This document shows positions 1 through 64,000 of a stretch of DNA of 64,000 nt, one piece after another. Source of the stretch: Nitrospirota bacterium (GTDB taxonomy: Bacteria > Nitrospirota > UBA9217); assembly GCA_963751455.1 (NCBI GenBank), contig CAVVUN010000015.1, forward strand, positions 544,001 to 608,000, read 5' to 3'. The position numbers were made by a program, and so were the translations under genes. The notes below the pieces were generated by a model. That model was not told the origin of the DNA. It saw only the letters and a list, made by a program, of their open reading frames with translations, and ran no database searches. Each line of letters opens with the position of its first letter. Positions within the stretch are counted from its first letter, which is position 1.

Positions 1-2
1 AA

Positions 3-926
3 TCGTGGAGAAAGAAGCGGGGTATCGAGGAAGACGCCGTCGCGGTTGTCCTTGAAAAAACCGGGCTCGCGAGAAAAAACGACCCTGATCAACTCCTCCC
101 TACCCGCGCTGCCGTTCTCCTGTTCGCGGAACATCCCAACGATCTTCTCGACACGAAATGCACGATTCGCGTTTTCCAATATGAGGGCACGCTGGAAGCG
201 ATCAAAGAGACGCTAAACCTCATCGGCGTTCCCAAGACCATCAACGGCCCCGTCATCAGGCAGATATCCGAAGCGCATGAACACGTTCTGTCGCTGCTTC
301 GGTCCGGGATGCGGGTTCCCTCGGGTTTTGTAACGACCTACAGAGTTCCAGAACGCGCGATCAAAGAGGCGATCACAAACGCTGTAATTCATCGTGATTA
401 TCACACAAAACGGGATATAGAAATACGAATCTTTGAAGACCGTGTCGAAGTTGAAAGTCCCGGTTTGCTTCCCTTCAATATCACCCCATCCAATATAGGC
501 ATTGAGCGCGCGCATGGGTACCGAAATGATCTCCTGGTCAAACACTTACGCGAGTTTCCCGATCCGCCAAACCTCGATCAAAACGAGGGCGTTCGGGCCA
601 TGCGACAGACCATGAGTGAAGCCGCTCTATATCCTCCGATTTTTTTCACATATCCTTACCTGCAGGATGCTGTCCGAGTCGTGCTTCTAAATGAAAAGGC
701 GCCAAGCGAGTGGGACAAAGTTTCTCATTACCTGAATGCCAATAGGTATATCGGCAATAAAGAGGCGCGGGAAATCCTGCACTTGGTCGATACCGTCAAA
801 GTATCACGGCTTTTCAACCGATGGGTAAAACAGGGACTGCTAACCAAGATCGTGCCTCGGACAGGCTCCAAAAAGAGCGTGCGCTACAGACTGCCGGCCG
901 CTGATGAGAAGCTTTATTTGCTGTGA
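3..926 (+). CDS. 5'-partial ATP-binding protein (RecG C-terminal/HATPase_c_4-like domain plus C-terminal winged HTH; the family usually has an N-terminal Schlafen AlbA_2 domain)
   Basis: The frame is open from position 3 (SWRKKRGIEEDAV...PTRAAVLLF...) into the 309..926 ORF. Motifs AIKEAITNAVIHRDY and IRIFEDRVEVESPG; C-terminal helical HTH-like segment. Confidence 0.75.
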   Translation, partial: SWRKKRGIEEDAVAVVLEKTGLARKNDPDQLLPTRAAVLLFAEHPNDLLDTKCTIRVFQYEGTLEAIKETLNLIGVPKTINGPVIRQISEAHEHVLSLLRSGMRVPSGFVTTYRVPERAIKEAITNAVIHRDYHTKRDIEIRIFEDRVEVESPGLLPFNITPSNIGIERAHGYRNDLLVKHLREFPDPPNLDQNEGVRAMRQTMSEAALYPPIFFTYPYLQDAVRVVLLNEKAPSEWDKVSHYLNANRYIGNKEAREILHLVDTVKVSRLFNRWVKQGLLTKIVPRTGSKKSVRYRLPAADEKLYLL

Positions 927-1052
927 ATGAAAGCAATTAAAATTTAAATCTATATTTTTTAAGGAGTTGAGAAGGATTTGTTTGCAGGCGGGGGGCGGAG
1001 AGATGCGGGGCGAAACTGGAAAACGAAATCTGTTGATGCTGGTTTGTCAAAA

Positions 1053-1364
1053 ATGAATTAGATAAAGAATCTTAAAAAAGGTTGGAAAGTCGGGTCGGTC
1101 TCCGACTTCCTCAATTTGAGCCATGAAGAGGAAGAATATATCGAGATGAAGCTCGCCCTCTCGAATTATTTTCAGGAGCTTAGAAAGAAGAAAAACTTGA
1201 CCCAGATGCAGGTTGCCGAAAAAATAAAGTCGAGTCAGTCGCGTGTGGCGAAGATCGAGCGAGCTGAGTCGTCAGTTTCTCTTGACCTCATCGTGCGGTC
1301 GATCATTGCCCTCGGCTCGTCTAAAAAAGAAATCGGCAAGGTTATTCTGGAAAAGACGGCTTAG
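1053..1364 (+). pseudogene. XRE-family HTH protein (HigA-like antitoxin type) with an in-frame TAG at codon 3; possibly translated from TTG 1116
   Basis: ATG 1053-AAT-TAG, then the same frame continues IKNLKKGWKVGSVSDFLNLSHEEEEYIEMKLAL...LTQMQVAEKIKSSQSRVAKIE (HTH). Confidence 0.6.
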
Positions 1365-1479
1365 GTAAGATACTCTTTCTGGTACTCGTCGGCTTCGCCA
1401 CGATTGCTTATGCAACACAAACCTTCCTGCAGAGGTTGCAGGTCTCCGGCCAGCCAGCCCAATTTATTTTATCCATTTT

Positions 1480-1532
1480 TGTTCAATATTCTTCTCTGTT
1501 CAACTTTTATGAACATAAACTATTTATGAACA
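1480..1532. repeat. Symmetric hexamer array TGTTCA-N11-TGTTCA-N7-TGAACA-N11-TGAACA
   Basis: TGTTCA at 1480 and 1497; TGAACA at 1510 and 1527. Confidence 0.7.
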
Positions 1533-1557
1533 TGTTTTTCCCTTTGGTCCTGTTGCT

Positions 1558-4500
1558 CTATCCTCCGATAATGCTTCGATAAAGCTTCCTGGTTTTTTCC
1601 TCCGGTTCGAGGTCCAGGTCCCGGCTGAGCGCGCGTTCGCACCGCTCATAAATCCGGATTGCCTCTGTACGCTGTCCGCCTGCGAGATGGCGCTGCATGA
1701 GCCAGCGGCATGCCTTCTCGTTACCGGGGTCCGAGAGAAACATCTTTTCGTAGAACTGCAGCGCCTTAACACTCTCTCCCATGGAATCGGCCAGGTCGCC
1801 GGCGGTTTCCAGAACTCTCAAGTATTGCCCGCGCAGCCGGTCACGAACCTCCACACTCCAATCGGCATACAGGTCTTCCGGCAGAAAGTCGCCTTCATAA
1901 AGTTCTATAGCGCTTTCGTATTCCCGAAGAAGTTCGATCTGTCCCGATTTGATTTGGCCAGCGCGCCTGATGTGAGCAAGGAACTGATGCACATCGGTCC
2001 AGACAAGATCGCGGTTCAGCGCTATGAGGTCTCCTTCCTGGTAAATACAAAAAACGTCCCTGCCCTCTGCCGCCCGCAGCTCCAGCACTTTTCTTGCGCG
2101 GTGCAGAAGCGAATTGAAACTTGCGCGCAAGTCGTCCCCGTCCCTATCGGGCCAGAGCAATTCCATGGCCCGGTCCCGGGGTAGTTTCCGTCCATCATGC
2201 GCCACGAGCAGCTTAAGGAGCGCTTTTGCACGCCTGCTTTTCCACTCGGAGTCCTGCACACGGGTCTTGCCCCGGAACACGCTGAACCCCCCAAGAGAGT
2301 GCACCCTGAGCACGGGAACCGGCTTGCCGGATGCGCTCCTATCGAGCAACGTTTCGCAATATTCACGGCATATGTTCCCGGCAATGGCAAATTTTGCAAG
2401 ATCGGCCAACTCGTCCGCAGTCAGCAATGCATAATAGGAGAAACCCAGGTCCCGGCCGAGGGTAAACCCTGCCCGAAGGTGCCTGCAGCAAACTTCGTTC
2501 TTCTTCTTTTTTCGATACAGCAGCGCCAGTGCCAGGTGAGCATTTACTTCCTGTTGGACGGCCTTGCTCTGCTGAAGCATCGTGAGCGAACTCAGCAATT
2601 CCTTTTCGGCCTTCGCCATCTTCCCCAGCTTGAGATGAATAGATCCGCTCGCGATGACGTAAATTGCATGGAACAGTTTGCTTCCGGACTGCGCGTGCAC
2701 CGCCAGGGCATAGTCGGACTCAACCTTGGCCCTCTCGAATTTGTTCAAAAACATATACGAGATTGCCAGCAGATGAGCCGCAGAGGCGCTCCGGAAGTGG
2801 TTCCCGGCCTCTACGCCCCTGCGCTTGCAGTCCGCGAGCAGAGCCGCGGCTTCACCGTAACGGCCTTCTGCGATCTTGAGCCATCCTTCAATGTCGCCGG
2901 AAAGAAAACTGATGGACTCGAGCGCATGGATATCGGCCATGCTTCTGCATTGATCGATGCATTCCCGGGCTTCAGTAAAATTTCCCTGGAACAATGCGGA
3001 CATTGCCTTTGTGAACAAGAGAGCCGCGCGGCTGCCGGCTTCATCAGGCATGCATGCAAGAGCGTCGAAACCTTTGCGCAGCGCTTCGTCCGCCGCCCGA
3101 AAATCGCCCTGATATAGCGCACAGGGCGTCAGATATGCGGCGCTCGTCACCTGGTAAAAATGGTCCGCCTTCCTGCGAAAGAGCTCAAGCGCCTGTTGAA
3201 GCGCCTCCCTGCTCTGGTCCAGTTTTCCCAAAAAGAACCATGCCATGCCAATGGCCAGCAGCAGTCTTGCCCTCGTCTCCGCCGGTTCGCGGTTCTTTTC
3301 CCGGAGCAGCGACTGCGCAAGCCCTGCCGCGCGCGACATGCGGGTCAGTCCGCCGTCTGCATGGAAGCAGGCCTCGATCAAGCCGCAGAGCGACAGCATC
3401 TGTCCCGTGGTGCGGTGACGGACAGCGGGACCTGCCTGGAAGCCCTCGAGAGAACGCTCGTACAGCTCAAGCGAGGCCTTCGGATCGCTGAACCGGCAGG
3501 CAACGGCCGTTGAGAACAGGAACCAGACGGTGTTCCGGAGTTCGAGCGGCGCCTGTTTTTGCCAGCGGAGCATTGTCTGTGCGCGGCCTGATGCAATCAG
3601 TGCCGGGGCCGCGGATTCTATGGCCTGAATCGCCTTCTCGAACTGGTTTGACCCAAGAAGGAGATCGATCGCCCGGACGATATCTCCGGTTTCATTGAAG
3701 TAGATCGAAGCGATTGAGCAAAGTTTTTTTACTTCCCCGCGCTTTGACCCGGCTGTCGTTTTTTTCCAGAGAAAATCCCGAAAGAGCGCATGATAGCGGA
3801 CGACGGGACCGTCCTCATCCAGTATGGCAGTAAAAAGATTTCTTTTCTGGAGTTCATTTACGATTCCGGTTATCGACGATTTTGAAGAACTTGAAGAGGA
3901 GACGCGGGGGAGGCCGGTCAGGCGTTCTATCAGGGCAGCGGGCAGATAATCGGTGACGGACGTACGGAGAAGAAAGTCCTGCAGATACCCGGGCAGATGG
4001 GCGAACACTTCCTGGGCAAGATAATCGAAAACATGAGACTGGAATTTGTTCTGCACGCCGTCGCCGAAGATGTCGACTTTAGAGGCGGGGACCGCGGAAT
4101 ACAGATATTCATGCATGAGAACAAGTCCGGCGGGCCAGCCTTCGGCGTTGCGGTTAATGAGCGCGGCTTGATTCTGCGCAAGCGGCATTCCGAAGATCGA
4201 GCAGAAGAGCTGGTGCACTTCGGCGTCATTGAATTTGAGGTCGTTACCGGTGATCTCGCCGACGGCCCGCTTTGCCCGCAGACCTGCTATTTCGAGGGCG
4301 GGACGGGTGCGTGAAATGATCATAAAGCGGATATGCGGCGGAGTTGTTTCCAGAAGCAGCTTGAAGAAAAAAAGAAGAACGTCAGGACACGACGAATCAT
4401 TGAAATCATCGAACACGATCATGCTTTGCTTCGGAAGATTGCCGAATACCTGGCTGATCCATCCGGGCATACTGCGCCGAAGACTGCTGTCGCTGCAATT

Positions 4501-4794
4501 ATTCTGCGAAAGAACGGGCAGGCGGGTAACTCGATCAGGGTAGGCTCTCTTGACAGCCTCGGCAAGGCCGGCAAGAAAGAGGCCCGGGTTGTCGTCTTCC
4601 TGGTCCATATTGTACCAGGCCGACGGATAGCCGAGTGACCGCACATAATCCGCAGCAAGGGTGCTTTTGCCCTGGCCGGCTTGTGCATGGAGGATGATGA
4701 GCTTTTTGTCGTCCCATCCGAGAAGGCGGTTGATAAGCCGCTCCCTGAGAAGGATATTGCCTGTTCCAGGCGGAAGAACTTTGGTAAGGTTCAT
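1558..4794 (-). CDS. MalT-like STAND ATPase / TPR / SARP-type wHTH + BTAD transcriptional activator
   Basis: MalT-like N-terminus TKVLPP...RERL, Walker A AQAGQGKSTL, Walker B IVFDDF, long TPR-like helical region. C-terminal LRVHSLGGF...WKSRRAKALLKLL...LLWPD, then BTAD (YEGDFLPEDLYADW...LDLEPEEKT). Confidence 0.85.
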   Translation of the reverse strand: MNLTKVLPPGTGNILLRERLINRLLGWDDKKLIILHAQAGQGKSTLAADYVRSLGYPSAWYNMDQEDDNPGLFLAGLAEAVKRAYPDRVTRLPVLSQNNCSDSSLRRSMPGWISQVFGNLPKQSMIVFDDFNDSSCPDVLLFFFKLLLETTPPHIRFMIISRTRPALEIAGLRAKRAVGEITGNDLKFNDAEVHQLFCSIFGMPLAQNQAALINRNAEGWPAGLVLMHEYLYSAVPASKVDIFGDGVQNKFQSHVFDYLAQEVFAHLPGYLQDFLLRTSVTDYLPAALIERLTGLPRVSSSSSSKSSITGIVNELQKRNLFTAILDEDGPVVRYHALFRDFLWKKTTAGSKRGEVKKLCSIASIYFNETGDIVRAIDLLLGSNQFEKAIQAIESAAPALIASGRAQTMLRWQKQAPLELRNTVWFLFSTAVACRFSDPKASLELYERSLEGFQAGPAVRHRTTGQMLSLCGLIEACFHADGGLTRMSRAAGLAQSLLREKNREPAETRARLLLAIGMAWFFLGKLDQSREALQQALELFRRKADHFYQVTSAAYLTPCALYQGDFRAADEALRKGFDALACMPDEAGSRAALLFTKAMSALFQGNFTEARECIDQCRSMADIHALESISFLSGDIEGWLKIAEGRYGEAAALLADCKRRGVEAGNHFRSASAAHLLAISYMFLNKFERAKVESDYALAVHAQSGSKLFHAIYVIASGSIHLKLGKMAKAEKELLSSLTMLQQSKAVQQEVNAHLALALLYRKKKKNEVCCRHLRAGFTLGRDLGFSYYALLTADELADLAKFAIAGNICREYCETLLDRSASGKPVPVLRVHSLGGFSVFRGKTRVQDSEWKSRRAKALLKLLVAHDGRKLPRDRAMELLWPDRDGDDLRASFNSLLHRARKVLELRAAEGRDVFCIYQEGDLIALNRDLVWTDVHQFLAHIRRAGQIKSGQIELLREYESAIELYEGDFLPEDLYADWSVEVRDRLRGQYLRVLETAGDLADSMGESVKALQFYEKMFLSDPGNEKACRWLMQRHLAGGQRTEAIRIYERCERALSRDLDLEPEEKTRKLYRSIIGG

Positions 4795-5145
4795 GCCGAT
4801 GCTCCTTTGGAGAGTTCATACGGCTTCCCTAAGCAAACTTCTTTTGAGATTATAGGAACGAAGGCGCCAAAATGCAACAAAATAGTCTCCTGGGTTGATG
4901 GGGATTAACCAACGACATTCTGTTGCAAATTGTTTCAATAAAATTGAAATCTGTTTCTTTTCCTCAAATAAAAGCAAGAATCCCAAAAATATTCCCAAAA
5001 TTTGTTTGCGAAGGGCGTTGATATATGATAACTTTCTTTATAAGCTTAAAGTATTATATTATACGAATGGAATTACTGTTTCTTTGCGTCAAACTCATTA
5101 ACGGCTTTAACGACCAATGAGACTTCGAGTCCAAGGAGGTTTTTC

Positions 5146-7163
5146 GTAAAATCATTCAAGAGTAAAGTCGTTGTCTTGTTTTCCTCAATGGTTTTGCTGG
5201 TATCATGCGGAGGAGGAGGCGGTTCAGCGGCGCCGGACGGAGATGGAGGCGGAGGCACCGGCACCGGGTCTATCGTAAGCGAGGGAACAACGTCGGTGCC
5301 CAAGGATCTCGGGACCACGCCGATTTCATATCCCAATGGAGCTGTCGCGTATGCAGGACACAGTTATTATCAATTTACAACCGGCGAGGCCGGTTCTTAC
5401 ATAATCAAAGTAACAAACACAACTGCCACGATGCTATGGGAGCTCTTTGCGCAGAAGTCTTATTTCAACGATCCTTTTTCCAATTACATCGCAACCGCTG
5501 ACGATATCGGCGATCCTGTCGGAGATCTGATCGCGAACGCTCCGAATCTTGACGCCAATACGACCTATTACCTTCAAGTATGGGACTGGGACGCGCACGG
5601 CGGAACATACCAGATTTCAACAGAGAACGGCAGCAGCGAAGGATCGAAGAACACGCCGATAGCGCTATCCCCGGAGGGATCTCTCATGCCGGCGGGATTG
5701 ACGCCTCCGGCTACAGCTACTACCGGTTCACAACCACGGGCGGTTCGTATATCATCAGCGTGGCAGATCTCTCAGCTCCCGGGAACACGCTCTGGTGGGA
5801 ACTCTATTCCGATTCCGGCTTTACATCGCAGGTCCCAGGCGATACCTGCAACGACTGGAATTCCACGGGCAGTCTTGCAGGAGACATACGTTGCGCCGCG
5901 CCAAATCTTTCCGCGGGAACGTATTACCTAAAGGTATCCAATTATTATAGTTTCCAGTCCACGGCTTATTCAATTATCGTTGCACCCGACGTCCCCGGCT
6001 ATGCCGGAGCGACGCCTGCCTCTCTCGGTCTCGACACGCATGTCACAGGTACGATTATAGACAATGAATTACAATACTATTCTTTCACGCCGCCCGCGAG
6101 CGGTACCTATACCATGACCGTTACGTCCCCGATAAATCTGACCTGGGATCTGTATTCCGACCCTGCCTGCGCGACGCTGCTCAAACACTGCGATTACAGC
6201 AGCTATTCCGACACGGCACAGTGCATGACGAATAATCTCCCGCGCGCCGCTCATTATGTAAAAATAACCAATAATGATTCCGCATCCGGCCAATACGATA
6301 TCCTCGTGACGGGACAGAACGGCAGCGAAGGGGCCATAGGCGATCCGGTCGTCCTGACATCGCGCACGCCTTATACAGCCGGCCGGCTTGCCCGCGCTGG
6401 AACGAGCTATTATAAATTTCAGGCCGAAGCGCTGGCAAATCCGGCACCGTACCTTATAATGATCACCGGAGAGCAGCCGTCCACTGATGTGGTCGGATGG
6501 AAGCTTTTTTCCGATCCGACATTCTCGACTAAAATTGGTGAATGTTTCCTGCGAACCTTCAGTGGCGAGATCGTCTGCTCCACAGGAGAAATTTCACCAC
6601 CTCAGGCTCTCACGCCGGGCGCATACTATTATGTAACCGTCCAGAACGGCTCCAGTTACTCCGCCTCCATAACATGTACGGTAACCGTGACCCCCCTTTC
6701 GAGCGAATCGGGCTGCAGCGCCGGGGGAACTTGCTACAATTTTGAAGCTGCTACTGCGGGAGCTTCTATCCCATCGCCCTTTGCGGCAGAAATGTATAGC
6801 GATGCGAATTGGAATGTGACGACGGGTGATGCAGGCAGCGGCACGAAAAGCGTGCAATCGGGTATAAGTAATAAGAATCAGGATTTAAGCTGTTTCCAAA
6901 TTACGGCGACCGATGTCAAGTGGATGACCTATAGTGTCAAGACGCAGTTCGCCACCGACACGAACTCACTCGGGCTTTACATAGATTTCGGACCAATTTC
7001 AATAGCACCGGATCAATCCTGGACCGGGACAAACGCGTGGCAGAGGGTCATTTACAGGCCCCAGTTCGGAGGAAGCTTCAAGTACGAATGGTGTCACAAA
7101 AAAAATGACACTTTGTATATCGATAACAACGCGTGGATAGACGACATAGAGTTGAATTATTGA
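5146..7163 (+). pseudogene. Frameshifted multi-repeat beta-rich lipoprotein (PPC-like modules), paralog of 7219..9267
   Basis: Lipobox LVSC-GGGGG. ORF 5176..5931 aligns to the N-terminus and ORF 5580..7163 to the C-terminus of the downstream paralog. One base is missing near 5676-5680 (ggatctctcat vs ggatactctcat). AGGAGG at 5134 is followed in frame by GTA at 5146 rather than a canonical start. Confidence 0.8.
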
Positions 7164-7218
7164 TTCGGCCATAAAATTTTATATTTTGAGCCAAGAGACA
7201 CCGACTCGGGAGGTTTCA

Positions 7219-9267
7219 ATGAGTTTAAAATCCGTTTCGCTGAAATGGGTTGTTGCAATTTTCTCTTTGTCGCTGATTGTTTCCTGCGGCGGAGGCGGCG
7301 GTTCAACACCGACCGGAGACGATGGAGGGAATGCCGGCGACGGCGGCGGTAACACCGCGTCAATCGTGAGCGAGGGCACATCATCTGTTCCCAAGGATTT
7401 GGGCATCGCTCCGCTCACCTATACCGGTGGAACCGTTGCATACGGGGGCAACAGCTATTATCAATTCAGAACGGGACAGGCCGGTTCATACGTTATCAGT
7501 GTGGCCAGTACGAACGTCAATATGGTGTGGGATCTCTACTCTCAAAAGTCTGATTTCGACAATTGGCTTGTCTCGGGCATCGCTTACGGCAATGATCTTT
7601 GGACCTCCATCACCGACCTGATCGATACAGCGCCGAATCTCGACGCCAATACGACCTATTATATCGAAGTGGAAAACGGAAATACGAACGGGAACGGCGG
7701 AACATATACTATTTCTGTCAGCAGCGGCAGCAGCGAAGGGTCCAAAAATACCCCGACAGCCCTGACTGCGGACGGATACTCTCATGCCGGAGGCATCGAC
7801 ACTTACGGCTACAGCTATTATTCGTTCACGAGCGCGGGCGGCTCCTACGTTATCAGTTTAGGGGGACTGTCGGTGCCCGCAGACATCCTCTCGTGGAGAG
7901 TGTATTCGGATGCGGCCTTCACCACTCTGGTCTCCGGGGAAACATGCAATGACTATTACAGCAGCGGTTCGCCGGGAGAAATAAGCTGCGCCGCGCCGAA
8001 TCTTCCCGCGGGAACATACTATGTGCAGGTCTATAACTACGGCTCGCAGGACACGTCCTACTCGATAACCGTTGCCCCGGACAGCAGCGGGAGTTATATC
8101 CAGGCTCCCATGCAGCTTGCGCTTGAAACCACTTACAACCAGACCATTTCCGACAACGGATATGACTATTATTATTTCGTCGTGCCGATGGGCGGAAGCG
8201 GGACATACAAAATAAATCTGTCGAGCACGAATGCTGACATGGAATGGGAGCTCTATTCCGGCAGCACATATTCGACTTCTCTCATGCAGTGCAACACAAC
8301 CTCGTCTGCAGGGGCGGAGAGCTGCATGTCTGGCAACATCGATCACGGGACCTACTATGTAAAGGTATACACGAAGGACACGCCCCCGGGGCCCGGAACA
8401 TACCCCTACTCGATCACAGTCACGACACAGGGCTGCAGCGAAGGCTCGCCGAATGAACCCGTTTTACTCACGCCGGAGACTCCCCATACGGGCGGCCGGC
8501 TCGCACCATCAAATCTGATTTACAGTTACTACACGTTTACGACTGAGTCTTTGCCGTCTCCTGCGGCGTACCTGGTCAAGATCACGAGTCAGAATCCGGC
8601 GACACAGTGGCCGGACTGGTCCCTGTTTTCCGATAAGGCTTTGACAACGCAAGTTGCCTGGTGCGGGCGAGGCCCTATCGGCGGCGATACGTTTTGCGTT
8701 ACATACCCACCCCAGAGCGCGGCTCCTGCGATGCTGACACCGAATAGCCAGTATTATCTTGTTGTCGGCAATGACTTTGCGACTCAGCCCATGACATATA
8801 CTTTGAACGTCGTCCCCTTCGACCCGTCAACAGGGTGCACGGCGGGCGGGGACCAGTGTTTCACTTTCGAGACAGGTTCGACGGATCCCCTGACACTCTC
8901 GTCGACAGGCTCGTCCGGGACCGGGCTCTGGTCGCGGTCCACCACAACATCCGGCGCAGGGTCTCAGAGCCTGACTTCGGGCATTGGCCAGAAAAATGAG
9001 AATTTGAGCTGCGTCCAATTCACCGCTACGGACGTCAAATGGATAAGCTTCAGTTTTAAGGCCCCTTTTGTGGATGCACAGGAATTTCTGCGTTTCAATA
9101 TAAGCAATTCCCAGGTTCTTCAAACCTGGTACAATGGGCAACCCTGGCAGCGGATGCTTTTCCCGGGGCAGGCAGGAAGCCATGTTTATGAATGGTGTTA
9201 CGAAAAAACATACTATACCAGCGGATATGATAATGTTTTTCTGGATGACATAGAGCTGAACTATTGA
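7219..9267 (+). CDS. Secreted lipoprotein with four ~115-aa beta-sandwich (PPC-like) modules and a C-terminal adhesin-like domain
   Basis: GGAGG RBS then ATG 7219; lipobox IVSC and Gly-rich linker. Repeated SEGxxxxPxxL / YxYYxF / WxLYS / NLxxGTYY motifs; C-terminal YEWCYEK...DNVFLDDIELNY. Confidence 0.8.
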   Translation: MSLKSVSLKWVVAIFSLSLIVSCGGGGGSTPTGDDGGNAGDGGGNTASIVSEGTSSVPKDLGIAPLTYTGGTVAYGGNSYYQFRTGQAGSYVISVASTNVNMVWDLYSQKSDFDNWLVSGIAYGNDLWTSITDLIDTAPNLDANTTYYIEVENGNTNGNGGTYTISVSSGSSEGSKNTPTALTADGYSHAGGIDTYGYSYYSFTSAGGSYVISLGGLSVPADILSWRVYSDAAFTTLVSGETCNDYYSSGSPGEISCAAPNLPAGTYYVQVYNYGSQDTSYSITVAPDSSGSYIQAPMQLALETTYNQTISDNGYDYYYFVVPMGGSGTYKINLSSTNADMEWELYSGSTYSTSLMQCNTTSSAGAESCMSGNIDHGTYYVKVYTKDTPPGPGTYPYSITVTTQGCSEGSPNEPVLLTPETPHTGGRLAPSNLIYSYYTFTTESLPSPAAYLVKITSQNPATQWPDWSLFSDKALTTQVAWCGRGPIGGDTFCVTYPPQSAAPAMLTPNSQYYLVVGNDFATQPMTYTLNVVPFDPSTGCTAGGDQCFTFETGSTDPLTLSSTGSSGTGLWSRSTTTSGAGSQSLTSGIGQKNENLSCVQFTATDVKWISFSFKAPFVDAQEFLRFNISNSQVLQTWYNGQPWQRMLFPGQAGSHVYEWCYEKTYYTSGYDNVFLDDIELNY

Positions 9268-9307
9268 GGATTTTTTTTGCGGTTCATTTGAAATCTACCA
9301 TTCTTTT

Positions 9308-9338
9308 CCCCTCCCTGTTTTCCCGGGGAGGGGTTTTT
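9308..9338 (+). terminator. Probable intrinsic terminator after the lipoprotein pair
   Basis: cccctccc...ggggagggg stem followed by a T-run. Confidence 0.6.
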
Positions 9339-9449
9339 GCTTTTCTTTAGGGGGGCACGAAAAACTTTTCGTTTGATTTTATGGCTCCGTGATGTTATTA
9401 TTTTCGATCTGTCAAAAAAGAAGCGGATTATTGCGGAGTTATATCAGTT

Positions 9450-11897
9450 ATGATGAAAACAGGTTTCGAAAAAGTTCTCGCTGGGCTCGATAAACTGTGG
9501 TTCGGGATTATTGTTCCGTTCCTGAATGCCTTGACGCCCTGGAAAGCCTTGAAGCTTCTGGCCGCAGCTTTCGTGGCGGGTATTCTCTTTGTCGCGCTCA
9601 TGTTCTTCATTCTCTCCTTTGGGCTTCCCACGGTGGAGTCTCTCAAGGACTATAAGCCGAGCCCCGGCACCGCGATCCTCGCCGAGGATGGCAGGGTTCT
9701 CGGCCACGTGAGGATCGAGAAGGGTGTGTATGTGCCGCTGTCCCGTGTGCCGAAATATGTAGTCAACGCGTTCCTTGCCACCGAAGATCCCCGCTTTTAC
9801 CAGCACCACGGCATAGATTACCGCGGGATTCTGCGCGCGGCGATGAAGGACATTATTGCTGTGCGGCTGAAACAGGGAGGCAGCACGATTACCCAGCAGC
9901 TGACCAAGGTCGTATTCCTTTCCCCCGAGCGGAAATTCACGAGAAAGATCAAGGAAATCATTCTCGCGCGAAGGCTTGAGAAGGAGCTTACCAAGGAGGA
10001 AATCCTGGAACTTTATCTCAACAAAATCTACTTTGGCCACGGGGCGTACGGCATACAGATGGCGGCAAAAACATATTTCGGAAAGAATGCCTCCGGACTG
10101 AACCAGGCGGAGGCCGCGCTCCTTGCAGGGCTGCCAAAATCGCCCATGGTTTATTCACCGTACAGCGATATCGATCTGACGAAGCTGCGGCAATGGCAGG
10201 TGTTGCAGAGAATGGTTGAAGAAGGCTATCTTACCGAGCCCCAGAGCGTCCAGATTTACAACCAGCCGCTCAATCTCGAGAATCTCCGGCACCAGGAAGA
10301 ACCGGCGCCGCACGTTGTGGACTACCTCAGAAAATATATCGAGAAGAAATATGGTTCGGAAAAACTCTACGATGGAGGGCTGAAGGTCTATACGACGATC
10401 GATATCGACCTCCAGCGTCAGGGTGTAACAGCGCTCAGGGACGGCCTGCGGGCCCTGGACAAGAGGCAGGGCTTTCGGGGCAGGGTCGGATATAAGCAGC
10501 TCAAGTCCACGCCGATTCAATGGGGTTCGCTCCATGTAATGGTTAAGCCGGGCGAAGGATTCAATGCGCATGTTCTGGCTGTGAGTGACGAATACATTAC
10601 CGTAAAAGGCCGCGGTTTGATCGGATATATAACGAAGGAAGACATGGCATGGGCCCTCCTGAAACCCAAGAAGAGAAAGGACGACCCCGACGAGTTCAAG
10701 AAGGCGCAGGAGATCATTGCGCCAGGCGATATCATAAAAGTCCGGCTGAAAGACTACGATCGGAAGAAACAGGCTGCTTCGTTCCTGCTTGACCAGACGC
10801 CGCTCGTCCAGGGGGCAGTGGTGTCCATTGAGCCCTACACCGGATATATACGGGCGATGGTCGGGGGGTACGATTTTATGGAGGGAGGATTCAACCACGC
10901 GACGGAAGCCAGGCGTCAGCCCGGATCGGCCTTCAAACCGTTTATTTACGGGGCGGCGCTCGAGAACGGTTTCACGCCGGCCTCAATACTTATGGACCTG
11001 CCGGTCATTCACGAGCAGAGCGAGTATGAGAAAAAAGCATGGAAGCCCGGGAACTACGACGAGCGTTTCCTGGGCCCGATGCGGCTCCGGACTGCGCTGG
11101 CCCTTTCCCGGAACGCAGTCACCGTAGGACTTCTGGAAAAAATCGGGCTGGACAAAACGATCCAGTTTGCGCGCAAGGCCGGTATCACAAGCGAGATCAG
11201 TTACGATTATACGACCGCGCTGGGCTCTTCGGGCGTAACCCCGCTGGAACTTACGTCCGCGTACGCGACCTTCGCGTCGCAGGGCATTCGGACGGAGCCT
11301 ATTCTCATCAAGAGCATTGTGGACGGGACCGGCGCTGTGCTTGAAAGCTATGAGCCGCAGCCGACCGAGGCGATCAGCCCGGACACTGCCTACCTCGTCA
11401 CGAGCCTGCTGAAGAGCGTCGTCGACGAAGGCACCGGGAGAGGCGCAAAAGTGCTGGGAAAACCGCTCGCAGGCAAGACCGGCACTACCAACAATTACGT
11501 GGATGCCTGGTTCGTGGGCTATGCGACAAACATCGTGACAGGCGTCTGGGTCGGATATGATAACGCCAACGCTTCCCTCGGCGACCGGGAAACGGGCGCG
11601 CGGGCGGCCCTTCCCGTCTGGGTATCGGTCATGGCGACCGCGCTTTCCGGGAAATCTGCCGAGGATTTCAGGCCGAGCGATGCGGTTGTGTTCCTGAAAA
11701 TCGATCCTGAAACGGGATTGCTTGCCCGAGAGGAAGCAGCCGACGCTGTCACCGATGTATTCCTAAAAGGCACAGAGCCTACTCAGTATGCCGACATTAA
11801 CACAGGTCCGAAGATCCGGCACCTCTATAATGCCGATCAGGGCGTTGTTGAAGATACAACCGGGAAAAAAATGCCTGTTGACGAGGTGTCAGACTAG
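9450..11897 (+). CDS. mrcA: Penicillin-binding protein 1A (class A, transglycosylase + transpeptidase)
   Basis: Transglycosylase motifs EDPRFYQHHG, GGSTITQQL, RKIKE, KEEILELYLN; transpeptidase motifs SAFK, SRN, KTGT; N-terminal TM helix. Confidence 0.95.
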   Translation: MMKTGFEKVLAGLDKLWFGIIVPFLNALTPWKALKLLAAAFVAGILFVALMFFILSFGLPTVESLKDYKPSPGTAILAEDGRVLGHVRIEKGVYVPLSRVPKYVVNAFLATEDPRFYQHHGIDYRGILRAAMKDIIAVRLKQGGSTITQQLTKVVFLSPERKFTRKIKEIILARRLEKELTKEEILELYLNKIYFGHGAYGIQMAAKTYFGKNASGLNQAEAALLAGLPKSPMVYSPYSDIDLTKLRQWQVLQRMVEEGYLTEPQSVQIYNQPLNLENLRHQEEPAPHVVDYLRKYIEKKYGSEKLYDGGLKVYTTIDIDLQRQGVTALRDGLRALDKRQGFRGRVGYKQLKSTPIQWGSLHVMVKPGEGFNAHVLAVSDEYITVKGRGLIGYITKEDMAWALLKPKKRKDDPDEFKKAQEIIAPGDIIKVRLKDYDRKKQAASFLLDQTPLVQGAVVSIEPYTGYIRAMVGGYDFMEGGFNHATEARRQPGSAFKPFIYGAALENGFTPASILMDLPVIHEQSEYEKKAWKPGNYDERFLGPMRLRTALALSRNAVTVGLLEKIGLDKTIQFARKAGITSEISYDYTTALGSSGVTPLELTSAYATFASQGIRTEPILIKSIVDGTGAVLESYEPQPTEAISPDTAYLVTSLLKSVVDEGTGRGAKVLGKPLAGKTGTTNNYVDAWFVGYATNIVTGVWVGYDNANASLGDRETGARAALPVWVSVMATALSGKSAEDFRPSDAVVFLKIDPETGLLAREEAADAVTDVFLKGTEPTQYADINTGPKIRHLYNADQGVVEDTTGKKMPVDEVSD

Positions 11898-11966
11898 ATG
11901 AGGACAGAAGAAACAGTTCAGTTCATAGTTCATGGTTCGGAGTTCGGACTCGAGGAGATGCCCTGA

Positions 11967-14750
11967 ATGGATTATAAGACAACGCTTAATCTCCCTAAAA
12001 CCGATTTCCCGATGAAAGCGAACCTCAAGGAACTTGAACCGCGCATGATCGGAAAGTGGCAGGACGAAAAAATCTACGATCAGATGCAGGAACGGCCAGG
12101 CAGCGGAAGAAGCTATATTCTGCATGACGGGCCTCCCTACGCGAACGGGCATATCCACATCGGCCATGCGCTCAACAAAATTCTGAAGGACATCATCGTC
12201 AAGTTCAAATCCATGCAGGGATTCCGGAGCCCGTATGTCCCGGGGTGGGACTGCCACGGCCTGCCGATCGAGCACCAGGTGCTGAAGAACCTGGGGCCTA
12301 AAAAAGAGGGCATGGACAAGAGCGAGATTCGCAAACTGTGCCGGGAGTATGCTGAAAAATTCATCGCTATCCAGCGTGAGGAGTTCAAACGCCTGGGCGT
12401 TTTCGGCGATTGGAACAGCCCCTATCTCACCATGAATTTCGGGTATGAGGCTGCCATTGTCCGTGAATTCGGAAAATTCGTTGCCGCGAAAGGCGTGTAC
12501 AAGGGCAAAAAACCAGTGTACTGGTGCGGGTTCGATCAGACCGCGCTTGCCGAGGCCGAAGTGGAATACGCTGACCATGAGTCGCCTTCGGTCTACGTAC
12601 GGTTTCCGCTCCCGAATGCGGATAAAACCCTCCCCTCACTTTCAGGCAAAAAGGTGTCTGTCGTTATCTGGACCACGACGCCCTGGACTCTTATCGCCAA
12701 TCTTGCAGTGGCGCTTCATCCCGAGTTCGATTATGTTGCAGCTGAAAGAGGCGGAGAGGTGTTCATCCTGGCCGAAGGACTTCTCAAACAGGCTATGGAG
12801 AAGTTTGGGTTCACGGATTACAGGATCATCGATAAATTCAAAGGCAGAAAGCTCGAAGGGCTCAAAGCCCGGCATCCTTTTATTGATCGGGACTCCCTTA
12901 TCATCCTGGGCGATCATGTGACGCTCGAAAGCGGAACCGGGGCCGTTCATACAGCGCCCGGGCACGGGCAGGACGATTACGAGGCAGGCCTGCGCTACGG
13001 CCTTGATGTTTATGCGCCGGTCGACGACAAAGGACGGTTCACCAAAGAGGCGGACGGGTTCGCGGGTGAGCAGGTGTTCAAGGCCAACAAGGCCATCATC
13101 GAGCTGCTCAGAAACAAGGGTGCGCTTCTGGCCGACGAAAAAATCGTACACTCTTATCCGCACTGCTGGCGGTGCAAAAACCCGGTAATTTTTCGCGCCA
13201 CCGAGCAGTGGTTCATCTCGATGAAGGAAAACGACCTCCTCAAAAAGACGGTGGAAAACATCCAGAGGGTGACGTGGGTGCCGGCCTGGGGCAAGGACCG
13301 CATCCTCGGGATGATGGAAAACAGGCCGGACTGGTGTATTTCCCGTCAAAGGGCCTGGGGCGTACCGATCATTGCCTTCACCTGCACGTCATGCAGCGAA
13401 TTGCTGCTTGACAAAAATGTTGTGGCCTACGTCGGGGACATCGTGGAAAAAGAAGGCGCAGACGCGTGGTTTCTGAAAACTGCCGGGGAACTCCTTCCCG
13501 CCGGAACAACATGCGGGAAATGCGGCGGTAAGGACCTCGCTAAAGAGATGGACATCCTCGACGTCTGGTTCGACTCAGGGGTGAGCCACGCGGCGGTCCT
13601 TCGACAGCGGAAAGACCTTTCCTGGCCCGCAGACCTGTACCTCGAAGGGAGCGACCAGCACCGCGGGTGGTTCCAATCGTCGCTACTTACGTCCGTCGAA
13701 ACGACCGGCCGCGCTCCGTACAATGCGGTGCTTACGCACGGCTTTACCGTGGATGGCTCCGGCAAGAAGATGAGCAAGTCCGCCGGAAACGTCGTAGCTC
13801 CGCAGGAAGTGATCGACAAATACGGCGCAGAGGTCCTGAGGCTCTGGGTCTCGGCCGCTGATTACCGCGATGATATCAGGATTTCCCAGGAGATTCTGGC
13901 CCATCTTGCGGAAGCTTACCGAAGGATCCGGAACACCAGCCGATATCTTCTCGGCAACCTTGCGGATTTCGATCCGGCTGTTGACACGGTTTCAGACAGC
14001 GACCTTCTCGAAATCGATCGCTGGGCGCTCATGAAACTCCAGAAACTCATCCAGCGCGTGGAAAAAGCGTACGAAGATTTTGAATTCCATCTCGTCTTTC
14101 ATTCACTCCACAACTTCTGCGCTGTGGAAATGAGTTCCTTCTACCTCGACATACTCAAAGACCGTCTCTATACGGCGAAGACAAAGTCCGTGGAAAGGCG
14201 TTCCGGGCAGACAACCATGCAGGCGATTCTCTCGGCGATGGTAAGGCTCATGGCGCCCGTTCTTTCGTTTACCGCGGATGAAGTGTGGAGCTATATGAAG
14301 GAGAGCGGCAAAGACAAAACCGTGTTTTTCGCGTCTTTTCCGAAGGCGGAGGAGAAATACTTCGATACCGGGCTGGAAGAGCGATGGGACAGGATTATTG
14401 CGATCCGGGGCGAGGTGGCAAAAGTGCTCGAAGCACTCCGGCGCGACAAGAAGATCGGCCACTCGCTCGACTCGGGCGTCACGCTTTTTGCCGCACCCGA
14501 GCTTTACGGGTTCCTGAGCAAATACCGCAATGATCTGGCATTTATCTTTATTGTTTCGGCAGTCACGCTGGCTGATGTTTCAGAAGCGCCCGGCGACGCC
14601 TACACCTCTGAAATCGTAAAAGACCTCAGAATTGCCGCCGGTCCCGCAAAAGGGAAAAAATGCGCCCGCTGCTGGATGTACAGCGAGATGGTCGGAGCCG
14701 TCAAGGAGCATCCGGAAATCTGCGGCCGGTGTGCAGGAAACCTGGATTAA
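11967..14750 (+). CDS. ileS: Isoleucine--tRNA ligase (type 1)
   Basis: HIGH and KMSKS motifs, DWCISRQR, C-terminal zinc finger CARC...CGRC. Confidence 0.98.
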   Translation: MDYKTTLNLPKTDFPMKANLKELEPRMIGKWQDEKIYDQMQERPGSGRSYILHDGPPYANGHIHIGHALNKILKDIIVKFKSMQGFRSPYVPGWDCHGLPIEHQVLKNLGPKKEGMDKSEIRKLCREYAEKFIAIQREEFKRLGVFGDWNSPYLTMNFGYEAAIVREFGKFVAAKGVYKGKKPVYWCGFDQTALAEAEVEYADHESPSVYVRFPLPNADKTLPSLSGKKVSVVIWTTTPWTLIANLAVALHPEFDYVAAERGGEVFILAEGLLKQAMEKFGFTDYRIIDKFKGRKLEGLKARHPFIDRDSLIILGDHVTLESGTGAVHTAPGHGQDDYEAGLRYGLDVYAPVDDKGRFTKEADGFAGEQVFKANKAIIELLRNKGALLADEKIVHSYPHCWRCKNPVIFRATEQWFISMKENDLLKKTVENIQRVTWVPAWGKDRILGMMENRPDWCISRQRAWGVPIIAFTCTSCSELLLDKNVVAYVGDIVEKEGADAWFLKTAGELLPAGTTCGKCGGKDLAKEMDILDVWFDSGVSHAAVLRQRKDLSWPADLYLEGSDQHRGWFQSSLLTSVETTGRAPYNAVLTHGFTVDGSGKKMSKSAGNVVAPQEVIDKYGAEVLRLWVSAADYRDDIRISQEILAHLAEAYRRIRNTSRYLLGNLADFDPAVDTVSDSDLLEIDRWALMKLQKLIQRVEKAYEDFEFHLVFHSLHNFCAVEMSSFYLDILKDRLYTAKTKSVERRSGQTTMQAILSAMVRLMAPVLSFTADEVWSYMKESGKDKTVFFASFPKAEEKYFDTGLEERWDRIIAIRGEVAKVLEALRRDKKIGHSLDSGVTLFAAPELYGFLSKYRNDLAFIFIVSAVTLADVSEAPGDAYTSEIVKDLRIAAGPAKGKKCARCWMYSEMVGAVKEHPEICGRCAGNLD

Positions 14751-14892
14751 TTGCGGAATCGCGTCGCCACTCTTAACCGCGCCCTGTATTCGCGCTGCGC
14801 ACTCGTGGCAACGGTGCAGGCCGTGTACTGGCCCCTGCACATTTCTAAAGTGATTTTCGGAAACGAGACATAACTATCGTAAGGAGTGCGCT

Positions 14893-15390
14893 TTGAAAAA
14901 CAAATACGTCTGGTCGGGTTCTATCATCGGCCTTATTCTTCTCCTCGATCAGTTTAGTAAATATATAGTGGAAAAACATGTACGTCTCTTTGAGGTTATC
15001 CGGGTCATCCCGGGATTTTTCAACCTGACGCATGTGCGGAACCGGGGAGCCGCCTTCGGGATTCTCTCAAATATGCCCGCCGTGTGGCGCACATTATTCT
15101 TCGTGTCCGTTACCGCTGTTGCCGTTGGGCTTATCGCGCTGTATATAAAAAAGACCAATGAGCGTCTGCAGCTCGTCGCGTTCTCTCTGATTGCCGGCGG
15201 TGCAGTCGGAAACGCGATCGACCGCATACGCTATGGTGAGGTCGTCGACTTCATCCAATGGTATGTGAAGTCGTATTACTGGCCCTCCTTCAATATAGCC
15301 GACTCAGCCATATCAGTGGGAGTGTGCTTGCTGGCCATTGACATGCTTTTTTTGCAAAAAGCCAGAACTGCAGAAATATCTAAATCCTGA
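14893..15390 (+). CDS. lspA: Lipoprotein signal peptidase II
   Basis: NRGAAFG, GNAIDR, VVDFI, FNIADSAI; follows ileS. Confidence 0.96.
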   Translation: MKNKYVWSGSIIGLILLLDQFSKYIVEKHVRLFEVIRVIPGFFNLTHVRNRGAAFGILSNMPAVWRTLFFVSVTAVAVGLIALYIKKTNERLQLVAFSLIAGGAVGNAIDRIRYGEVVDFIQWYVKSYYWPSFNIADSAISVGVCLLAIDMLFLQKARTAEISKS

Positions 15391-15477
15391 TATCGATATC
15401 CTAAATAAATTTCCTAATCTGCATGGTTGAATTGGTGATTGGAGTTTCGGATTCAGGATTTCTTCGGAAAGGAAGCA

Positions 15478-16278
15478 ATGCATCCCATATTATTTGAAAT
15501 ACCCCAAATTGATCTCGGCAACTGGGTGATCGGGCCGATTCCGATCAGGATGTACGGCCTTATGATCGGCTGCGGGTTTCTTCTCGCCATTTATCTTGCC
15601 TCGCGCCGTGCCAGGAAGGAAGGCTTGAATCCGGAACTCGTCCTGGATATGGGCATTTACCTGCTGCTCGCCGCAATAATCGGGTCGCGCGCGTTGTACG
15701 TGCTCACAAGCTGGCAGGAGTTTTCCCGCAATCCCGTTGAAATGTTCGCGATCTGGAAGGGTGGGCTCGTGTTCTACGGGGGGGTTCTGGCAGCTGTGCC
15801 GACCGGTATATGGTATGTAAGAAAGCATAATCTCCCCGTCTGGAAGACAGGCGACATCATCGCTCCCTACGCAGCGCTCGGGCATGCTATCGGCCGGCTC
15901 GGATGCTTTTTTGCCGGCTGCTGCTACGGGGCTCCTTGCAGCGGGCCGCTTTGCATTACCTTCAGCGATGCCCGATCTCTGGCGCCGCACGGGGTGCCGC
16001 TCTTCCCGACGCAGCTGACAGAGTCAGGCGCCGAATTTCTTATTTTCGGGCTGCTGCTTTTTCTGCGGCGGTACAAAACATTCGACGGACAGCTCTTCTG
16101 GCTTTACCTGATCTTTTATGCAATCATGAGGTTCTCCCTCGAGTTTTATAGAGGAGACGTGGCACGCGGCCTGTACTTTGGAGGTGCAATCTCAACCTCA
16201 CAGCTTGTTGCAATCTTCGTGCTTGCGTTTTCACTGTTCATGCTGTGGACACTGCGCAAGACCCCAATTGCAAAATGA
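15478..16278 (+). CDS. lgt: Prolipoprotein diacylglyceryl transferase
   Basis: MHPILF start after AGGA; GGLVFYGG, GRLGCF, PTQLTE; multiple TM helices. Confidence 0.95.
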   Translation: MHPILFEIPQIDLGNWVIGPIPIRMYGLMIGCGFLLAIYLASRRARKEGLNPELVLDMGIYLLLAAIIGSRALYVLTSWQEFSRNPVEMFAIWKGGLVFYGGVLAAVPTGIWYVRKHNLPVWKTGDIIAPYAALGHAIGRLGCFFAGCCYGAPCSGPLCITFSDARSLAPHGVPLFPTQLTESGAEFLIFGLLLFLRRYKTFDGQLFWLYLIFYAIMRFSLEFYRGDVARGLYFGGAISTSQLVAIFVLAFSLFMLWTLRKTPIAK

Positions 16279-16284
16279 AAATTA

Positions 16285-16463
16285 GTAACTACTCAGGTCA
16301 TTTTTTTATCCGCAGATTACGCAGATTTCGCAGATAAAAACAAAACCAGAATTCCGGTTTTAGAATCTGCGTCAATCTGCTTGTGCCCGCGCTTTGGCAA
16401 CAGCAGGGTACGAAATCTGCGGATAGAAGGGCTTTTTCCGAATCGATCAAATTTGAAAGCTAC
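16285..16463. mobile_element. MITE-like element, family A (degenerate copy, inverted relative to 32780..32946)
   Basis: Starts gtaactactcag and matches the reverse complement of 32780..32946 over more than 100 bp. The right end is degenerate (ttgaaagctac). Extra ~30-bp hairpin insert at ~16381-16411. Confidence 0.7.
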
Positions 16464-16510
16464 CGAAATTTCTCGCTTTTCAGTTTGCGTTTAAACTTAT
16501 CAATGAAGCC

Positions 16511-17446
16511 ATGCCTACAATCACTCTCATTGCCACAGAAAAGCATGTCGGCAAGCGGCTTGACATCTTTATTGCCCATTACGAACCTCAGATTTCCCGC
16601 AACCGCATTCAGACCCTTATCAAGCAAGCTTTCGCGCTGGTAAACGGCACTGCCGAGAAGCGCGGTTACAAAGTAAAGCTCGGTGACAGCATTACTCTTG
16701 AGATGCCGGAAAGAAAAATCCGGGAGGTCGCGCCTGAACCAATCCCGCTTTCCATAATCTTCGAAGATCCGCACATGATTGTTTTAAACAAACCGCCCGG
16801 GCTGGTCGTTCACCCGGCGCCCGGTAATTACACGGGCACGCTCGTCAACGCTCTCTTATACCACTACGGCAGCCTTCCCTCGTCGGGACCGGGACCTCAG
16901 GGCAGCGAGCGCGCGGGCATCGTTCACCGTCTGGACAAGGACACGTCCGGCGTCATGGTTGTTGCAAGGACCGAAAAAGCGCTTCGCAGTCTGTCGATGC
17001 AGTTCAAGAACCGGATCGTTCGAAAACGCTACCTTGCTCTTGTGTCGGGCGTTATCAAAAAAGGATCGGGTACGATCGAAGCCGGCCTTGGCAGGCACGT
17101 GAAAGAGCGAAAAAAGATCAGCGTCCACACTCACAAAGCCCGTGAGGCGATTACGATGTATACAGTCAAGGAACGATTCAAGAGCGCGACGCTCATAGAA
17201 GTCGAGATCAAAACGGGCCGCACTCATCAAATCAGGGTGCATGCCGCGCATATCGGTCACCCTGTACTCGGTGACCGGGTATACGGCTCGCCCCGGTCCG
17301 GGATGCACGACATGGTGCCGCGCCAAATGCTGCATGCAGAATCACTTTCGCTCCTGCATCCCGATACCGGCCATCCGATGACCTTCAGCACACCACCTCC
17401 CCGGGACATGGCAAATATCATTGAAAAGCTGCGTGCGCTGAAATAA
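16511..17446 (+). CDS. rluD: RluA-family 23S rRNA pseudouridine synthase (RluD-like)
   Basis: N-terminal S4 domain, NKPPGLVVHP, HRLDKDTSG, TGRTHQIRVH. Confidence 0.9.
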   Translation: MPTITLIATEKHVGKRLDIFIAHYEPQISRNRIQTLIKQAFALVNGTAEKRGYKVKLGDSITLEMPERKIREVAPEPIPLSIIFEDPHMIVLNKPPGLVVHPAPGNYTGTLVNALLYHYGSLPSSGPGPQGSERAGIVHRLDKDTSGVMVVARTEKALRSLSMQFKNRIVRKRYLALVSGVIKKGSGTIEAGLGRHVKERKKISVHTHKAREAITMYTVKERFKSATLIEVEIKTGRTHQIRVHAAHIGHPVLGDRVYGSPRSGMHDMVPRQMLHAESLSLLHPDTGHPMTFSTPPPRDMANIIEKLRALK

Positions 17447-17607
17447 TGACAGCTTTTTACATGTGCAACACTATGAAACTGTTGATTTGTCTTGATTTTT
17501 TTGCATTTTTATTATATTCTCGGTTAGATAAGACATGACTCCCTCTTTCCCCTCGCCCTCCGCGAGAGGTTCCCGTGAGGGAGAACCAGATTATGGGAGG
17601 ATATACC

Positions 17608-18537
17608 ATGCTGCAAAAGTTTTTTTCCGTCCTATCAATCGCGTTGTTCATGCCTGCGCTATCGATGGGTACCGGGACCGCGTTGGCTCAAGAGCAGGAG
17701 ATGATCATCGTCAAATACGGCTCTGTTTTTATCAAGAGTTCGGAACCGGGCGCAAAAGTCTATATTGACGACAACTACAAGGGCACATCCGACAATGTTA
17801 TAGAGAGCGTTGTTGTTGGCGACCACGTCGTTTCGTGCAAATTCGGAGATACGGCAGTGAGCGGCTCGTTTCAGATTAAGAAGAATGAAACGCTCAGGCT
17901 CAACGCGCTTTTTGACGAAGGAAAGCTTGTTCTCCTCAGGGAGCGTGAACCGGTAAAAGAAGAGGTTGAAAAGAAAAAGCCGGAACCGCTGAAGGTGGAA
18001 AAGCCGAAAAAGCCGGTCGTAGAGACCAAAAAGGTCGAGCAAATAAATTCTGTTGAAGAACGGCGCAAGAAGCAGCTCACGGTGATGAAAATCGATTATG
18101 AATTTAACGAGCAGAAGATGCAGATTGCACATGCAGCATGTTCCATGGTGAGCAAATATCTGGAAAAGAAGGACAGGGCCGGGAAATATTATCGGACAAA
18201 ACAGGGTGTGCTGCTGTGCGATGCGGGTCCCTGCGATTTAACATGGTCCGCGTCATTCCTGTATACCGACGAGACCGGAAAGCCGGATGCGGTGCTGTGC
18301 AACTGGAAAGAGACCGTATTTAACGGAATCACTCCCGCCGGTACAAGCAGACGGGAACTGGAATGCTGTTTGAACGGACAGTGCCGCAAACTGCAGGACA
18401 CGTCGGTGACGGACGTAAAAAACGAATCCGAACTGGGACGCTTCAGCCTGAACTGGTCAAAGACATCCCTGGTCATCAGGCGTTCGGACATCATGAAAGA
18501 AATCGTCGATGCCGGACGTTCTTTGGCTGATTACTAA
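17608..18537 (+). CDS. Exported PEGA-domain protein
   Basis: Signal peptide; IKSSEPGAKVYID PEGA motif; Lys/Glu/Pro linker; Cys-containing C-terminal domain. Confidence 0.7.
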   Translation: MLQKFFSVLSIALFMPALSMGTGTALAQEQEMIIVKYGSVFIKSSEPGAKVYIDDNYKGTSDNVIESVVVGDHVVSCKFGDTAVSGSFQIKKNETLRLNALFDEGKLVLLREREPVKEEVEKKKPEPLKVEKPKKPVVETKKVEQINSVEERRKKQLTVMKIDYEFNEQKMQIAHAACSMVSKYLEKKDRAGKYYRTKQGVLLCDAGPCDLTWSASFLYTDETGKPDAVLCNWKETVFNGITPAGTSRRELECCLNGQCRKLQDTSVTDVKNESELGRFSLNWSKTSLVIRRSDIMKEIVDAGRSLADY

Positions 18538-18566
18538 ATAGTTCTGCAATAGACAAATATATCAGA

Positions 18567-18605
18567 ATCCCCCTCGTGCCTTTCAGGCTGAGGGGGATTT
18601 TTTTT
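18567..18605 (+). terminator. Intrinsic terminator
   Basis: atccccctc...gagggggat stem plus a T-run. Confidence 0.7.
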
Positions 18606-18688
18606 GAGCAAACAAAGATGCGGGCTGAGACAGGTGATCGGCGATCTGAAGATGAAAGGGGCTTGTAGAAGGTGAATATTCACATAAT

Positions 18689-18863
18689 CCTAAAAAAAGC
18701 ATTTGGGACGCAGAAAAATCGGATAAACGCAGATAAGGTCGGATAAAAAAACGTTCTTGTATCGTAAAAGCAGTCACCCTGCGGGTGAATTTTTTTCTCT
18801 AAAAATTCTTTTGTTTGATCTGCGGTTATCTGCGTTCATCTGCGCCCAACTGCCGTTTTCAGG
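18689..18863. mobile_element. MITE-like element, family B (CCT ends, 5-bp TSD ATAAT)
   Basis: Ends cctaaaaaaagcatttgggacgcag / ctgcgcccaactgccgttttcagg; ATAAT at 18684-18688 and 18864-18868. Confidence 0.75.
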
Positions 18864-18951
18864 ATAATAATAATCCGGGCAGGTGAATAGTACCTTTACA
18901 GACCGTTGGAAAAACGGTATAAACGATACAAGGTAATTGAGGGCCGAATTC

Positions 18952-19176
18952 ATGGTGATTAAATCAGTCGATATCAAGCAGCTTGAAGCAGTGGTGGTCT
19001 GGAAGCTTTGCCCGAAATGCGCGATTGGTCTCGTCCATGAGACGGGAAAGAGGGTTTATCGTTGTGACCATGCCAGGTGCGCGGCAGTATTCGATTATTC
19101 TCCTTTTTCGGACAGTATGATCGATGGATTGCTCCAGAGAAAAGGAGAGATATCCGTACAAGGCAAGAAAATTTAG
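18952..19176 (+). CDS. Small putative zinc-ribbon protein
   Basis: CPKC...CDHARC, 74 aa, GAGG upstream. Confidence 0.5.
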   Translation: MVIKSVDIKQLEAVVVWKLCPKCAIGLVHETGKRVYRCDHARCAAVFDYSPFSDSMIDGLLQRKGEISVQGKKI

Positions 19177-19273
19177 ACCTTAGTACGCGAGTAAGCGGCT
19201 TTCTCTTGCCAGGCAAGTATTCTTCGCTCCCGGCTGCTTAAATATCCGGCATTATCGTTTCTCCCCCCTTTGT

Positions 19274-19305
19274 ATTCCCCCTTCTTGAGTGTAAGAAGGG
19301 GGAAT
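19274..19305. terminator. Perfect 13-bp hairpin between convergent genes (possible bidirectional terminator)
   Basis: attcccccttctt-gagtgt-aagaagggggaat. Confidence 0.6.
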
Positions 19306-19390
19306 TTTTATTTCAAGAAGGATATATTTATCGGTTTGTGCGGATTTATAACTGGGTTTTAAAGAAATCAGAGATGTGACTGCCCGGGCG

Positions 19391-20440
19391 TCAGATTATT
19401 GAAGCAGTTTCAGCCCGAAGCTGTCCACACGCCGCATGAATGTCTTTACCCCTGCTGTTTCTCACTACAGCGACAAAACCGTGCCTGAGCAGGATATTCC
19501 GGAATTCATAGACCCGCTTTTCGTCGGGATGTTCGAAGGCTGCGCCGGGAAAGGGGTTAAACATAAGCACATTGATCATGCAGGGAAGACCTGTCAGCAG
19601 CTCCATAAGGCGGGCAGCGTCCTCATCGGAATCGTTCAGTCCTTTAAAAAGGACATATTCGATCGTAACCGTATTCGCGGTCACTTTGCAGTAATAATGG
19701 AGCGCCTGTATCAGACGAGCGATAGGATACGTGCGGTTCACCGGCATGATCCTGTCCCGCAGGTCGTCTGTGGTCGCATTCAACGAAACCGCCAGGCTTG
19801 CGTCCATCCCGGGATCGTCCGCCATCCGTTCGACAGCAGAAGCAAGCCCGCATGTCGAAATGGTCACTTTCCTGTTCGAATACCCCATCCCTTCCTGGTC
19901 CGTCATCATCTGCACAAACGATCTGACCGCGTCATAGTTGCTGAGCGGCTCTCCGGTGCCCATGAGCACAACGTTTGTGATACGGGGGCGCGTAATCTTC
20001 TGCGCTGCAAAGACCTGGTTCACAATCTCCGCGGCGGTCAGGTTCCGTACAAGCCCTTTTTCGCCCGTCCTGCAGAAGAGGCACCCTGATGCGCACCCGA
20101 CCTGCGTCGAGACGCAGAGCGTCAGCCTTCCGGGACCCGGGATGAGCACGCCTTCAACGGAATTGCCGTCGTCGAGCCGAAAAAGCAATTTCTCGGTCCC
20201 ATCCTCGGAACTCTTCCGCTTGTCTATTGCAAGCTGCGAGATAGTGCAATAGCGCTTCAATCGCTCCCGGAACGGCTTGTTCAGATCCGCCATGGCATCG
20301 AATTCTTCCATCCGCCTCCGAAAAAGCCAGACAGACACACGTGTTCCCTGGCCGGGCTTCTGTCCGAGATGCCTGGTACAGTAATCGTCTATCTCATCAG
20401 GGGTGAGCGCTTTGAGGTCGATAGTATCCATACGCTGCAC
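19391..20440 (-). CDS. rlmN: RlmN-family radical SAM RNA methyltransferase
   Basis: CVSTQVGCASGCLFC, MGTGEP, SLNA, IEYVL, AACGQL. Confidence 0.85.
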   Translation of the reverse strand: MQRMDTIDLKALTPDEIDDYCTRHLGQKPGQGTRVSVWLFRRRMEEFDAMADLNKPFRERLKRYCTISQLAIDKRKSSEDGTEKLLFRLDDGNSVEGVLIPGPGRLTLCVSTQVGCASGCLFCRTGEKGLVRNLTAAEIVNQVFAAQKITRPRITNVVLMGTGEPLSNYDAVRSFVQMMTDQEGMGYSNRKVTISTCGLASAVERMADDPGMDASLAVSLNATTDDLRDRIMPVNRTYPIARLIQALHYYCKVTANTVTIEYVLFKGLNDSDEDAARLMELLTGLPCMINVLMFNPFPGAAFEHPDEKRVYEFRNILLRHGFVAVVRNSRGKDIHAACGQLRAETASII

Positions 20441-20629
20441 TGATTTTAATGCTTGTTTTTAACCAAAGCAAGAGGTTTGTTCGAAAATGCATTGACCCCG
20501 CTGTTGCATAATTATGTTGGACGACAAAACGCTTGCTTGAATCGTACAATGCAGTGAACCCAATCCGCCAATGAGTTTCTGCAGCAACGGGGTTGACATG
20601 TCTGACATGAAAGTGCTATGAAATGCACT

Positions 20630-21076
20630 ATGAAGGCATTGCTGCAGAGAGTATCCTTCGCAAAGGTCGAAATCGACGGAAAGCTCATCTCCGGGATAGG
20701 GAAAGGGCTTCTCGTGTTTCTGTGCGCGGTCAGGGGAGACACGGAGAAAGATCTCGACTATACTATAAAAAAGGTATTGCAGGTCAGAATATTCGGGGAC
20801 GAACAGGGGAAGATGAATCTTTCTGTTCTCGATATCAAAGGTGAAGTGCTGGTAGTTTCGCAATTCACGCTCGCCGCCTTTACCCGCAAGGGCAACCGGC
20901 CCTCCTTTGAGGATGCAGAAGAGCCGGGACAGGCCAAGAAGATGTACGAGGCATTCGTCGAATGACTCAAGGAAACGGGTCTTGTCGTAAAGACGGGTGA
21001 GTTTGCGGCAATGATGGCGGTATCTCTTGTGAATGACGGACCGGTTACGATACCGATCGATTCACGGGAAAGGTGA
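20630..21076 (+). pseudogene. dtd: D-aminoacyl-tRNA deacylase interrupted by an in-frame TGA (20963-20965)
   Basis: MKALLQRV, VSQFTL, KGNRPSF. After the TGA the same frame continues [36 protein letters not shown]. Confidence 0.85.
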
Positions 21077-21083
21077 AACAATT

Positions 21084-22021
21084 ATGCCGTCCTTCAAAAT
21101 GACTGGCACGCATACGGCTCATCAGGAACCGGCCCCGCTATCGACAAAAGCGCCTAACAAAATCGCTAGAGTATTTTTTCAAAAGATCACGATGCCGGTA
21201 ACGTTCCTCGCTATCCTTAGCCTCTCAGGCTGCACCTATCTTTTTTCAAACCCACGAAGGACCTTGCTGACGATCCCGACGTACGGAAGTTCGGTCCCAA
21301 GGATGTATATTTCAAGAGCAGCGACAATGTGGAGCTGCACGGCTGGTATTTGCGCGCAAGAGGCGAAGAGCGCGGAACGATCCTGGTATGCCATGGAAAC
21401 GTCGAGAACATAAGCACGCACGTAAAGCTCGATTTATGGCTTGTCGATGCAGGCTATAATCTGTTCATCTTCGATTATCGGGGATACGGGAAATCGGACG
21501 GTGTCCCCGACGTGACCGGCATCCATCTTGATGCGGCAGCCGCCCTCGAGACACTCGTAAACTCATTGCCGCGCTCAAAAAACGACGCCGTTATTGTTCT
21601 GGGCAAAAGCCTCGGAGGGGCAGTCGCGGCCTATACTGTGGCGAACTCGCCATTCCGGAACCGGGTCAAGGCGCTCGTCCTCGACAGCGCCTTCTCGAGC
21701 TACCGCATGATCGCCCGCGAGAAGATCGCGGAGTCCGTCATCGGCTGGCCCTTTCAGTATCCCTTGTCGCTGCTCGTAAACAATGATTATAGCCCTGTTG
21801 ACTGGATCAGCAAGGTTTCTCCGATTCCGGTGTTGATCGTGCATGGATACGATGACTTGATAGTGCCTGAACATCACTCAGAGATACTGTATAAAGCTGC
21901 CTTGCGGCCCAAACAATTATGGGATCTCAAGATACGCGGACATGTGAAGTCCTGTACCGATGAAGATACCAGAAAAAGGCTGCTGCAGTATTTCTCCGCT
22001 TTACCTTCAACCGATCGATAA
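21084..22021 (+). pseudogene. Alpha/beta hydrolase lipoprotein, frameshifted in a T6 run at 21241-21246 (start uncertain)
   Basis: Lipobox LSGC lies in the 21033 frame, and FFKPTKDLADDP...LHGWY...HGN...DYRGYG...GKSLG...HGYDD lies in the 21329 frame. One extra T joins them. Confidence 0.75.
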
Positions 22022-22229
22022 AATCCGCCGACATAGTGGTTGCTATCGCACGGAAACTTCTTTTTCATCTCCATTATTAAAATCTAGCATTCCAGTCACG
22101 CGGTAATTAATAAACTAAAGTATTAGAAAACTCTGATTAGGAATAAATGTGTTTCGGGCGATTGACTTTAACCCAAAAATAATGTTTAATATTTGGTTGG
22201 TGAGATGCATATCGTAATGGAGGTGGTTT

Positions 22230-23189
22230 ATGAAATGCGAAAGCCTATCGGAGCGAACTATCGGCAAGAGCCGGATTCTTCTTGCTGAAGACAATATTGC
22301 GCAGGCCGGCATTCTGAAGTGTCTGCTTGAGGACATCGGCCACGAGGTGATTCTCGTAGAAGACGGCGTGTCGGTTTTTGAAGCCGTCAATAGACAGAAT
22401 CCGGACGTCATCCTCCTTGATCGCTTGCTATCGGATATCGATGGAACAAATATCTGCCGCCGCCTGAAGCAGAACAGCGATACGAGCGGCATCCCGATTA
22501 TAATGCTGACCGAAGGGGGTACGCTGTCCGACAAGGTAACCGGCCTGGCTGCGGGCGCTGATGATTATATTCCCAAACAATGCCATGATGCGGAATTGAG
22601 CGCCGTTATCTGCGCCAGACTCAGAACAAAATCCGAATGGGACGAGTTGAAACAGAAAACCCGGAAACTGCAGGAAACGCTCAGAGAGGTGGAAACGCTT
22701 GCGCATGTGGACCCGTTGACCGGGCTTTGCAACCGAAGGCGATTTGATGAAGTTTTTTCCGTTGAATTTAAACGGGCGATCCGATACCGTCAGCCCTTGA
22801 GCTGCCTGCTTTTGGATATCGATCATTTTAAAAACGTGAATGATACATACGGTCACGGGACAGGCGATCGGGTGCTGTGCGATACCGTAAAACTTATACA
22901 AAAAAGCATCCGTGATGTCGACATGGCCGCGCGATGGGGCGGCGAAGAGTTTGTTGTACTGAGCCCGAACGTTCCAAAAGAAAAGGCATTAGTCGTCGGA
23001 GAGAGAATCAGAAAGGCGGTATCAGGGCATACCTTCAGGGGTATTGAGAAAGGCGTCACCATAAGTATAGGCATCGCAAGCGTTCCCGATCCGTTCATCA
23101 ATACCACCCAGCACCTGATCCAGACAGCCGACGCGGCCCTGTATGATGCGAAAAAGAACGGAAGAAACAGGGTAAAGATTGCGGATTGA
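22230..23189 (+). CDS. Response-regulator diguanylate cyclase (REC-GGDEF, WspR/PleD-like)
   Basis: REC domain (ILLAEDN, VILLD, IIMLT, DDYIPK); DPLTGL, DIDHFK, I-site RDVD, GGEEF. Confidence 0.92.
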   Translation: MKCESLSERTIGKSRILLAEDNIAQAGILKCLLEDIGHEVILVEDGVSVFEAVNRQNPDVILLDRLLSDIDGTNICRRLKQNSDTSGIPIIMLTEGGTLSDKVTGLAAGADDYIPKQCHDAELSAVICARLRTKSEWDELKQKTRKLQETLREVETLAHVDPLTGLCNRRRFDEVFSVEFKRAIRYRQPLSCLLLDIDHFKNVNDTYGHGTGDRVLCDTVKLIQKSIRDVDMAARWGGEEFVVLSPNVPKEKALVVGERIRKAVSGHTFRGIEKGVTISIGIASVPDPFINTTQHLIQTADAALYDAKKNGRNRVKIAD

Positions 23190-23319
23190 GCCGTGCAGTA
23201 TTTTTCCGGCCCGCTTGAAGGAATTCCAGTAATAACAGTTTAAACCGTCACCCCAGCATATCTTCAGTCAAGATGCCGTATCTTCTGCTTTAACAATTGG
23301 ATCTCTTGTAAAATCCTCC

Positions 23320-23348
23320 TTGACAATCAAGCACTTTGTCTTTATTAT
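23320..23348 (+). promoter_or_regulatory. sigma70 promoter for tRNA-Leu
   Basis: TTGACA-N17-TATTAT. Confidence 0.7.
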
Positions 23349-23365
23349 TACCACTTGTCGTGACT

Positions 23366-23452
23366 GCCGAAGTGGTGGAACTGGTAGACGCGCTGCGTTC
23401 AGGGCGCAGTGGGAGCAATCCCGTGGGGGTTCGAGTCCCCCCTTCGGCACCA
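23366..23452 (+). tRNA. tRNA-Leu (anticodon CAG)
   Basis: gccgaag/cttcggc acceptor stem, ctgcg-ttCAGgg-cgcag anticodon arm, long variable arm, GTTCGAGT T-loop, encoded CCA. Confidence 0.97.
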
Positions 23453-23549
23453 ATTTCTATAAAACATAACACATGCTCGATTCAAAGAAAATCGAGATTC
23501 CATTGTCCACGATCCTATTTGGTGCGTGCTGTCCAAATTATCCCTTCCT

Positions 23550-24290
23550 ATGAGAAAAATTATTTATCTGTTTATGCTTGCCCTTTCTGTTGCGCTTCTC
23601 GGAGGCTGTGCCGAGAAGCAGGAGCCCTTTGATCCTGTTGCCGTTTTCAGCTCGGCAGAGAAACATATGCGCGAAGAGTCGTTCGAAAAGGCGCGCAAGG
23701 AGTACCAGGAGATACAGGAAAAATCGCCGGACAAGAGCTATGACGCGGCTCTCATGCTCAGGATCGCGGACACCTATTTCGGCGAGGAGAAATACGAGGA
23801 AGCCCTGGTCGAGTACCGGGCGTTCCTGAACTTTCATCCCGTCAACAAAGATGCGGTCTATGCTCAGTATCAGATCGCGATGTGCAGCTTCAAGCAGGTG
23901 TCCACCATTGATCGAGACCCGGAGCCCACCCGGACCGCGCTCAAGGAGTTTCGCATTCTCCTTGACAAGTATCCTAACAGCGCATACGAAGAGCAGGCCG
24001 CGAAGAACATCTCGATCTGCCTGGACCGCCTGGCTGAATATGAGCTCTACGTCGGACATTTCTACTATAAAAAGAAAGAATATAAAGCGGCGGTCGGCAG
24101 GCTCGATGCGCTTCTTCGCGATTACCCGGGTTCTTCCGCTGAAAAAGACGCGCTCTATTACGACGGGCTTGCATGGGCTGAATTGGGTGACAAAGCGAGG
24201 GCGAAGGCTGTTCTCGAGACTCTCATGAAGAAATATCCCTCAATGCAGGCGAGCGCAAAGCCGGTCCTGGACCGCCTTACCAGTCAGTAA
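23550..24290 (+). CDS. bamD: Outer membrane protein assembly factor BamD
   Basis: Lipobox LGGC, TPR repeats, DRDPEPT, LAEYELYVGHFY...AAVGRL. Confidence 0.9.
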   Translation: MRKIIYLFMLALSVALLGGCAEKQEPFDPVAVFSSAEKHMREESFEKARKEYQEIQEKSPDKSYDAALMLRIADTYFGEEKYEEALVEYRAFLNFHPVNKDAVYAQYQIAMCSFKQVSTIDRDPEPTRTALKEFRILLDKYPNSAYEEQAAKNISICLDRLAEYELYVGHFYYKKKEYKAAVGRLDALLRDYPGSSAEKDALYYDGLAWAELGDKARAKAVLETLMKKYPSMQASAKPVLDRLTSQ

Positions 24291-24407
24291 ATTCCGCCCT
24301 TATCCATTCGCCCGGGAAATACGCAAAAAAGCTGAGCGCTCAGTTTTGAGCATTATCTAACCCGGCATTTTTGTCTTCTCGCTTTTGCGGCAAATTTGAT
24401 TCCGTTT

Positions 24408-25046
24408 ATGAAATACTATCCTGTATATCTCGATCTGCGTGAACGACCCTGCGTGGTGGCCGGCGGCGGCCGGGTGGCGGAGCGCAAGGTGCTCTCGCTT
24501 CTGGAAGCAGGGGGAAGTGTGACCGTTGTTAGCCCCAGCCTGACGCTGAAACTTGAAGATCTTTCCTCCTCGGGAAAGATAACCCATCATTCGCGGCTCT
24601 TCCAGGAATCCGACTTGACCGGCGCCTATATAGTGGTTGCGGCCACGGGAAGTCTGCAGTTGAACGCAGAAATCGGGAGATCCTGCAGAAAAAAACATAT
24701 CCTCGTAAACGTAGCAGCTCCCCCAACTGAAAGCACGTTTATCGTACCATCCGTTGTTGACCGCGGAGCTCTTCTGATTGCCATTTCAACAAGCGGCGAA
24801 AGCCCTGCCCTGGCGAAGCGGATACGCGGGAAGCTGGAGAAGGAATTCGGACCGGAGTACGATCTCCTTCTTCACAAGATGTCCATCCTGAGGAGCAGGC
24901 TTATGGCTCACGTCGGGGAAGAAGCGGAACGGAACCGGATACTGAACGCTGTTGCCGATTCCGACGTCATCGAGCTGCTGCGCGACGGAAAGATGCATGA
25001 GGCGGATCTTGAGATTGCGCGGATTTCGGGATTGAAACAACTGTAG
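24408..25046 (+). CDS. Precorrin-2 dehydrogenase / sirohydrochlorin ferrochelatase (CysG N-terminal / Met8-like)
   Basis: YYPVYLDL, GGGRVAERK, IAISTSGESPALAKRIR. Confidence 0.9.
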   Translation: MKYYPVYLDLRERPCVVAGGGRVAERKVLSLLEAGGSVTVVSPSLTLKLEDLSSSGKITHHSRLFQESDLTGAYIVVAATGSLQLNAEIGRSCRKKHILVNVAAPPTESTFIVPSVVDRGALLIAISTSGESPALAKRIRGKLEKEFGPEYDLLLHKMSILRSRLMAHVGEEAERNRILNAVADSDVIELLRDGKMHEADLEIARISGLKQL

Positions 25047-25154
25047 GCTTATGGAGAATAGACGACGGCGGGCAAAGGACGCAGGAAGAGGGTTAGGGTT
25101 TTTGCTGCCAGATCCTAGTGAGCCTCTGCCGGGCGCTTACGTCGCCTTTTATCA

Positions 25155-26714
25155 TCACGGCTTAGAATCAGTTTCTGCTGAAGTTCCCCCTGCTGCCTTC
25201 AGCGCTTCCTTGATCTTTTCGGACCCGGGGTTCTCCCGCAATGCCGACTTGTATACATCGATAGCCTTGGCCGTAAGCCCGGATCCGAGGTAGAGCTTTG
25301 CGAGTGTGAGGTTGTATTCCGGATTTCGCGGGTCCATCGCTACAGCCTTTTTGATGTTTTCTTCGGCTTCATGAAGTCGGCGGGGAATGTGCATAAGCGC
25401 AATTCCGTATTGATAGAAGTGCTGGGGCTTGGCCGGATCGAGCCTGACTGCGCTGGTGAAAAACTCGGCAGCTCCCCAGAAGTTGCCCATTTTCAAATCC
25501 TTCATCCCTGCTTCGAAATAAGCGTCGGCTTGTCCGGATTTTTTCTCCGGTGCAGTCTCCTGACTCCCGGCGCTCGCCTCGGTATTTCGCTGTTTCTCGG
25601 GTTCCCTGGCAGCGGCCGCGTCGTATTCCTGGCGTCTAGCCGGGTTGCTCAAGGTCTCATATGCATCGTGGACATAGGAAAACAGAACATTCAGCTTCTC
25701 CTTCATCTCGGCCATCTCGGCTTCAAAGTGCCTGTCAGGATGATAGATTTTTGCAAGCCTGAAGTATGCTTTTTTCAGATCGATGGCGGCCACGTTTCTG
25801 GCCACGCCGAGCGCCTGGTAATAGTCCTGTTTCTTCAGGGCGTCAAACGCATCCTGTATCGTCTGTGCCGTTATTGGAGGCGGGGTAGTCGCATCGAGAG
25901 GCGTCTTCGGCTGCTCTGCCCTTGCCTGTTTTCCAGCTGAAATCGTATCGTGGACGACCTCACGGACGAAGCTCTTTTCTTCATCGGTCTTGAGCTCGCC
26001 CGCCTCGACCAACTTCAATGCGAGCAGTACATAGATCGACTTCAGGCTGTTGAAGTCTCCCATATCCGATAATGAGCAGATCTGTTCGATGGTCTTGTTC
26101 CCGTCGATCAACGAGAATATTTTGAGCTGGTCCTGTTCAAGATCAGCGTTTTGAAAAAGAACGGTCGGATCGACCGAAGGACGGAGCGTGGTCTTGAGAG
26201 ACGGCAGCGCCCTGGAGAGATGCTTCCAGTCAAGGCAGCGCACGCCCTCGAGGATGATGTTCCCGGTGCTCAGCGGGAGCGGTACGATTTCGGAGGAGGG
26301 AAGAGCGTTTTCTTCAAAGACATACCGCCCCTGTCGCCACGTGAACAGGTTCAGGATGATCTGCTTCAACTGGAGCTTTACCGCAGGGATTAGATCGCCG
26401 GGCGAGATGAAGCCGAGCTCGATAAGGACGGCCGGCAGCTTTTTCCCGGTTTGTTTAATGATCTCCGCCGAGGCCTCGAACTGCGGACGGGTGATTCGTC
26501 CGCAGCGGAGCAGGCATTCTCCGAGCCGATCTTCATCAAGGTTAGAGGACGCGAAGATTATGTCTCCCCCCCGAATAAAAATTTTTATGATATCGGTACT
26601 CCGCGAGAAGGTTACCGTACCGGTTTTGTTTTCCGAGTGAAGGCTTTGAAGCAGCCAGGGAACGGTCATGCCCCTGATATCGGCAGAGGATTCGATCATA
26701 GTATTGTTAACCAC
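25155..26714 (-). CDS. DUF4388 + DnaJ J-domain + TPR protein
   Basis: N-terminal KTGTVTF...GDIIFASSN...RLGECL; J-domain DYYQALGV...YHPD; C-terminal TPRs. Confidence 0.8.
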   Translation of the reverse strand: MVNNTMIESSADIRGMTVPWLLQSLHSENKTGTVTFSRSTDIIKIFIRGGDIIFASSNLDEDRLGECLLRCGRITRPQFEASAEIIKQTGKKLPAVLIELGFISPGDLIPAVKLQLKQIILNLFTWRQGRYVFEENALPSSEIVPLPLSTGNIILEGVRCLDWKHLSRALPSLKTTLRPSVDPTVLFQNADLEQDQLKIFSLIDGNKTIEQICSLSDMGDFNSLKSIYVLLALKLVEAGELKTDEEKSFVREVVHDTISAGKQARAEQPKTPLDATTPPPITAQTIQDAFDALKKQDYYQALGVARNVAAIDLKKAYFRLAKIYHPDRHFEAEMAEMKEKLNVLFSYVHDAYETLSNPARRQEYDAAAAREPEKQRNTEASAGSQETAPEKKSGQADAYFEAGMKDLKMGNFWGAAEFFTSAVRLDPAKPQHFYQYGIALMHIPRRLHEAEENIKKAVAMDPRNPEYNLTLAKLYLGSGLTAKAIDVYKSALRENPGSEKIKEALKAAGGTSAETDSKP

Positions 26715-26912
26715 GGAGAACGGTGGGAAGATGATTGCTATTATAGCATTTTTGACCCGGAGAAGGAATGCTTTATATTAATAATCAGCGGCCGGAAATC
26801 CAGCTCCTCGTCCAGGAGATTGCCGGACACGAGCGCCAGCAAAGAGTAGTTGACTCCAGTTTGTGTTCTTACTATACTTTAAAAGAGTCATTTTTTATCC
26901 AAAACGAAGCAG

Positions 26913-27038
26913 AAGACCACGTGGCGCTAGCCCGTGGTTGAATGCGTCCCTCTTGTTTCCCTCCTCCTTCAGGGGGAGTTAGGAGGGGGTGCTTCTTTTG
27001 AATTCAAGTGCCACGGGCGTAAGCCCGTGGGTATCTAC
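26913..27038. repeat. Inverted pair of REP/IS200-IS605-like hairpins (REPIN-like) with a central C/G-rich hairpin
   Basis: ccacgtggcgctagcccgtgg (26917-26937) and ccacgggcgtaagcccgtgg (27011-27030); GTAG foot on the minus strand at 27035-27038. Confidence 0.6.
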
Positions 27039-27162
27039 TATCGTTTTTGCATTTTGACTATTGTTTCAGCAGTCCGGTAAAACAGTCCGGCAGAAGCTCG
27101 CTGACTTTCGCATGGCCAGTCAAAGCTCGTTGCCGCATCACATTTACACCAAGGATCAGCAC

Positions 27163-30100
27163 ATGCAGAACGACTTATACCTCGGCATCGATATCGGTTC
27201 GATCACGATAAAGACTGCGCTTATCGACTCAGCCGGAGCGGTGCTCATCGATACCTATACCCGGTTGAAAGGCGATCCGGCCACCGCTCTCATCAGCGAA
27301 CTTACCCTCCTCTTCGCGCAATTTCCCGAGTACCGCATTGACTGTGCCGGCATTACCGGCAGCGGCGGCAAGCAGGTTGCCGATATTATCGGCGCCCGCT
27401 TTGTAAATGAAATCCTTGCTCAGTCGCGCTTTGCGGGACAGTATTATCCCGCGACCAAAACAATCATCGAGATGGGAGGCGAGGACTCCAAACTGATAAC
27501 CTTGGAGCCCGACGCCGGCGGAGGCGTGAGCATCGAAGATTTCTCGATGAACAGCGCATGCGCGGCGGGAACCGGTTCTTTCCTGGATCAGCAGGCTTCC
27601 CGCCTCAACTTTACAATAGAGCAGTTCGGGTCAATTGCGCTTAAATCAAAAAGACCGCCGCATGTTGCAGGACGCTGCAGTGTGTTTGCAAAGAGCGACA
27701 TGATCCATTTGCAGCAGATAGCCACCCCCGATTACGACATTGTCGCCGGTCTTTGCTATGCAATGGCAAGGAACTTTAAAGCAACGGTCGGCAAGGGAAA
27801 AAGAATTTCGGCGCCTCTTCTCTTTCTGGGCGGCGTAGCCGCCAATCCCGGCATGCACCGGGCCTTCCTGGACGTTTTGAACCTTTCCGAACCGGATATG
27901 AAGGCGCCGGCGCATTTCAAAACATCAGGAGCGATAGGAGCCGCGCTGATTGCAATGGGCGAGCCGGAACTGGCTTCCGGATACCGTGGGGTGGCCGCCC
28001 TTTCACAGCACCTTGCCTCAGGAGCAAAAGGAAGGGCGAGCGGTATGGAACCGCTGGCACAACCGAAAGGTATTATGCCGAATCCTGATCAGGACAGAGT
28101 CCCGGGCACGGACGGTCTTATCGAGGCGTATCTCGGCGTGGACGTTGGATCCGTTTCCACGAACGTGGTTGTGATCGACAGCCGGATGCGGGTACTGTCC
28201 AAACGCTACCTTCCGACGGCCGGTCGGCCGATCGAAGCGGTCAAGCAGGGCCTGCGCGAGGTCGCAGAAGAGGTCGGCTCCCGGGTAAAGATCCTGGGTT
28301 CCGGTACTACCGGATCCGGCCGGTACCTGACCGGCGACATGATCGGAGCGGACATCATCAGGAATGAGATCACGGCCCAGGCAACGGCGGCAATCGCCAT
28401 TGATCCCCTTGTCGATACCATCTTCGAAATCGGGGGGCAGGACTCGAAATTTATCAGCGTGCAAAACGGTGCGGTGGTTGACTTCGAGATGAATAAGGCA
28501 TGCGCCGCGGGTACGGGCTCATTCCTGGAGGAGCAGGCAGAGCGACTCGGGATCAGCATCAAGCGCGAGTTCGAGAACAGGGCGTTTCGTGCAGAGTCGC
28601 CGTGCAGGTTCGGCGAGCGCTGCACCGTCTTTATGGAATCCGACCTTGTCCATTCCATGAATACCGGGTCTGATGTACCCGAGCTTACCGCGGGGCTCGC
28701 ATACTCGATCGCGTACAATTACCTGAACAAGGTGGTGGCCGGAAAGCACGTGGGTGACCGCATATTTTTTCAGGGCGGTGTGGCGAGCAACAGGGCGGTC
28801 GTTTCCGCGTTCGAAACCATTACCGGTAAAGTAATGACGGTACCACCGCACCATGAAGTGACCGGCGCAATCGGGGCAGCCATACTGGCCATGCGTGCGT
28901 GCGGCGGGACGAGCGGTTTCAAGGGATTCGATCTGAGCAAGCGCGCATACACGATTACAACCTTCGAGTGCGCGGAGTGCCCTAACCGGTGCGATATCCG
29001 CAAAGTCAATTTTGAAGGAGAGAAGCCGCTTTTTTACGGCAGCCGCTGCGAAAAATACGATGTAAAGAAAAAAGTGAACACGTGCGAAACGATCCCCGAT
29101 CTATTCGCAGAGCGTGAAAAACTGATGACACCGCCGCCGGGCAAGGCCTTGGCCGGCGAAGCTCCGACCATCGGCATTCCCCGTATGCTGTATCTCAATG
29201 ACTTTTTGCCGTTCTGGCAGACCTTTTTCACGGAGCTTGGATTCCGGGTGGTCCTGTCGGGACGAACGAACAGGACCCTTATCAATCGCTCTCTTGAAAC
29301 CGCCGCCGCGGAAAGCTGCTTTCCGGCAAAAGTCGCCATAGGCCATATCCAGGACCTGCTTGACAGGAAGGTAGACATCCTGTTCGTGCCCAGCTTTATC
29401 CGGTTCCCTGAATCGCATACAGTGGACGGAAACTCGCAGGCCTGCCCGTATGCCCAGGCGCTTCCGTATATCGCTCGCGCCTCACTTCGGTACACGCAGA
29501 CGCGAGTAATCGAGCCGGTGCTTCTCCTGCATGACGACAGGCACTTCCGGAAGAGCATTGGTCGGATCGGCACTATGCTCCGCAAAAGAAGGGCGGCCGT
29601 GCGCCGGGCATGGATGCTGGCACGCAAAACGCAGGACGAGTGTGTGCGCTCCGCCGAAGACCGTGGCCGCGCCCTCTTGGCCGGCATCAAGCCGGATGAA
29701 AAGGCACTCGTTTTGATCGGCCGTAATTACAATACGTGTGATCCGGGACTGAACTTGAACCTGTCCGCAAAGATACGCGATCTCGGAGTGCAGGCAATCC
29801 CCATGGATTATCTTTCACTGGGGGATGTGGATTTATCGGACATGGGCGGCACCTACTGGCGTTCGGGTCAAAAAATCATCGCAGCCGCCCGCATTATCCG
29901 GAAGCATCCGGCGCTTTTTCCCGTGTACATAACGAACTTCGGGTGCGGTCCTGATTCATTCATTACGCATTTTTTCAAACAGGAGATGGAAGGAAAACCG
30001 TATCTTCAGCTCGAGATCGACGAACACAGCGCCGATGCGGGCGCAATCACAAGAGTCGAGGCGTTTCTCGACAGCGTGAACGCGAGCGCCTCCCGCAAAT

Positions 30101-31335
30101 CGCAGTCCTTCCATATCAAGCCCCCGGCTTCCTTCAACGGATCGCTTCGTTCCAAGAAAATATATCTTCCTGCCATGACGGATCATGCGTTTGCTCTTGC
30201 CGCCGCGTTCAGGTCCTGCGGCGTGGATGCGGAAGTCCTGCCTGAATCCGACGACGAGACGCTTCGTATCGGCAGGGAGTTCAGCTCCGGCCGCGAATGT
30301 TATCCGTTGGCGCTCACTACCGGCGACATGATCAAGGCCGCGCGAAGGCCGGGGTTCGATGCCGATTCGAGCGCTTTTTTTATGCCGACGGGCAAGGGGC
30401 CGTGCCGCTTCGGGCAATACCACCGGTACCATCGTCAGGTGCTCGACCGGGTCGGTCTCGATCGCGTGGAAATTCTTTCTCCCATGCAGGATGAGTCGCT
30501 TCACCAGGACGTCCGGATGCTCGACAAGAATTTCTTCCTGATGAGCTGGCGGGGCGCTTTCGCGGTTGACATGCTTCAAAAAGCACTCTGGGAATGCCGG
30601 CCGCATGAAAAGCGGCCCGGCCAGACGGACAAGGTGTACGAGGCGGCATTGGAGAGGGTCACCGACGCTGTCGAACGGCGGGCCGACCTGCTCCCCGTGC
30701 TCCGAGACGCTTACGAAGAGTTCAGCGCCGTTGAGATAAGCGAGCGGACCAGGCCCGTTATCGGGGTCGTGGGCGAGATCTATATCCGCTCGAACCGGTT
30801 CAGCAACGAGGACGTTGTGCGGCAGATCGAAAAGCTCGGCGGTGAGGCCTGGGTCGCTCCGATATCCGAATGGCTTCTGTATCTGAATGTGACCGCAAAA
30901 GTTTCCGCAAAAATGAGCCGCTCCTGGAAGGCGCTCTTGAAAGCGTACCTTACTTCGCGGGTGCAGAGAAGGGACGAGCACAGATTCCTGAGCGGATTCA
31001 ACGGTAATCTCCGGAGCCTGCATGAACCCAGTATAGAAGATACTCTGTTCGCGGCCCTCCCGTATATCGATCCGTCGTTTGAGGGTGAAGCAGTGCTGTC
31101 CATAGGCAAGGCCATCGACTTCATTAATAAAGGCGTTTCTGGCATTGTTAATGTCATGCCGTTCACGTGCATGCCGGGAACGATTGCAACGGCCGTGTTA
31201 AAAAGGGTGCGTGAAGATTATGGAAATATCCCGGTTCTTACGATCGCGTATGAAGGACAGGGAGATTCTCAGACCCTTACGCGGCTTGAGGCTTTTATAC
31301 ACCAGGCAAGATCATATCACAGGAAAAAATGTTAA
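27163..31335 (+). CDS. Fused double ASKHA activase + reductase/dehydratase (DUF2229) protein, PlsA/Ger-like
   Basis: Two activase domains (GIDIGS...CAAGTGSFLDQQA...RCSVF; GVDVGS...CAAGTGSFLEEQA...RCTVF), then CAECPNRC, SCFPAK, CPYAQ, GRNY, NFGCGPD, ECYP, GPCRFGQY, VGEIYIR, PFTCMPG. Confidence 0.85.
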   Translation: MQNDLYLGIDIGSITIKTALIDSAGAVLIDTYTRLKGDPATALISELTLLFAQFPEYRIDCAGITGSGGKQVADIIGARFVNEILAQSRFAGQYYPATKTIIEMGGEDSKLITLEPDAGGGVSIEDFSMNSACAAGTGSFLDQQASRLNFTIEQFGSIALKSKRPPHVAGRCSVFAKSDMIHLQQIATPDYDIVAGLCYAMARNFKATVGKGKRISAPLLFLGGVAANPGMHRAFLDVLNLSEPDMKAPAHFKTSGAIGAALIAMGEPELASGYRGVAALSQHLASGAKGRASGMEPLAQPKGIMPNPDQDRVPGTDGLIEAYLGVDVGSVSTNVVVIDSRMRVLSKRYLPTAGRPIEAVKQGLREVAEEVGSRVKILGSGTTGSGRYLTGDMIGADIIRNEITAQATAAIAIDPLVDTIFEIGGQDSKFISVQNGAVVDFEMNKACAAGTGSFLEEQAERLGISIKREFENRAFRAESPCRFGERCTVFMESDLVHSMNTGSDVPELTAGLAYSIAYNYLNKVVAGKHVGDRIFFQGGVASNRAVVSAFETITGKVMTVPPHHEVTGAIGAAILAMRACGGTSGFKGFDLSKRAYTITTFECAECPNRCDIRKVNFEGEKPLFYGSRCEKYDVKKKVNTCETIPDLFAEREKLMTPPPGKALAGEAPTIGIPRMLYLNDFLPFWQTFFTELGFRVVLSGRTNRTLINRSLETAAAESCFPAKVAIGHIQDLLDRKVDILFVPSFIRFPESHTVDGNSQACPYAQALPYIARASLRYTQTRVIEPVLLLHDDRHFRKSIGRIGTMLRKRRAAVRRAWMLARKTQDECVRSAEDRGRALLAGIKPDEKALVLIGRNYNTCDPGLNLNLSAKIRDLGVQAIPMDYLSLGDVDLSDMGGTYWRSGQKIIAAARIIRKHPALFPVYITNFGCGPDSFITHFFKQEMEGKPYLQLEIDEHSADAGAITRVEAFLDSVNASASRKSQSFHIKPPASFNGSLRSKKIYLPAMTDHAFALAAAFRSCGVDAEVLPESDDETLRIGREFSSGRECYPLALTTGDMIKAARRPGFDADSSAFFMPTGKGPCRFGQYHRYHRQVLDRVGLDRVEILSPMQDESLHQDVRMLDKNFFLMSWRGAFAVDMLQKALWECRPHEKRPGQTDKVYEAALERVTDAVERRADLLPVLRDAYEEFSAVEISERTRPVIGVVGEIYIRSNRFSNEDVVRQIEKLGGEAWVAPISEWLLYLNVTAKVSAKMSRSWKALLKAYLTSRVQRRDEHRFLSGFNGNLRSLHEPSIEDTLFAALPYIDPSFEGEAVLSIGKAIDFINKGVSGIVNVMPFTCMPGTIATAVLKRVREDYGNIPVLTIAYEGQGDSQTLTRLEAFIHQARSYHRKKC

Positions 31336-31429
31336 TAATACTTTATTATTAACATTTTTTGCATATGTAGAGCGTATAAAAGCGGGTTGCAACGAAAAAT
31401 TGCGGACAATGAAAATGTTATTAATCAGC

Positions 31430-31458
31430 TTGACAAGGTATGGATAATGCGATATTCT
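31430..31458 (+). promoter_or_regulatory. sigma70 promoter upstream of the cold-shock gene
   Basis: TTGACA-N17-TATTCT. Confidence 0.55.
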
Positions 31459-31519
31459 CTTTCCATCCGCGGATAAATTTCCCGGAAAAATTCAAACAGA
31501 AGCATAGGAGAAAGCAAGC

Positions 31520-31723
31520 ATGGCTAACGGAGTAGTGAAGTGGTTCAACAACAGTAAGGGGTTTGGTTTTATCACGCAGGACAATGGCGAGGACGTATTT
31601 GTGCACTTTTCGGCCATATCGGGAGATGGATTCAAGTCTCTGAACGAAGGCGACAAAGTTACGTTCGAGGTTGTCAAGGGCCCGAAAGGTCTCCAGGCAG
31701 CCAATGTATCCAAAGTCCAGTAA
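31520..31723 (+). CDS. Cold-shock protein (CspA family)
   Basis: [30 protein letters not shown]. Confidence 0.97.
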
Positions 31724-31759
31724 TCATTAAAAAATTTATTTCCTACTATTACCTACGTA

Positions 31760-31788
31760 AAGCCCCGAGACTATCGGGGCTTTTTTTC
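31760..31788 (+). terminator. Intrinsic terminator after the cold-shock gene
   Basis: aagccccga-gacta-tcggggctt plus a T-run. Confidence 0.8.
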
Positions 31789-31889
31789 TTGCGCTTTGCG
31801 GTCGCGTTTCATAAATAAATCTGTAAAAAAAGACGGGCTGCGATGCCCGTCTTTTTTTTACAGATGATTCGCTGTATTTATATCGAAAT

Positions 31890-32207
31890 TTATGAAGCTG
31901 ATTCAGATGCTTTTTTCGCGCCAAGAGCGGATGGGGCCGATACGACATAACCAATAGCTGTACCCAGAAGCCCCCCGACGACGATGCTGACTGCAGCCGC
32001 GCACGAAATGCCTACCGCAATTCCCATAACCACTGCAGCCCGTACAAATAAGGTGGGCTCAACTGCACCGCCCATGAGCTTCTGAAGCAGAATCAATGTC
32101 CCGTAACTCCCGAAGTAAAACCCCGGCACGATTCCCATTACTACAAACACCAGCCCTCCGATCGTTGCTCCGATCTTCATTCCCGCTTTTACCGTTTCGT
32201 TCTTCAT
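31890..32207 (-). CDS. Small Gly-rich membrane protein of unknown function (paralog 2)
   Basis: GAGG RBS; hydrophobic GxxxG helices; PG and EP motifs shared with 32287..32598. Confidence 0.8.
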   Translation of the reverse strand: MKNETVKAGMKIGATIGGLVFVVMGIVPGFYFGSYGTLILLQKLMGGAVEPTLFVRAAVVMGIAVGISCAAAVSIVVGGLLGTAIGYVVSAPSALGAKKASESAS

Positions 32208-32286
32208 GATATTCTCCTCTCCATTTTTTTATTTTTTTATTAGCTCACAAGTGTATCGACACGCCTGACTTATTTTCGCCGAATGA

Positions 32287-32598
32287 CTACTTTTCCTGAC
32301 CTGCGGCCATTGCCGGACCCACTGCAGAATCGAGAAGAGAGCCGACAAGACAGCCTGCTGTGGATGATGCCGTCACTATGGTAATTGCAGAAGCAGCCAC
32401 GCCGATGAGCATTGATAACAGCACCATGCACCGTGATATGATCCCGGGTTCGAGCGGCAACCCGAAGAGCATGCCCGCAATCTTGATTCCGGCCGCCCCG
32501 CCTAAAAGACTGCCCGGAAGAAACCCGAAAACAGCGAAGAGCACCAGGCCCGCCCCTGCACCTACATATGCCCCTTTTCTCGCTATCGTCTTATTCAT
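32287..32598 (-). CDS. Small Gly-rich membrane protein of unknown function (paralog 1)
   Basis: GGAGG RBS then MNKTIARKGAYVGAGAGLVLFAVFGFLPG...LEPGIISR. Confidence 0.8.
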   Translation of the reverse strand: MNKTIARKGAYVGAGAGLVLFAVFGFLPGSLLGGAAGIKIAGMLFGLPLEPGIISRCMVLLSMLIGVAASAITIVTASSTAGCLVGSLLDSAVGPAMAAGQEK

Positions 32599-32636
32599 GA
32601 TCACTACCTCCCTTGTCCGTTCTTGCCAAAGTAAAT

Positions 32637-32652
32637 TGCATGCTTCGTGCCA
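32637..32652 (-). promoter_or_regulatory. sigma54 (-24/-12) promoter
   Basis: Minus strand TGGCACGAAGCATGCA, about 40 bp upstream of the start at 32598. Confidence 0.7.
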
Positions 32653-32779
32653 AAATATAAACTGCTGAATTAACGGGCTTTGGGGTCCAGTAATGATTTG
32701 CAAGAGTGAGAAAGAGGACAGGAAAATTATTACGAATGCGAAGAAGGCGGCAGGCGAAAACGGTATAGGAATAAATTTT

Positions 32780-32946
32780 GTAACTATTCAGCTTCTTTTC
32801 AGAACGGCATTAAGACAAATCGGAGAAAAAGCCTTCTATCCGCAGATTTCGCAGATGGACGCAGATTTTAAAACCAGAATTCAGGTTTTGTTTTTATCTG
32901 CGAAATCTGCGTGATCTGCGGATAAAAAAATGACCTGAGTAGTTAC
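32780..32946. mobile_element. MITE-like element, family A (12-bp TIR, 8-bp TSD)
   Basis: TIRs gtaactattcag / ctgagtagttac; TAAATTTT at 32772-32779 and 32947-32954; internal CGCAGAT/ATCTGCG arrays. Confidence 0.85.
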
Positions 32947-33388
32947 TAAATTTTTAAAATATTGCGGCTGAGCATGCATAGACAGCTACGCGATGAGCTG
33001 CCCAAAAAACCAAGGATCATGTACGTCATGCCGGGAAGTACAAGATCCTGTCTTTTTTTCTGCACCGCTGTTCTCAGCACCGCGCAGACATGCCAGATTG
33101 TCTTAAGGTCCTGCTTGTCGATTCAGCCACACATAGCGCTGCGCTTCGCTGCGCTATGCACAATACATAGACTCGTCGTCGTACCCTCGCACTGAGAAAC
33201 ATGCGAGGGGAATCAAGGACCGCATACATGATTCGTGGGTTGTCGACGCTGCTGCCGGTCATGGTAATGCGCGGATGCGTTCACGTCCTGCTCTCGCGCT
33301 ACGCACTCGAAGGCGCTGGGTGCAGGCGGGATGCAGGGGGTTCTGGCAAAGGTAAGGGGAATGGCTTAGATAGAAGCGCATAGCGCAA

Positions 33389-34393
33389 TCATAAGGGCAT
33401 CGTTGCGCGGGGATTAAGATCCAGACCGGAGCGCTCACCACAGCGGTAACGATGGTACCCGGCGAGGGCGATCATGGCCGCGTTGTCTATACAAAAACTC
33501 AAGCTCGGAAGATAGAGTGATATGGCATGCAGCTCAGTCTCGTGCTTCATCCTGCTCCTGAGCAGGCTGTTTGCCGCGACCCCGCCCGCGATAACGATGC
33601 GGTCGGCACCGGTGTCCTTGGCCGCCTGGATCGTCTTCTTTACCAGCGTGTCCACAACGGCCGCCTGAAAACTTGCCGCCACATCCCGTATATTCAGTGT
33701 GGGATCGAGGCCTTTGTCCCTGCTCTTAAAGATTGCAACATGATTCCGGACCGCGGTCTTAAGGCCGCTGAAGCTGAAATCGAAGCCTTCAAGCTGTCCG
33801 CGCGGAAATTTTACCGCACCCGGATTTCCCTCCCGCGCAAGGCCATCGAGGATGGGGCCGCCCGGATAGTCAAGGTCGAGGAGCTTCGCAACTTTATCGT
33901 ATGCTTCGCCTGCGGCGTCATCACGCGTCTGTCCAAGCATAGTATACTGTCCGAAACCATTTACCAGGTACAATGCTGTATGGCCGCCTGAAACAAGCAG
34001 TGCCACATAGGGATGCCCGATGCCGGGATATTCGATGTGTGCGGCGAGGATATGGCCTTCGCCGTGGTGCACCCCGATAAAGGGAATTTCGAGCGCATAC
34101 GAGAGCGCCTTTGCAGCCGAGACACCGACCAGCAGCGCGCCGATCAGCCCCGGCGTGTACGTTACCGCAATCAAATCGATATGCTCTAGCGATACTGTTG
34201 CGGAATCGAGTGCCTCCCGAATGACGGGCACGATATTTTTCAGATGTTCCCGCGATGCCAGCTCGGGCACCACGCCGCCGTATTTTTTGTGTACGTCTGT
34301 TTGAGACGACACGATGCTGGAGAGGACGATGTCGTTACGGAGCACGGCGGCAGCGGTTTCGTCGCAGGAGGTTTCTATTCCTAGAATAAGCAT
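33389..34393 (-). CDS. tsaD: tRNA N6-adenosine threonylcarbamoyltransferase
   Basis: IETSCDET, HHGEGH, LVSGGH, DDAAGEAYDK, DNAAMI. Confidence 0.97.
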   Translation of the reverse strand: MLILGIETSCDETAAAVLRNDIVLSSIVSSQTDVHKKYGGVVPELASREHLKNIVPVIREALDSATVSLEHIDLIAVTYTPGLIGALLVGVSAAKALSYALEIPFIGVHHGEGHILAAHIEYPGIGHPYVALLVSGGHTALYLVNGFGQYTMLGQTRDDAAGEAYDKVAKLLDLDYPGGPILDGLAREGNPGAVKFPRGQLEGFDFSFSGLKTAVRNHVAIFKSRDKGLDPTLNIRDVAASFQAAVVDTLVKKTIQAAKDTGADRIVIAGGVAANSLLRSRMKHETELHAISLYLPSLSFCIDNAAMIALAGYHRYRCGERSGLDLNPRATMPL

Positions 34394-34502
34394 TTTTTTC
34401 CTTAAGGCAGGGTATCTGATGCCGGAACGAGACACCACGGGGCCTGTGAAGAATCTGCCGCGACGTTCTCCCTAACGCCCTGTCACAGCGTCTCAGGGTC
34501 CG

Positions 34503-35372
34503 CTACTGCATCAGTTTCGAAAGCGGCACGATCTCGATGCCTTGCTCCGGTGCTGAAGCCAGCCATTTCCGAAGGGCGCTTATCGTTGCCGGATGCGGAT
34601 GGCCTATGCCGATCGACCGGCCGTGTTCTTTCGCGAGGCGGGCCAGCTCTTCAAGCTGTTTACCGATGTATTCCTCGTTGTCACCCTCATTATCGAGAAA
34701 TACATCCCGCCTGGCCGCACGAAGGCCGAACTCTTTCGCGGTTGCATAGGCCACGCTTTTTGGAGACGTGAGACTGTCAAGGAACAGGAGGTCACGGGTC
34801 TTGAGCTCGGCCATGAGGAACTTCATTGCCTCCTTGTTCTCGGTAAGGGAAGATCCTTCATGGTTGTTTACGCCGATTGCATTCGGAACGGATCGTACAT
34901 CTTCGCTGAAGGTGTTTAAAAAATCCATCGGCGTCATGTTCGCACGGAGCATGCCAGGGGCCGGCTTTCCGTTTCTGCCCCTATGTTCCATGGGAAGGTG
35001 GAGAAGCAGTTCGCCGTTTTTCTGCCTGATGAGCGCTGCGACCGTCTGCGATTGAGGCAGGCCGGGCATGACCGCGAACGTGAGCCGGCCGGGAAGCGAA
35101 AGGATCTCCCGCGCCGACTTCAAGTCCTGTCCGAGGTCGTCGATGACGATCGCTACCCGGGCGTCCGGCTTCCCGGTCTTTTCCGACGCAGCCTCCGATT
35201 TTTTCGGCGGCTGGGCGGTCCTTTTTGCATCGGGGCTGTATTGCCGCAGCGGTCCCCATAGAATCAGCCCGATTACGACGAGGCAGATTACGATGCCGGC
35301 GAGCACGAAGCGTTCATAGCTGCCGCCCTTGCTTTTTGATTTTCCTTTTGCGGACTGTTCCTTTTTTGCCAT
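34503..35372 (-). CDS. Divergent polysaccharide deacetylase family protein (YibQ-like)
   Basis: TM anchor; AIVIDDLG, LHLPME, GVNNHEGS, FLDSLT, RDVFLDN, IGIGHP. Confidence 0.9.
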   Translation of the reverse strand: MAKKEQSAKGKSKSKGGSYERFVLAGIVICLVVIGLILWGPLRQYSPDAKRTAQPPKKSEAASEKTGKPDARVAIVIDDLGQDLKSAREILSLPGRLTFAVMPGLPQSQTVAALIRQKNGELLLHLPMEHRGRNGKPAPGMLRANMTPMDFLNTFSEDVRSVPNAIGVNNHEGSSLTENKEAMKFLMAELKTRDLLFLDSLTSPKSVAYATAKEFGLRAARRDVFLDNEGDNEEYIGKQLEELARLAKEHGRSIGIGHPHPATISALRKWLASAPEQGIEIVPLSKLMQ

Positions 35373-35603
35373 GGCAAGCCTTTATACAATATCGCAGGCA
35401 AAAAAACCAGAGGATTTTACAGTTCAGCGGCGACTTTCTCGGATATCACTTTGAGCGCGGCATGCGGTGGCCGCGCAATCCGGTCGGTATAGAGCACTGT
35501 AAACCACAGACCTTAGAGACGCTATATTATCTAAAGTTAAAATATAATATCTTATCATAGTTATGATTTTCCTCAATACCCCGAAAATACCCTGCCAAGG
35601 AGA

Positions 35604-35632
35604 TTGACAACCTAAACGAAAAAAACTATAGT
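35604..35632 (+). promoter_or_regulatory. sigma70 promoter
   Basis: TTGACA-N17-TATAGT. Confidence 0.55.
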
Positions 35633-35947
35633 CGCCTTTGCCTGTGATTCCTAAGTATTCGATTTATTTAAAGTTACTTATTGTTATAACTAAAAAAAAC
35701 TGTCGCAGTAGCGAGCATGCTGCTGTCATCCTGCTTTCACAACTTGCCGGAATCAAACAACTTGTTAATAGACTATGTTTTACGCCTGCATAATCCCGGT
35801 CGCATCGGCCTAAGATGGCCCCTGATCATGTTTCTCCGATCTACGATGCCCGTTTGATAAAACGTATTCTTCAAATCGCAATGCCTTCCTGGCCCTTGTC
35901 TGTTTAAACGACAGGATAAAAACGGCGGGCAATTGCAAGGGGAGATT

Positions 35948-36587
35948 ATGAGCAGGCAAGAGGATGTTTGTCTTATTCAGAACTGTCTGGAAGGCGCCGA
36001 CGACGCAGGCTGGGACTCATTTGTAAGAACGTATTCCCGGCTTATCTGGCATTCGATCCAGAAGACTTTTTTGACCCACTCCTTTCTTTTCAGCCGCGAA
36101 GATGTTGAAGATAAAAGATCAGGAACCACGAATGAACCTAAAAACGGCATTTGAACACGGATGAACACGGAAACAGCGGATCAAAACAATGTGATAGAGC
36201 AAAAAGCCATCTCGCCTTTTGGGTGAATCCATTACTGTTCGTAACTTCCTATAAATCCGTGTTGATCAGATTTTATCCGTGTCCAACTGCTTTTTTCAGG
36301 ATGAAACCGATGCCGGAGTCGTGACTCCTTCCGGTGTTGCAGGTTCCGGTTCCTACGCTATAGCTGTGTACACGGCGGCATCCGGAACGTTGTCCGGGCA
36401 GGTGCGGATTCTGGTTGCGAGCGGAAGCGGGTTTATGACCAGTGAGTTCTGCAGTATGAACGGCGATATAGCTACGGGTCACTCCCCGAAAAACTCTGAC
36501 TTCAGCCTTGTAAATTTTTCCGCATCCGACGCGAACGGAAACGTCATAAGCGGATTGATTCCAGAATACGTAGCCGATATTCAGTAA
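35948..36587 (+). pseudogene. Chimeric remnant: ECF sigma factor N-terminus joined to the C-terminus of a secreted beta-protein, split by a MITE
   Basis: MSRQEDVCLIQNCLEG...WDSFVRTYSRLI...EDVED resembles sigma region 1.2/2.1. After the MITE the sequence reads ETDAGVVTPSGVAG...FSASDANGNVISGL. Confidence 0.6.
36137..36300. mobile_element. MITE-like element, family B (CCT ends, 5-bp TSD ATGAA)
   Basis: Ends cctaaaaacggcatttg / caactgcttttttcagg; ATGAA at 36132-36136 and 36301-36305; internal CACGGA/TCCGTG arrays. Confidence 0.8.
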
Positions 36588-36733
36588 GTGTCTTTATCTG
36601 CATTGATCGATTTTTTCCGCGACCTAATCCCAAATTATTCCCAAACCCTTTTCAAACATCTTTTTTTGGCTTGACTTGATGCTGATCGGCTTTTATACTG
36701 CGTCTTGTTCGATACAGAGGAGGTTTTTGACTG

Positions 36734-37762
36734 ATGAGCTTTGAATACGTCCGGGAGATTCCGCAGCCCGATGAAATTCTTGCGGCAATGCCGCTCTCTT
36801 CCGATCTTATTGACGCGAAGAAAAAGCGGGACCTGGACATAAAGGCCGCTTTTACCGGAGAGGCGAACAAACTGCTTCTTGTCATAGGGCCCTGTTCAGC
36901 CCACGACGAGGAAGCTGTGTGCGATTACATATCGAGGCTTGCGCGGGTCCAGGCAGAGGTGAAGGAAAAGATCATTATCATTCCAAGAATCTATACAAAC
37001 AAGCCGCGCACCACCGGGATCGGATACAAGGGCATGGCGCACCAGCCGAAACTTGATGAAGCGCCGAACATAGTCGAAGGCATAAAGGCCATCAGGAAGA
37101 TGCACCTGCGCGCCTTAAAGGAATCACATCTTCCGGCTGCCGATGAAATGCTCTACCCGGGGAACTTTCCGTACCTCGAGGATGTCCTGAGCTATGTCGC
37201 TGTCGGGGCGCGCTCTGTTGAAAACCAGGCCCACCGGCTGACGTGCAGCGGGCTCGACATTCCGGCAGGAATGAAGAATCCGACATCCGGAGACAATGAG
37301 GTGACGCTCAACTCGATCCAGGCAGCGCAGGCGCCGCATGTCTTCAGCTATAACCGCTGGGAGGTCAAGACCTCGGGCAATCCTCTTGCGCACGCTGTTC
37401 TGCGCGGCGCCATCGATTATCACGGGCTGTCCGTTCCCAACTATCACTATGAAGACCTGCAGATGTTCGCTGAATCGTACCAGAAACGGGGCCTTGCCAA
37501 TCCGGCGATCATCGTTGACACAAACCATGCGAATTCGAATAAGAAATACGCCGAGCAGCCCCGTATCGCCATGGAAGTAATGCAAAGCCGCCGGCATTCG
37601 AAACTGCTGCAGACCATGATCAAGGGCTTTATGATCGAGAGCTTCATCGAGGAGGGCGCCCAAAAGGTCACTGAGGAAGTCTACGGCAAATCGATCACCG
37701 ATCCCTGCCTCGGGTGGAAGGATTCCGAGAAACTGATCAGGGAACTGGCGGGAATGGTGTAG
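36734..37762 (+). CDS. 3-deoxy-7-phosphoheptulonate (DAHP) synthase, class I
   Basis: GPCSAH, KPRT, GARS, MKN, HANS, SITDPC. Confidence 0.93.
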   Translation: MSFEYVREIPQPDEILAAMPLSSDLIDAKKKRDLDIKAAFTGEANKLLLVIGPCSAHDEEAVCDYISRLARVQAEVKEKIIIIPRIYTNKPRTTGIGYKGMAHQPKLDEAPNIVEGIKAIRKMHLRALKESHLPAADEMLYPGNFPYLEDVLSYVAVGARSVENQAHRLTCSGLDIPAGMKNPTSGDNEVTLNSIQAAQAPHVFSYNRWEVKTSGNPLAHAVLRGAIDYHGLSVPNYHYEDLQMFAESYQKRGLANPAIIVDTNHANSNKKYAEQPRIAMEVMQSRRHSKLLQTMIKGFMIESFIEEGAQKVTEEVYGKSITDPCLGWKDSEKLIRELAGMV

Positions 37763-37766
37763 AACC

Positions 37767-37852
37767 GCATAGCGCATGGAGCATGGCGTATGGAGTATAG
37801 AAGCGCAAAGTGCATAGACAGGATTTTAACGCTATACGCTCTGCCCTATGCT
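37767..37852. repeat. Inverted arrays of 7-bp periodic repeats
   Basis: gcatagc-gcatgga-gcatggc-gtatgga-gtataga ... ctatacg-ctctgcc-ctatgct. Confidence 0.65.
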
Positions 37853-37865
37853 CTTTTCCACACTT

Positions 37866-38495
37866 ATGGATCTCTTTGACGCGATTCACAACAGAAAAAG
37901 CATCCGCCGGTTCAAGCGGACTCCCGTGCCTGACGAGGACCTAAAAAAGATTGTCGACGCCGCGAGATGGGCACCGAGTGCGAACAATACCCAGCCCTGG
38001 AGCTTTATCGTGATCAGGGACCGGTCTGTTCTTAAGAGCATGGCAGACGCCGTGCGGGAAATGATAGACCGCATGATACCGTTTGCGGACAGCGAGAAAC
38101 AGGCGCAGCGGCTTGCGGCATACAAGAGCAACTATTACACATTTTTCGAGAATGCACCGGTCGTGATCGCTGTCTGCATGGAAGCGTACGATGCAGGTAC
38201 GGATCTTCTGCTTGCCAGAATGGGATATACGCCCGAGCAGGCCAGGAGACTAAGGCCTTTGCCGGGCCTCCAAAGCGTTTCAGCTGCTGTCCAGAACATG
38301 CTCCTGGCGATCCATGCCCTCGGATACGGCTCGTGCTGGATGACGGGGCCGCTCGTGGCCCAGGAAGCGTTCGAAAAGCTTTTAGGTTTCGGAAAAGATA
38401 AATCTATTGCGGCACTGTTGCCGGTGGGTGTTCCGGACGAAAACCCTCTTGCGAGGAGCAGGAAAGATTTGGATGAGCTTGTAAGGTTTGTTTGA
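37866..38495 (+). CDS. Nitroreductase family protein
   Basis: RKSIRRF, APSANNTQPW, QNMLLAIHALGYGSCW. Confidence 0.92.
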   Translation: MDLFDAIHNRKSIRRFKRTPVPDEDLKKIVDAARWAPSANNTQPWSFIVIRDRSVLKSMADAVREMIDRMIPFADSEKQAQRLAAYKSNYYTFFENAPVVIAVCMEAYDAGTDLLLARMGYTPEQARRLRPLPGLQSVSAAVQNMLLAIHALGYGSCWMTGPLVAQEAFEKLLGFGKDKSIAALLPVGVPDENPLARSRKDLDELVRFV

Positions 38496-38506
38496 GCAGT
38501 GGGGGT

Positions 38507-38569
38507 GTGTCAGAGCGTCAGAGTTTCGGAGTGTCAGAGAAAAACTTTGACACTGTGACTCTTTGATAC
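38507..38569. repeat. Inverted arrays of 8-bp periodic repeats between convergent genes
   Basis: gtgtcaga-gcgtcaga-gtttcgga-gtgtcaga ... tttgacac-tgtgactc-tttgatac. Confidence 0.7.
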
Positions 38570-38575
38570 TGATTT

Positions 38576-39817
38576 TCAGGCTGTTTTTTTCTCGAGTTCC
38601 TCTTCTCTCAGTTCGGTCCCTTTTGCAATTACAACAATTCCTGACGGTGTTACCTCATAACGTTTTTTATCTTCCTCCAGATTATATCCGATTTCGGTCC
38701 CTGGGGGAATCGTCACGTCCTTGTCAATAATGGCTTTTCGAATCCTGCAGTGTCTGCCGATCTCGACGTTTTCCATGAGGATGGAATCATGGACTTCGCT
38801 GTAGCTGTTAACCCGCACGTTGGGTGAAAGCACGGAATTATACACCTGGCCGCCGCTTATAATGCAGCCGTGGGCCACTATCGAATCAAGCGCCATGCCG
38901 AGCCGTCCCCCCTTCTCCTGCTGCGCGAAAACAAATTTCGCGGGCGGGTTCTGTCCCTGGTATGTCCGTATCGGCCATGCCTTGTCGTAGAGGTTCAGCA
39001 GCGGGTCGACGCTGACCAGGTCCATATTCGCCTCCCAGTAAGCGTCGATGGTGCCTACGTCGCGCCAATACTTCGCGGCCTTCTTGTTCTCATCCTCGAA
39101 GTTGTAGGCATAAACCCGGTCGGTCTTCATCATATGTGGAATAATATTTTTTCCGAAGTCGTGGGCCGTGTCCCTGAGCGCGTCGAATTCGAGATGCTCA
39201 ATGGCTTTTTTTGTATTGAAAAGATAGACGCCCATCGAGGCGAAGGCCAGGTCGGACCGGCCGGGAATCGGTTTCGGACTTTTCGGTTTTTCCTCGAAGC
39301 CGATGACCCGATAGTCCTTGTCCACCTCTATTACCCCGAACGAGGATGCTGTTGCCCTCGGTATTTCAAGGGCTGCAACAGTGGCATCGGCGTTCTTTTC
39401 CTGATGAAAGCGGAACATCTCCGAATAGTCCATCTTGTAAATATGGTCCCCGGCAAGGACCATAAGGTGGTCCGGCGCGTCTTTTTCGATCATATAGATG
39501 TTCTGGTAAATCGCATCCGCGGTCCCCTGGTACCATTTGTCTCCGACGCGCTGCTGGGGAGGTACGGAAATTATGTATTCATTCAATTCTCCGGAAAAAA
39601 AATTCCAGGCGAGCCGTAAATGCTTGTCGAGCGAAAGGGATTTATACTGGGGAAGGACCGCAATCTTCCGGATACCGGAATTGATGCAATTTGAAAGAGT
39701 GAAATCAATAATTCTGTAGATTCCTCCAAACGGGACAGCCGGTTTTGCGCGGTGGATGGTCAGCGGATGCAGCCGTTCGCCCTTGCCGCCTGCCAGAATC
39801 ATTGCCAGAATGCTCAT
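38576..39817 (-). CDS. glgC: Glucose-1-phosphate adenylyltransferase
   Basis: LAGGKGERL, RAKPAVPFGG, WYQGTADA, GDHIYKMDY, FEEKP, ASMGVY, YWRDVGT. Confidence 0.97.
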   Translation of the reverse strand: MSILAMILAGGKGERLHPLTIHRAKPAVPFGGIYRIIDFTLSNCINSGIRKIAVLPQYKSLSLDKHLRLAWNFFSGELNEYIISVPPQQRVGDKWYQGTADAIYQNIYMIEKDAPDHLMVLAGDHIYKMDYSEMFRFHQEKNADATVAALEIPRATASSFGVIEVDKDYRVIGFEEKPKSPKPIPGRSDLAFASMGVYLFNTKKAIEHLEFDALRDTAHDFGKNIIPHMMKTDRVYAYNFEDENKKAAKYWRDVGTIDAYWEANMDLVSVDPLLNLYDKAWPIRTYQGQNPPAKFVFAQQEKGGRLGMALDSIVAHGCIISGGQVYNSVLSPNVRVNSYSEVHDSILMENVEIGRHCRIRKAIIDKDVTIPPGTEIGYNLEEDKKRYEVTPSGIVVIAKGTELREEELEKKTA

Positions 39818-40361
39818 TCGTTCTCTTCTCCTTCATTGCTGATCAAAACAGACAGCCAAATTAATAATAGCAGGAGGTTATGAGCCTGTCAAACTCGTAA
39901 TGTCTGACCGGAGAAAAGAAATTGCGACAAAGAATTATCTAAAAGAGTCATGATAAGCTTCAATACAGAACAATGATTACGGGTAAGAAAAAGATGCAGT
40001 ATGGCTCGCTGGATAAGCCGTATTGAAAATGGATCTCTGCATAGTACTCCTTATCAAGAAGAAAATCCTCAAGCTTACGGTTGCCAAAGCATGCAACGAT
40101 GTTTCATTTTTTTCTTTCATTCATCAGGAAAATAGTGTAAATTGTTACCGATTGTAGCATGTATCCTTCCAAAACAATGAAATCCTTTTTTGAACGTAGT
40201 ATTTTGCAGTGATCGATCATAACAGACGTGGTCTTTCAACAAGTTCATTACCTGTTACACCCATGCATTATTAACAGGAGTAAGATCAGGGTACGTGATG
40301 TGCATGAATCCATATCCTAAAGGGGCGAGCAGCAGTCAGGGCTGCCGCAGAAGGAACGATT

Positions 40362-41213
40362 ATGCCAAAAATTCTGGAAAAAAGATTGCTTCGGAAACCG
40401 GATGTTTTTTATTTCAAGGTCGCTGCACCGCTTATTTCAAAGAAGGCAAAGCCCGGACAGTTTGTCATTCTTCGGCTCCACTCAAAAGGTGAGCGGATCC
40501 CCATTTCGCTTGCGGATATAAATCCGGCGGAGGGGACCATCAGCCTGATCGTCATGGCCGTGGGCAAGACCACCACCGAGATGTCGCTGATGAAAACGGG
40601 CGATGAGATACTCGATCTCTGCGGACCACTGGGCAATCCGACGCACATCGATCATGCCGGTAAAGTGATTGTTGTCGGCGGCGGTTTCGGGGTTGCCCCG
40701 CTCTATCCTATTGCGCGAGCTTTCAAGGCCAAAGGCAATGAGGTCGTCTGTGTCATGGGCGCCCGATCCAAAGATCTCCTGATCTACGAGAAAGAAATGG
40801 AAGAGGTCTGCAGCAAGGTTCTTGTTTCAACCGACGATGGAAGCAAGGGAATGAAGGGTGTCGTGACCGAAGCGCTCCGTCAGGAGCTTGAGAAGGGCGG
40901 TACCGGCCTTGTTGTCACGGTCGGTCCGGCGATCATGATGAAGTTTGTATCCGAGACGACTCGCCCCTTCGGCGTGAAAACTATGGTGAGCCTCAACCCC
41001 ATCATGGTCGACGGCACAGGGATGTGCGGCGGATGTCGCGTTACTGTTGGCGGCCAGACCCTCTTCGCCTGTACTGACGGTCCTGAATTCGACGGGCACC
41101 AGGTCAACTGGGACATCCTCATGACCCGGCAAAAATCCTATACCCCGGAACAGCGGGAATCCTTTGAATCATGGAAGCAGCGGCACGCGGGCGTGCTCTG
41201 CGAACGGGGGTAA
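40362..41213 (+). CDS. nfnA: NfnA (FAD / [2Fe-2S] subunit of NADH-dependent reduced ferredoxin:NADP+ oxidoreductase)
   Basis: GERIPIS, GPLGNP, GGGFG, MVDGTGMCGGC...CTDGPEF; adjacent to nfnB. Confidence 0.88.
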   Translation: MPKILEKRLLRKPDVFYFKVAAPLISKKAKPGQFVILRLHSKGERIPISLADINPAEGTISLIVMAVGKTTTEMSLMKTGDEILDLCGPLGNPTHIDHAGKVIVVGGGFGVAPLYPIARAFKAKGNEVVCVMGARSKDLLIYEKEMEEVCSKVLVSTDDGSKGMKGVVTEALRQELEKGGTGLVVTVGPAIMMKFVSETTRPFGVKTMVSLNPIMVDGTGMCGGCRVTVGGQTLFACTDGPEFDGHQVNWDILMTRQKSYTPEQRESFESWKQRHAGVLCERG

Positions 41214-41216
41214 GCC

Positions 41217-42632
41217 ATGGCTGAAGAGAAGAAAACACCGAAAAAAATTATACCGAAAAAAACACCGATTCCCGAGCAGCCGCCCCAGGAGAGGCGCTCC
41301 AATTTTAAAGAAGTGTCCCTCGGCTATACACGGGACATGGCAATGCAGGAAGCAGCACGCTGCCTGAATTGCAAGAAGCCGGGGTGTGTAGACGGCTGTC
41401 CGGTCAATGTTCCTATTCCCCGGTTCATCAAGGCAATCAGTGAAGGGGATTTTAAGAAAGCTATTGCTATTATCAAAGAGGCGAATCTCCTGCCTGCGGT
41501 GTGCGGCAGGGTTTGTCCCCAGGAGAGCCAGTGCGAGAAGAACTGCGTGGTCGGGAAGAAATTCGAGCCGGTAGGCATCGGCCGACTCGAACGATTTGCC
41601 GCTGATCAATCCTTCAATAACGGCGGGTCCGAGACGCCCCAGGTCGGCCAGAAGACCGGGCGGAAGGTTGCCGTCATCGGCAGCGGCCCCTCGGGCCTGA
41701 CATGCGCCTACGAACTGGCGAGGCAAGGGCACAGTGTAATCATCTATGAGGCGCTCCACGAGCCGGGAGGCGTTCTTGTGTATGGCATTCCGGAATTCCG
41801 GTTGCCGAAAAAAATTGTCTACAGTGAAATCGAAGTGCTCAAAAAAATGGGCGTCGAGATCATGACGAACGCGGTAGTGGGCAAGCTGTTTACTGTGGAT
41901 GAAATCATGCAGGAGAATGATGCCTGCTTTATCGGCAGCGGAGCAGGCCTGCCGAAGTTCATGAACATTGACGGCGAGAACCTGAACGGAGTATATTCCG
42001 CGAACGAGTTTTTGACCAGAATCAATCTTATGCGGGCCTACCAGTTTCCGGAGTTCGATACCCCGATTAAGCGTGGGGACCGGGTGGCGGTCTTCGGGGG
42101 TGGAAATGTTGCCATGGATGCGGCCAGGACCGCTCTCCGCATCGGCGCGTCCGAGGTCGTTCTGGTTTACCGCAGGTCTCTCACGGAACTGCCGGCTCGC
42201 AAGGAAGAGGTTCATCATGCCCAGGAGGAAGGGATCCGGTTCGAGCTCTGCACGAACCCGGTTCGGATCCTTGGAGATGATCAGGGGCAGGTTCGGGCAG
42301 TAGAGTGCGTGAGGATGGACCTGTGCGAGCTGGATGAGTCGGGCAGGCGTTCGCCGAAGCCGATCAAGGGATCGGAATTCGAGATCCCGGTGAACGTCGC
42401 TATTGTCGCCCTCGGTACGGGCGCGAATCCCATCATTCCCCAGAGCGCCAAAAATCTTCAGGTCAACAAGAGGCTCTATATCATTGCAGACGAACAAACA
42501 GGCCGTACGAGCATGGAGGGCGTATACGCCGGCGGCGATATTGTCACCGGTTCGGCCACCGTCATCTCGGCAATGGGCGCCGGGAGGAAAGCCGCTAAGG
42601 CCATGCACGAGTATCTGATGCAGAAAAAATGA
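41217..42632 (+). CDS. nfnB: NfnB (GltD-like bifurcating FAD / 2x[4Fe-4S] subunit)
   Basis: RCLNCKKPGCVDGCP, VCGRVCPQESQCE, GSGPSG, GGGNVAMD, AGGDIVTG. Confidence 0.9.
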   Translation: MAEEKKTPKKIIPKKTPIPEQPPQERRSNFKEVSLGYTRDMAMQEAARCLNCKKPGCVDGCPVNVPIPRFIKAISEGDFKKAIAIIKEANLLPAVCGRVCPQESQCEKNCVVGKKFEPVGIGRLERFAADQSFNNGGSETPQVGQKTGRKVAVIGSGPSGLTCAYELARQGHSVIIYEALHEPGGVLVYGIPEFRLPKKIVYSEIEVLKKMGVEIMTNAVVGKLFTVDEIMQENDACFIGSGAGLPKFMNIDGENLNGVYSANEFLTRINLMRAYQFPEFDTPIKRGDRVAVFGGGNVAMDAARTALRIGASEVVLVYRRSLTELPARKEEVHHAQEEGIRFELCTNPVRILGDDQGQVRAVECVRMDLCELDESGRRSPKPIKGSEFEIPVNVAIVALGTGANPIIPQSAKNLQVNKRLYIIADEQTGRTSMEGVYAGGDIVTGSATVISAMGAGRKAAKAMHEYLMQKK

Positions 42633-42697
42633 CCGGCGCGCGCGTTGTTCCGCCCGTCGATAATTTAGGAGCACGTTGTGACCTTTTTGTGGCATGC

Positions 42698-42735
42698 CGG
42701 GGTCTCTTCATCCCCCTTGGAGACCCCGCTTTTTT
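42698..42735 (+). terminator. Intrinsic terminator after nfnAB
   Basis: cggggtctc...gagaccccg plus a T-run. Confidence 0.7.
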
Positions 42736-42780
42736 CGGACATGCTCATGAGCTCCTTAATTTAGACGAGGATTAACCGGG

Positions 42781-43448
42781 TTGAAACGGCACAATACTGA
42801 ATATTCGTCAATAAAACAGGAAAGCCGAATCGAACTTGTCCCTTTGAAAACCGTTTGGGGAGAAGCGAAAGCATGGGAAACGCTCTCGGGGCTCAGTACT
42901 AAAGATGTCTGTGCCGGAGCAAAAGCAACGCATGACCCCTCAACCGGAACCTATGCAATAAAATGCTTTGGTATAGATTTCATTGTGTCGACCGGAGAGA
43001 GAACGATTTCCAGCGAAAATCCTCATGCCGGACTGTTTCTCGGAAGGTACAAAGATTTTTTCCGGCTTTCATTACTCTGGTATATGACGAGTGCGAAGGA
43101 TATTCCCTCCACGAAACGGCTGATAAGGCCGATTGATGTTAAAGGCGGTCAGCGTTTTTTTACAGGCACCCATGTTCTCCCGCTCGACCGCATTCAGGAA
43201 AAGTACCGCAAAGATAAATTGAGCTGCGCGGCATCAAATTTGGCGCGGAGATCGCCACGTACGGAGATGCGGCAGTCCGGCTTTATCCACTGCCCCGGGT
43301 TCCGGTTACGATGATCCTGTGGCTCGAGGATGAGGAATTCCCTGCGAGAGCATCGCTCTTTTTCGATTCAACTGTTGATTACCAGATCTCCTTGTCCGAC
43401 ATTGTCTGGTCCGTTGCCATGATTTCGACACTCGTTATGCTGGAGTAA
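42781..43448 (+). pseudogene. DUF3786-like protein, frameshifted near 43218
   Basis: The N-terminal frame runs to GGQRFFTGTHVLP...KDK. The C-terminal half, YGDAAVRLYPLPRVPVTMILWLEDEEFPARASLFFD...MLE*, is in another frame. Confidence 0.75.
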
Positions 43449-43853
43449 GCCCTTAAACCACCGTTAACTCGGCAGAATCACTTTTATATCGACTTTGATG
43501 TTCCCCACACTTTAACCCCTTCCCTTCGAACAGGCTGCGAAACGAAGAGAACGCTATTTCTCTCTGTAGCACGTTATTAGCCTGGTCAGTTTAGCAGAAG
43601 TTTTTCCAAAGCTATCGCAAAGCCGGACTAAAAAACAGAACCTCCGTAGTTGCTCTTATACAGAAAATCGCTTTCTGCCCTCGCGAAATGAAACAAATAG
43701 CCTATCCGGATCGTCAATTCAGCACAATATAACTTACTGATATTATTAAATAAAAATTGTTACAATAAAACATGATATACTCTTTTTAACGTGAATAAAA
43801 GTTACTCTCAGTAAAAATAATCTAAATATAAAAATTATTAATGCAAATTTGTA

Positions 43854-43914
43854 TTGATTTTTATGTGTCATATTGATAGTATCGATCACTTTCTTTATTG
43901 TGATTCAAGTCACA
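43854..43914 (+). promoter_or_regulatory. sigma70 promoter with a downstream Rex/CRP-like palindrome
   Basis: TTGATT-N17-TAGTAT with extended TG (43854-43882); TGTGA-ttcaag-TCACA at 43899-43914. Confidence 0.6.
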
Positions 43915-44111
43915 GAAAAATGTGTAGTTTGGTAACATTTCGTTCTTTTTAAAAGTTGCATGGCTGTTTGGCTGCTTTACCCCTGATAAGGGGCTTCTTT
44001 GCTAATCTGCAGTTGGATTTTTCCCGTGGTCAGTACAACTCCATACAGCTCATGTGTTTCAATCTCCCGGTCTGTAAAATACGACGGGGAGAAGGGGAGG
44101 TATAACAAAAA

Positions 44112-44600
44112 GTGCTTCATCAAGAAGACCTGAAAAACATAGATTCTGTTCTGAACAATGCCCAGGGCCAGCGCGGAATGCTGATTGCCGTACTTCAACG
44201 GATTCAGGAAAAGATCGGCTACCTCCCGGAAGACGCCATGGGCATGATTGCGGACCGGATGTCTTTATCTCTATCCCAGGTGTACGGTGTGGCCTCGTTT
44301 TACAAACATTTTCATTTTAAACCCCGGGGAAAAAAAATCGTCAAGGTATGCATGGGCACTGCCTGCCATGTACGGGGCGCCAAAGCCGTGCTTACCGAGA
44401 TGGAGGAAAAGCTCGGGATTAAAGAGGGAGAAACAGCACCGGACCTTTCGGTAACTCTCGAAACAGTCGGATGCGTCGGCTGCTGCGCTCTGGCTCCTGT
44501 TGCAACGATAAATGATCAGGAACTCTTCGGCGAGCTGACGCCGAAGATGGTGGACGGCATCATCCATGCGGTGAGGAGCGAACATGGAACTCACGTTTAA
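44112..44600 (+). CDS. NuoE/HydC-like [2Fe-2S] subunit
   Basis: VYGVASFY, VCMGTACHVRG, VGCVGCC; GTG start after GGAGG. Confidence 0.9.
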   Translation: MLHQEDLKNIDSVLNNAQGQRGMLIAVLQRIQEKIGYLPEDAMGMIADRMSLSLSQVYGVASFYKHFHFKPRGKKIVKVCMGTACHVRGAKAVLTEMEEKLGIKEGETAPDLSVTLETVGCVGCCALAPVATINDQELFGELTPKMVDGIIHAVRSEHGTHV

Positions 44601-46473
44601 ACGTCTGGAAAGCATACAAGACCTGGATGTCCTGAGGCAAAAGCTCCGCAAGGAACGCCAAGAGAGCGAGGCGCTGCGCGTCCGTATCTGTTGCGGTACG
44701 GCCTGTCAGGCTACAGGTTCGAACAAACTGGTCAAGAAATTCGAGGAAGAGGCGGAGAAAAAGCAGGTTAACCTCGAGATTGTCAAAACGGGGTGCCAGG
44801 GCTTCTGTCAGCGCGGGCCTGTCGTAATCCAGCAGCCGCAGGAAATGTTCTATCAGAAAGTGAACGTAAATGATGTTCCTGCTCTGTTCTCGGATTCCGT
44901 GATGCGCGGTATCCCGTACCGCAAACAGCTCTATCGGGAGAGTGCCCTTTCAGAACCGAATACAACCATGAAGGACATCCCCTTTTACAAAAAACAGAAA
45001 CGCCTTGCCCTTCAGCGCAACGGTTTTGTCGATCCGTGCAATATTTATGATGCTATTCGCGAGGACGGCTATGCAGGCCTGGCGAAGGTGCTGACCGAAA
45101 TGAAACCGGACGATGTGATCGATCTCGTTAAAAAATCCGGGCTCAGGGGTCGGGGGGGCGCGGGCTTTCCGGCGGGCCTCAAATGGGAACATACTAAAAA
45201 ATCAGGCGCCAAAATCAAGGCCGTTATATGCAACGGGGACGAAGGCGACCCTGGAGCGTTCATGGACCGGGCGGTTATGGAAGGCGATCCCCACTCCGTC
45301 ATCGAAGGAATGATTGTCAATGCCTATGCAATAGGCGCACGGTATGGATTCATCTACGTCCGGCACGAATATCCGCTTGCCGTAAAAAATCTGGGTGTAG
45401 CTATAAGCCAGGCCGAGGCACTCGGCCTCCTGGGAAAGAAAATTCTCGGTTCAGATCTTGATTTCACGATAGAAATCAAGGAGGGTGCCGGAGCTTTCGT
45501 TTGTGGTGAATCGACATCGCTCGTGGCCTCCATTGAGGGAGAGCGAGGCATGCCCCGCCCCCGCCCGCCGCGGCTATCCGAGGCTGCCGGCGGTCTGTGG
45601 GGTATGCCCACAAACCTCAATAACGTCGAGACCTTTGCGAACGTGCCGGTCATCCTTACCAAGGGGCTGGATTTTTATACGAAGATCGGGACGCCCAAAT
45701 CGCCGGGCACAAAGGTGTTCGCCCTCACAGGAAAGATCAAGAATACGGGCCTGATCGAAGTCCCGATGGGCATCACACTCCGGGAGATCATCTTTGATAT
45801 CGGCGGCGGCATGCTGAACCCGAACAAGAAGCTGAAGGCGGTCCAGACCGGCGGACCTTCCGGCGGATGCATTCCCGCACAGTTTCTCGATATGCCTGTT
45901 GATTTCGATTCCCTTTCCAACGTCGGTTCCATGATGGGATCAGGCGGAATGGTCGTTATGGACGAAGACGACTGCATGGTCGACGTGGCCAAGTTCTTTC
46001 TATCGTTTACGAAGAACGAGTCCTGCGGCAAGTGCGCGCCATGCAGGATCGGCACCTATCAAATGTACGAGCTGCTTGAAAAGATAACTTCCGGCCGGGG
46101 CAAGGAGGATGACATTGCACGGCTTGAAGAGATCGGGAAGATGGTGGCCGAAGGTTCTCTGTGCGGTCTCGGCAGCAGCGCGCCGAACCCGGTGCTTTCC
46201 ACAATCAAATACTTCCGGGAAGAGTACGAAGAGCACGTACGCGAGTACTGCAGGGCAAAACGCTGCCAAGGCATGGGGGTGTTCCGCATCCTTCCGGAGG
46301 AATGCATTCTCTGCGGCATGTGCAAGACCGCCTGCGCGTTCGATGCCGTGGTGGAGCTTCGAGACAAATTTTTCATTGACCAGGACTATTGTACAAAATG
46401 CAAAGCCTGCTATTCAGTCTGTCCCACAAATGCAATCGTGATAGAGAGGAGGAAAAGCTATGCATCAGCCTGA
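44584..46473 (+). CDS. NuoF/HydB-like NADH/FMN subunit with an N-terminal [2Fe-2S] and C-terminal 2x[4Fe-4S] domain
   Basis: CCGTAC...GCQGFC, GLRGRGGAGF, NGDEGDPGAFMDR, GAGAFVCGE, GGPSG, SCGKCAPC...LCGLG, two CxxCxxCxxxC motifs. Confidence 0.92.
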   Translation: MELTFKRLESIQDLDVLRQKLRKERQESEALRVRICCGTACQATGSNKLVKKFEEEAEKKQVNLEIVKTGCQGFCQRGPVVIQQPQEMFYQKVNVNDVPALFSDSVMRGIPYRKQLYRESALSEPNTTMKDIPFYKKQKRLALQRNGFVDPCNIYDAIREDGYAGLAKVLTEMKPDDVIDLVKKSGLRGRGGAGFPAGLKWEHTKKSGAKIKAVICNGDEGDPGAFMDRAVMEGDPHSVIEGMIVNAYAIGARYGFIYVRHEYPLAVKNLGVAISQAEALGLLGKKILGSDLDFTIEIKEGAGAFVCGESTSLVASIEGERGMPRPRPPRLSEAAGGLWGMPTNLNNVETFANVPVILTKGLDFYTKIGTPKSPGTKVFALTGKIKNTGLIEVPMGITLREIIFDIGGGMLNPNKKLKAVQTGGPSGGCIPAQFLDMPVDFDSLSNVGSMMGSGGMVVMDEDDCMVDVAKFFLSFTKNESCGKCAPCRIGTYQMYELLEKITSGRGKEDDIARLEEIGKMVAEGSLCGLGSSAPNPVLSTIKYFREEYEEHVREYCRAKRCQGMGVFRILPEECILCGMCKTACAFDAVVELRDKFFIDQDYCTKCKACYSVCPTNAIVIERRKSYASA

Positions 46474-47083
46474 GAATAAATGCCCGGTAAACGAGGCCCG
46501 GACCCGTCTCCAGAATTTTTATGATGATGATTCAAAAAACGGTATGTGTTCCAAGTGCCACCCGTGCAAGCTCGGCGTCTCTAATGCGATACGGATCATC
46601 GAGATGATCCAGGAGGGCAGGGGAGAGAAGCGGCATATCGCGCTCCTCAGAAACATTGCCCGGAACATGAAGGATGGAAGCATGTGCAAGAAGGGCAAGG
46701 ACCATGCGGACATTCTTTCCGAGTTTCTCACTTCTTCCAGTGAAGATTTTTGCCGGCATGTGCGCGGCATTTGCGACGACCAGGAGTGCCCCTCCCTTGT
46801 TCAGTATATGATCAGTGCCGACCGTTGCACGATGTGCGACGTCTGCCGCGTCGCTTGCCCCTCGACTGCCATCGAGGGACAGAAGAGAGAGCCGTACAAG
46901 ACCGGATTCATGCCGTATCGCGTCAGGCAGAAGCGGTGCACGCATTGCGGTCTGTGCCTGGCGGTCTGTCCTGAAGGCGCGGTGTACGTGCCGGCTGATG
47001 TAACCGCACCAGACAAGGTGAGGACAGCGGCGGTAGAAAAATCGAAACACGAAGATAAGGAATGCGTTGAAGTAGGAACATAA
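46460..47083 (+). CDS. Fe-S protein resembling the C-terminal module of HydB/NuoF (NADH_4Fe-4S + 2x[4Fe-4S])
   Basis: KCPV, MCSKCHPC...SMCKKG, HVRGICDDQEC, CTMCDVCRVAC, CTHCGLCLAVC. Confidence 0.85.
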   Translation: MHQPENKCPVNEARTRLQNFYDDDSKNGMCSKCHPCKLGVSNAIRIIEMIQEGRGEKRHIALLRNIARNMKDGSMCKKGKDHADILSEFLTSSSEDFCRHVRGICDDQECPSLVQYMISADRCTMCDVCRVACPSTAIEGQKREPYKTGFMPYRVRQKRCTHCGLCLAVCPEGAVYVPADVTAPDKVRTAAVEKSKHEDKECVEVGT

Positions 47084-47100
47084 GAGGATCCGGAGGAACT

Positions 47101-49263
47101 ATGAGCAAGATGGTCAATATCGAACTGGACGGAAAAGCAGTGTCCGTGCCGGATGGCGCAACACTCGTGGATGCCGCCGCCACAGTCGGCGTGCACATTC
47201 CCAACCTGTGTCATATCAAGGAACTGCGCGGTGTGGGCGCATGCCGCATGTGCATGGTGGAGATCGAGGGCATGAAGACGCCGGTCACCGGATGCACAAC
47301 CAGGGTGAAGGAAGGCATGAAGGTCGCAACGAAGACCCCGAAGGTGGAGGAAATCAGAAAGTTTGTGACGGACCTTGTTCTTTCCTTTCATCCGCTCGAC
47401 TGCATGACCTGCCCCAAGGCAGGCGCCTGCGACCTGCAGCGCTATGCCGCGGATCTTGGTATCCGGGAATCGTCCTTCGGACGCAAGACCTTTAATTACG
47501 AATTAAACGATAAGAGTCCCTTCATCACCATCGACAATAATTTTTGCGTTCTGTGCGGCAGGTGCGTCAGGGTATGCAAAGAACAGGGGACGAATGTTCT
47601 TGACTTTATGGGGCGCGGCATCAGCACTAAGGTCTCGACCGCTTTGGATAAGCCCTTGCATGAGTCGGGGTGCTCGTTTTGCGGCAGTTGCGTCGATGCT
47701 TGCCCGGTAAACAGCATCATGGAACACGACCGGTGGCAGCACGGCAGGGAATGGGACCTCCAGAAAAAAAATACGGTATGCACGGCCTGCGGCTCGGGCT
47801 GCAGCGTAACGACAAGCAGCAAGGACGGAAGAATCGTAAAAGTGAACGCACAAGACGACAATGGGTACATATGCGGCATCGGCCGTTTTGGTTTCGATTC
47901 AATGAATTCAAACAACCGCATTGCCTCTCCAATGAAAAAGCAGGGAGGCAAACTGGTGCCTACGACCTGGGACGACGCAGCCGCAATGGCAGCGGATGCC
48001 CTCAAGAAGGCCGGATCCGGTGCAGGTTTCATCGCAGCAGGTTCTCTCCTGAACGAAGAGGCTTATGCAGTTCAATTACTGGCCAGGGGTGTGGTCGGCA
48101 GTGCTCATATTGATACGCCTTCGTCATCATATGCATCAGGAATGATCTCCGCCTTGTGCTCGGTCTACGGCGGTAAAGGGCTGGGCATCGGGTCACAAGC
48201 GGACGTCTCAACCGCTGACTGCGTGGTTATCATCGGTGCGGACCCTTCACAGAAGAAGCAGTCCCTTCAGGAAGTAGACGTGGCGATCCGGAGGAGGGCG
48301 CAAGCGGGTGCCAAGATCATCGTGGTAAGCACCGTGAAGACAGATCTGGCGGGTCATCAGAACGCAATCCACCTCCAGCTTAAAGCGGGATCCGATCCGG
48401 TGCTGCTCGCAGGATTCATGTCTGCGGTTCTGGCGGAAGGTGTGACAGCGACAGCAAAGGGCGGTGACGCTCTTAAAAAGTCTTTGGTAAGCGTCGATGA
48501 TGCGGCTTCGGCTTCAGGGGTTTCTTCTGAACTGATCAACGCAGCTGCAAAGACGTACGCCGCCGCAAAGCACCCGGTTGTCGTTATCGGCGCGGGGATA
48601 TCCGGAAGCGAAGAATCTTCGACGCAGGCATTAAATCTGGCGCTTCTCAAAAATGCCGGTGTTCTGCCGCTTATGCTTGAGGCAAATTCCCTCGGCGTTC
48701 TGCAGATGGGATGCCGGTTCGACAAAGAACCCGGTTTTATAAAAGCCAAGAAGGCCGGCAAGAACTATAGCGATATTATGACGTCCGGACTGAAAGCCGT
48801 TTTCATAGCTGGTAATGTACCTGAAGATGCTGTGAAAGCGGATTTTGTTGTTGTGGCAGCAAGTCACATGACTGGGCTGGCGGAAAAGGCTGATGTAGTA
48901 CTTCCCTTGTCCTCCCTGTACGAACGGGACGGCAGCATAGTAAACACCTACGGAAAAACGAAGACGCTTATCGGAGCGCAGGCGGTTCAGGGATCTGCAA
49001 AGAACGGAGCAGAAATTGCGGCGGAACTTTCCGCTCTGATCAGCAAGGCCAAAGGTTTCAAGCTGAAGGAAATTGCATCGGGAGCCAAAAAAGTAAAGGC
49101 GGGAAAAATTGAAGCAGGGTGCTTCAAGCCTGTATACGCAAAGACTGTCAAGAATTCAGCCGTGTCGACCCGTGCTTTTTTATTCGCGATAAACCGCGGA
49201 CTTTTGGCCGGTTCAGCGGTAGGTCGCGTCATAGTCGTAGCAGAGCCAGCGCTTCAGCGCTGA
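47101..49263 (+). CDS. NuoG/FdhA-like Fe-S subunit with an apparently cofactor-less molybdopterin-oxidoreductase fold
   Basis: [2Fe-2S] LCH...ACRMC...GC; HPLDCMTC...C; 2x[4Fe-4S]; CTACGSGC...C. HIDTPSSSY occupies the position of the FDH Cys/Sec-His motif. Confidence 0.85.
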   Translation: MSKMVNIELDGKAVSVPDGATLVDAAATVGVHIPNLCHIKELRGVGACRMCMVEIEGMKTPVTGCTTRVKEGMKVATKTPKVEEIRKFVTDLVLSFHPLDCMTCPKAGACDLQRYAADLGIRESSFGRKTFNYELNDKSPFITIDNNFCVLCGRCVRVCKEQGTNVLDFMGRGISTKVSTALDKPLHESGCSFCGSCVDACPVNSIMEHDRWQHGREWDLQKKNTVCTACGSGCSVTTSSKDGRIVKVNAQDDNGYICGIGRFGFDSMNSNNRIASPMKKQGGKLVPTTWDDAAAMAADALKKAGSGAGFIAAGSLLNEEAYAVQLLARGVVGSAHIDTPSSSYASGMISALCSVYGGKGLGIGSQADVSTADCVVIIGADPSQKKQSLQEVDVAIRRRAQAGAKIIVVSTVKTDLAGHQNAIHLQLKAGSDPVLLAGFMSAVLAEGVTATAKGGDALKKSLVSVDDAASASGVSSELINAAAKTYAAAKHPVVVIGAGISGSEESSTQALNLALLKNAGVLPLMLEANSLGVLQMGCRFDKEPGFIKAKKAGKNYSDIMTSGLKAVFIAGNVPEDAVKADFVVVAASHMTGLAEKADVVLPLSSLYERDGSIVNTYGKTKTLIGAQAVQGSAKNGAEIAAELSALISKAKGFKLKEIASGAKKVKAGKIEAGCFKPVYAKTVKNSAVSTRAFLFAINRGLLAGSAVGRVIVVAEPALQR

Positions 49264-49683
49264 GCTTGTTAGTATATCGAACGATGGCACGCATAGGGGG
49301 GAAAGACAAAGGTATAAAGACATAGCGACAACAGAGAACGATTCGTTATAAAAAAAGTTGTGTGCTTTTCTCGGTAGGAGCGCTAGGTGTACGGTTAAAG
49401 CCCTTGTAAGAGTCGCAGCGATGTCGGTAGGGGATCTATTGAAAGAGTCGCTGCCTCACTTTCCGATCCGAGATGGCGCAATTAGTCCGCGGTTACCCCT
49501 CATAAGCTGCATATCCTCTTGCTGACTTCCCGCTCGAGCTGTTTTCATAAAGTCTACAAGTTTCGAAACTAACGCAAAGTAGCAGAAATTTTCTGTAGTT
49601 TTTTTATTTTGTTTTTTGTATAATGCCCCGGTTCAGAGTCCGACCGCACTTTTGTCTACCTTCCTGAAAGGAGCTTATAAGTT

Positions 49684-51672
49684 ATGAAAGAAGAACTGAA
49701 AACGGCTGACCCCGCTGCGCAAGTATTGCTCAAGTCAGCCGGGGAGAAAAAACTCCCTACCGCATTTGATCGCGCAGAAAAGCTTAAACCTTGTCCGATA
49801 GGCCACCAGGGTGCATGCTGCAAAATGTGCTATATGGGACCATGCAGGCTTGTGGGCAAAGATGCTGAGGAGGCGGCTTCAGGCGTCTGCGGGGCAACGT
49901 TGCCGGTTGTGGCGGCGCGGAACTTCGCACGCATGGTAGCTGCAGGGACCGCGGCCCATTCGGACCATGCCAGGGACTTGGCCAACACTCTGCTTGCCGT
50001 GGCACAGGGAGAAGCCAAGGACTTTCAAATCAAGGACGTCCGTAAGCTCAACCGGGTTGCCGGATATCTCGGTATTAATGTCGAAGGCAAATCCGTCAAC
50101 GAAATCGCCGAAAAGGTCGCGCTCAAATTTCTCGATCAATTCGGTCAACAGCGGGGCGAGCTTGTCTACCTGTCGCGTGCACCCAAGAAGCGGCAGGAAA
50201 TATGGAAGAAGCTTGGAATAGCGCCAAGAGCCATTGACCGTGAGTGCGTAGAGATGCTGCACCGCACCACGATGGGTGTAGACCAGGAGCCCCACAATAT
50301 CATGCTCGGCGCGATGCGGGCATCACTCGCTGACGGCTGGGGCGGTTCCATGATGGGAACGGACATTTCGGATATTCTTTTCGGAACGCCTGTTCCCGTC
50401 AAAACCAACGCCGGGCTCAACGTTTTTAAAGAAGACAATGTGAACGTCGTTGTTCATGGTCACGAGCCGTCATTTGCGGAAATGCTCGTTGTGGCCCAGG
50501 AAGAGCCCGATCTTGTGGCCTACGCAAAATCCAAGGGAGCCAAGGGAATCAATCTCGTGGGTATGTGCTGCACTGCGAACGAAATCCTCGTGCGGCACGG
50601 CATCCCTACGGCAGGCGGCTTCCTGCAGCAGGAACTGGGGATAGTAACCGGCTTGATTGAAGCCATGGTGGTGGATGTGCAGTGCATCATGCCTGCCATT
50701 GCGCAGCTTGCCAAGAATTATCATACCAAGATCATAACGACTACTCCGAAGGGCAAAATGATCGATGCCGTTCATATCCAGTACGAGGAGCATCACGGTC
50801 TGGACATCGCGAAGCAGGTCATTCGCCTTGCGATCGACAACTACCCGAACCGCAAGAAGGAGAAGGTGTCGCCTGCCGGGGTCAACACCGCGGATGTTAT
50901 TGCCGGCTTCTCGGACGAGTACATTGAATACATGCAGGGCGGCCGGTATCGTGGGTCCTATCGTCCTCTCAATGACGCGATTATCTCCGGACGTATCCGG
51001 GGAGTCGTCGGTCTTGCGGGTTGCAACAACCCGAGAATCACCCAGGACAGTCTGCATAAGTTCCTGGCAACCGAGTTGATCAAGAACGACGTGCTCGTGG
51101 TCCAGACTGGCTGTTCAGCGATGGCTTCAGCTAAGGCCGGCTATATGACAGCAGAATATGCTTTGGAAAACGCTGGTCCGGGACTTCGACAGGTCTGTGA
51201 AGCTATCGGCGTTCCGCCGATGCTGCATCTTGGCTCCTGCGTAGACAATTCGCGCATACTGACGATTGCGTCTAAGATCGCTGAAGAGGGCGGGCTGGGC
51301 GACGATATCGGGGGACTGCCGGCAGTGGGTATCGCTCCTGAATGGATGAGCGAGAAAGCCATCGCGATCGGCACCTACTTCGTTGCCTCCGGTGTTCCAA
51401 TCATTTTCGGCGTAGGTTCTCCGGTCGCATCCAGCAAGGTGCTGAAGGACCTTATGGAAAACAAGTGGTGGGACATGGTTGGTGCAGGATTCTATTTCGA
51501 GGAAAATCCCGAAAAAATTCTGGAACTTACACTCAAACTTATCGATACCGCGCGGGAAAAATTGAAACTCAGAAAGTACGAGCCGGGAGCATTCGGCACA
51601 GAGCGTGTACTGATGGACATGGCCGCGCGCCGCGCGAGTACCTTTGCTACACCTCATGGCGAAAATGCATAA
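49684..51672 (+). CDS. cooS: Anaerobic Ni-dependent carbon monoxide dehydrogenase catalytic subunit
   Basis: D/B clusters CPIGHQGACCKMCYMGPC...VCGA; AAHSDH; C-cluster ligands in VHGHEP, GMCC, VQCI, AGCNN, TGCS, GSCVDN; MSEKA. Confidence 0.96.
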   Translation: MKEELKTADPAAQVLLKSAGEKKLPTAFDRAEKLKPCPIGHQGACCKMCYMGPCRLVGKDAEEAASGVCGATLPVVAARNFARMVAAGTAAHSDHARDLANTLLAVAQGEAKDFQIKDVRKLNRVAGYLGINVEGKSVNEIAEKVALKFLDQFGQQRGELVYLSRAPKKRQEIWKKLGIAPRAIDRECVEMLHRTTMGVDQEPHNIMLGAMRASLADGWGGSMMGTDISDILFGTPVPVKTNAGLNVFKEDNVNVVVHGHEPSFAEMLVVAQEEPDLVAYAKSKGAKGINLVGMCCTANEILVRHGIPTAGGFLQQELGIVTGLIEAMVVDVQCIMPAIAQLAKNYHTKIITTTPKGKMIDAVHIQYEEHHGLDIAKQVIRLAIDNYPNRKKEKVSPAGVNTADVIAGFSDEYIEYMQGGRYRGSYRPLNDAIISGRIRGVVGLAGCNNPRITQDSLHKFLATELIKNDVLVVQTGCSAMASAKAGYMTAEYALENAGPGLRQVCEAIGVPPMLHLGSCVDNSRILTIASKIAEEGGLGDDIGGLPAVGIAPEWMSEKAIAIGTYFVASGVPIIFGVGSPVASSKVLKDLMENKWWDMVGAGFYFEENPEKILELTLKLIDTAREKLKLRKYEPGAFGTERVLMDMAARRASTFATPHGENA

Positions 51673-51695
51673 GATTTACTGATGGTATGTACCGA

Positions 51696-51726
51696 AGGAG
51701 AGGTCTTGCGGCCTCTCCTTTTTTTG
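51696..51726 (+). terminator. Intrinsic terminator after cooS
   Basis: aaggagagg-tcttgcgg-cctctcctt plus a T-run. Confidence 0.85.
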
Positions 51727-52093
51727 CGATATCATCTGGAATGATGTGGTCGTTCTTTAGAATTTTGACGTCGGCAGGATATCAAAAAAAATGTAAAGGG
51801 CGAAAGGCTTAATAGTATCAGCCATCTGATCGGGGCGGCTTTAGCCCTCGCGGGGCTCGCAATTCTCGTAGTATATGCAAGTTTGAAGGGCGATGCCTGG
51901 AAGATAGTGAGCTTCGCCGTTTACGGCGGGACGTTATTTGCCCTGTATTTATTATCCACGTGTATCACAGCCTCCAGGGAAAAGCTAAATATATATTTCA
52001 AAAACTCGATCACACCGCCCATTTGCTTATCCCCGGCACGTATACCCCGTTTACGCTTGTAACGCTTCGCAGTTCTTCGGGTTGGACCCTCTT

Positions 52094-53380
52094 TGTGCAA
52101 CATGCACATGGGTTACATTTTAACCTGTGGACATGGGTTACACTTTTTTTAACTTAGGTTCCACTTTTCCGAGCTTGACGTCGAGTATGCCGATAGGATG
52201 GAAACCGAAGCGAATTTCGTATTTTCCATCGGCGGTCTCGATGAGGCCGATTCTCGCTCCGGCCAGGAGCTCGGAGATGAAGTAGTAAGTTCTGTTAAAC
52301 CGGATCTCGCCGTGAAGGCGGATCTTGCGGACCTTGATGCCATGATCGTACTCAGGTTCGCGGAGTTTTTCCGGGAACCTCCTGGGTGATGGTTCGTAAA
52401 CGCTCGCGGGTGTCTTTTTATTGAGCGCCTCATGCGGGCGGTCGTAATTGTACTCGTGCCGGAACTCATCAAACCGGATTTGCTGCCGGTCCATATTGGC
52501 CTTAGGCGGCTTGGCGGTGTCCTGTTTCAGGGTCCGGTGCATCCGCTCGTGGCGCCCGTTCTGCTGGGGCTTGCCGGATTCTATCCGTTCCGGCCTAATA
52601 CCGAGTTTGATGAGCCATACCGACAATCGGCTGAGGCCCGTTACCCCGCGTCCGGCAAACGGCGTCCCGTTGTCGGTACGAATCGCTTCCGGCAGGCCGA
52701 ACTCCCGGAACGCCCACTCGAACCAGGGCTGGGTGTCCGCATGGCAAGGGGAATAAAGGCCCTTGCACGTAAGCAGGTAACGGCTCATGTTGTCGGTGAT
52801 GGTCAAGGGATAACACCATCGGCCGTCGCCTGTCTTGAACTGGCCCTTGTAGTCTGCGCTCCAGACTTTGTTCGGTGCATCGCAGGCCAGGAACGGCTCA
52901 CTGTATTTCGGCGTTTTCTTGCGCAGCCGCCGGTCCTTGACAAGGCCGTGTCGTTTAAGCCATTTCTCGGCGGTACAGACAGAGGGCCATTTAATCTGGG
53001 GCTCGTCCCGGTTTAAGAGGTCTAACAGCTTCTCGGGACCCCAGGTCATATGCAGCAGCTTTGCTTCAACCAGACGGTTGATGATTTCCTCATCGGTCTG
53101 GTTCGGGTGAACGATTGGAGCTCGGCAGAGCTCTTTCAGGCCGTCTTGGCCGAGACTGTCGTAACGCTCGGTCCACTTATAAATTGTCTTGCGGCTTACT
53201 CCGTAGATCACCGACAGATCGGTGATACTGTAGCCGTTAAGCCAGTCGGCTATTAGCTTTAAACGCTCTTCCATGGGCTCCGTCTTTCTCCAGGGCATAG
53301 GATGATCCTCCTAGCCCTGCAGTTTAACGTGTTACCCATGTCCATAGGTTAGTTTGTTACCTATGTTAGCAGGTTGTACC
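52094..53380 (-). mobile_element. IS481-family insertion sequence
   Basis: Ends TGTGCAAC / GTTGTACC; subterminal repeats catgggttaca x2 on the left and tgttacc(c/t)atg x2 on the right; CTT on both flanks. Confidence 0.85.
52138..53298 (-). CDS. IS481-family DDE transposase
   Basis: N-terminal HTH (VSRKTIYKW), WSADYKG, IRTDNGTPF, QQNGRHERMHRTLK, YNYDRPHEAL. Confidence 0.95.
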   Translation of the reverse strand: MPWRKTEPMEERLKLIADWLNGYSITDLSVIYGVSRKTIYKWTERYDSLGQDGLKELCRAPIVHPNQTDEEIINRLVEAKLLHMTWGPEKLLDLLNRDEPQIKWPSVCTAEKWLKRHGLVKDRRLRKKTPKYSEPFLACDAPNKVWSADYKGQFKTGDGRWCYPLTITDNMSRYLLTCKGLYSPCHADTQPWFEWAFREFGLPEAIRTDNGTPFAGRGVTGLSRLSVWLIKLGIRPERIESGKPQQNGRHERMHRTLKQDTAKPPKANMDRQQIRFDEFRHEYNYDRPHEALNKKTPASVYEPSPRRFPEKLREPEYDHGIKVRKIRLHGEIRFNRTYYFISELLAGARIGLIETADGKYEIRFGFHPIGILDVKLGKVEPKLKKV

Positions 53381-53834
53381 CTTCGGAATCGTATGGGGGC
53401 CGGCAATCATAGGTATACTGCAGGAAATTCTTTTGAGGAAGCGCAACCAGCTGGTTTCGGTTTCTCTCTACGTCGTCATGGGCTGGCTCGCCTTGGCCGC
53501 TATTCGTCCGATCGCAAAGGCCCTTCCCGTTCCGGGACTGATCATGCTGATCGGCGGCGGACTTTTCTATACGGTCGGAGTCATATTTTATGCACTCGAT
53601 AATAAACTGAAGTTCTGCCACGTCAGTTTTCCATTTCTTTGTTCTCGGCGGCAGTGTCTGCCATTACTTCTCGATATTACTGTACCTAACACACAGGCCA
53701 TCCCTGAATTTCCATTTAAAAACCAATTAAAATAGTTTACATTCAAATAATTTCTTGACATTTAGTACTTTTTCAGTATGCTACTAACTATACTTACTAT
53801 AACTATTATCACTATTTAATCAAGTGAGGATACC

Positions 53835-54035
53835 ATGGTCATGCGCAAAAATCCGAAAAGGTATAAAACCAAAGACATATGCGATAGGTTTGACATCTCT
53901 CGGGCGACACTTTTCCGATGGGAAAGCGAAGGGTTGCTCATGGGAGTAGGGCGCGATTGGCGTGGTTGGCGTATTTATGACGAGAGCAATCTCAAGGCGA
54001 TTGAAAACATTATCAAGAACAAGAACATCGTATAG
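53835..54035 (+). CDS. Stand-alone MerR-type winged HTH protein
   Basis: TKDICDRFDISRATLFRWESEGLL...RDWRGWRIY, 66 aa; GAGG RBS. Confidence 0.85.
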   Translation: MVMRKNPKRYKTKDICDRFDISRATLFRWESEGLLMGVGRDWRGWRIYDESNLKAIENIIKNKNIV

Positions 54036-54061
54036 TGGATTGACTCTTTATTGGAGCGAGA

Positions 54062-55114
54062 ATGTTTTTTTCAAAAAATAGTGATCCAATAGCGCTGGAT
54101 ATAGGCTCCACCTTTATCAAACTGGTGCAATTGAAAGGCGCCAAGGGGCATTATCAGTTGGTCAAGTTCGGGATGGTGCCGCTGCCTCCGGAAGTAATCG
54201 TTGAAGGGGCGGTCATGGATGCAGGGCGGGTCGTGGATGCCATTAAGGAACTATTGACGGACCAGCAGATCAAAACAAAAGAGGCGGTGATCTCGGTTTC
54301 CGGCAGCTCGGTTATTATCAAGCGCATATCGGTGGCCGATATGTCCGAGGAAGAGCTTGGAGAGTCGATCAAGTGGGAAGCGGAGCAATATATACCGTTT
54401 TCCATCGATGATGTGAATGTAGATTTTCAGAAGCTGGGTCCGGGCGCACAAGAGGGGCAAGCCGACGTTCTGTTGGTCGCTGTCAAGAAAGATAAAATAA
54501 ACGACTATATAAATCTCGTGAAGGAAGCCGGGCTTGAACCGACAGTCCTCGATGTGGACGCCTTCGCGCTTGCCAATATGTATGAATTGAACTATGACTT
54601 AGAGGCAGGAATTACGGCGCTCCTGAACATTGGCGCATCGGTGATGAATATCAACATCCTGAAGGACGGCATGTCCATTTTTACGCGCGATATTACGGTA
54701 GGCGGGAACCGCTATACCGAGGCGCTCCAGCGCGAATTCGGCCTGAGCTATGAGGACGCTGAAAAGGTGAAGCGCGGAGAGGTTGAGGGGCTCGGGGACA
54801 AGGAACAGATCGCGGGTATCATGGCTTCCGTCACTGAAGATATCGTCGCTGAAACGCAACGATCCTTCGATTTTTTCCGGTCCACGACCGGAAGTGAGAA
54901 GGTTACACGCGTACTTGTATCCGGCGGCTGCGCGAGAATCGGAAATTTTACGGCGGTACTGTCAGAGCGGATCGAAATTCCGGTCGAAATCACGAATCCA
55001 TTCAAAAATATCAAGGTTGATCCGAAGCGCTTTAACCCGGTTTCACTGCAGGAAGCAGGGCCGCAATCTGCGGTTGCCGTTGGTCTTGCTATCAGGAGGC
55101 CCGGAGACCGATGA
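54062..55114 (+). CDS. pilM: Type IV pilus assembly protein PilM
   Basis: Actin-like fold motifs LDIGS, WEAEQYIPF, LNIGAS, VSGG. Confidence 0.95.
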   Translation: MFFSKNSDPIALDIGSTFIKLVQLKGAKGHYQLVKFGMVPLPPEVIVEGAVMDAGRVVDAIKELLTDQQIKTKEAVISVSGSSVIIKRISVADMSEEELGESIKWEAEQYIPFSIDDVNVDFQKLGPGAQEGQADVLLVAVKKDKINDYINLVKEAGLEPTVLDVDAFALANMYELNYDLEAGITALLNIGASVMNINILKDGMSIFTRDITVGGNRYTEALQREFGLSYEDAEKVKRGEVEGLGDKEQIAGIMASVTEDIVAETQRSFDFFRSTTGSEKVTRVLVSGGCARIGNFTAVLSERIEIPVEITNPFKNIKVDPKRFNPVSLQEAGPQSAVAVGLAIRRPGDR

Positions 55115-55659
55115 TCAAGATAAATCTCCTTCCCACAAAGAAAAAGCCTCCAAAGAAAGTGACCGAGCTTCAACAGCAGCTGATTCTCGGCACTCTCATA
55201 TTGGCCTTGACCGGGATAGGAATGTGGTTCTATTGGAACAGCCTGAATTCAAAAATTAATGCACTCAACCGCGATAAAGCTGCGGCCGAGGAACGAATCC
55301 AACAGCAGGACAATCTGCTGAAAGAAGTTAACAGCGTTGAAGAAGAACGTAAAAAAGTAGCGGATAAAATCGCAATCATTGAACAACTCAAAACCGACCA
55401 GGGATTACTCGTTCATCTCCTCGACGAACTGAGCAAATCATTGCCGAAGGGCGTTAGCCTGGCATCATTGTCGGAGACCGGCGGACTAATCGAGGTGGAA
55501 GGAAGCGGATTTACGAATCATGACATTGTCCGGTTCGTGGATAATCTTAAAGCCTGTCCCTATTGTTTGGATGTGTTTTTGCTCGAAACGTCACAGGTAA
55601 CCGAGGGCGGTATCGATATATATAAATATAAATTGAAGTTTACGTTCAAGGGGGTCTGA
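55111..55659 (+). CDS. pilN: Type IV pilus assembly protein PilN
   Basis: N-terminal INLLP, TM helix, coiled coil. Confidence 0.92.
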   Translation: MIKINLLPTKKKPPKKVTELQQQLILGTLILALTGIGMWFYWNSLNSKINALNRDKAAAEERIQQQDNLLKEVNSVEEERKKVADKIAIIEQLKTDQGLLVHLLDELSKSLPKGVSLASLSETGGLIEVEGSGFTNHDIVRFVDNLKACPYCLDVFLLETSQVTEGGIDIYKYKLKFTFKGV

Positions 55660-56297
55660 TGGCTTCCTTTGTCAATAATTTTTTCAGCACTATTGCTCCA
55701 AAAATACAAAAGATCCCGACCAAAACGCGTCTCTACGGCTTTCTCGGCTTTGTCGCTGTATTGATCATTCTCTTTGTATGGCAATTTCATATCCCCATGA
55801 GCAATCAAATACTTCAATTGAGGAATGATATTTCAGGCTTACAGGCCACCATCAACACGAACGATGAAAAGATTAAAAAGCTGGATGAGTTGAGAGCCGA
55901 AGTAAAAACACTCGAGGCGCGGCTCCAGATACTTACCGAGCAGCTCCCCCCCGGTTCGGAAGTTTCCGGCCTTCTCAGACAGATACAAAATCTCGTGAGC
56001 CAGTCAGGCCTCACACTAAAACATTGGAAGCCGTCAGATCGCAAGACGCATTCCAGCGGGCTGTACGAAGAGATTCCGATAACGATCGATCTGACCGGAG
56101 GGTATCACGATGCCGGACTGTTCTTCGACCGGGTCAGCAAGCTGACCCGTATCGTCAACATGCGGAATCTGAAAATGAGCGGGGCGACAATGAACAAAGC
56201 AGGCGGCATGGATATCAAGATGAACTGTACGGCGATAACCTTTGCGGCAGTGGAGAAAAAAGCTGATGCGGCGCCAGTTGCTAAAAAAACGGAATAG
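55659..56297 (+). CDS. pilO: Type IV pilus assembly protein PilO
   Basis: TM helix plus coiled coil, QLPPGSE, YEEIPI...GGYH...RIVN. Confidence 0.92.
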   Translation: MASFVNNFFSTIAPKIQKIPTKTRLYGFLGFVAVLIILFVWQFHIPMSNQILQLRNDISGLQATINTNDEKIKKLDELRAEVKTLEARLQILTEQLPPGSEVSGLLRQIQNLVSQSGLTLKHWKPSDRKTHSSGLYEEIPITIDLTGGYHDAGLFFDRVSKLTRIVNMRNLKMSGATMNKAGGMDIKMNCTAITFAAVEKKADAAPVAKKTE

Positions 56298-56826
56298 AAA
56301 GCCCATTTTTATATTCTTCATTCTGGTTCTCGTCTGCGGCGTTCTCCAGGCGTGTTCCGACTCTGCCAATACACCTCCTGCTTCGTCTGAGCCGGAGGCC
56401 GTACAAAAGACGCCGGTTGCCTCGAGTCCCACAGCAACCGTAGTTCAAAAAATTGAGGAGCCTGCGCTACCCGTCTACTCGTATAACCCGTCGGGCAGGA
56501 CAGACCCGTTTGCGCCGCTGATCCAGACAGATACCAAGAAAGCGAAAACCGGCGATCGCCCTCCGCTCGAGCGGCACAATATAACCGAATTTAAATTGGC
56601 GGGAATAGTATGGGGAGGATTCGGCTACAACGCAATGCTCGAAGGCCCGGATGGAAAAGGCTATTTCGTCCGTGTCGGCACCCTTTTGGGCCCGAATGGC
56701 GGGGTCATAAAAAAAATTACCCAGAATACAATGATCATAGAGGAAAAATTCAAAACATATACCGGTGACACTGAACGCAAGGAGATTGTCGTAGAGCTCC
56801 GAAAAAAACAGGAGGCGACACCATGA
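56266..56826 (+). CDS. pilP: Type IV pilus assembly lipoprotein PilP
   Basis: Lipobox LQAC, GRTDPF, PLERH...LAGIVW...GTLLGPNGG. Confidence 0.9.
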   Translation: MRRQLLKKRNRKPIFIFFILVLVCGVLQACSDSANTPPASSEPEAVQKTPVASSPTATVVQKIEEPALPVYSYNPSGRTDPFAPLIQTDTKKAKTGDRPPLERHNITEFKLAGIVWGGFGYNAMLEGPDGKGYFVRVGTLLGPNGGVIKKITQNTMIIEEKFKTYTGDTERKEIVVELRKKQEATP

Positions 56827-59093
56827 CCAAGAGTCAACCACGAAGTGCTTTTTGGTTGATGATCTTCATAGTATTGATCGTACCTCTCCACGGATGCGCC
56901 GGGAAACCATCTCCCGGGAAGCAGCCTGCCCAGATCGTTCCCATCAATACCATAGAATCGCGGGAGACGGACGGAAAAACGGAAATCGTGGTCGAAGCTG
57001 CGGAACCTATTCAGCAGTACACCTCATTCCAGCTTACCGAGCCTCTCAGGCTGATCGTCGATATATCGGACGCAGATATAAGAGAATTACAGAACAAGAT
57101 ACCTGTCGGCAAGGGTCCTGTTGAAGACATCGTTCCCACGCAGATGGACAATATAGCCAGACTCGAGATAGGACTGAAGCAGGCTGCGGACAGCAAGCTT
57201 TACCAGTCAGGCGGGAAACTGATAATAGAAATTGTCAAGATTGCCGAAGAGCCGGCGCCGGCAGAGGCTGTGAAGCCTGAAGAGCGTCCCGCGGAGCAGG
57301 CGCAGACTGAGGCAAAAGCAACCGCAACCGTAGTATCGGCAGTACGAGCCACGGCTGGCAAAGAAGGCGTAAAAGTGGTGATTACCGCAAACGGCACGAT
57401 GGTGCCGAATACCTTTATGGTGGAAGGGAAAAAACTTGTCGTTGACATTCCCGGGACGAGCAGCACGGTCAGGCCGAGCGTTATCCCGGTAAGAAAAGGC
57501 GGTCTTGACAAGGTGCGTGTCGGTCAACACGCGCCTCCTGAGCAGAAAGTGCGGGTGGTGCTCGATCTTACCAAGCCGATGACGTATACGACCGCGCAGG
57601 AAGAGAATACAGTCACAATCACATTGACCCCGGCTCCCGCTGAAAAGGCCGGGGAAAAAATTCCTCAGGAAAGAGCAGCGGCCAAGCAAACGGAAAAAGC
57701 TCCGCTCACAGAGAAAGAAGCACAGCCGGTTCAGCCGCCGGAGACCCGGGCCGAAGCCCCGGCTGTTGAAGAGCCGGCTGCGGCAGCAGAAATAAAGAGT
57801 GAACCCGCAAACCTCATCGGACGGGGAAAATATTCAGGGCGAAGGATATCGCTCGACCTGCAGGATGCCGACTTGATCAATGTGCTCCGGCTCTTCGCCG
57901 ATGTCGCAAACCTCAACATAATCCTTGCGCCCGACGTTAAAGGCCGCGTCACGGTCCGCATGGTCAATATTCCCTGGGACCAGGCGATGGACATAATCTT
58001 GAAGATGAATGGTCTCGGTTTCGCGCTCGAAGACAATATTCTCAGGATCGCCTCGGTCGGAGCAATCACGCGGGAGGCCGAGGAAGAGTTAAGGGCAAAG
58101 GAAGCCAAGAAAAAGGCTGAAGATCTGGTGACCAGGGTCGTTTCCATTAATTACGCCAAGGCGTCCGATATAAATTCAACGCTCAAAAAATCATTATCGC
58201 CTCGCGGTGATACGGTTGTCGACGAGAGGACCAACACGATCATCATCAAGGACATTGCCCGCAGCGTTGATGAAGTGCTCACCCTGATAAAGCTGCTTGA
58301 TAAAGCGATTCCGCAGGTGATGATCGAAGCCAGAATCGTGGAAGCGTCTACGTCTTTTACCCGTGATATAGGGGTACAATGGGGCGGTACCAGCAGATCA
58401 GATGCAGCTCACGGTAATGCCACAGGCTTTACGTTCCCCAATTCCGTCGCGGTCACCGGTGGCCCCTCTATGGGAGAAACACCATCAGGGGCGGGAAATT
58501 TTTTTGTAAACATGCCTGCAGGGGCCGGCGAGGGCGCTGGGGGAGCTATCGGGTTTACCTTCGGCTCGCTGACCAAGTCGCTGAATCTTGATCTCGTTTT
58601 GTCGGCGATGGAATCGACGGGCGAAGGCAAGGTTATTTCGACCCCGCGTGTCAGCGCCCTTGACAACAAAGAGGCAAAGATACAGCAAGGCCAGTCCATT
58701 CCTTATACTACCAGTTCGGCAGGGGGCACACAGGTCCAGTTTATTGAAGCGAACCTTGCGCTGACCGTTACCCCGCACGTAACGCCGGATAATAAGATTT
58801 TCATGAAGATTCAGGCGACCAAGAATGCACCCGACACCTCGCTTCTCGGAGCCGGCGGCCAACCGTCCATACGAAGAAATGAAGCGACCACGGAGATTCT
58901 GCTGTCCGACGGCGAGACTGCGGTAATCGGCGGGATCCTGATACTCGACCGCGGCGAGACCATCCAGAAAGTGCCGTTCTTCGGAGATATACCGCTTATC
59001 GGATGGCTGTTCAAAAAGAAAACAAACAGGGATGATAAAAGAGAACTGCTTATCTTTATAACGCCCAGAGTCATCAAGCAGGAAGCCATATAG
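56823..59093 (+). CDS. pilQ: Type IV pilus secretin PilQ (two AMIN-like domains)
   Basis: ISLDLQDAD, PWDQA, DERTN, QVMIEARIVE, KVPFFGDIPLIGWLFK, ELLIFITPRVI. Confidence 0.96.
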   Translation: MTKSQPRSAFWLMIFIVLIVPLHGCAGKPSPGKQPAQIVPINTIESRETDGKTEIVVEAAEPIQQYTSFQLTEPLRLIVDISDADIRELQNKIPVGKGPVEDIVPTQMDNIARLEIGLKQAADSKLYQSGGKLIIEIVKIAEEPAPAEAVKPEERPAEQAQTEAKATATVVSAVRATAGKEGVKVVITANGTMVPNTFMVEGKKLVVDIPGTSSTVRPSVIPVRKGGLDKVRVGQHAPPEQKVRVVLDLTKPMTYTTAQEENTVTITLTPAPAEKAGEKIPQERAAAKQTEKAPLTEKEAQPVQPPETRAEAPAVEEPAAAAEIKSEPANLIGRGKYSGRRISLDLQDADLINVLRLFADVANLNIILAPDVKGRVTVRMVNIPWDQAMDIILKMNGLGFALEDNILRIASVGAITREAEEELRAKEAKKKAEDLVTRVVSINYAKASDINSTLKKSLSPRGDTVVDERTNTIIIKDIARSVDEVLTLIKLLDKAIPQVMIEARIVEASTSFTRDIGVQWGGTSRSDAAHGNATGFTFPNSVAVTGGPSMGETPSGAGNFFVNMPAGAGEGAGGAIGFTFGSLTKSLNLDLVLSAMESTGEGKVISTPRVSALDNKEAKIQQGQSIPYTTSSAGGTQVQFIEANLALTVTPHVTPDNKIFMKIQATKNAPDTSLLGAGGQPSIRRNEATTEILLSDGETAVIGGILILDRGETIQKVPFFGDIPLIGWLFKKKTNRDDKRELLIFITPRVIKQEAI

Positions 59094-59319
59094 TGTAAGG
59101 ATCTGGATTAGTGGACCAGACACGAAGACATGAGAAAGAAAGCCTAAACAGATTTTATTAGTCAAGTTTTTTTCATGCAAGTGTCTTAGCCGTAATTCCG
59201 TTTAATTATTTGGGGATTTAATTACACAGTTATTGACAAAAAGTGCGGTCATTTAAGCGGCCCGACAACACTGATTCTCAGTTGTGATGTGAAAACAAAG
59301 AGTTGGAATGAACATATTC

Positions 59320-59335
59320 TGGCATTCAAGTTGCA
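59320..59335 (+). promoter_or_regulatory. sigma54 (-24/-12) promoter
   Basis: TGGCATTCAAGTTGCA, 30 bp upstream of the ATG at 59365. Confidence 0.7.
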
Positions 59336-59364
59336 AAAATCCGCAATAACGCGAGGTTGGCAAA

Positions 59365-59883
59365 ATGAAGCTGACTGTGAAAATTATCTCTCTTTTCGTT
59401 CTGCTGTCGCTTGCATCACCCGTGCTCTTTCTTAAAGGCTGTGGAGAAACACTGAACGGCGGAGCATGCGGCGGATGTCCTGACAGTTCGGCACCAATCG
59501 GGTCCATAATGATAGCTCCCGAACTGGCTTCGGCTACGATAAATACGGATGGGGCAGCTTGTTCTTCCGCCGTTTCTTTTCAACTCACGGACGCGGATGG
59601 AGCGCCCTTAAATAATCTTTGCGTGGAAATATTTACGAATGCCTTTGTCGCATTACATAATTCAGGGATTGAATGCAACGCGCATCCTGCTTCGGATTTT
59701 TATACGTATATAAGGACAAGAACGAACGACCAAGGAGTCGTATCGCTCGATTTCCTGATCGCTTCTCCTTGTTCCGTATTAGGCACAGGTGCAACCACCG
59801 GGTCCTTCTGGGTGCACGCTGTATCGTGTTCAGCAAGTGCGTCTGCGACTGCCGACGTGACCATAAACGGCACATGCCCGTAG
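59365..59883 (+). CDS. Cys-rich exported (lipo)protein with an Ig-like beta fold
   Basis: Signal peptide with LKGC; nine Cys; FQLTDADGAPL...RTNDQGVV (Big_1-like). Confidence 0.75.
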   Translation: MKLTVKIISLFVLLSLASPVLFLKGCGETLNGGACGGCPDSSAPIGSIMIAPELASATINTDGAACSSAVSFQLTDADGAPLNNLCVEIFTNAFVALHNSGIECNAHPASDFYTYIRTRTNDQGVVSLDFLIASPCSVLGTGATTGSFWVHAVSCSASASATADVTINGTCP

Positions 59884-59929
59884 ATGCTAAAAAAAGCACA
59901 ACGACTTGCCAGGCTTAAGGGAGACGGTT

Positions 59930-62900
59930 ATGAAGATAAAGAGTTTAATGTCGTTCCTTCTTTTACTGGGATTAGTGGCGGGATGTTCAGGATACAGAGA
60001 AGCGGGAAGCGGACAATCCGACGGCAACAAGCGGCAAAAACTCGAAGGAAGCGAAATCGTTATATCCGTGCCTACCGGGTCGACCTCTCCTGCTTCAGAA
60101 GACCAGCAGAATCCCCAGGTCATCTATTTACAGGACAAAAATCTCTGGTTTGCCGTGTATGAAGACTGGCGAGACCGGTTGACCACAGGAGCCGATATAA
60201 GAGGAAGGTTCATCAAGAGCGACGGCACATTTTGCGGCAATGAGCTGACAATAACGAATGCGTCGGGCAATCAGACTGCTCCTCGGGCCGCATACCGGGA
60301 TGGCGGAACCCAGACAGTTTCAGGGGACACTACAGACCAGGTTGTGGTCGTGTGGCAGGATGAACGGCCGAATTACGTTCACTATGCAAAGATCACCAGT
60401 TTACCCACTTCTTCGTCATGCACAGCGCCAACCATAACCGCGGGTCCGGCGGCAGGCATCGGTTTTAATGGAACCAAAGAGTGGGATTTTACCATAGCAA
60501 ACAATCCAGCAAGCCAAAATGTCGGAGTCTGGGATGGAATTACGAGCAACGCGACAGGCACTCTATATGCCAGTCTATATAATCCGATCACACCGGGAAG
60601 CATATCAATAGTCAATGGTGCACAGACCCTGACTGACAACGGCCTTGGAAGCATGGCCGGCAATGGAACCGGAGATATCGACTACGTTACAGGTGTCTTA
60701 TCGTTTACATTCGCATCACCTCCCGCGAACGGCAGCACAGCAACCGTAAGCTACCAATATCAAACGTATAGCTACGATACTGTGCCAATCAGCAGTGTCA
60801 GTACCGGAGTTATCGCTTCCCTGGCATTTAATGATGCGGCCAACACGATCACAAGAGGTTCCGGCAATTTCAGGGCTGACGGAATAGCAAAAGGAAGCCT
60901 GATCTGGACAAGTTCGGGATCCTTGGGCAATGGAGGCCCATTTCTTGTATCAGCTGTGACGACTACTGTTTTAACAGTGATAACTACGACTGGTGGAAAC
61001 CCGGTTCTTACGACCGTTACAGAGACAAATGTATCGGTTACGTCTGATGACGGCTTGTTATCGAGAACACTGCCAAAAATAGCATATGACAACGTCCGGG
61101 ATCGTTTCTGGCTGGTATGGAATGAGTCGAGGGGCACGCTGAACAGGATATCAGAACTATGTTTCCGTTACTCACCTCACTCATATACGTTCGGAGACAA
61201 TTCCTTCCCGGGATATGTCATGCTGGACGGCAGCAGCCTTGCCGAACTCGTGAATAAGATCGGTATCGCCGGCGCAGATATAGTCCGGAATGATGACGTA
61301 ATAAATCAATACAGGTCCAGAACGAACAGGGAGATCGCACAGGCTCACGGAGCCCTCATCGAAACCCATCAGTATGAATATTTTACATCGATAAACAATA
61401 TCAACGTTGCGGCCGACTCAACAGGGGCCGAGACGTTTTTGGTCTTTCAAGGGGTTCGCAAAAAAGGAACTCTTACCTGCACATGCTCGGATAAGGACAG
61501 CAGTGAATCGTGCAACGGCGAACCCGTAACTTCAAGTTTCGAGACGGAAAATTCTGACGGCGGGTATGTGCATGTGTACGGATTATTCGATAAAGAGATT
61601 TCGCAAGAGGTCATTTACTCGCAAAAGCTTGACGACAGCACTTCAAGCGATTCCTATTATCCGGCACTTGGTTTTGATCCCATCACAAAGAAATTTCTTG
61701 CGACATGGGAAGACCTGAGGGACGGCGCCGATACGAAGATATACGGTCAGCTGATCTATTCGGGCGGCGGTCTTTATAATTCCAATATGTTGATTACCTT
61801 TCAAGACACGGATGGCGACGGCATACAGGATGACAATGTCGCAGCCTCGAAGCAGACGAAGCCCTATGTTTCCTATGATTCGGTCAATCAGAGATATTTT
61901 GTCATTTGGGAAGACGCCAGAAACGGCGGACTGCAGAACCTCGATGTTTTCGGACAATATGTGGATGCAGAGGGCTCCATACGAGGTTCCAATTACTCTA
62001 TATCCATAGCGCCGTCAAACCAGTATAATCCTACCATCGCGTATAATTCTCAGAATAATCAGTTTCTTGCGGTTTGGAAGGATGCGAGAAACAATACAAC
62101 AACTGCTTCCGATGTTTATGGCCAGAGATATTCACTCGGTCAGCCGCAGCTGACCCTCCTCAAAACGGACAATACCACGCTGTCTCCTCTTCTCATGAAT
62201 TTCGATACCGTCACTGTCGGTCAGATCGTCACCAAGCAATTCAAGATAAGAAATACCGGAGATACGTCCCTCAAAATAGACTGTTTGACTACTCCTACAG
62301 GAACGAATTCTCCTTTCTCACATCAGAGTCTGGCTTCGGAACTTCAGACTTGTGAAGGGACGTACGCCAGCGGTACCTATATTCAGCTTACTCCCGACAA
62401 TACCAGCGCCGGAGATTATATTCTCTCGGTACAATTTCAGCCTGTGGCTGTGGGGACGTATACGTCGGCTTTCACGATTCAGTCTGACGCAGAGATAAAG
62501 ACGGTGAACCTGCAAGGGCAGGCAGTCGGCATGACCGTTTCACCATCAAGCATCAGCTTCTCCGACACTGCATCCGGTCAATATGTGGACCAGACAGTTG
62601 TCATTACCAATAATTCAACCGATACCACATTCAGTGTCACCAGCATATCCGGGGCGGTCGCACCTTTCAGCATTCCGAGTCCGCCGGCATTTCCTGCATC
62701 GCTCGATCCGGGAGGTCAGTTGCAGTTTACGGTACGATTTTCACCCACGGGCAGTCCGCCGGTTGCCGGCACCCAGTATTCCGGTACGCTAACCATATCA
62801 ACCAGTCTTGCGGCCCTGAATAAAACAGTGACCGTGAGCGGCAAAGCCACTCCCTCGACATTTACACTGTTATCGGGATTGACGACCCTGACCACCGGAA

Positions 62901-64000
62901 CTACGCTTGATTTCGGATCTGTTGCGGCAAATACCGTTGCTGCCAAAGCCATTACGCTCAGAAACAGCAGTACGACTTCCTCCATTACAGTGGAAAGCGT
63001 GACCGTGAGCGGTACCGGTTTTCAGCTCGAAAACAAGACAATGCCGTTCACGATAAACGCAAACAGCTCTGACACGATAACCATTAATTTTTTACCCACG
63101 GATATCACCGCCTACTCCGGTTCGGTTCAAATCAACAGCAGCGGAGGAACCAATACATTCAACCTGAGCGGCGAGGGCACCGGTCCGAAAATAGCGCTGT
63201 CCCAGGGCAGTATAGACTTCGGTTCAGTCAAAACAGGAAGTTCGAAATCCATCAGCATAACGGTAACGAACATCGGCAGTTCAAATATGACCCTTTCAAC
63301 GATCTCTACGCTCTCGTCCCAGTTTACGAGAACCTATACGGGGACGCTGCCTGCAACAATTGCCCCGAACGGCGTATTTACGGTCTCCGTAATCTTTGCG
63401 CCGACCGTTGCAGGAACGCTTAACTCATCTTTCAGCATATCAACCGATGCGTCGAACGGCACGGTGCAGACAATCAATGTTCAGGGCACGGGCACGGCCT
63501 CCGTGGTAAACATCAGCCCCAATCTGATCGCCTTTGGTGCCACTGCCCCCGGAACTACGAACAATATGAATATGAGCGTAACGAACAACGGTACCGCTGA
63601 TGTTCAAATTCTGCGCTTTAATACGCCCAGTGCACCATTTAGTATAGCGAGTCCGCCGGCAACACCCTATACGTTGGCGGCGGGTTCGACGTTGAATGTG
63701 GTAATTGACTTCACGCCTGTAACTGCGGGCGCATTCAGCTCATCCATCGGCATACTCTTTGACTCGGATGTAACCACGACTTTTTACACGGTAACGGGAC
63801 TAGGCCAAACATCGGGATCCTCTGTTAGTGATATAGAGTTCCAGGAGGCAGGGACAGCAGTTGCTTCCCTAGATTTCGGCAATGTGTTGCCCGGCACGTT
63901 AGATGCTAAAACGATTACGCTCAAAAATAATACGACGAACTCTATTACCATCAATACGGCTTCGATGACAGGCACGGGATTCACGACTTCATTTGGTACA
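59930..64000 (+). CDS. 3'-partial giant surface lipoprotein: WEDxR repeat (propeller-like) region plus at least six choice-of-anchor D/ASH-like Ig repeats
   Basis: ATG 59930 MKIKSLMSFLLLLGLVAGC. No stop was found in the segments translated, the ORF is absent from the track (consistent with no stop in the window), and the frame is still open at 64000. Repeats YEDWR/WQDER/WEDLR/WEDAR/WKDAR, then LxFGxV...ITxxN units. Confidence 0.85.
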   Translation, partial: MKIKSLMSFLLLLGLVAGCSGYREAGSGQSDGNKRQKLEGSEIVISVPTGSTSPASEDQQNPQVIYLQDKNLWFAVYEDWRDRLTTGADIRGRFIKSDGTFCGNELTITNASGNQTAPRAAYRDGGTQTVSGDTTDQVVVVWQDERPNYVHYAKITSLPTSSSCTAPTITAGPAAGIGFNGTKEWDFTIANNPASQNVGVWDGITSNATGTLYASLYNPITPGSISIVNGAQTLTDNGLGSMAGNGTGDIDYVTGVLSFTFASPPANGSTATVSYQYQTYSYDTVPISSVSTGVIASLAFNDAANTITRGSGNFRADGIAKGSLIWTSSGSLGNGGPFLVSAVTTTVLTVITTTGGNPVLTTVTETNVSVTSDDGLLSRTLPKIAYDNVRDRFWLVWNESRGTLNRISELCFRYSPHSYTFGDNSFPGYVMLDGSSLAELVNKIGIAGADIVRNDDVINQYRSRTNREIAQAHGALIETHQYEYFTSINNINVAADSTGAETFLVFQGVRKKGTLTCTCSDKDSSESCNGEPVTSSFETENSDGGYVHVYGLFDKEISQEVIYSQKLDDSTSSDSYYPALGFDPITKKFLATWEDLRDGADTKIYGQLIYSGGGLYNSNMLITFQDTDGDGIQDDNVAASKQTKPYVSYDSVNQRYFVIWEDARNGGLQNLDVFGQYVDAEGSIRGSNYSISIAPSNQYNPTIAYNSQNNQFLAVWKDARNNTTTASDVYGQRYSLGQPQLTLLKTDNTTLSPLLMNFDTVTVGQIVTKQFKIRNTGDTSLKIDCLTTPTGTNSPFSHQSLASELQTCEGTYASGTYIQLTPDNTSAGDYILSVQFQPVAVGTYTSAFTIQSDAEIKTVNLQGQAVGMTVSPSSISFSDTASGQYVDQTVVITNNSTDTTFSVTSISGAVAPFSIPSPPAFPASLDPGGQLQFTVRFSPTGSPPVAGTQYSGTLTISTSLAALNKTVTVSGKATPSTFTLLSGLTTLTTGTTLDFGSVAANTVAAKAITLRNSSTTSSITVESVTVSGTGFQLENKTMPFTINANSSDTITINFLPTDITAYSGSVQINSSGGTNTFNLSGEGTGPKIALSQGSIDFGSVKTGSSKSISITVTNIGSSNMTLSTISTLSSQFTRTYTGTLPATIAPNGVFTVSVIFAPTVAGTLNSSFSISTDASNGTVQTINVQGTGTASVVNISPNLIAFGATAPGTTNNMNMSVTNNGTADVQILRFNTPSAPFSIASPPATPYTLAAGSTLNVVIDFTPVTAGAFSSSIGILFDSDVTTTFYTVTGLGQTSGSSVSDIEFQEAGTAVASLDFGNVLPGTLDAKTITLKNNTTNSITINTASMTGTGFTTSFGT

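What the first reader, a model, noticed from the sequence alone, without database searches (positions are those of the whole stretch)
40362..51726. CO dehydrogenase linked to a HydABC-type bifurcating module with no catalytic subunit of its own, next to NfnAB
Seen: hydC-like, hydB-like, an extra Fe-S gene and a NuoG-like gene lacking both H-cluster motifs and the FDH Cys/Sec-His motif precede an intact cooS. A terminator follows; acsB, cooC and cooF are not adjacent. The B subunit has the N-terminal [2Fe-2S] domain, GDPGAFMDR, GGPSG, the C..H..C..C site and the 2x[4Fe-4S] tail associated with bifurcating HydB/BfuB. Inference: an electron-bifurcating CO:NAD+/ferredoxin oxidoreductase feeding NfnAB, giving two coupled bifurcation steps from CO to NADPH. 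Such CODH-linked Bfu enzymes are, to my knowledge, predicted rather than biochemically characterised.
Basis: partly seen in the sequence, partly recalled or inferred. Interest (0 to 1): 0.75.

Follow-up and report, generated by a model that had tools for sequence, protein, structure and literature searches.

The report
NADPH-type bifurcating module beside CO dehydrogenase
This bacterium's only nickel CO dehydrogenase gene, likely the one serving its acetyl-CoA (Wood-Ljungdahl) pathway, sits behind four genes for a flavin and iron-sulfur module predicted to split electrons between NADPH and ferredoxin, which would be an untested way to power the CO2/CO step of an ancient carbon pathway.

Summary
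The anatomy is confirmed; the proposed chemistry needs correcting. bfuC-bfuB-D-bfuA-cooS is real and conserved (cooS follows bfuA in 34 of 34 relative loci). BfuB has all bifurcation hallmarks, BfuA has five Fe-S sites and a dead molybdenum domain, and D is a flavin-less copy of BfuB's C-terminal half. Three corrections. (1) cooS is the genome's only CODH and groups with acsB-adjacent CODHs; the acs cluster about 580 kb away lacks cooS, and in other Nitrospirota families the module sits in or beside the acs/cooS genes. (2) BfuB carries Ser310/Arg330, as in the NADP-specific T. kivui HydB, not the Glu/Phe of NAD enzymes, so NADP(H) is likelier. (3) nfnSL has its own terminator and adjoins the module in only 4 of 27 relatives. 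cooS has its own conserved -10 element, and relatives that lost the module keep cooS. Best reading: an optional NADP(H)/ferredoxin Bfu electron partner of CODH/ACS; direct docking is not shown. It works like the predicted Codh-Bfu but fails its defining features. The scan found this system before on other genomes (nine notes, two reading NADPH). New variant of a known kind; interest 0.55.

The parts
40362..41213 (+). nfnS (NfnA), small subunit of the NfnSL transhydrogenase; neighbour, not a core part
   Evidence: PF00175 + PF10418, NF004862 above cut-off
41217..42632 (+). nfnL (NfnB), large subunit of NfnSL
   Evidence: best PDB matches 4YLF_B (7e-174) and 5JCA_L, named NfnI alpha
42698..42735 (+). 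intrinsic-terminator-like hairpin plus T-run closing nfnSL
   Evidence: -18.6 kcal/mol
42781..43449 (+). DUF3786 gene, frameshifted in this assembly
   Evidence: PF12654; the C-terminal part lies in another frame
44112..44600 (+). bfuC (HydC/NuoE-like, one [2Fe-2S])
   Evidence: PF01257 7e-49
44584..46473 (+). bfuB (FMN, B1-B5 ligands, AFM/F305/GGPSG bifurcation motifs) with an NADP-type pocket, Ser310 and Arg330
46460..47083 (+). D: flavin-less copy of the C-terminal half of BfuB (B1-type [4Fe-4S], C-H-C-C site, 2x[4Fe-4S])
   Evidence: all 16 ligands invariant in 43 of 43 rows; model pLDDT 84.8; 11 of the 14 Foldseek matches at E<=0.001 are listed HydB/NfnB/StnB/WorB chains
47101..49263 (+). 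bfuA (NuoG-like; clusters A1-A5; degenerate Mo-bis-PGD domain with no Cys/Sec ligand)
   Evidence: 20 ligands invariant in 35 of 35 rows; full-length match to NiFe-Bfu HydA 7T2R_A
49590..49626 (+). conserved promoter-like element of cooS (T-rich tract, then TATAAT at 49619-49624)
   Evidence: TATAAT in 21 of 29 A-cooS gaps, against 1 of 28 D-A gaps and about 1.9 expected; kept in G092, which lost the module
49684..51672 (+). cooS, clade-E-type Ni-CODH, likely AcsA of the split CODH/ACS
51694..51725 (+). intrinsic terminator after cooS
   Evidence: 12-bp hairpin plus T-run, -19.8 kcal/mol

Best explanation
The four genes in front of cooS encode a catalytically empty HydABC/Bfu-type module that likely uses NADP(H) and ferredoxin and would act as a reversible electron partner of this cell's only CO dehydrogenase, which is likely the CODH subunit (AcsA) of its Wood-Ljungdahl CODH/ACS complex. 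Shown: gene content, cofactor ligands, the NADP-type pocket residues, the single cooS, the cooS-less acs cluster and the conserved linkage. Inferred: (1) CooS = AcsA (about 0.9); (2) BfuBC bifurcates (about 0.85, from motifs); (3) the nucleotide is NADP(H) (about 0.75); (4) electrons pass between the CooS D-cluster and the BfuA cluster chain, with D as the adaptor in place of CooF (about 0.55). In the CO2-fixing direction NADPH plus reduced ferredoxin would be confurcated into four mid-potential electrons for 2 CO2 to 2 CO, which ACS consumes, halving the ferredoxin demand of this step. In CO or acetyl-CoA oxidation it would yield NADPH plus reduced ferredoxin, and NfnSL, where present, would only rebalance NADPH to NADH and ferredoxin. 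The module is an accessory route: CODH/ACS persists in relatives without it.
For: One cooS in the genome; the only other prismane gene has an HCP-like sequence and is not hit by CooS at 1e-8. acsB, with the N-terminal domain of the bacterial alpha/beta type, and acsC, D, E, cooC, fhs lie at C15:2.5-17.7 kb without cooS. 0 of 19 acs regions fetched from relatives of families f1, f2 and f7 hold cooS. Window CooS falls in a 33-row clade (SH-aLRT 100, quick tree) with all acsB-adjacent CooS. All 34 other genomes that carry D also carry acsB and cooS. In 14 of 14 loci from six other families the module lies next to cooS (11) or among acs genes (3). The order there is cooS-C-B-D-A, in family f1 C-B-D-A-cooS, so the link survived a rearrangement. 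Pocket: Ser310/Arg330 align to Ser320/Arg340 of T. kivui HydB, an enzyme strictly NADP-specific (20.8 vs <0.01 U/mg, PMC8578170) whose Arg340 is named among the residues stabilising the bound nucleotides (PMC10021017 Fig. 4 legend). The same positions are Glu286 of T. sibiricus NfnB, said to ensure NADH selectivity (PMC12018979), and Glu259/Leu279 of R. capsulatus FdsB, where loss of the charge or L279R gives NADP+ activity (PMC10671435; numbering checked). 47 of 51 linked BfuB pockets are ES/AT..PPR, while the genome's Fdh- and Nuo-linked BfuBs keep EET..PPF. With recalled potentials, NADPH+Fd supports about 30-fold more CO than NADH+Fd.
Against: cooS probably has its own promoter, so co-transcription is not required. 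G092 and G088 lost the module in place and keep cooS and acsB, and D was not found in families f2, f3, f4, f7, whose searched members have cooS and acsB. In G070 the module stays with acsB while the cooS found lies on another contig. WorB (9MQX) also has Ser at the Glu position yet was solved with NADH bound; it has His, not Arg, at the second site, and I could not read whether NADP was tested on it. The FdsB variants gained NADP use only weakly and kept NAD use. CO2/CO (about -520 mV, recalled) lies below ferredoxin, so the scheme needs very low CO. No biochemistry or expression data exist for this locus in what I saw.
Confidence: 0.4

Rival explanations
1. Free-standing redox hub: the module exchanges electrons among NADP(H), low-potential ferredoxin and a third soluble carrier docking at D's ferredoxin arm (or, in genomes with two B copies, acts as an Stn-like NADH/NADPH/ferredoxin transhydrogenase). 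It supplies CODH/ACS only through soluble ferredoxin and is merely co-located with cooS.
For: D is a copy of the ferredoxin-binding half of BfuB (Fd binds at the BfuB Fd-like domain, PMC12018979). cooS has its own promoter. The module is dispensable. In G114, G058 and G070 it sits among acs genes rather than beside cooS. Tandem NAD-type and NADP-type B copies occur in L113, L117 and L201.
Against: When cooS left the acs operon in family f1 the module went with it, not with acsB (34 of 34 loci). No genome with D lacked CODH/ACS (34 of 34). No other catalytic partner travels with it.
Confidence: 0.3
2. Same wiring to CODH/ACS, but with NAD(H) (or both nucleotides) as the high-potential partner, as assumed for Bfu enzymes in general.
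For: Schut et al. hypothesise that all Bfu enzymes use NAD(H) and Fd (PMC9304861). WorB has Ser at the Glu position and was solved with NADH. NAD-type paralogues exist inside the same linked clade.
Against: Ser plus Arg together match the NADP-specific T. kivui HydB and differ from the NAD-type B chains aligned (7T2R, 7Q4V, 9N5U, 6TG9). The two positions switch together between paralogues.
Confidence: 0.13
3. Non-bifurcating NADPH diaphorase: the module links NADP(H) to CODH or ferredoxin without energetic coupling; the motifs are inherited.
For: Motif-based prediction of bifurcation is correlative (PMC7311640 says the residues' function is unknown). D might short-circuit the gated path.
Against: All criteria of Losey et al. 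(cluster set, A/M, F, GGPSG) are met, and AFM, F and GGPSG are kept in the linked B rows where the stretch was readable.
Confidence: 0.1
4. One reading: a monofunctional CO:NAD+/ferredoxin oxidoreductase whose products feed NfnSL to make NADPH from CO.
For: nfnSL lies beside the module here, in 4 of 27 family loci, and after bfuA in G036 and G095. acsB and cooC are not adjacent.
Against: The only cooS must also serve ACS; the pocket is NADP-type; nfnSL has its own terminator and is absent from 23 of 27 loci; nfnSL also flanks cooS where the module is missing (G092, G027).
Confidence: 0.05

Closest known systems
Codh-Bfu / 'CodhABCSF' (predicted only; Schut et al. 2022 PMC9304861, Feng et al. 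2025 PMC12318220)
   Same: BfuABC core encoded with a Ni-CODH; CO/CO2 proposed as third substrate; never purified.
   Different: Published form: 4 sequences, Firmicutes only, Type 2 BfuA lacking A3 and A5, CODH genes sandwiched between bfuB and bfuA, CooF as adaptor, WorA-type Zn-finger and helix, NAD assumed, CO oxidation or detoxification. Here: Nitrospirota, BfuA with A1-A5 and a dead Mo domain, no cooF in the locus, an extra half-BfuB subunit D, an NADP-type pocket, and the CODH is the ACS-type orthologue.
NiFe-Bfu HydABCSL of Acetomicrobium mobile (PDB 7T2R/7T30; Type 3 Bfu)
   Same: Best PDB match of BfuB (1e-220) and a full-length match of BfuA (4e-69); an empty A subunit fed by a separate catalytic enzyme.
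   Different: Catalytic partner is a NiFe hydrogenase; NAD-type pocket (EET..PPF); no D.
HydABC of Thermoanaerobacter kivui (PDB 8A6T/8BEW)
   Same: NADP-specific bifurcating BC core with the same CGEST..RPPR pocket.
   Different: Its A subunit carries the H-cluster; no CODH link, no D.
Clade E CODH/ACS, e.g. Clostridium autoethanogenum AcsA (PDB 6YTT)
   Same: Second-best PDB match of CooS (6e-183); type II D-cluster motif; AcsB with N-terminal domain in the genome.
   Different: There cooS takes electrons from soluble ferredoxin (recalled); here cooS is split from acsB and tied to a Bfu module.
NfnSL (T. maritima 4YLF, P. furiosus NfnI 5JCA; organisms recalled)
   Same: 40362-42632 is an ordinary NfnSL pair by sequence.
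   Different: No difference found; its adjacency to the module is sporadic.

Membership tests
Bfu (HydABC-type) family | BfuB with FMN-binding, SLBB, NADH-4Fe-4S and ferredoxin domains; NuoE-like BfuC; BfuA with [2Fe-2S] and [4Fe-4S] domains (PMC9304861) | tested here: met
   PF01512, PF10589, PF00037, PF10531 (26.8, just under the cut-off of 27), PF01257, PF13510; the InterPro-to-Pfam mapping is recalled
Bfu (HydABC-type) family | ligands for five BfuB sites (B1-B5) | tested here: met
   Cys/His positions aligned to 7T2R and 8A6T
Bfu (HydABC-type) family | A/E232, M234, F367 and GGPSG (T. maritima numbering; PMC7311640) | tested here: met
   AFM 225-227, F305, GGPSG 423-427
Bfu (HydABC-type) family | NAD(H) as the pyridine nucleotide (hypothesised for all; T. 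kivui HydABC is a known NADP exception) | tested here: inconclusive
   pocket is Ser310/Arg330, T. kivui-like, not Glu/Phe; sequence cannot prove specificity (WorB counter-example)
Bfu (HydABC-type) family | tightly coupled reduction of ferredoxin and NAD(P)+ | not testable with these tools
   needs purified enzyme
Codh-Bfu as described (Type 2) | BfuA lacks clusters A3 and A5 | tested here: not met
   ligands of all five clusters invariant in 35 of 35 rows
Codh-Bfu as described (Type 2) | CODH genes lie between bfuB and bfuA and include cooF | tested here: not met
   only D lies between B and A; cooS is outside; cooF was not searched genome-wide
Codh-Bfu as described (Type 2) | WorA-type C-terminal Zn finger plus helix on BfuA (PMC12318220) | tested here: not met
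   no Cys-x2-Cys pair after residue 260; the C-terminal part is a degenerate Mo domain
Codh-Bfu as described (Type 2) | BfuB in clade 49, Firmicutes only | tested here: inconclusive
AcsA (CODH subunit of CODH/ACS) | intact B-, C-, D-cluster ligands and catalytic His/Lys | tested here: met
   39 of 39 rows
AcsA (CODH subunit of CODH/ACS) | acsB with N-terminal domain, acsC, D, E and cooC in the same genome and no other CODH | tested here: met
   cooC and acsE named by inspection of the sequence
AcsA (CODH subunit of CODH/ACS) | orthology to acsB-adjacent CooS | tested here: met
   33-row clade, SH-aLRT 100, quick tree only; two divergent fdh-adjacent CooS also fall inside
AcsA (CODH subunit of CODH/ACS) | physical complex with AcsB and a CO tunnel | not tested
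   needs co-purification or a structure
NfnSL transhydrogenase | NfnS (FAD, [2Fe-2S]) plus GltD-like NfnL pair | tested here: met
   activity not tested

The most novel reading that the evidence does not exclude
A stable CODH/ACS-Bfu supercomplex: ACS-bound CooS is wired through D, a flavin-less half-BfuB acting in place of CooF, to an NADP-specific BfuABC, so that NADPH supplies half of the electrons for CO2-to-CO reduction in the Wood-Ljungdahl pathway. Lineages with tandem NAD- and NADP-type B subunits could switch nucleotide, and CBS-like tails on some B subunits could put the step under energy-charge control.
Probability: 0.3. Interest if true: 0.8.

Novelty: new variant of a known kind. 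Interest (0 to 1): 0.55.

Why it matters
CO2-to-CO reduction is the lowest-potential step of the Wood-Ljungdahl pathway and is normally counted as needing two electrons from reduced ferredoxin (established knowledge, recalled). A Bfu module that blends NADPH and ferredoxin electrons for CODH would halve that demand and change the ATP bookkeeping of basal Nitrospirota, which use this pathway (PMC10203281). No CODH-linked Bfu has been purified, so this family offers a conserved, compact test case. Its architecture differs from the predicted one: no CooF, an extra half-BfuB subunit, and an NADP pocket. The tandem NAD/NADP paralogues are also a natural experiment on nucleotide choice in HydB-type proteins.

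Tried and rejected
Complex prediction of CooS(1-400)x2 with D(1-182): no verdict (score 0.00, controls not folded); not evidence either way. RNA runs for 44112-51700: none was listed, so co-transcription is untested. Rfam on 39000-54200: 0 matches at E<=1; the 420-nt A-cooS gap has no second copy in the genome, so a riboswitch or repeat there was dropped. The careful CooS tree did not finish and only the quick tree is used; it holds 43 rows, with 12 chosen family-f1 module-linked rows besides the window, not all. The BfuB tree is FastTree on a chosen subset (47 rows). A plasmid search gave 4 weak hits and a DNA-pattern search for the pocket was uninformative. The 2021 Wor paper is not held, so whether WorB was tested with NADP is open. 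PMC13056359 (CODH genomic context) has no occurrence of Nuo, bifurcat, Nitrospir or NADH. Rejected: FeFe-hydrogenase role (no PF02906 in the genome); FDH role for BfuA (no Cys/Sec; a real TGA-containing FdhA with its own HylCB sits in the acs cluster); D as a broken piece of bfuB (BfuB is complete, and D is a separate conserved ORF in 43 of 43 rows); a CRP-like TGTGA-N6-TCACA at 43899 (not seen by eye in the relatives' upstream regions).

Full report
Observation. bfuC, bfuB and D overlap and bfuA follows after 17 nt, so the four form one translationally coupled block. BfuB has the FMN, SLBB, B1 and ferredoxin domains, the AFM, F305 and GGPSG marks that separate bifurcating from non-bifurcating beta subunits (PMC7311640 passages), and matches bifurcating B chains best. 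BfuA keeps ligands for five clusters in 35 of 35 rows. It lacks the FDH Cys/Sec-His, and the genome has no PF02906 match. CooS is intact and closest to 6T7J and C. autoethanogenum 6YTT (clade E assignment recalled, D-cluster type II by PMC6344411). Hairpin terminators follow cooS and also nfnL.

Host. The named relatives with the same block are nearly all Nitrospirota records, including UBA9217 and GWC2_57_13; two loci come from one record labelled Betaproteobacteria. The genome has dsrA (split in this assembly), NiFe hydrogenases and rnfC, consistent with the basal, Wood-Ljungdahl-bearing Nitrospirota of PMC10203281 (passages).

cooS is the ACS partner. tblastn finds one cooS; the second prismane gene has an HCP-like sequence (name by inspection). 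acsB, acsC, acsD, acsE, cooC, hylCB-fdhA and fhs lie at the start of the same contig, about 580 kb away, with no cooS. The same holds in 16 of 16 family-f1 acs regions and 3 of 3 from families f2 and f7. In other families cooS directly follows acsB (G026, G027, G035, G036; eight more loci). In a quick tree of 43 rows the window's CooS sits in a 33-row clade with all of these, while most second copies fall outside. So this is a split WLP operon, not a monofunctional CODH.

The module travels with CODH/ACS. cooS follows bfuA in 34 of 34 loci with enough flank. D was found in 34 of 120 other genomes of the phylum, in seven families, and all 34 have acsB and cooS. In the 14 loci from other families the module follows cooS in 11 and lies among acs genes in 3. 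The order differs between family f1 (C-B-D-A-cooS) and the rest (cooS-C-B-D-A), so the pairing outlived a rearrangement; kin are not independent, so this is one or a few events, not 48. Against obligate coupling: G092 and G088 lost the module in place and keep cooS and acsB, and D was not found in families f2, f3, f4, f7. cooS has TATAAT at a near-fixed distance from its ribosome site in 21 of 29 gaps, against 1 of 28 control gaps and about 1.9 expected, and G092 keeps this element. cooS is therefore probably transcribed on its own as well.

Nfn is incidental. nfnSL is ordinary, closes with its own terminator, and precedes the module in 4 of 27 family loci. It follows bfuA in G036 and G095 and follows or precedes cooS without the module in G027 and G092, which suggests an old neighbourhood but no fixed relay.

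The nucleotide pocket. BfuB reads CGEST...RPRPPR where NAD-type chains read CGEET...PPF/PPY. Ser310 is Glu286 of T. sibiricus NfnB, which the authors say selects NADH over NADPH (PMC12018979 section 7), and Glu259 of R. capsulatus FdsB; Arg330 is FdsB Leu279 (numbering checked). Removing the charge at 259, or L279R, gave FdsB NADP+ activity, weakly and without losing NAD use (PMC10671435 passages). T. kivui HydB has the same Ser and Arg, is strictly NADP-specific (PMC8578170 passages), and its Arg340 is named as stabilising the nucleotides (PMC10021017 Fig. 4 legend). Of 51 linked pockets in 48 loci, 45 are EST..PPR, 2 EAT..PPR, 3 EET..PPF and 1 frameshifted. The three NAD-type ones are tandem second copies (L113, L117, L201) that form a sister group to the rest. 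The genome's Fdh- and Nuo-linked BfuBs are NAD-type. Counter-evidence: WorB has the Ser but binds NADH in its structure, with His at the second site.

Subunit D. D keeps the B1-type [4Fe-4S], the C-H-C-C site and both ferredoxin clusters in 43 of 43 rows. Its model (pLDDT 84.8) matches the C-terminal halves of HydB, NfnB, StnB and WorB. It is a flavin-less half-BfuB, not a CooF. Similar 170-200-residue proteins exist outside the phylum, for example in Ammonifex; I could not read their context. Whether D bridges to CooS, binds a soluble ferredoxin or fills a second B slot on BfuA is open.

Mechanism. Most likely (0.4 for the whole chain): NADPH and reduced ferredoxin are confurcated at BfuBC, and the electrons pass through BfuA and D to the CooS D-cluster for CO2 to CO, which ACS removes; the reverse holds in CO or acetyl-CoA oxidation. 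With NADH -280 and Fd -500 mV (PMC9304861 abstract) and NADPH -370 and CO2/CO -520 mV (recalled), the equilibrium pCO2/pCO is about 740 for NADPH+Fd and 25,000 for NADH+Fd, which gives a rationale for NADP but is no proof.

Comparison and novelty. It works like the predicted Codh-Bfu (PMC9304861: part 2 of the whole text, section 5 parts 1-2 of 3, passages and a supplement search read; PMC12318220 passages). It is not a member as described: A3 and A5 are present, no CooF is in the locus, the CODH gene is not sandwiched, there is no Zn finger, and the phylum differs. Architecturally it is nearer the Type 3 NiFe-Bfu (7T2R). PMC6344411 already lists NuoE/F/G-like COGs among WLP neighbours of CODH (passage). 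I found no paper describing this Nitrospirota block, D, or an NADP-type CODH-linked Bfu in the listings of searches; subscription journals are mostly not held, and figure images and the Bfu sequence table could bear on this. Other papers seen: PMC7325909 and bioRxiv 10.64898/2026.06.25.734504 (passages, nothing bearing); PMC13056359 (term search, no hits). The scan noted this system on other genomes in nine listed notes; seven read NAD(H), or name no nucleotide in the text shown, and two read NADPH. My NADP reading was written down before I opened them.

Verdict. Real, conserved and uncharacterised; a new variant of a predicted kind. Interest 0.55.

Noticed in passing
window 42781-43449: DUF3786 gene with a frameshift near 43215; it also lies after nfnL in L106 and G092 (L227). 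It may be an assembly error, as this genome shows other split genes (acs cluster, dsrA).
   Followed up: partly
window 52138-53298 (-), flanks about 51780-53720: Integrase-core (rve) transposase, IS481-like (family name recalled), interrupting a membrane-protein gene that resembles the hemolysin-III/PAQR family (name recalled, not tested). The element's end recurs at 7 other genome sites.
   Followed up: partly
G000 C3:1-12000 and C15:1-10000: Two similar but non-identical copies of metF-panB-thyX-cooC-acsE-acsD-acsC-acsB at contig ends, both with frameshifts; probably a strain-mixed assembly overlap (contamination 5.37%).
   Followed up: partly
L113, L117, L201: Tandem BfuB genes, one NAD-type (CGEET..PPF) and one NADP-type (CGEST..PPR), inside the same C-B-B-D-A block.
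   Followed up: partly
L056, L199, L200, L205 (NADP-type B); L113, L117 (NAD-type B): BfuB extended by about 150 residues that look like a CBS-domain pair (label by inspection, not tested), hinting at adenylate regulation.
   Followed up: no
L235/L239 (G088), L234 (G092): BfuB paralogues grouping with this genome's Nuo-linked BfuB also vary the pocket: tandem CGEET and CGEGT copies in G088, CGEAT..PPH in G092.
   Followed up: no
upstream of bfuC in many relatives; window 43801; G000 C15:5159: A GTTAC-N5-GTAAC palindrome downstream of a conserved TTGATT-17-TAATAT promoter-like element; the window has a one-mismatch copy and a perfect copy lies before acsD. Possible shared regulator site.
   Followed up: partly
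G000 C15:10068-15170: hylC-hylB-fdhA with an in-frame TGA at the catalytic position (CARY*H), likely a selenocysteine, NAD-type bifurcating formate dehydrogenase directly behind acsB; TGA is seen in most relatives and Cys in G003.
   Followed up: partly
G024, G080: acsB is present but no CooS over the cut-off was found, only a 509-aa distant prismane protein, in genomes 97-98% complete.
   Followed up: no
P0145, P0283: D-like 173-aa proteins in Ammonifex thiophilus and A. degensii; gene context not obtained.
   Followed up: partly
L070 (G020), L229 (G070): A divergent CooS of the same clade sits directly before an fdhA-like gene.
   Followed up: no
L066, L067: In family f2, cooS is followed by genes that look like nifS/nifU and a fur-type regulator (labels by inspection).
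   Followed up: no
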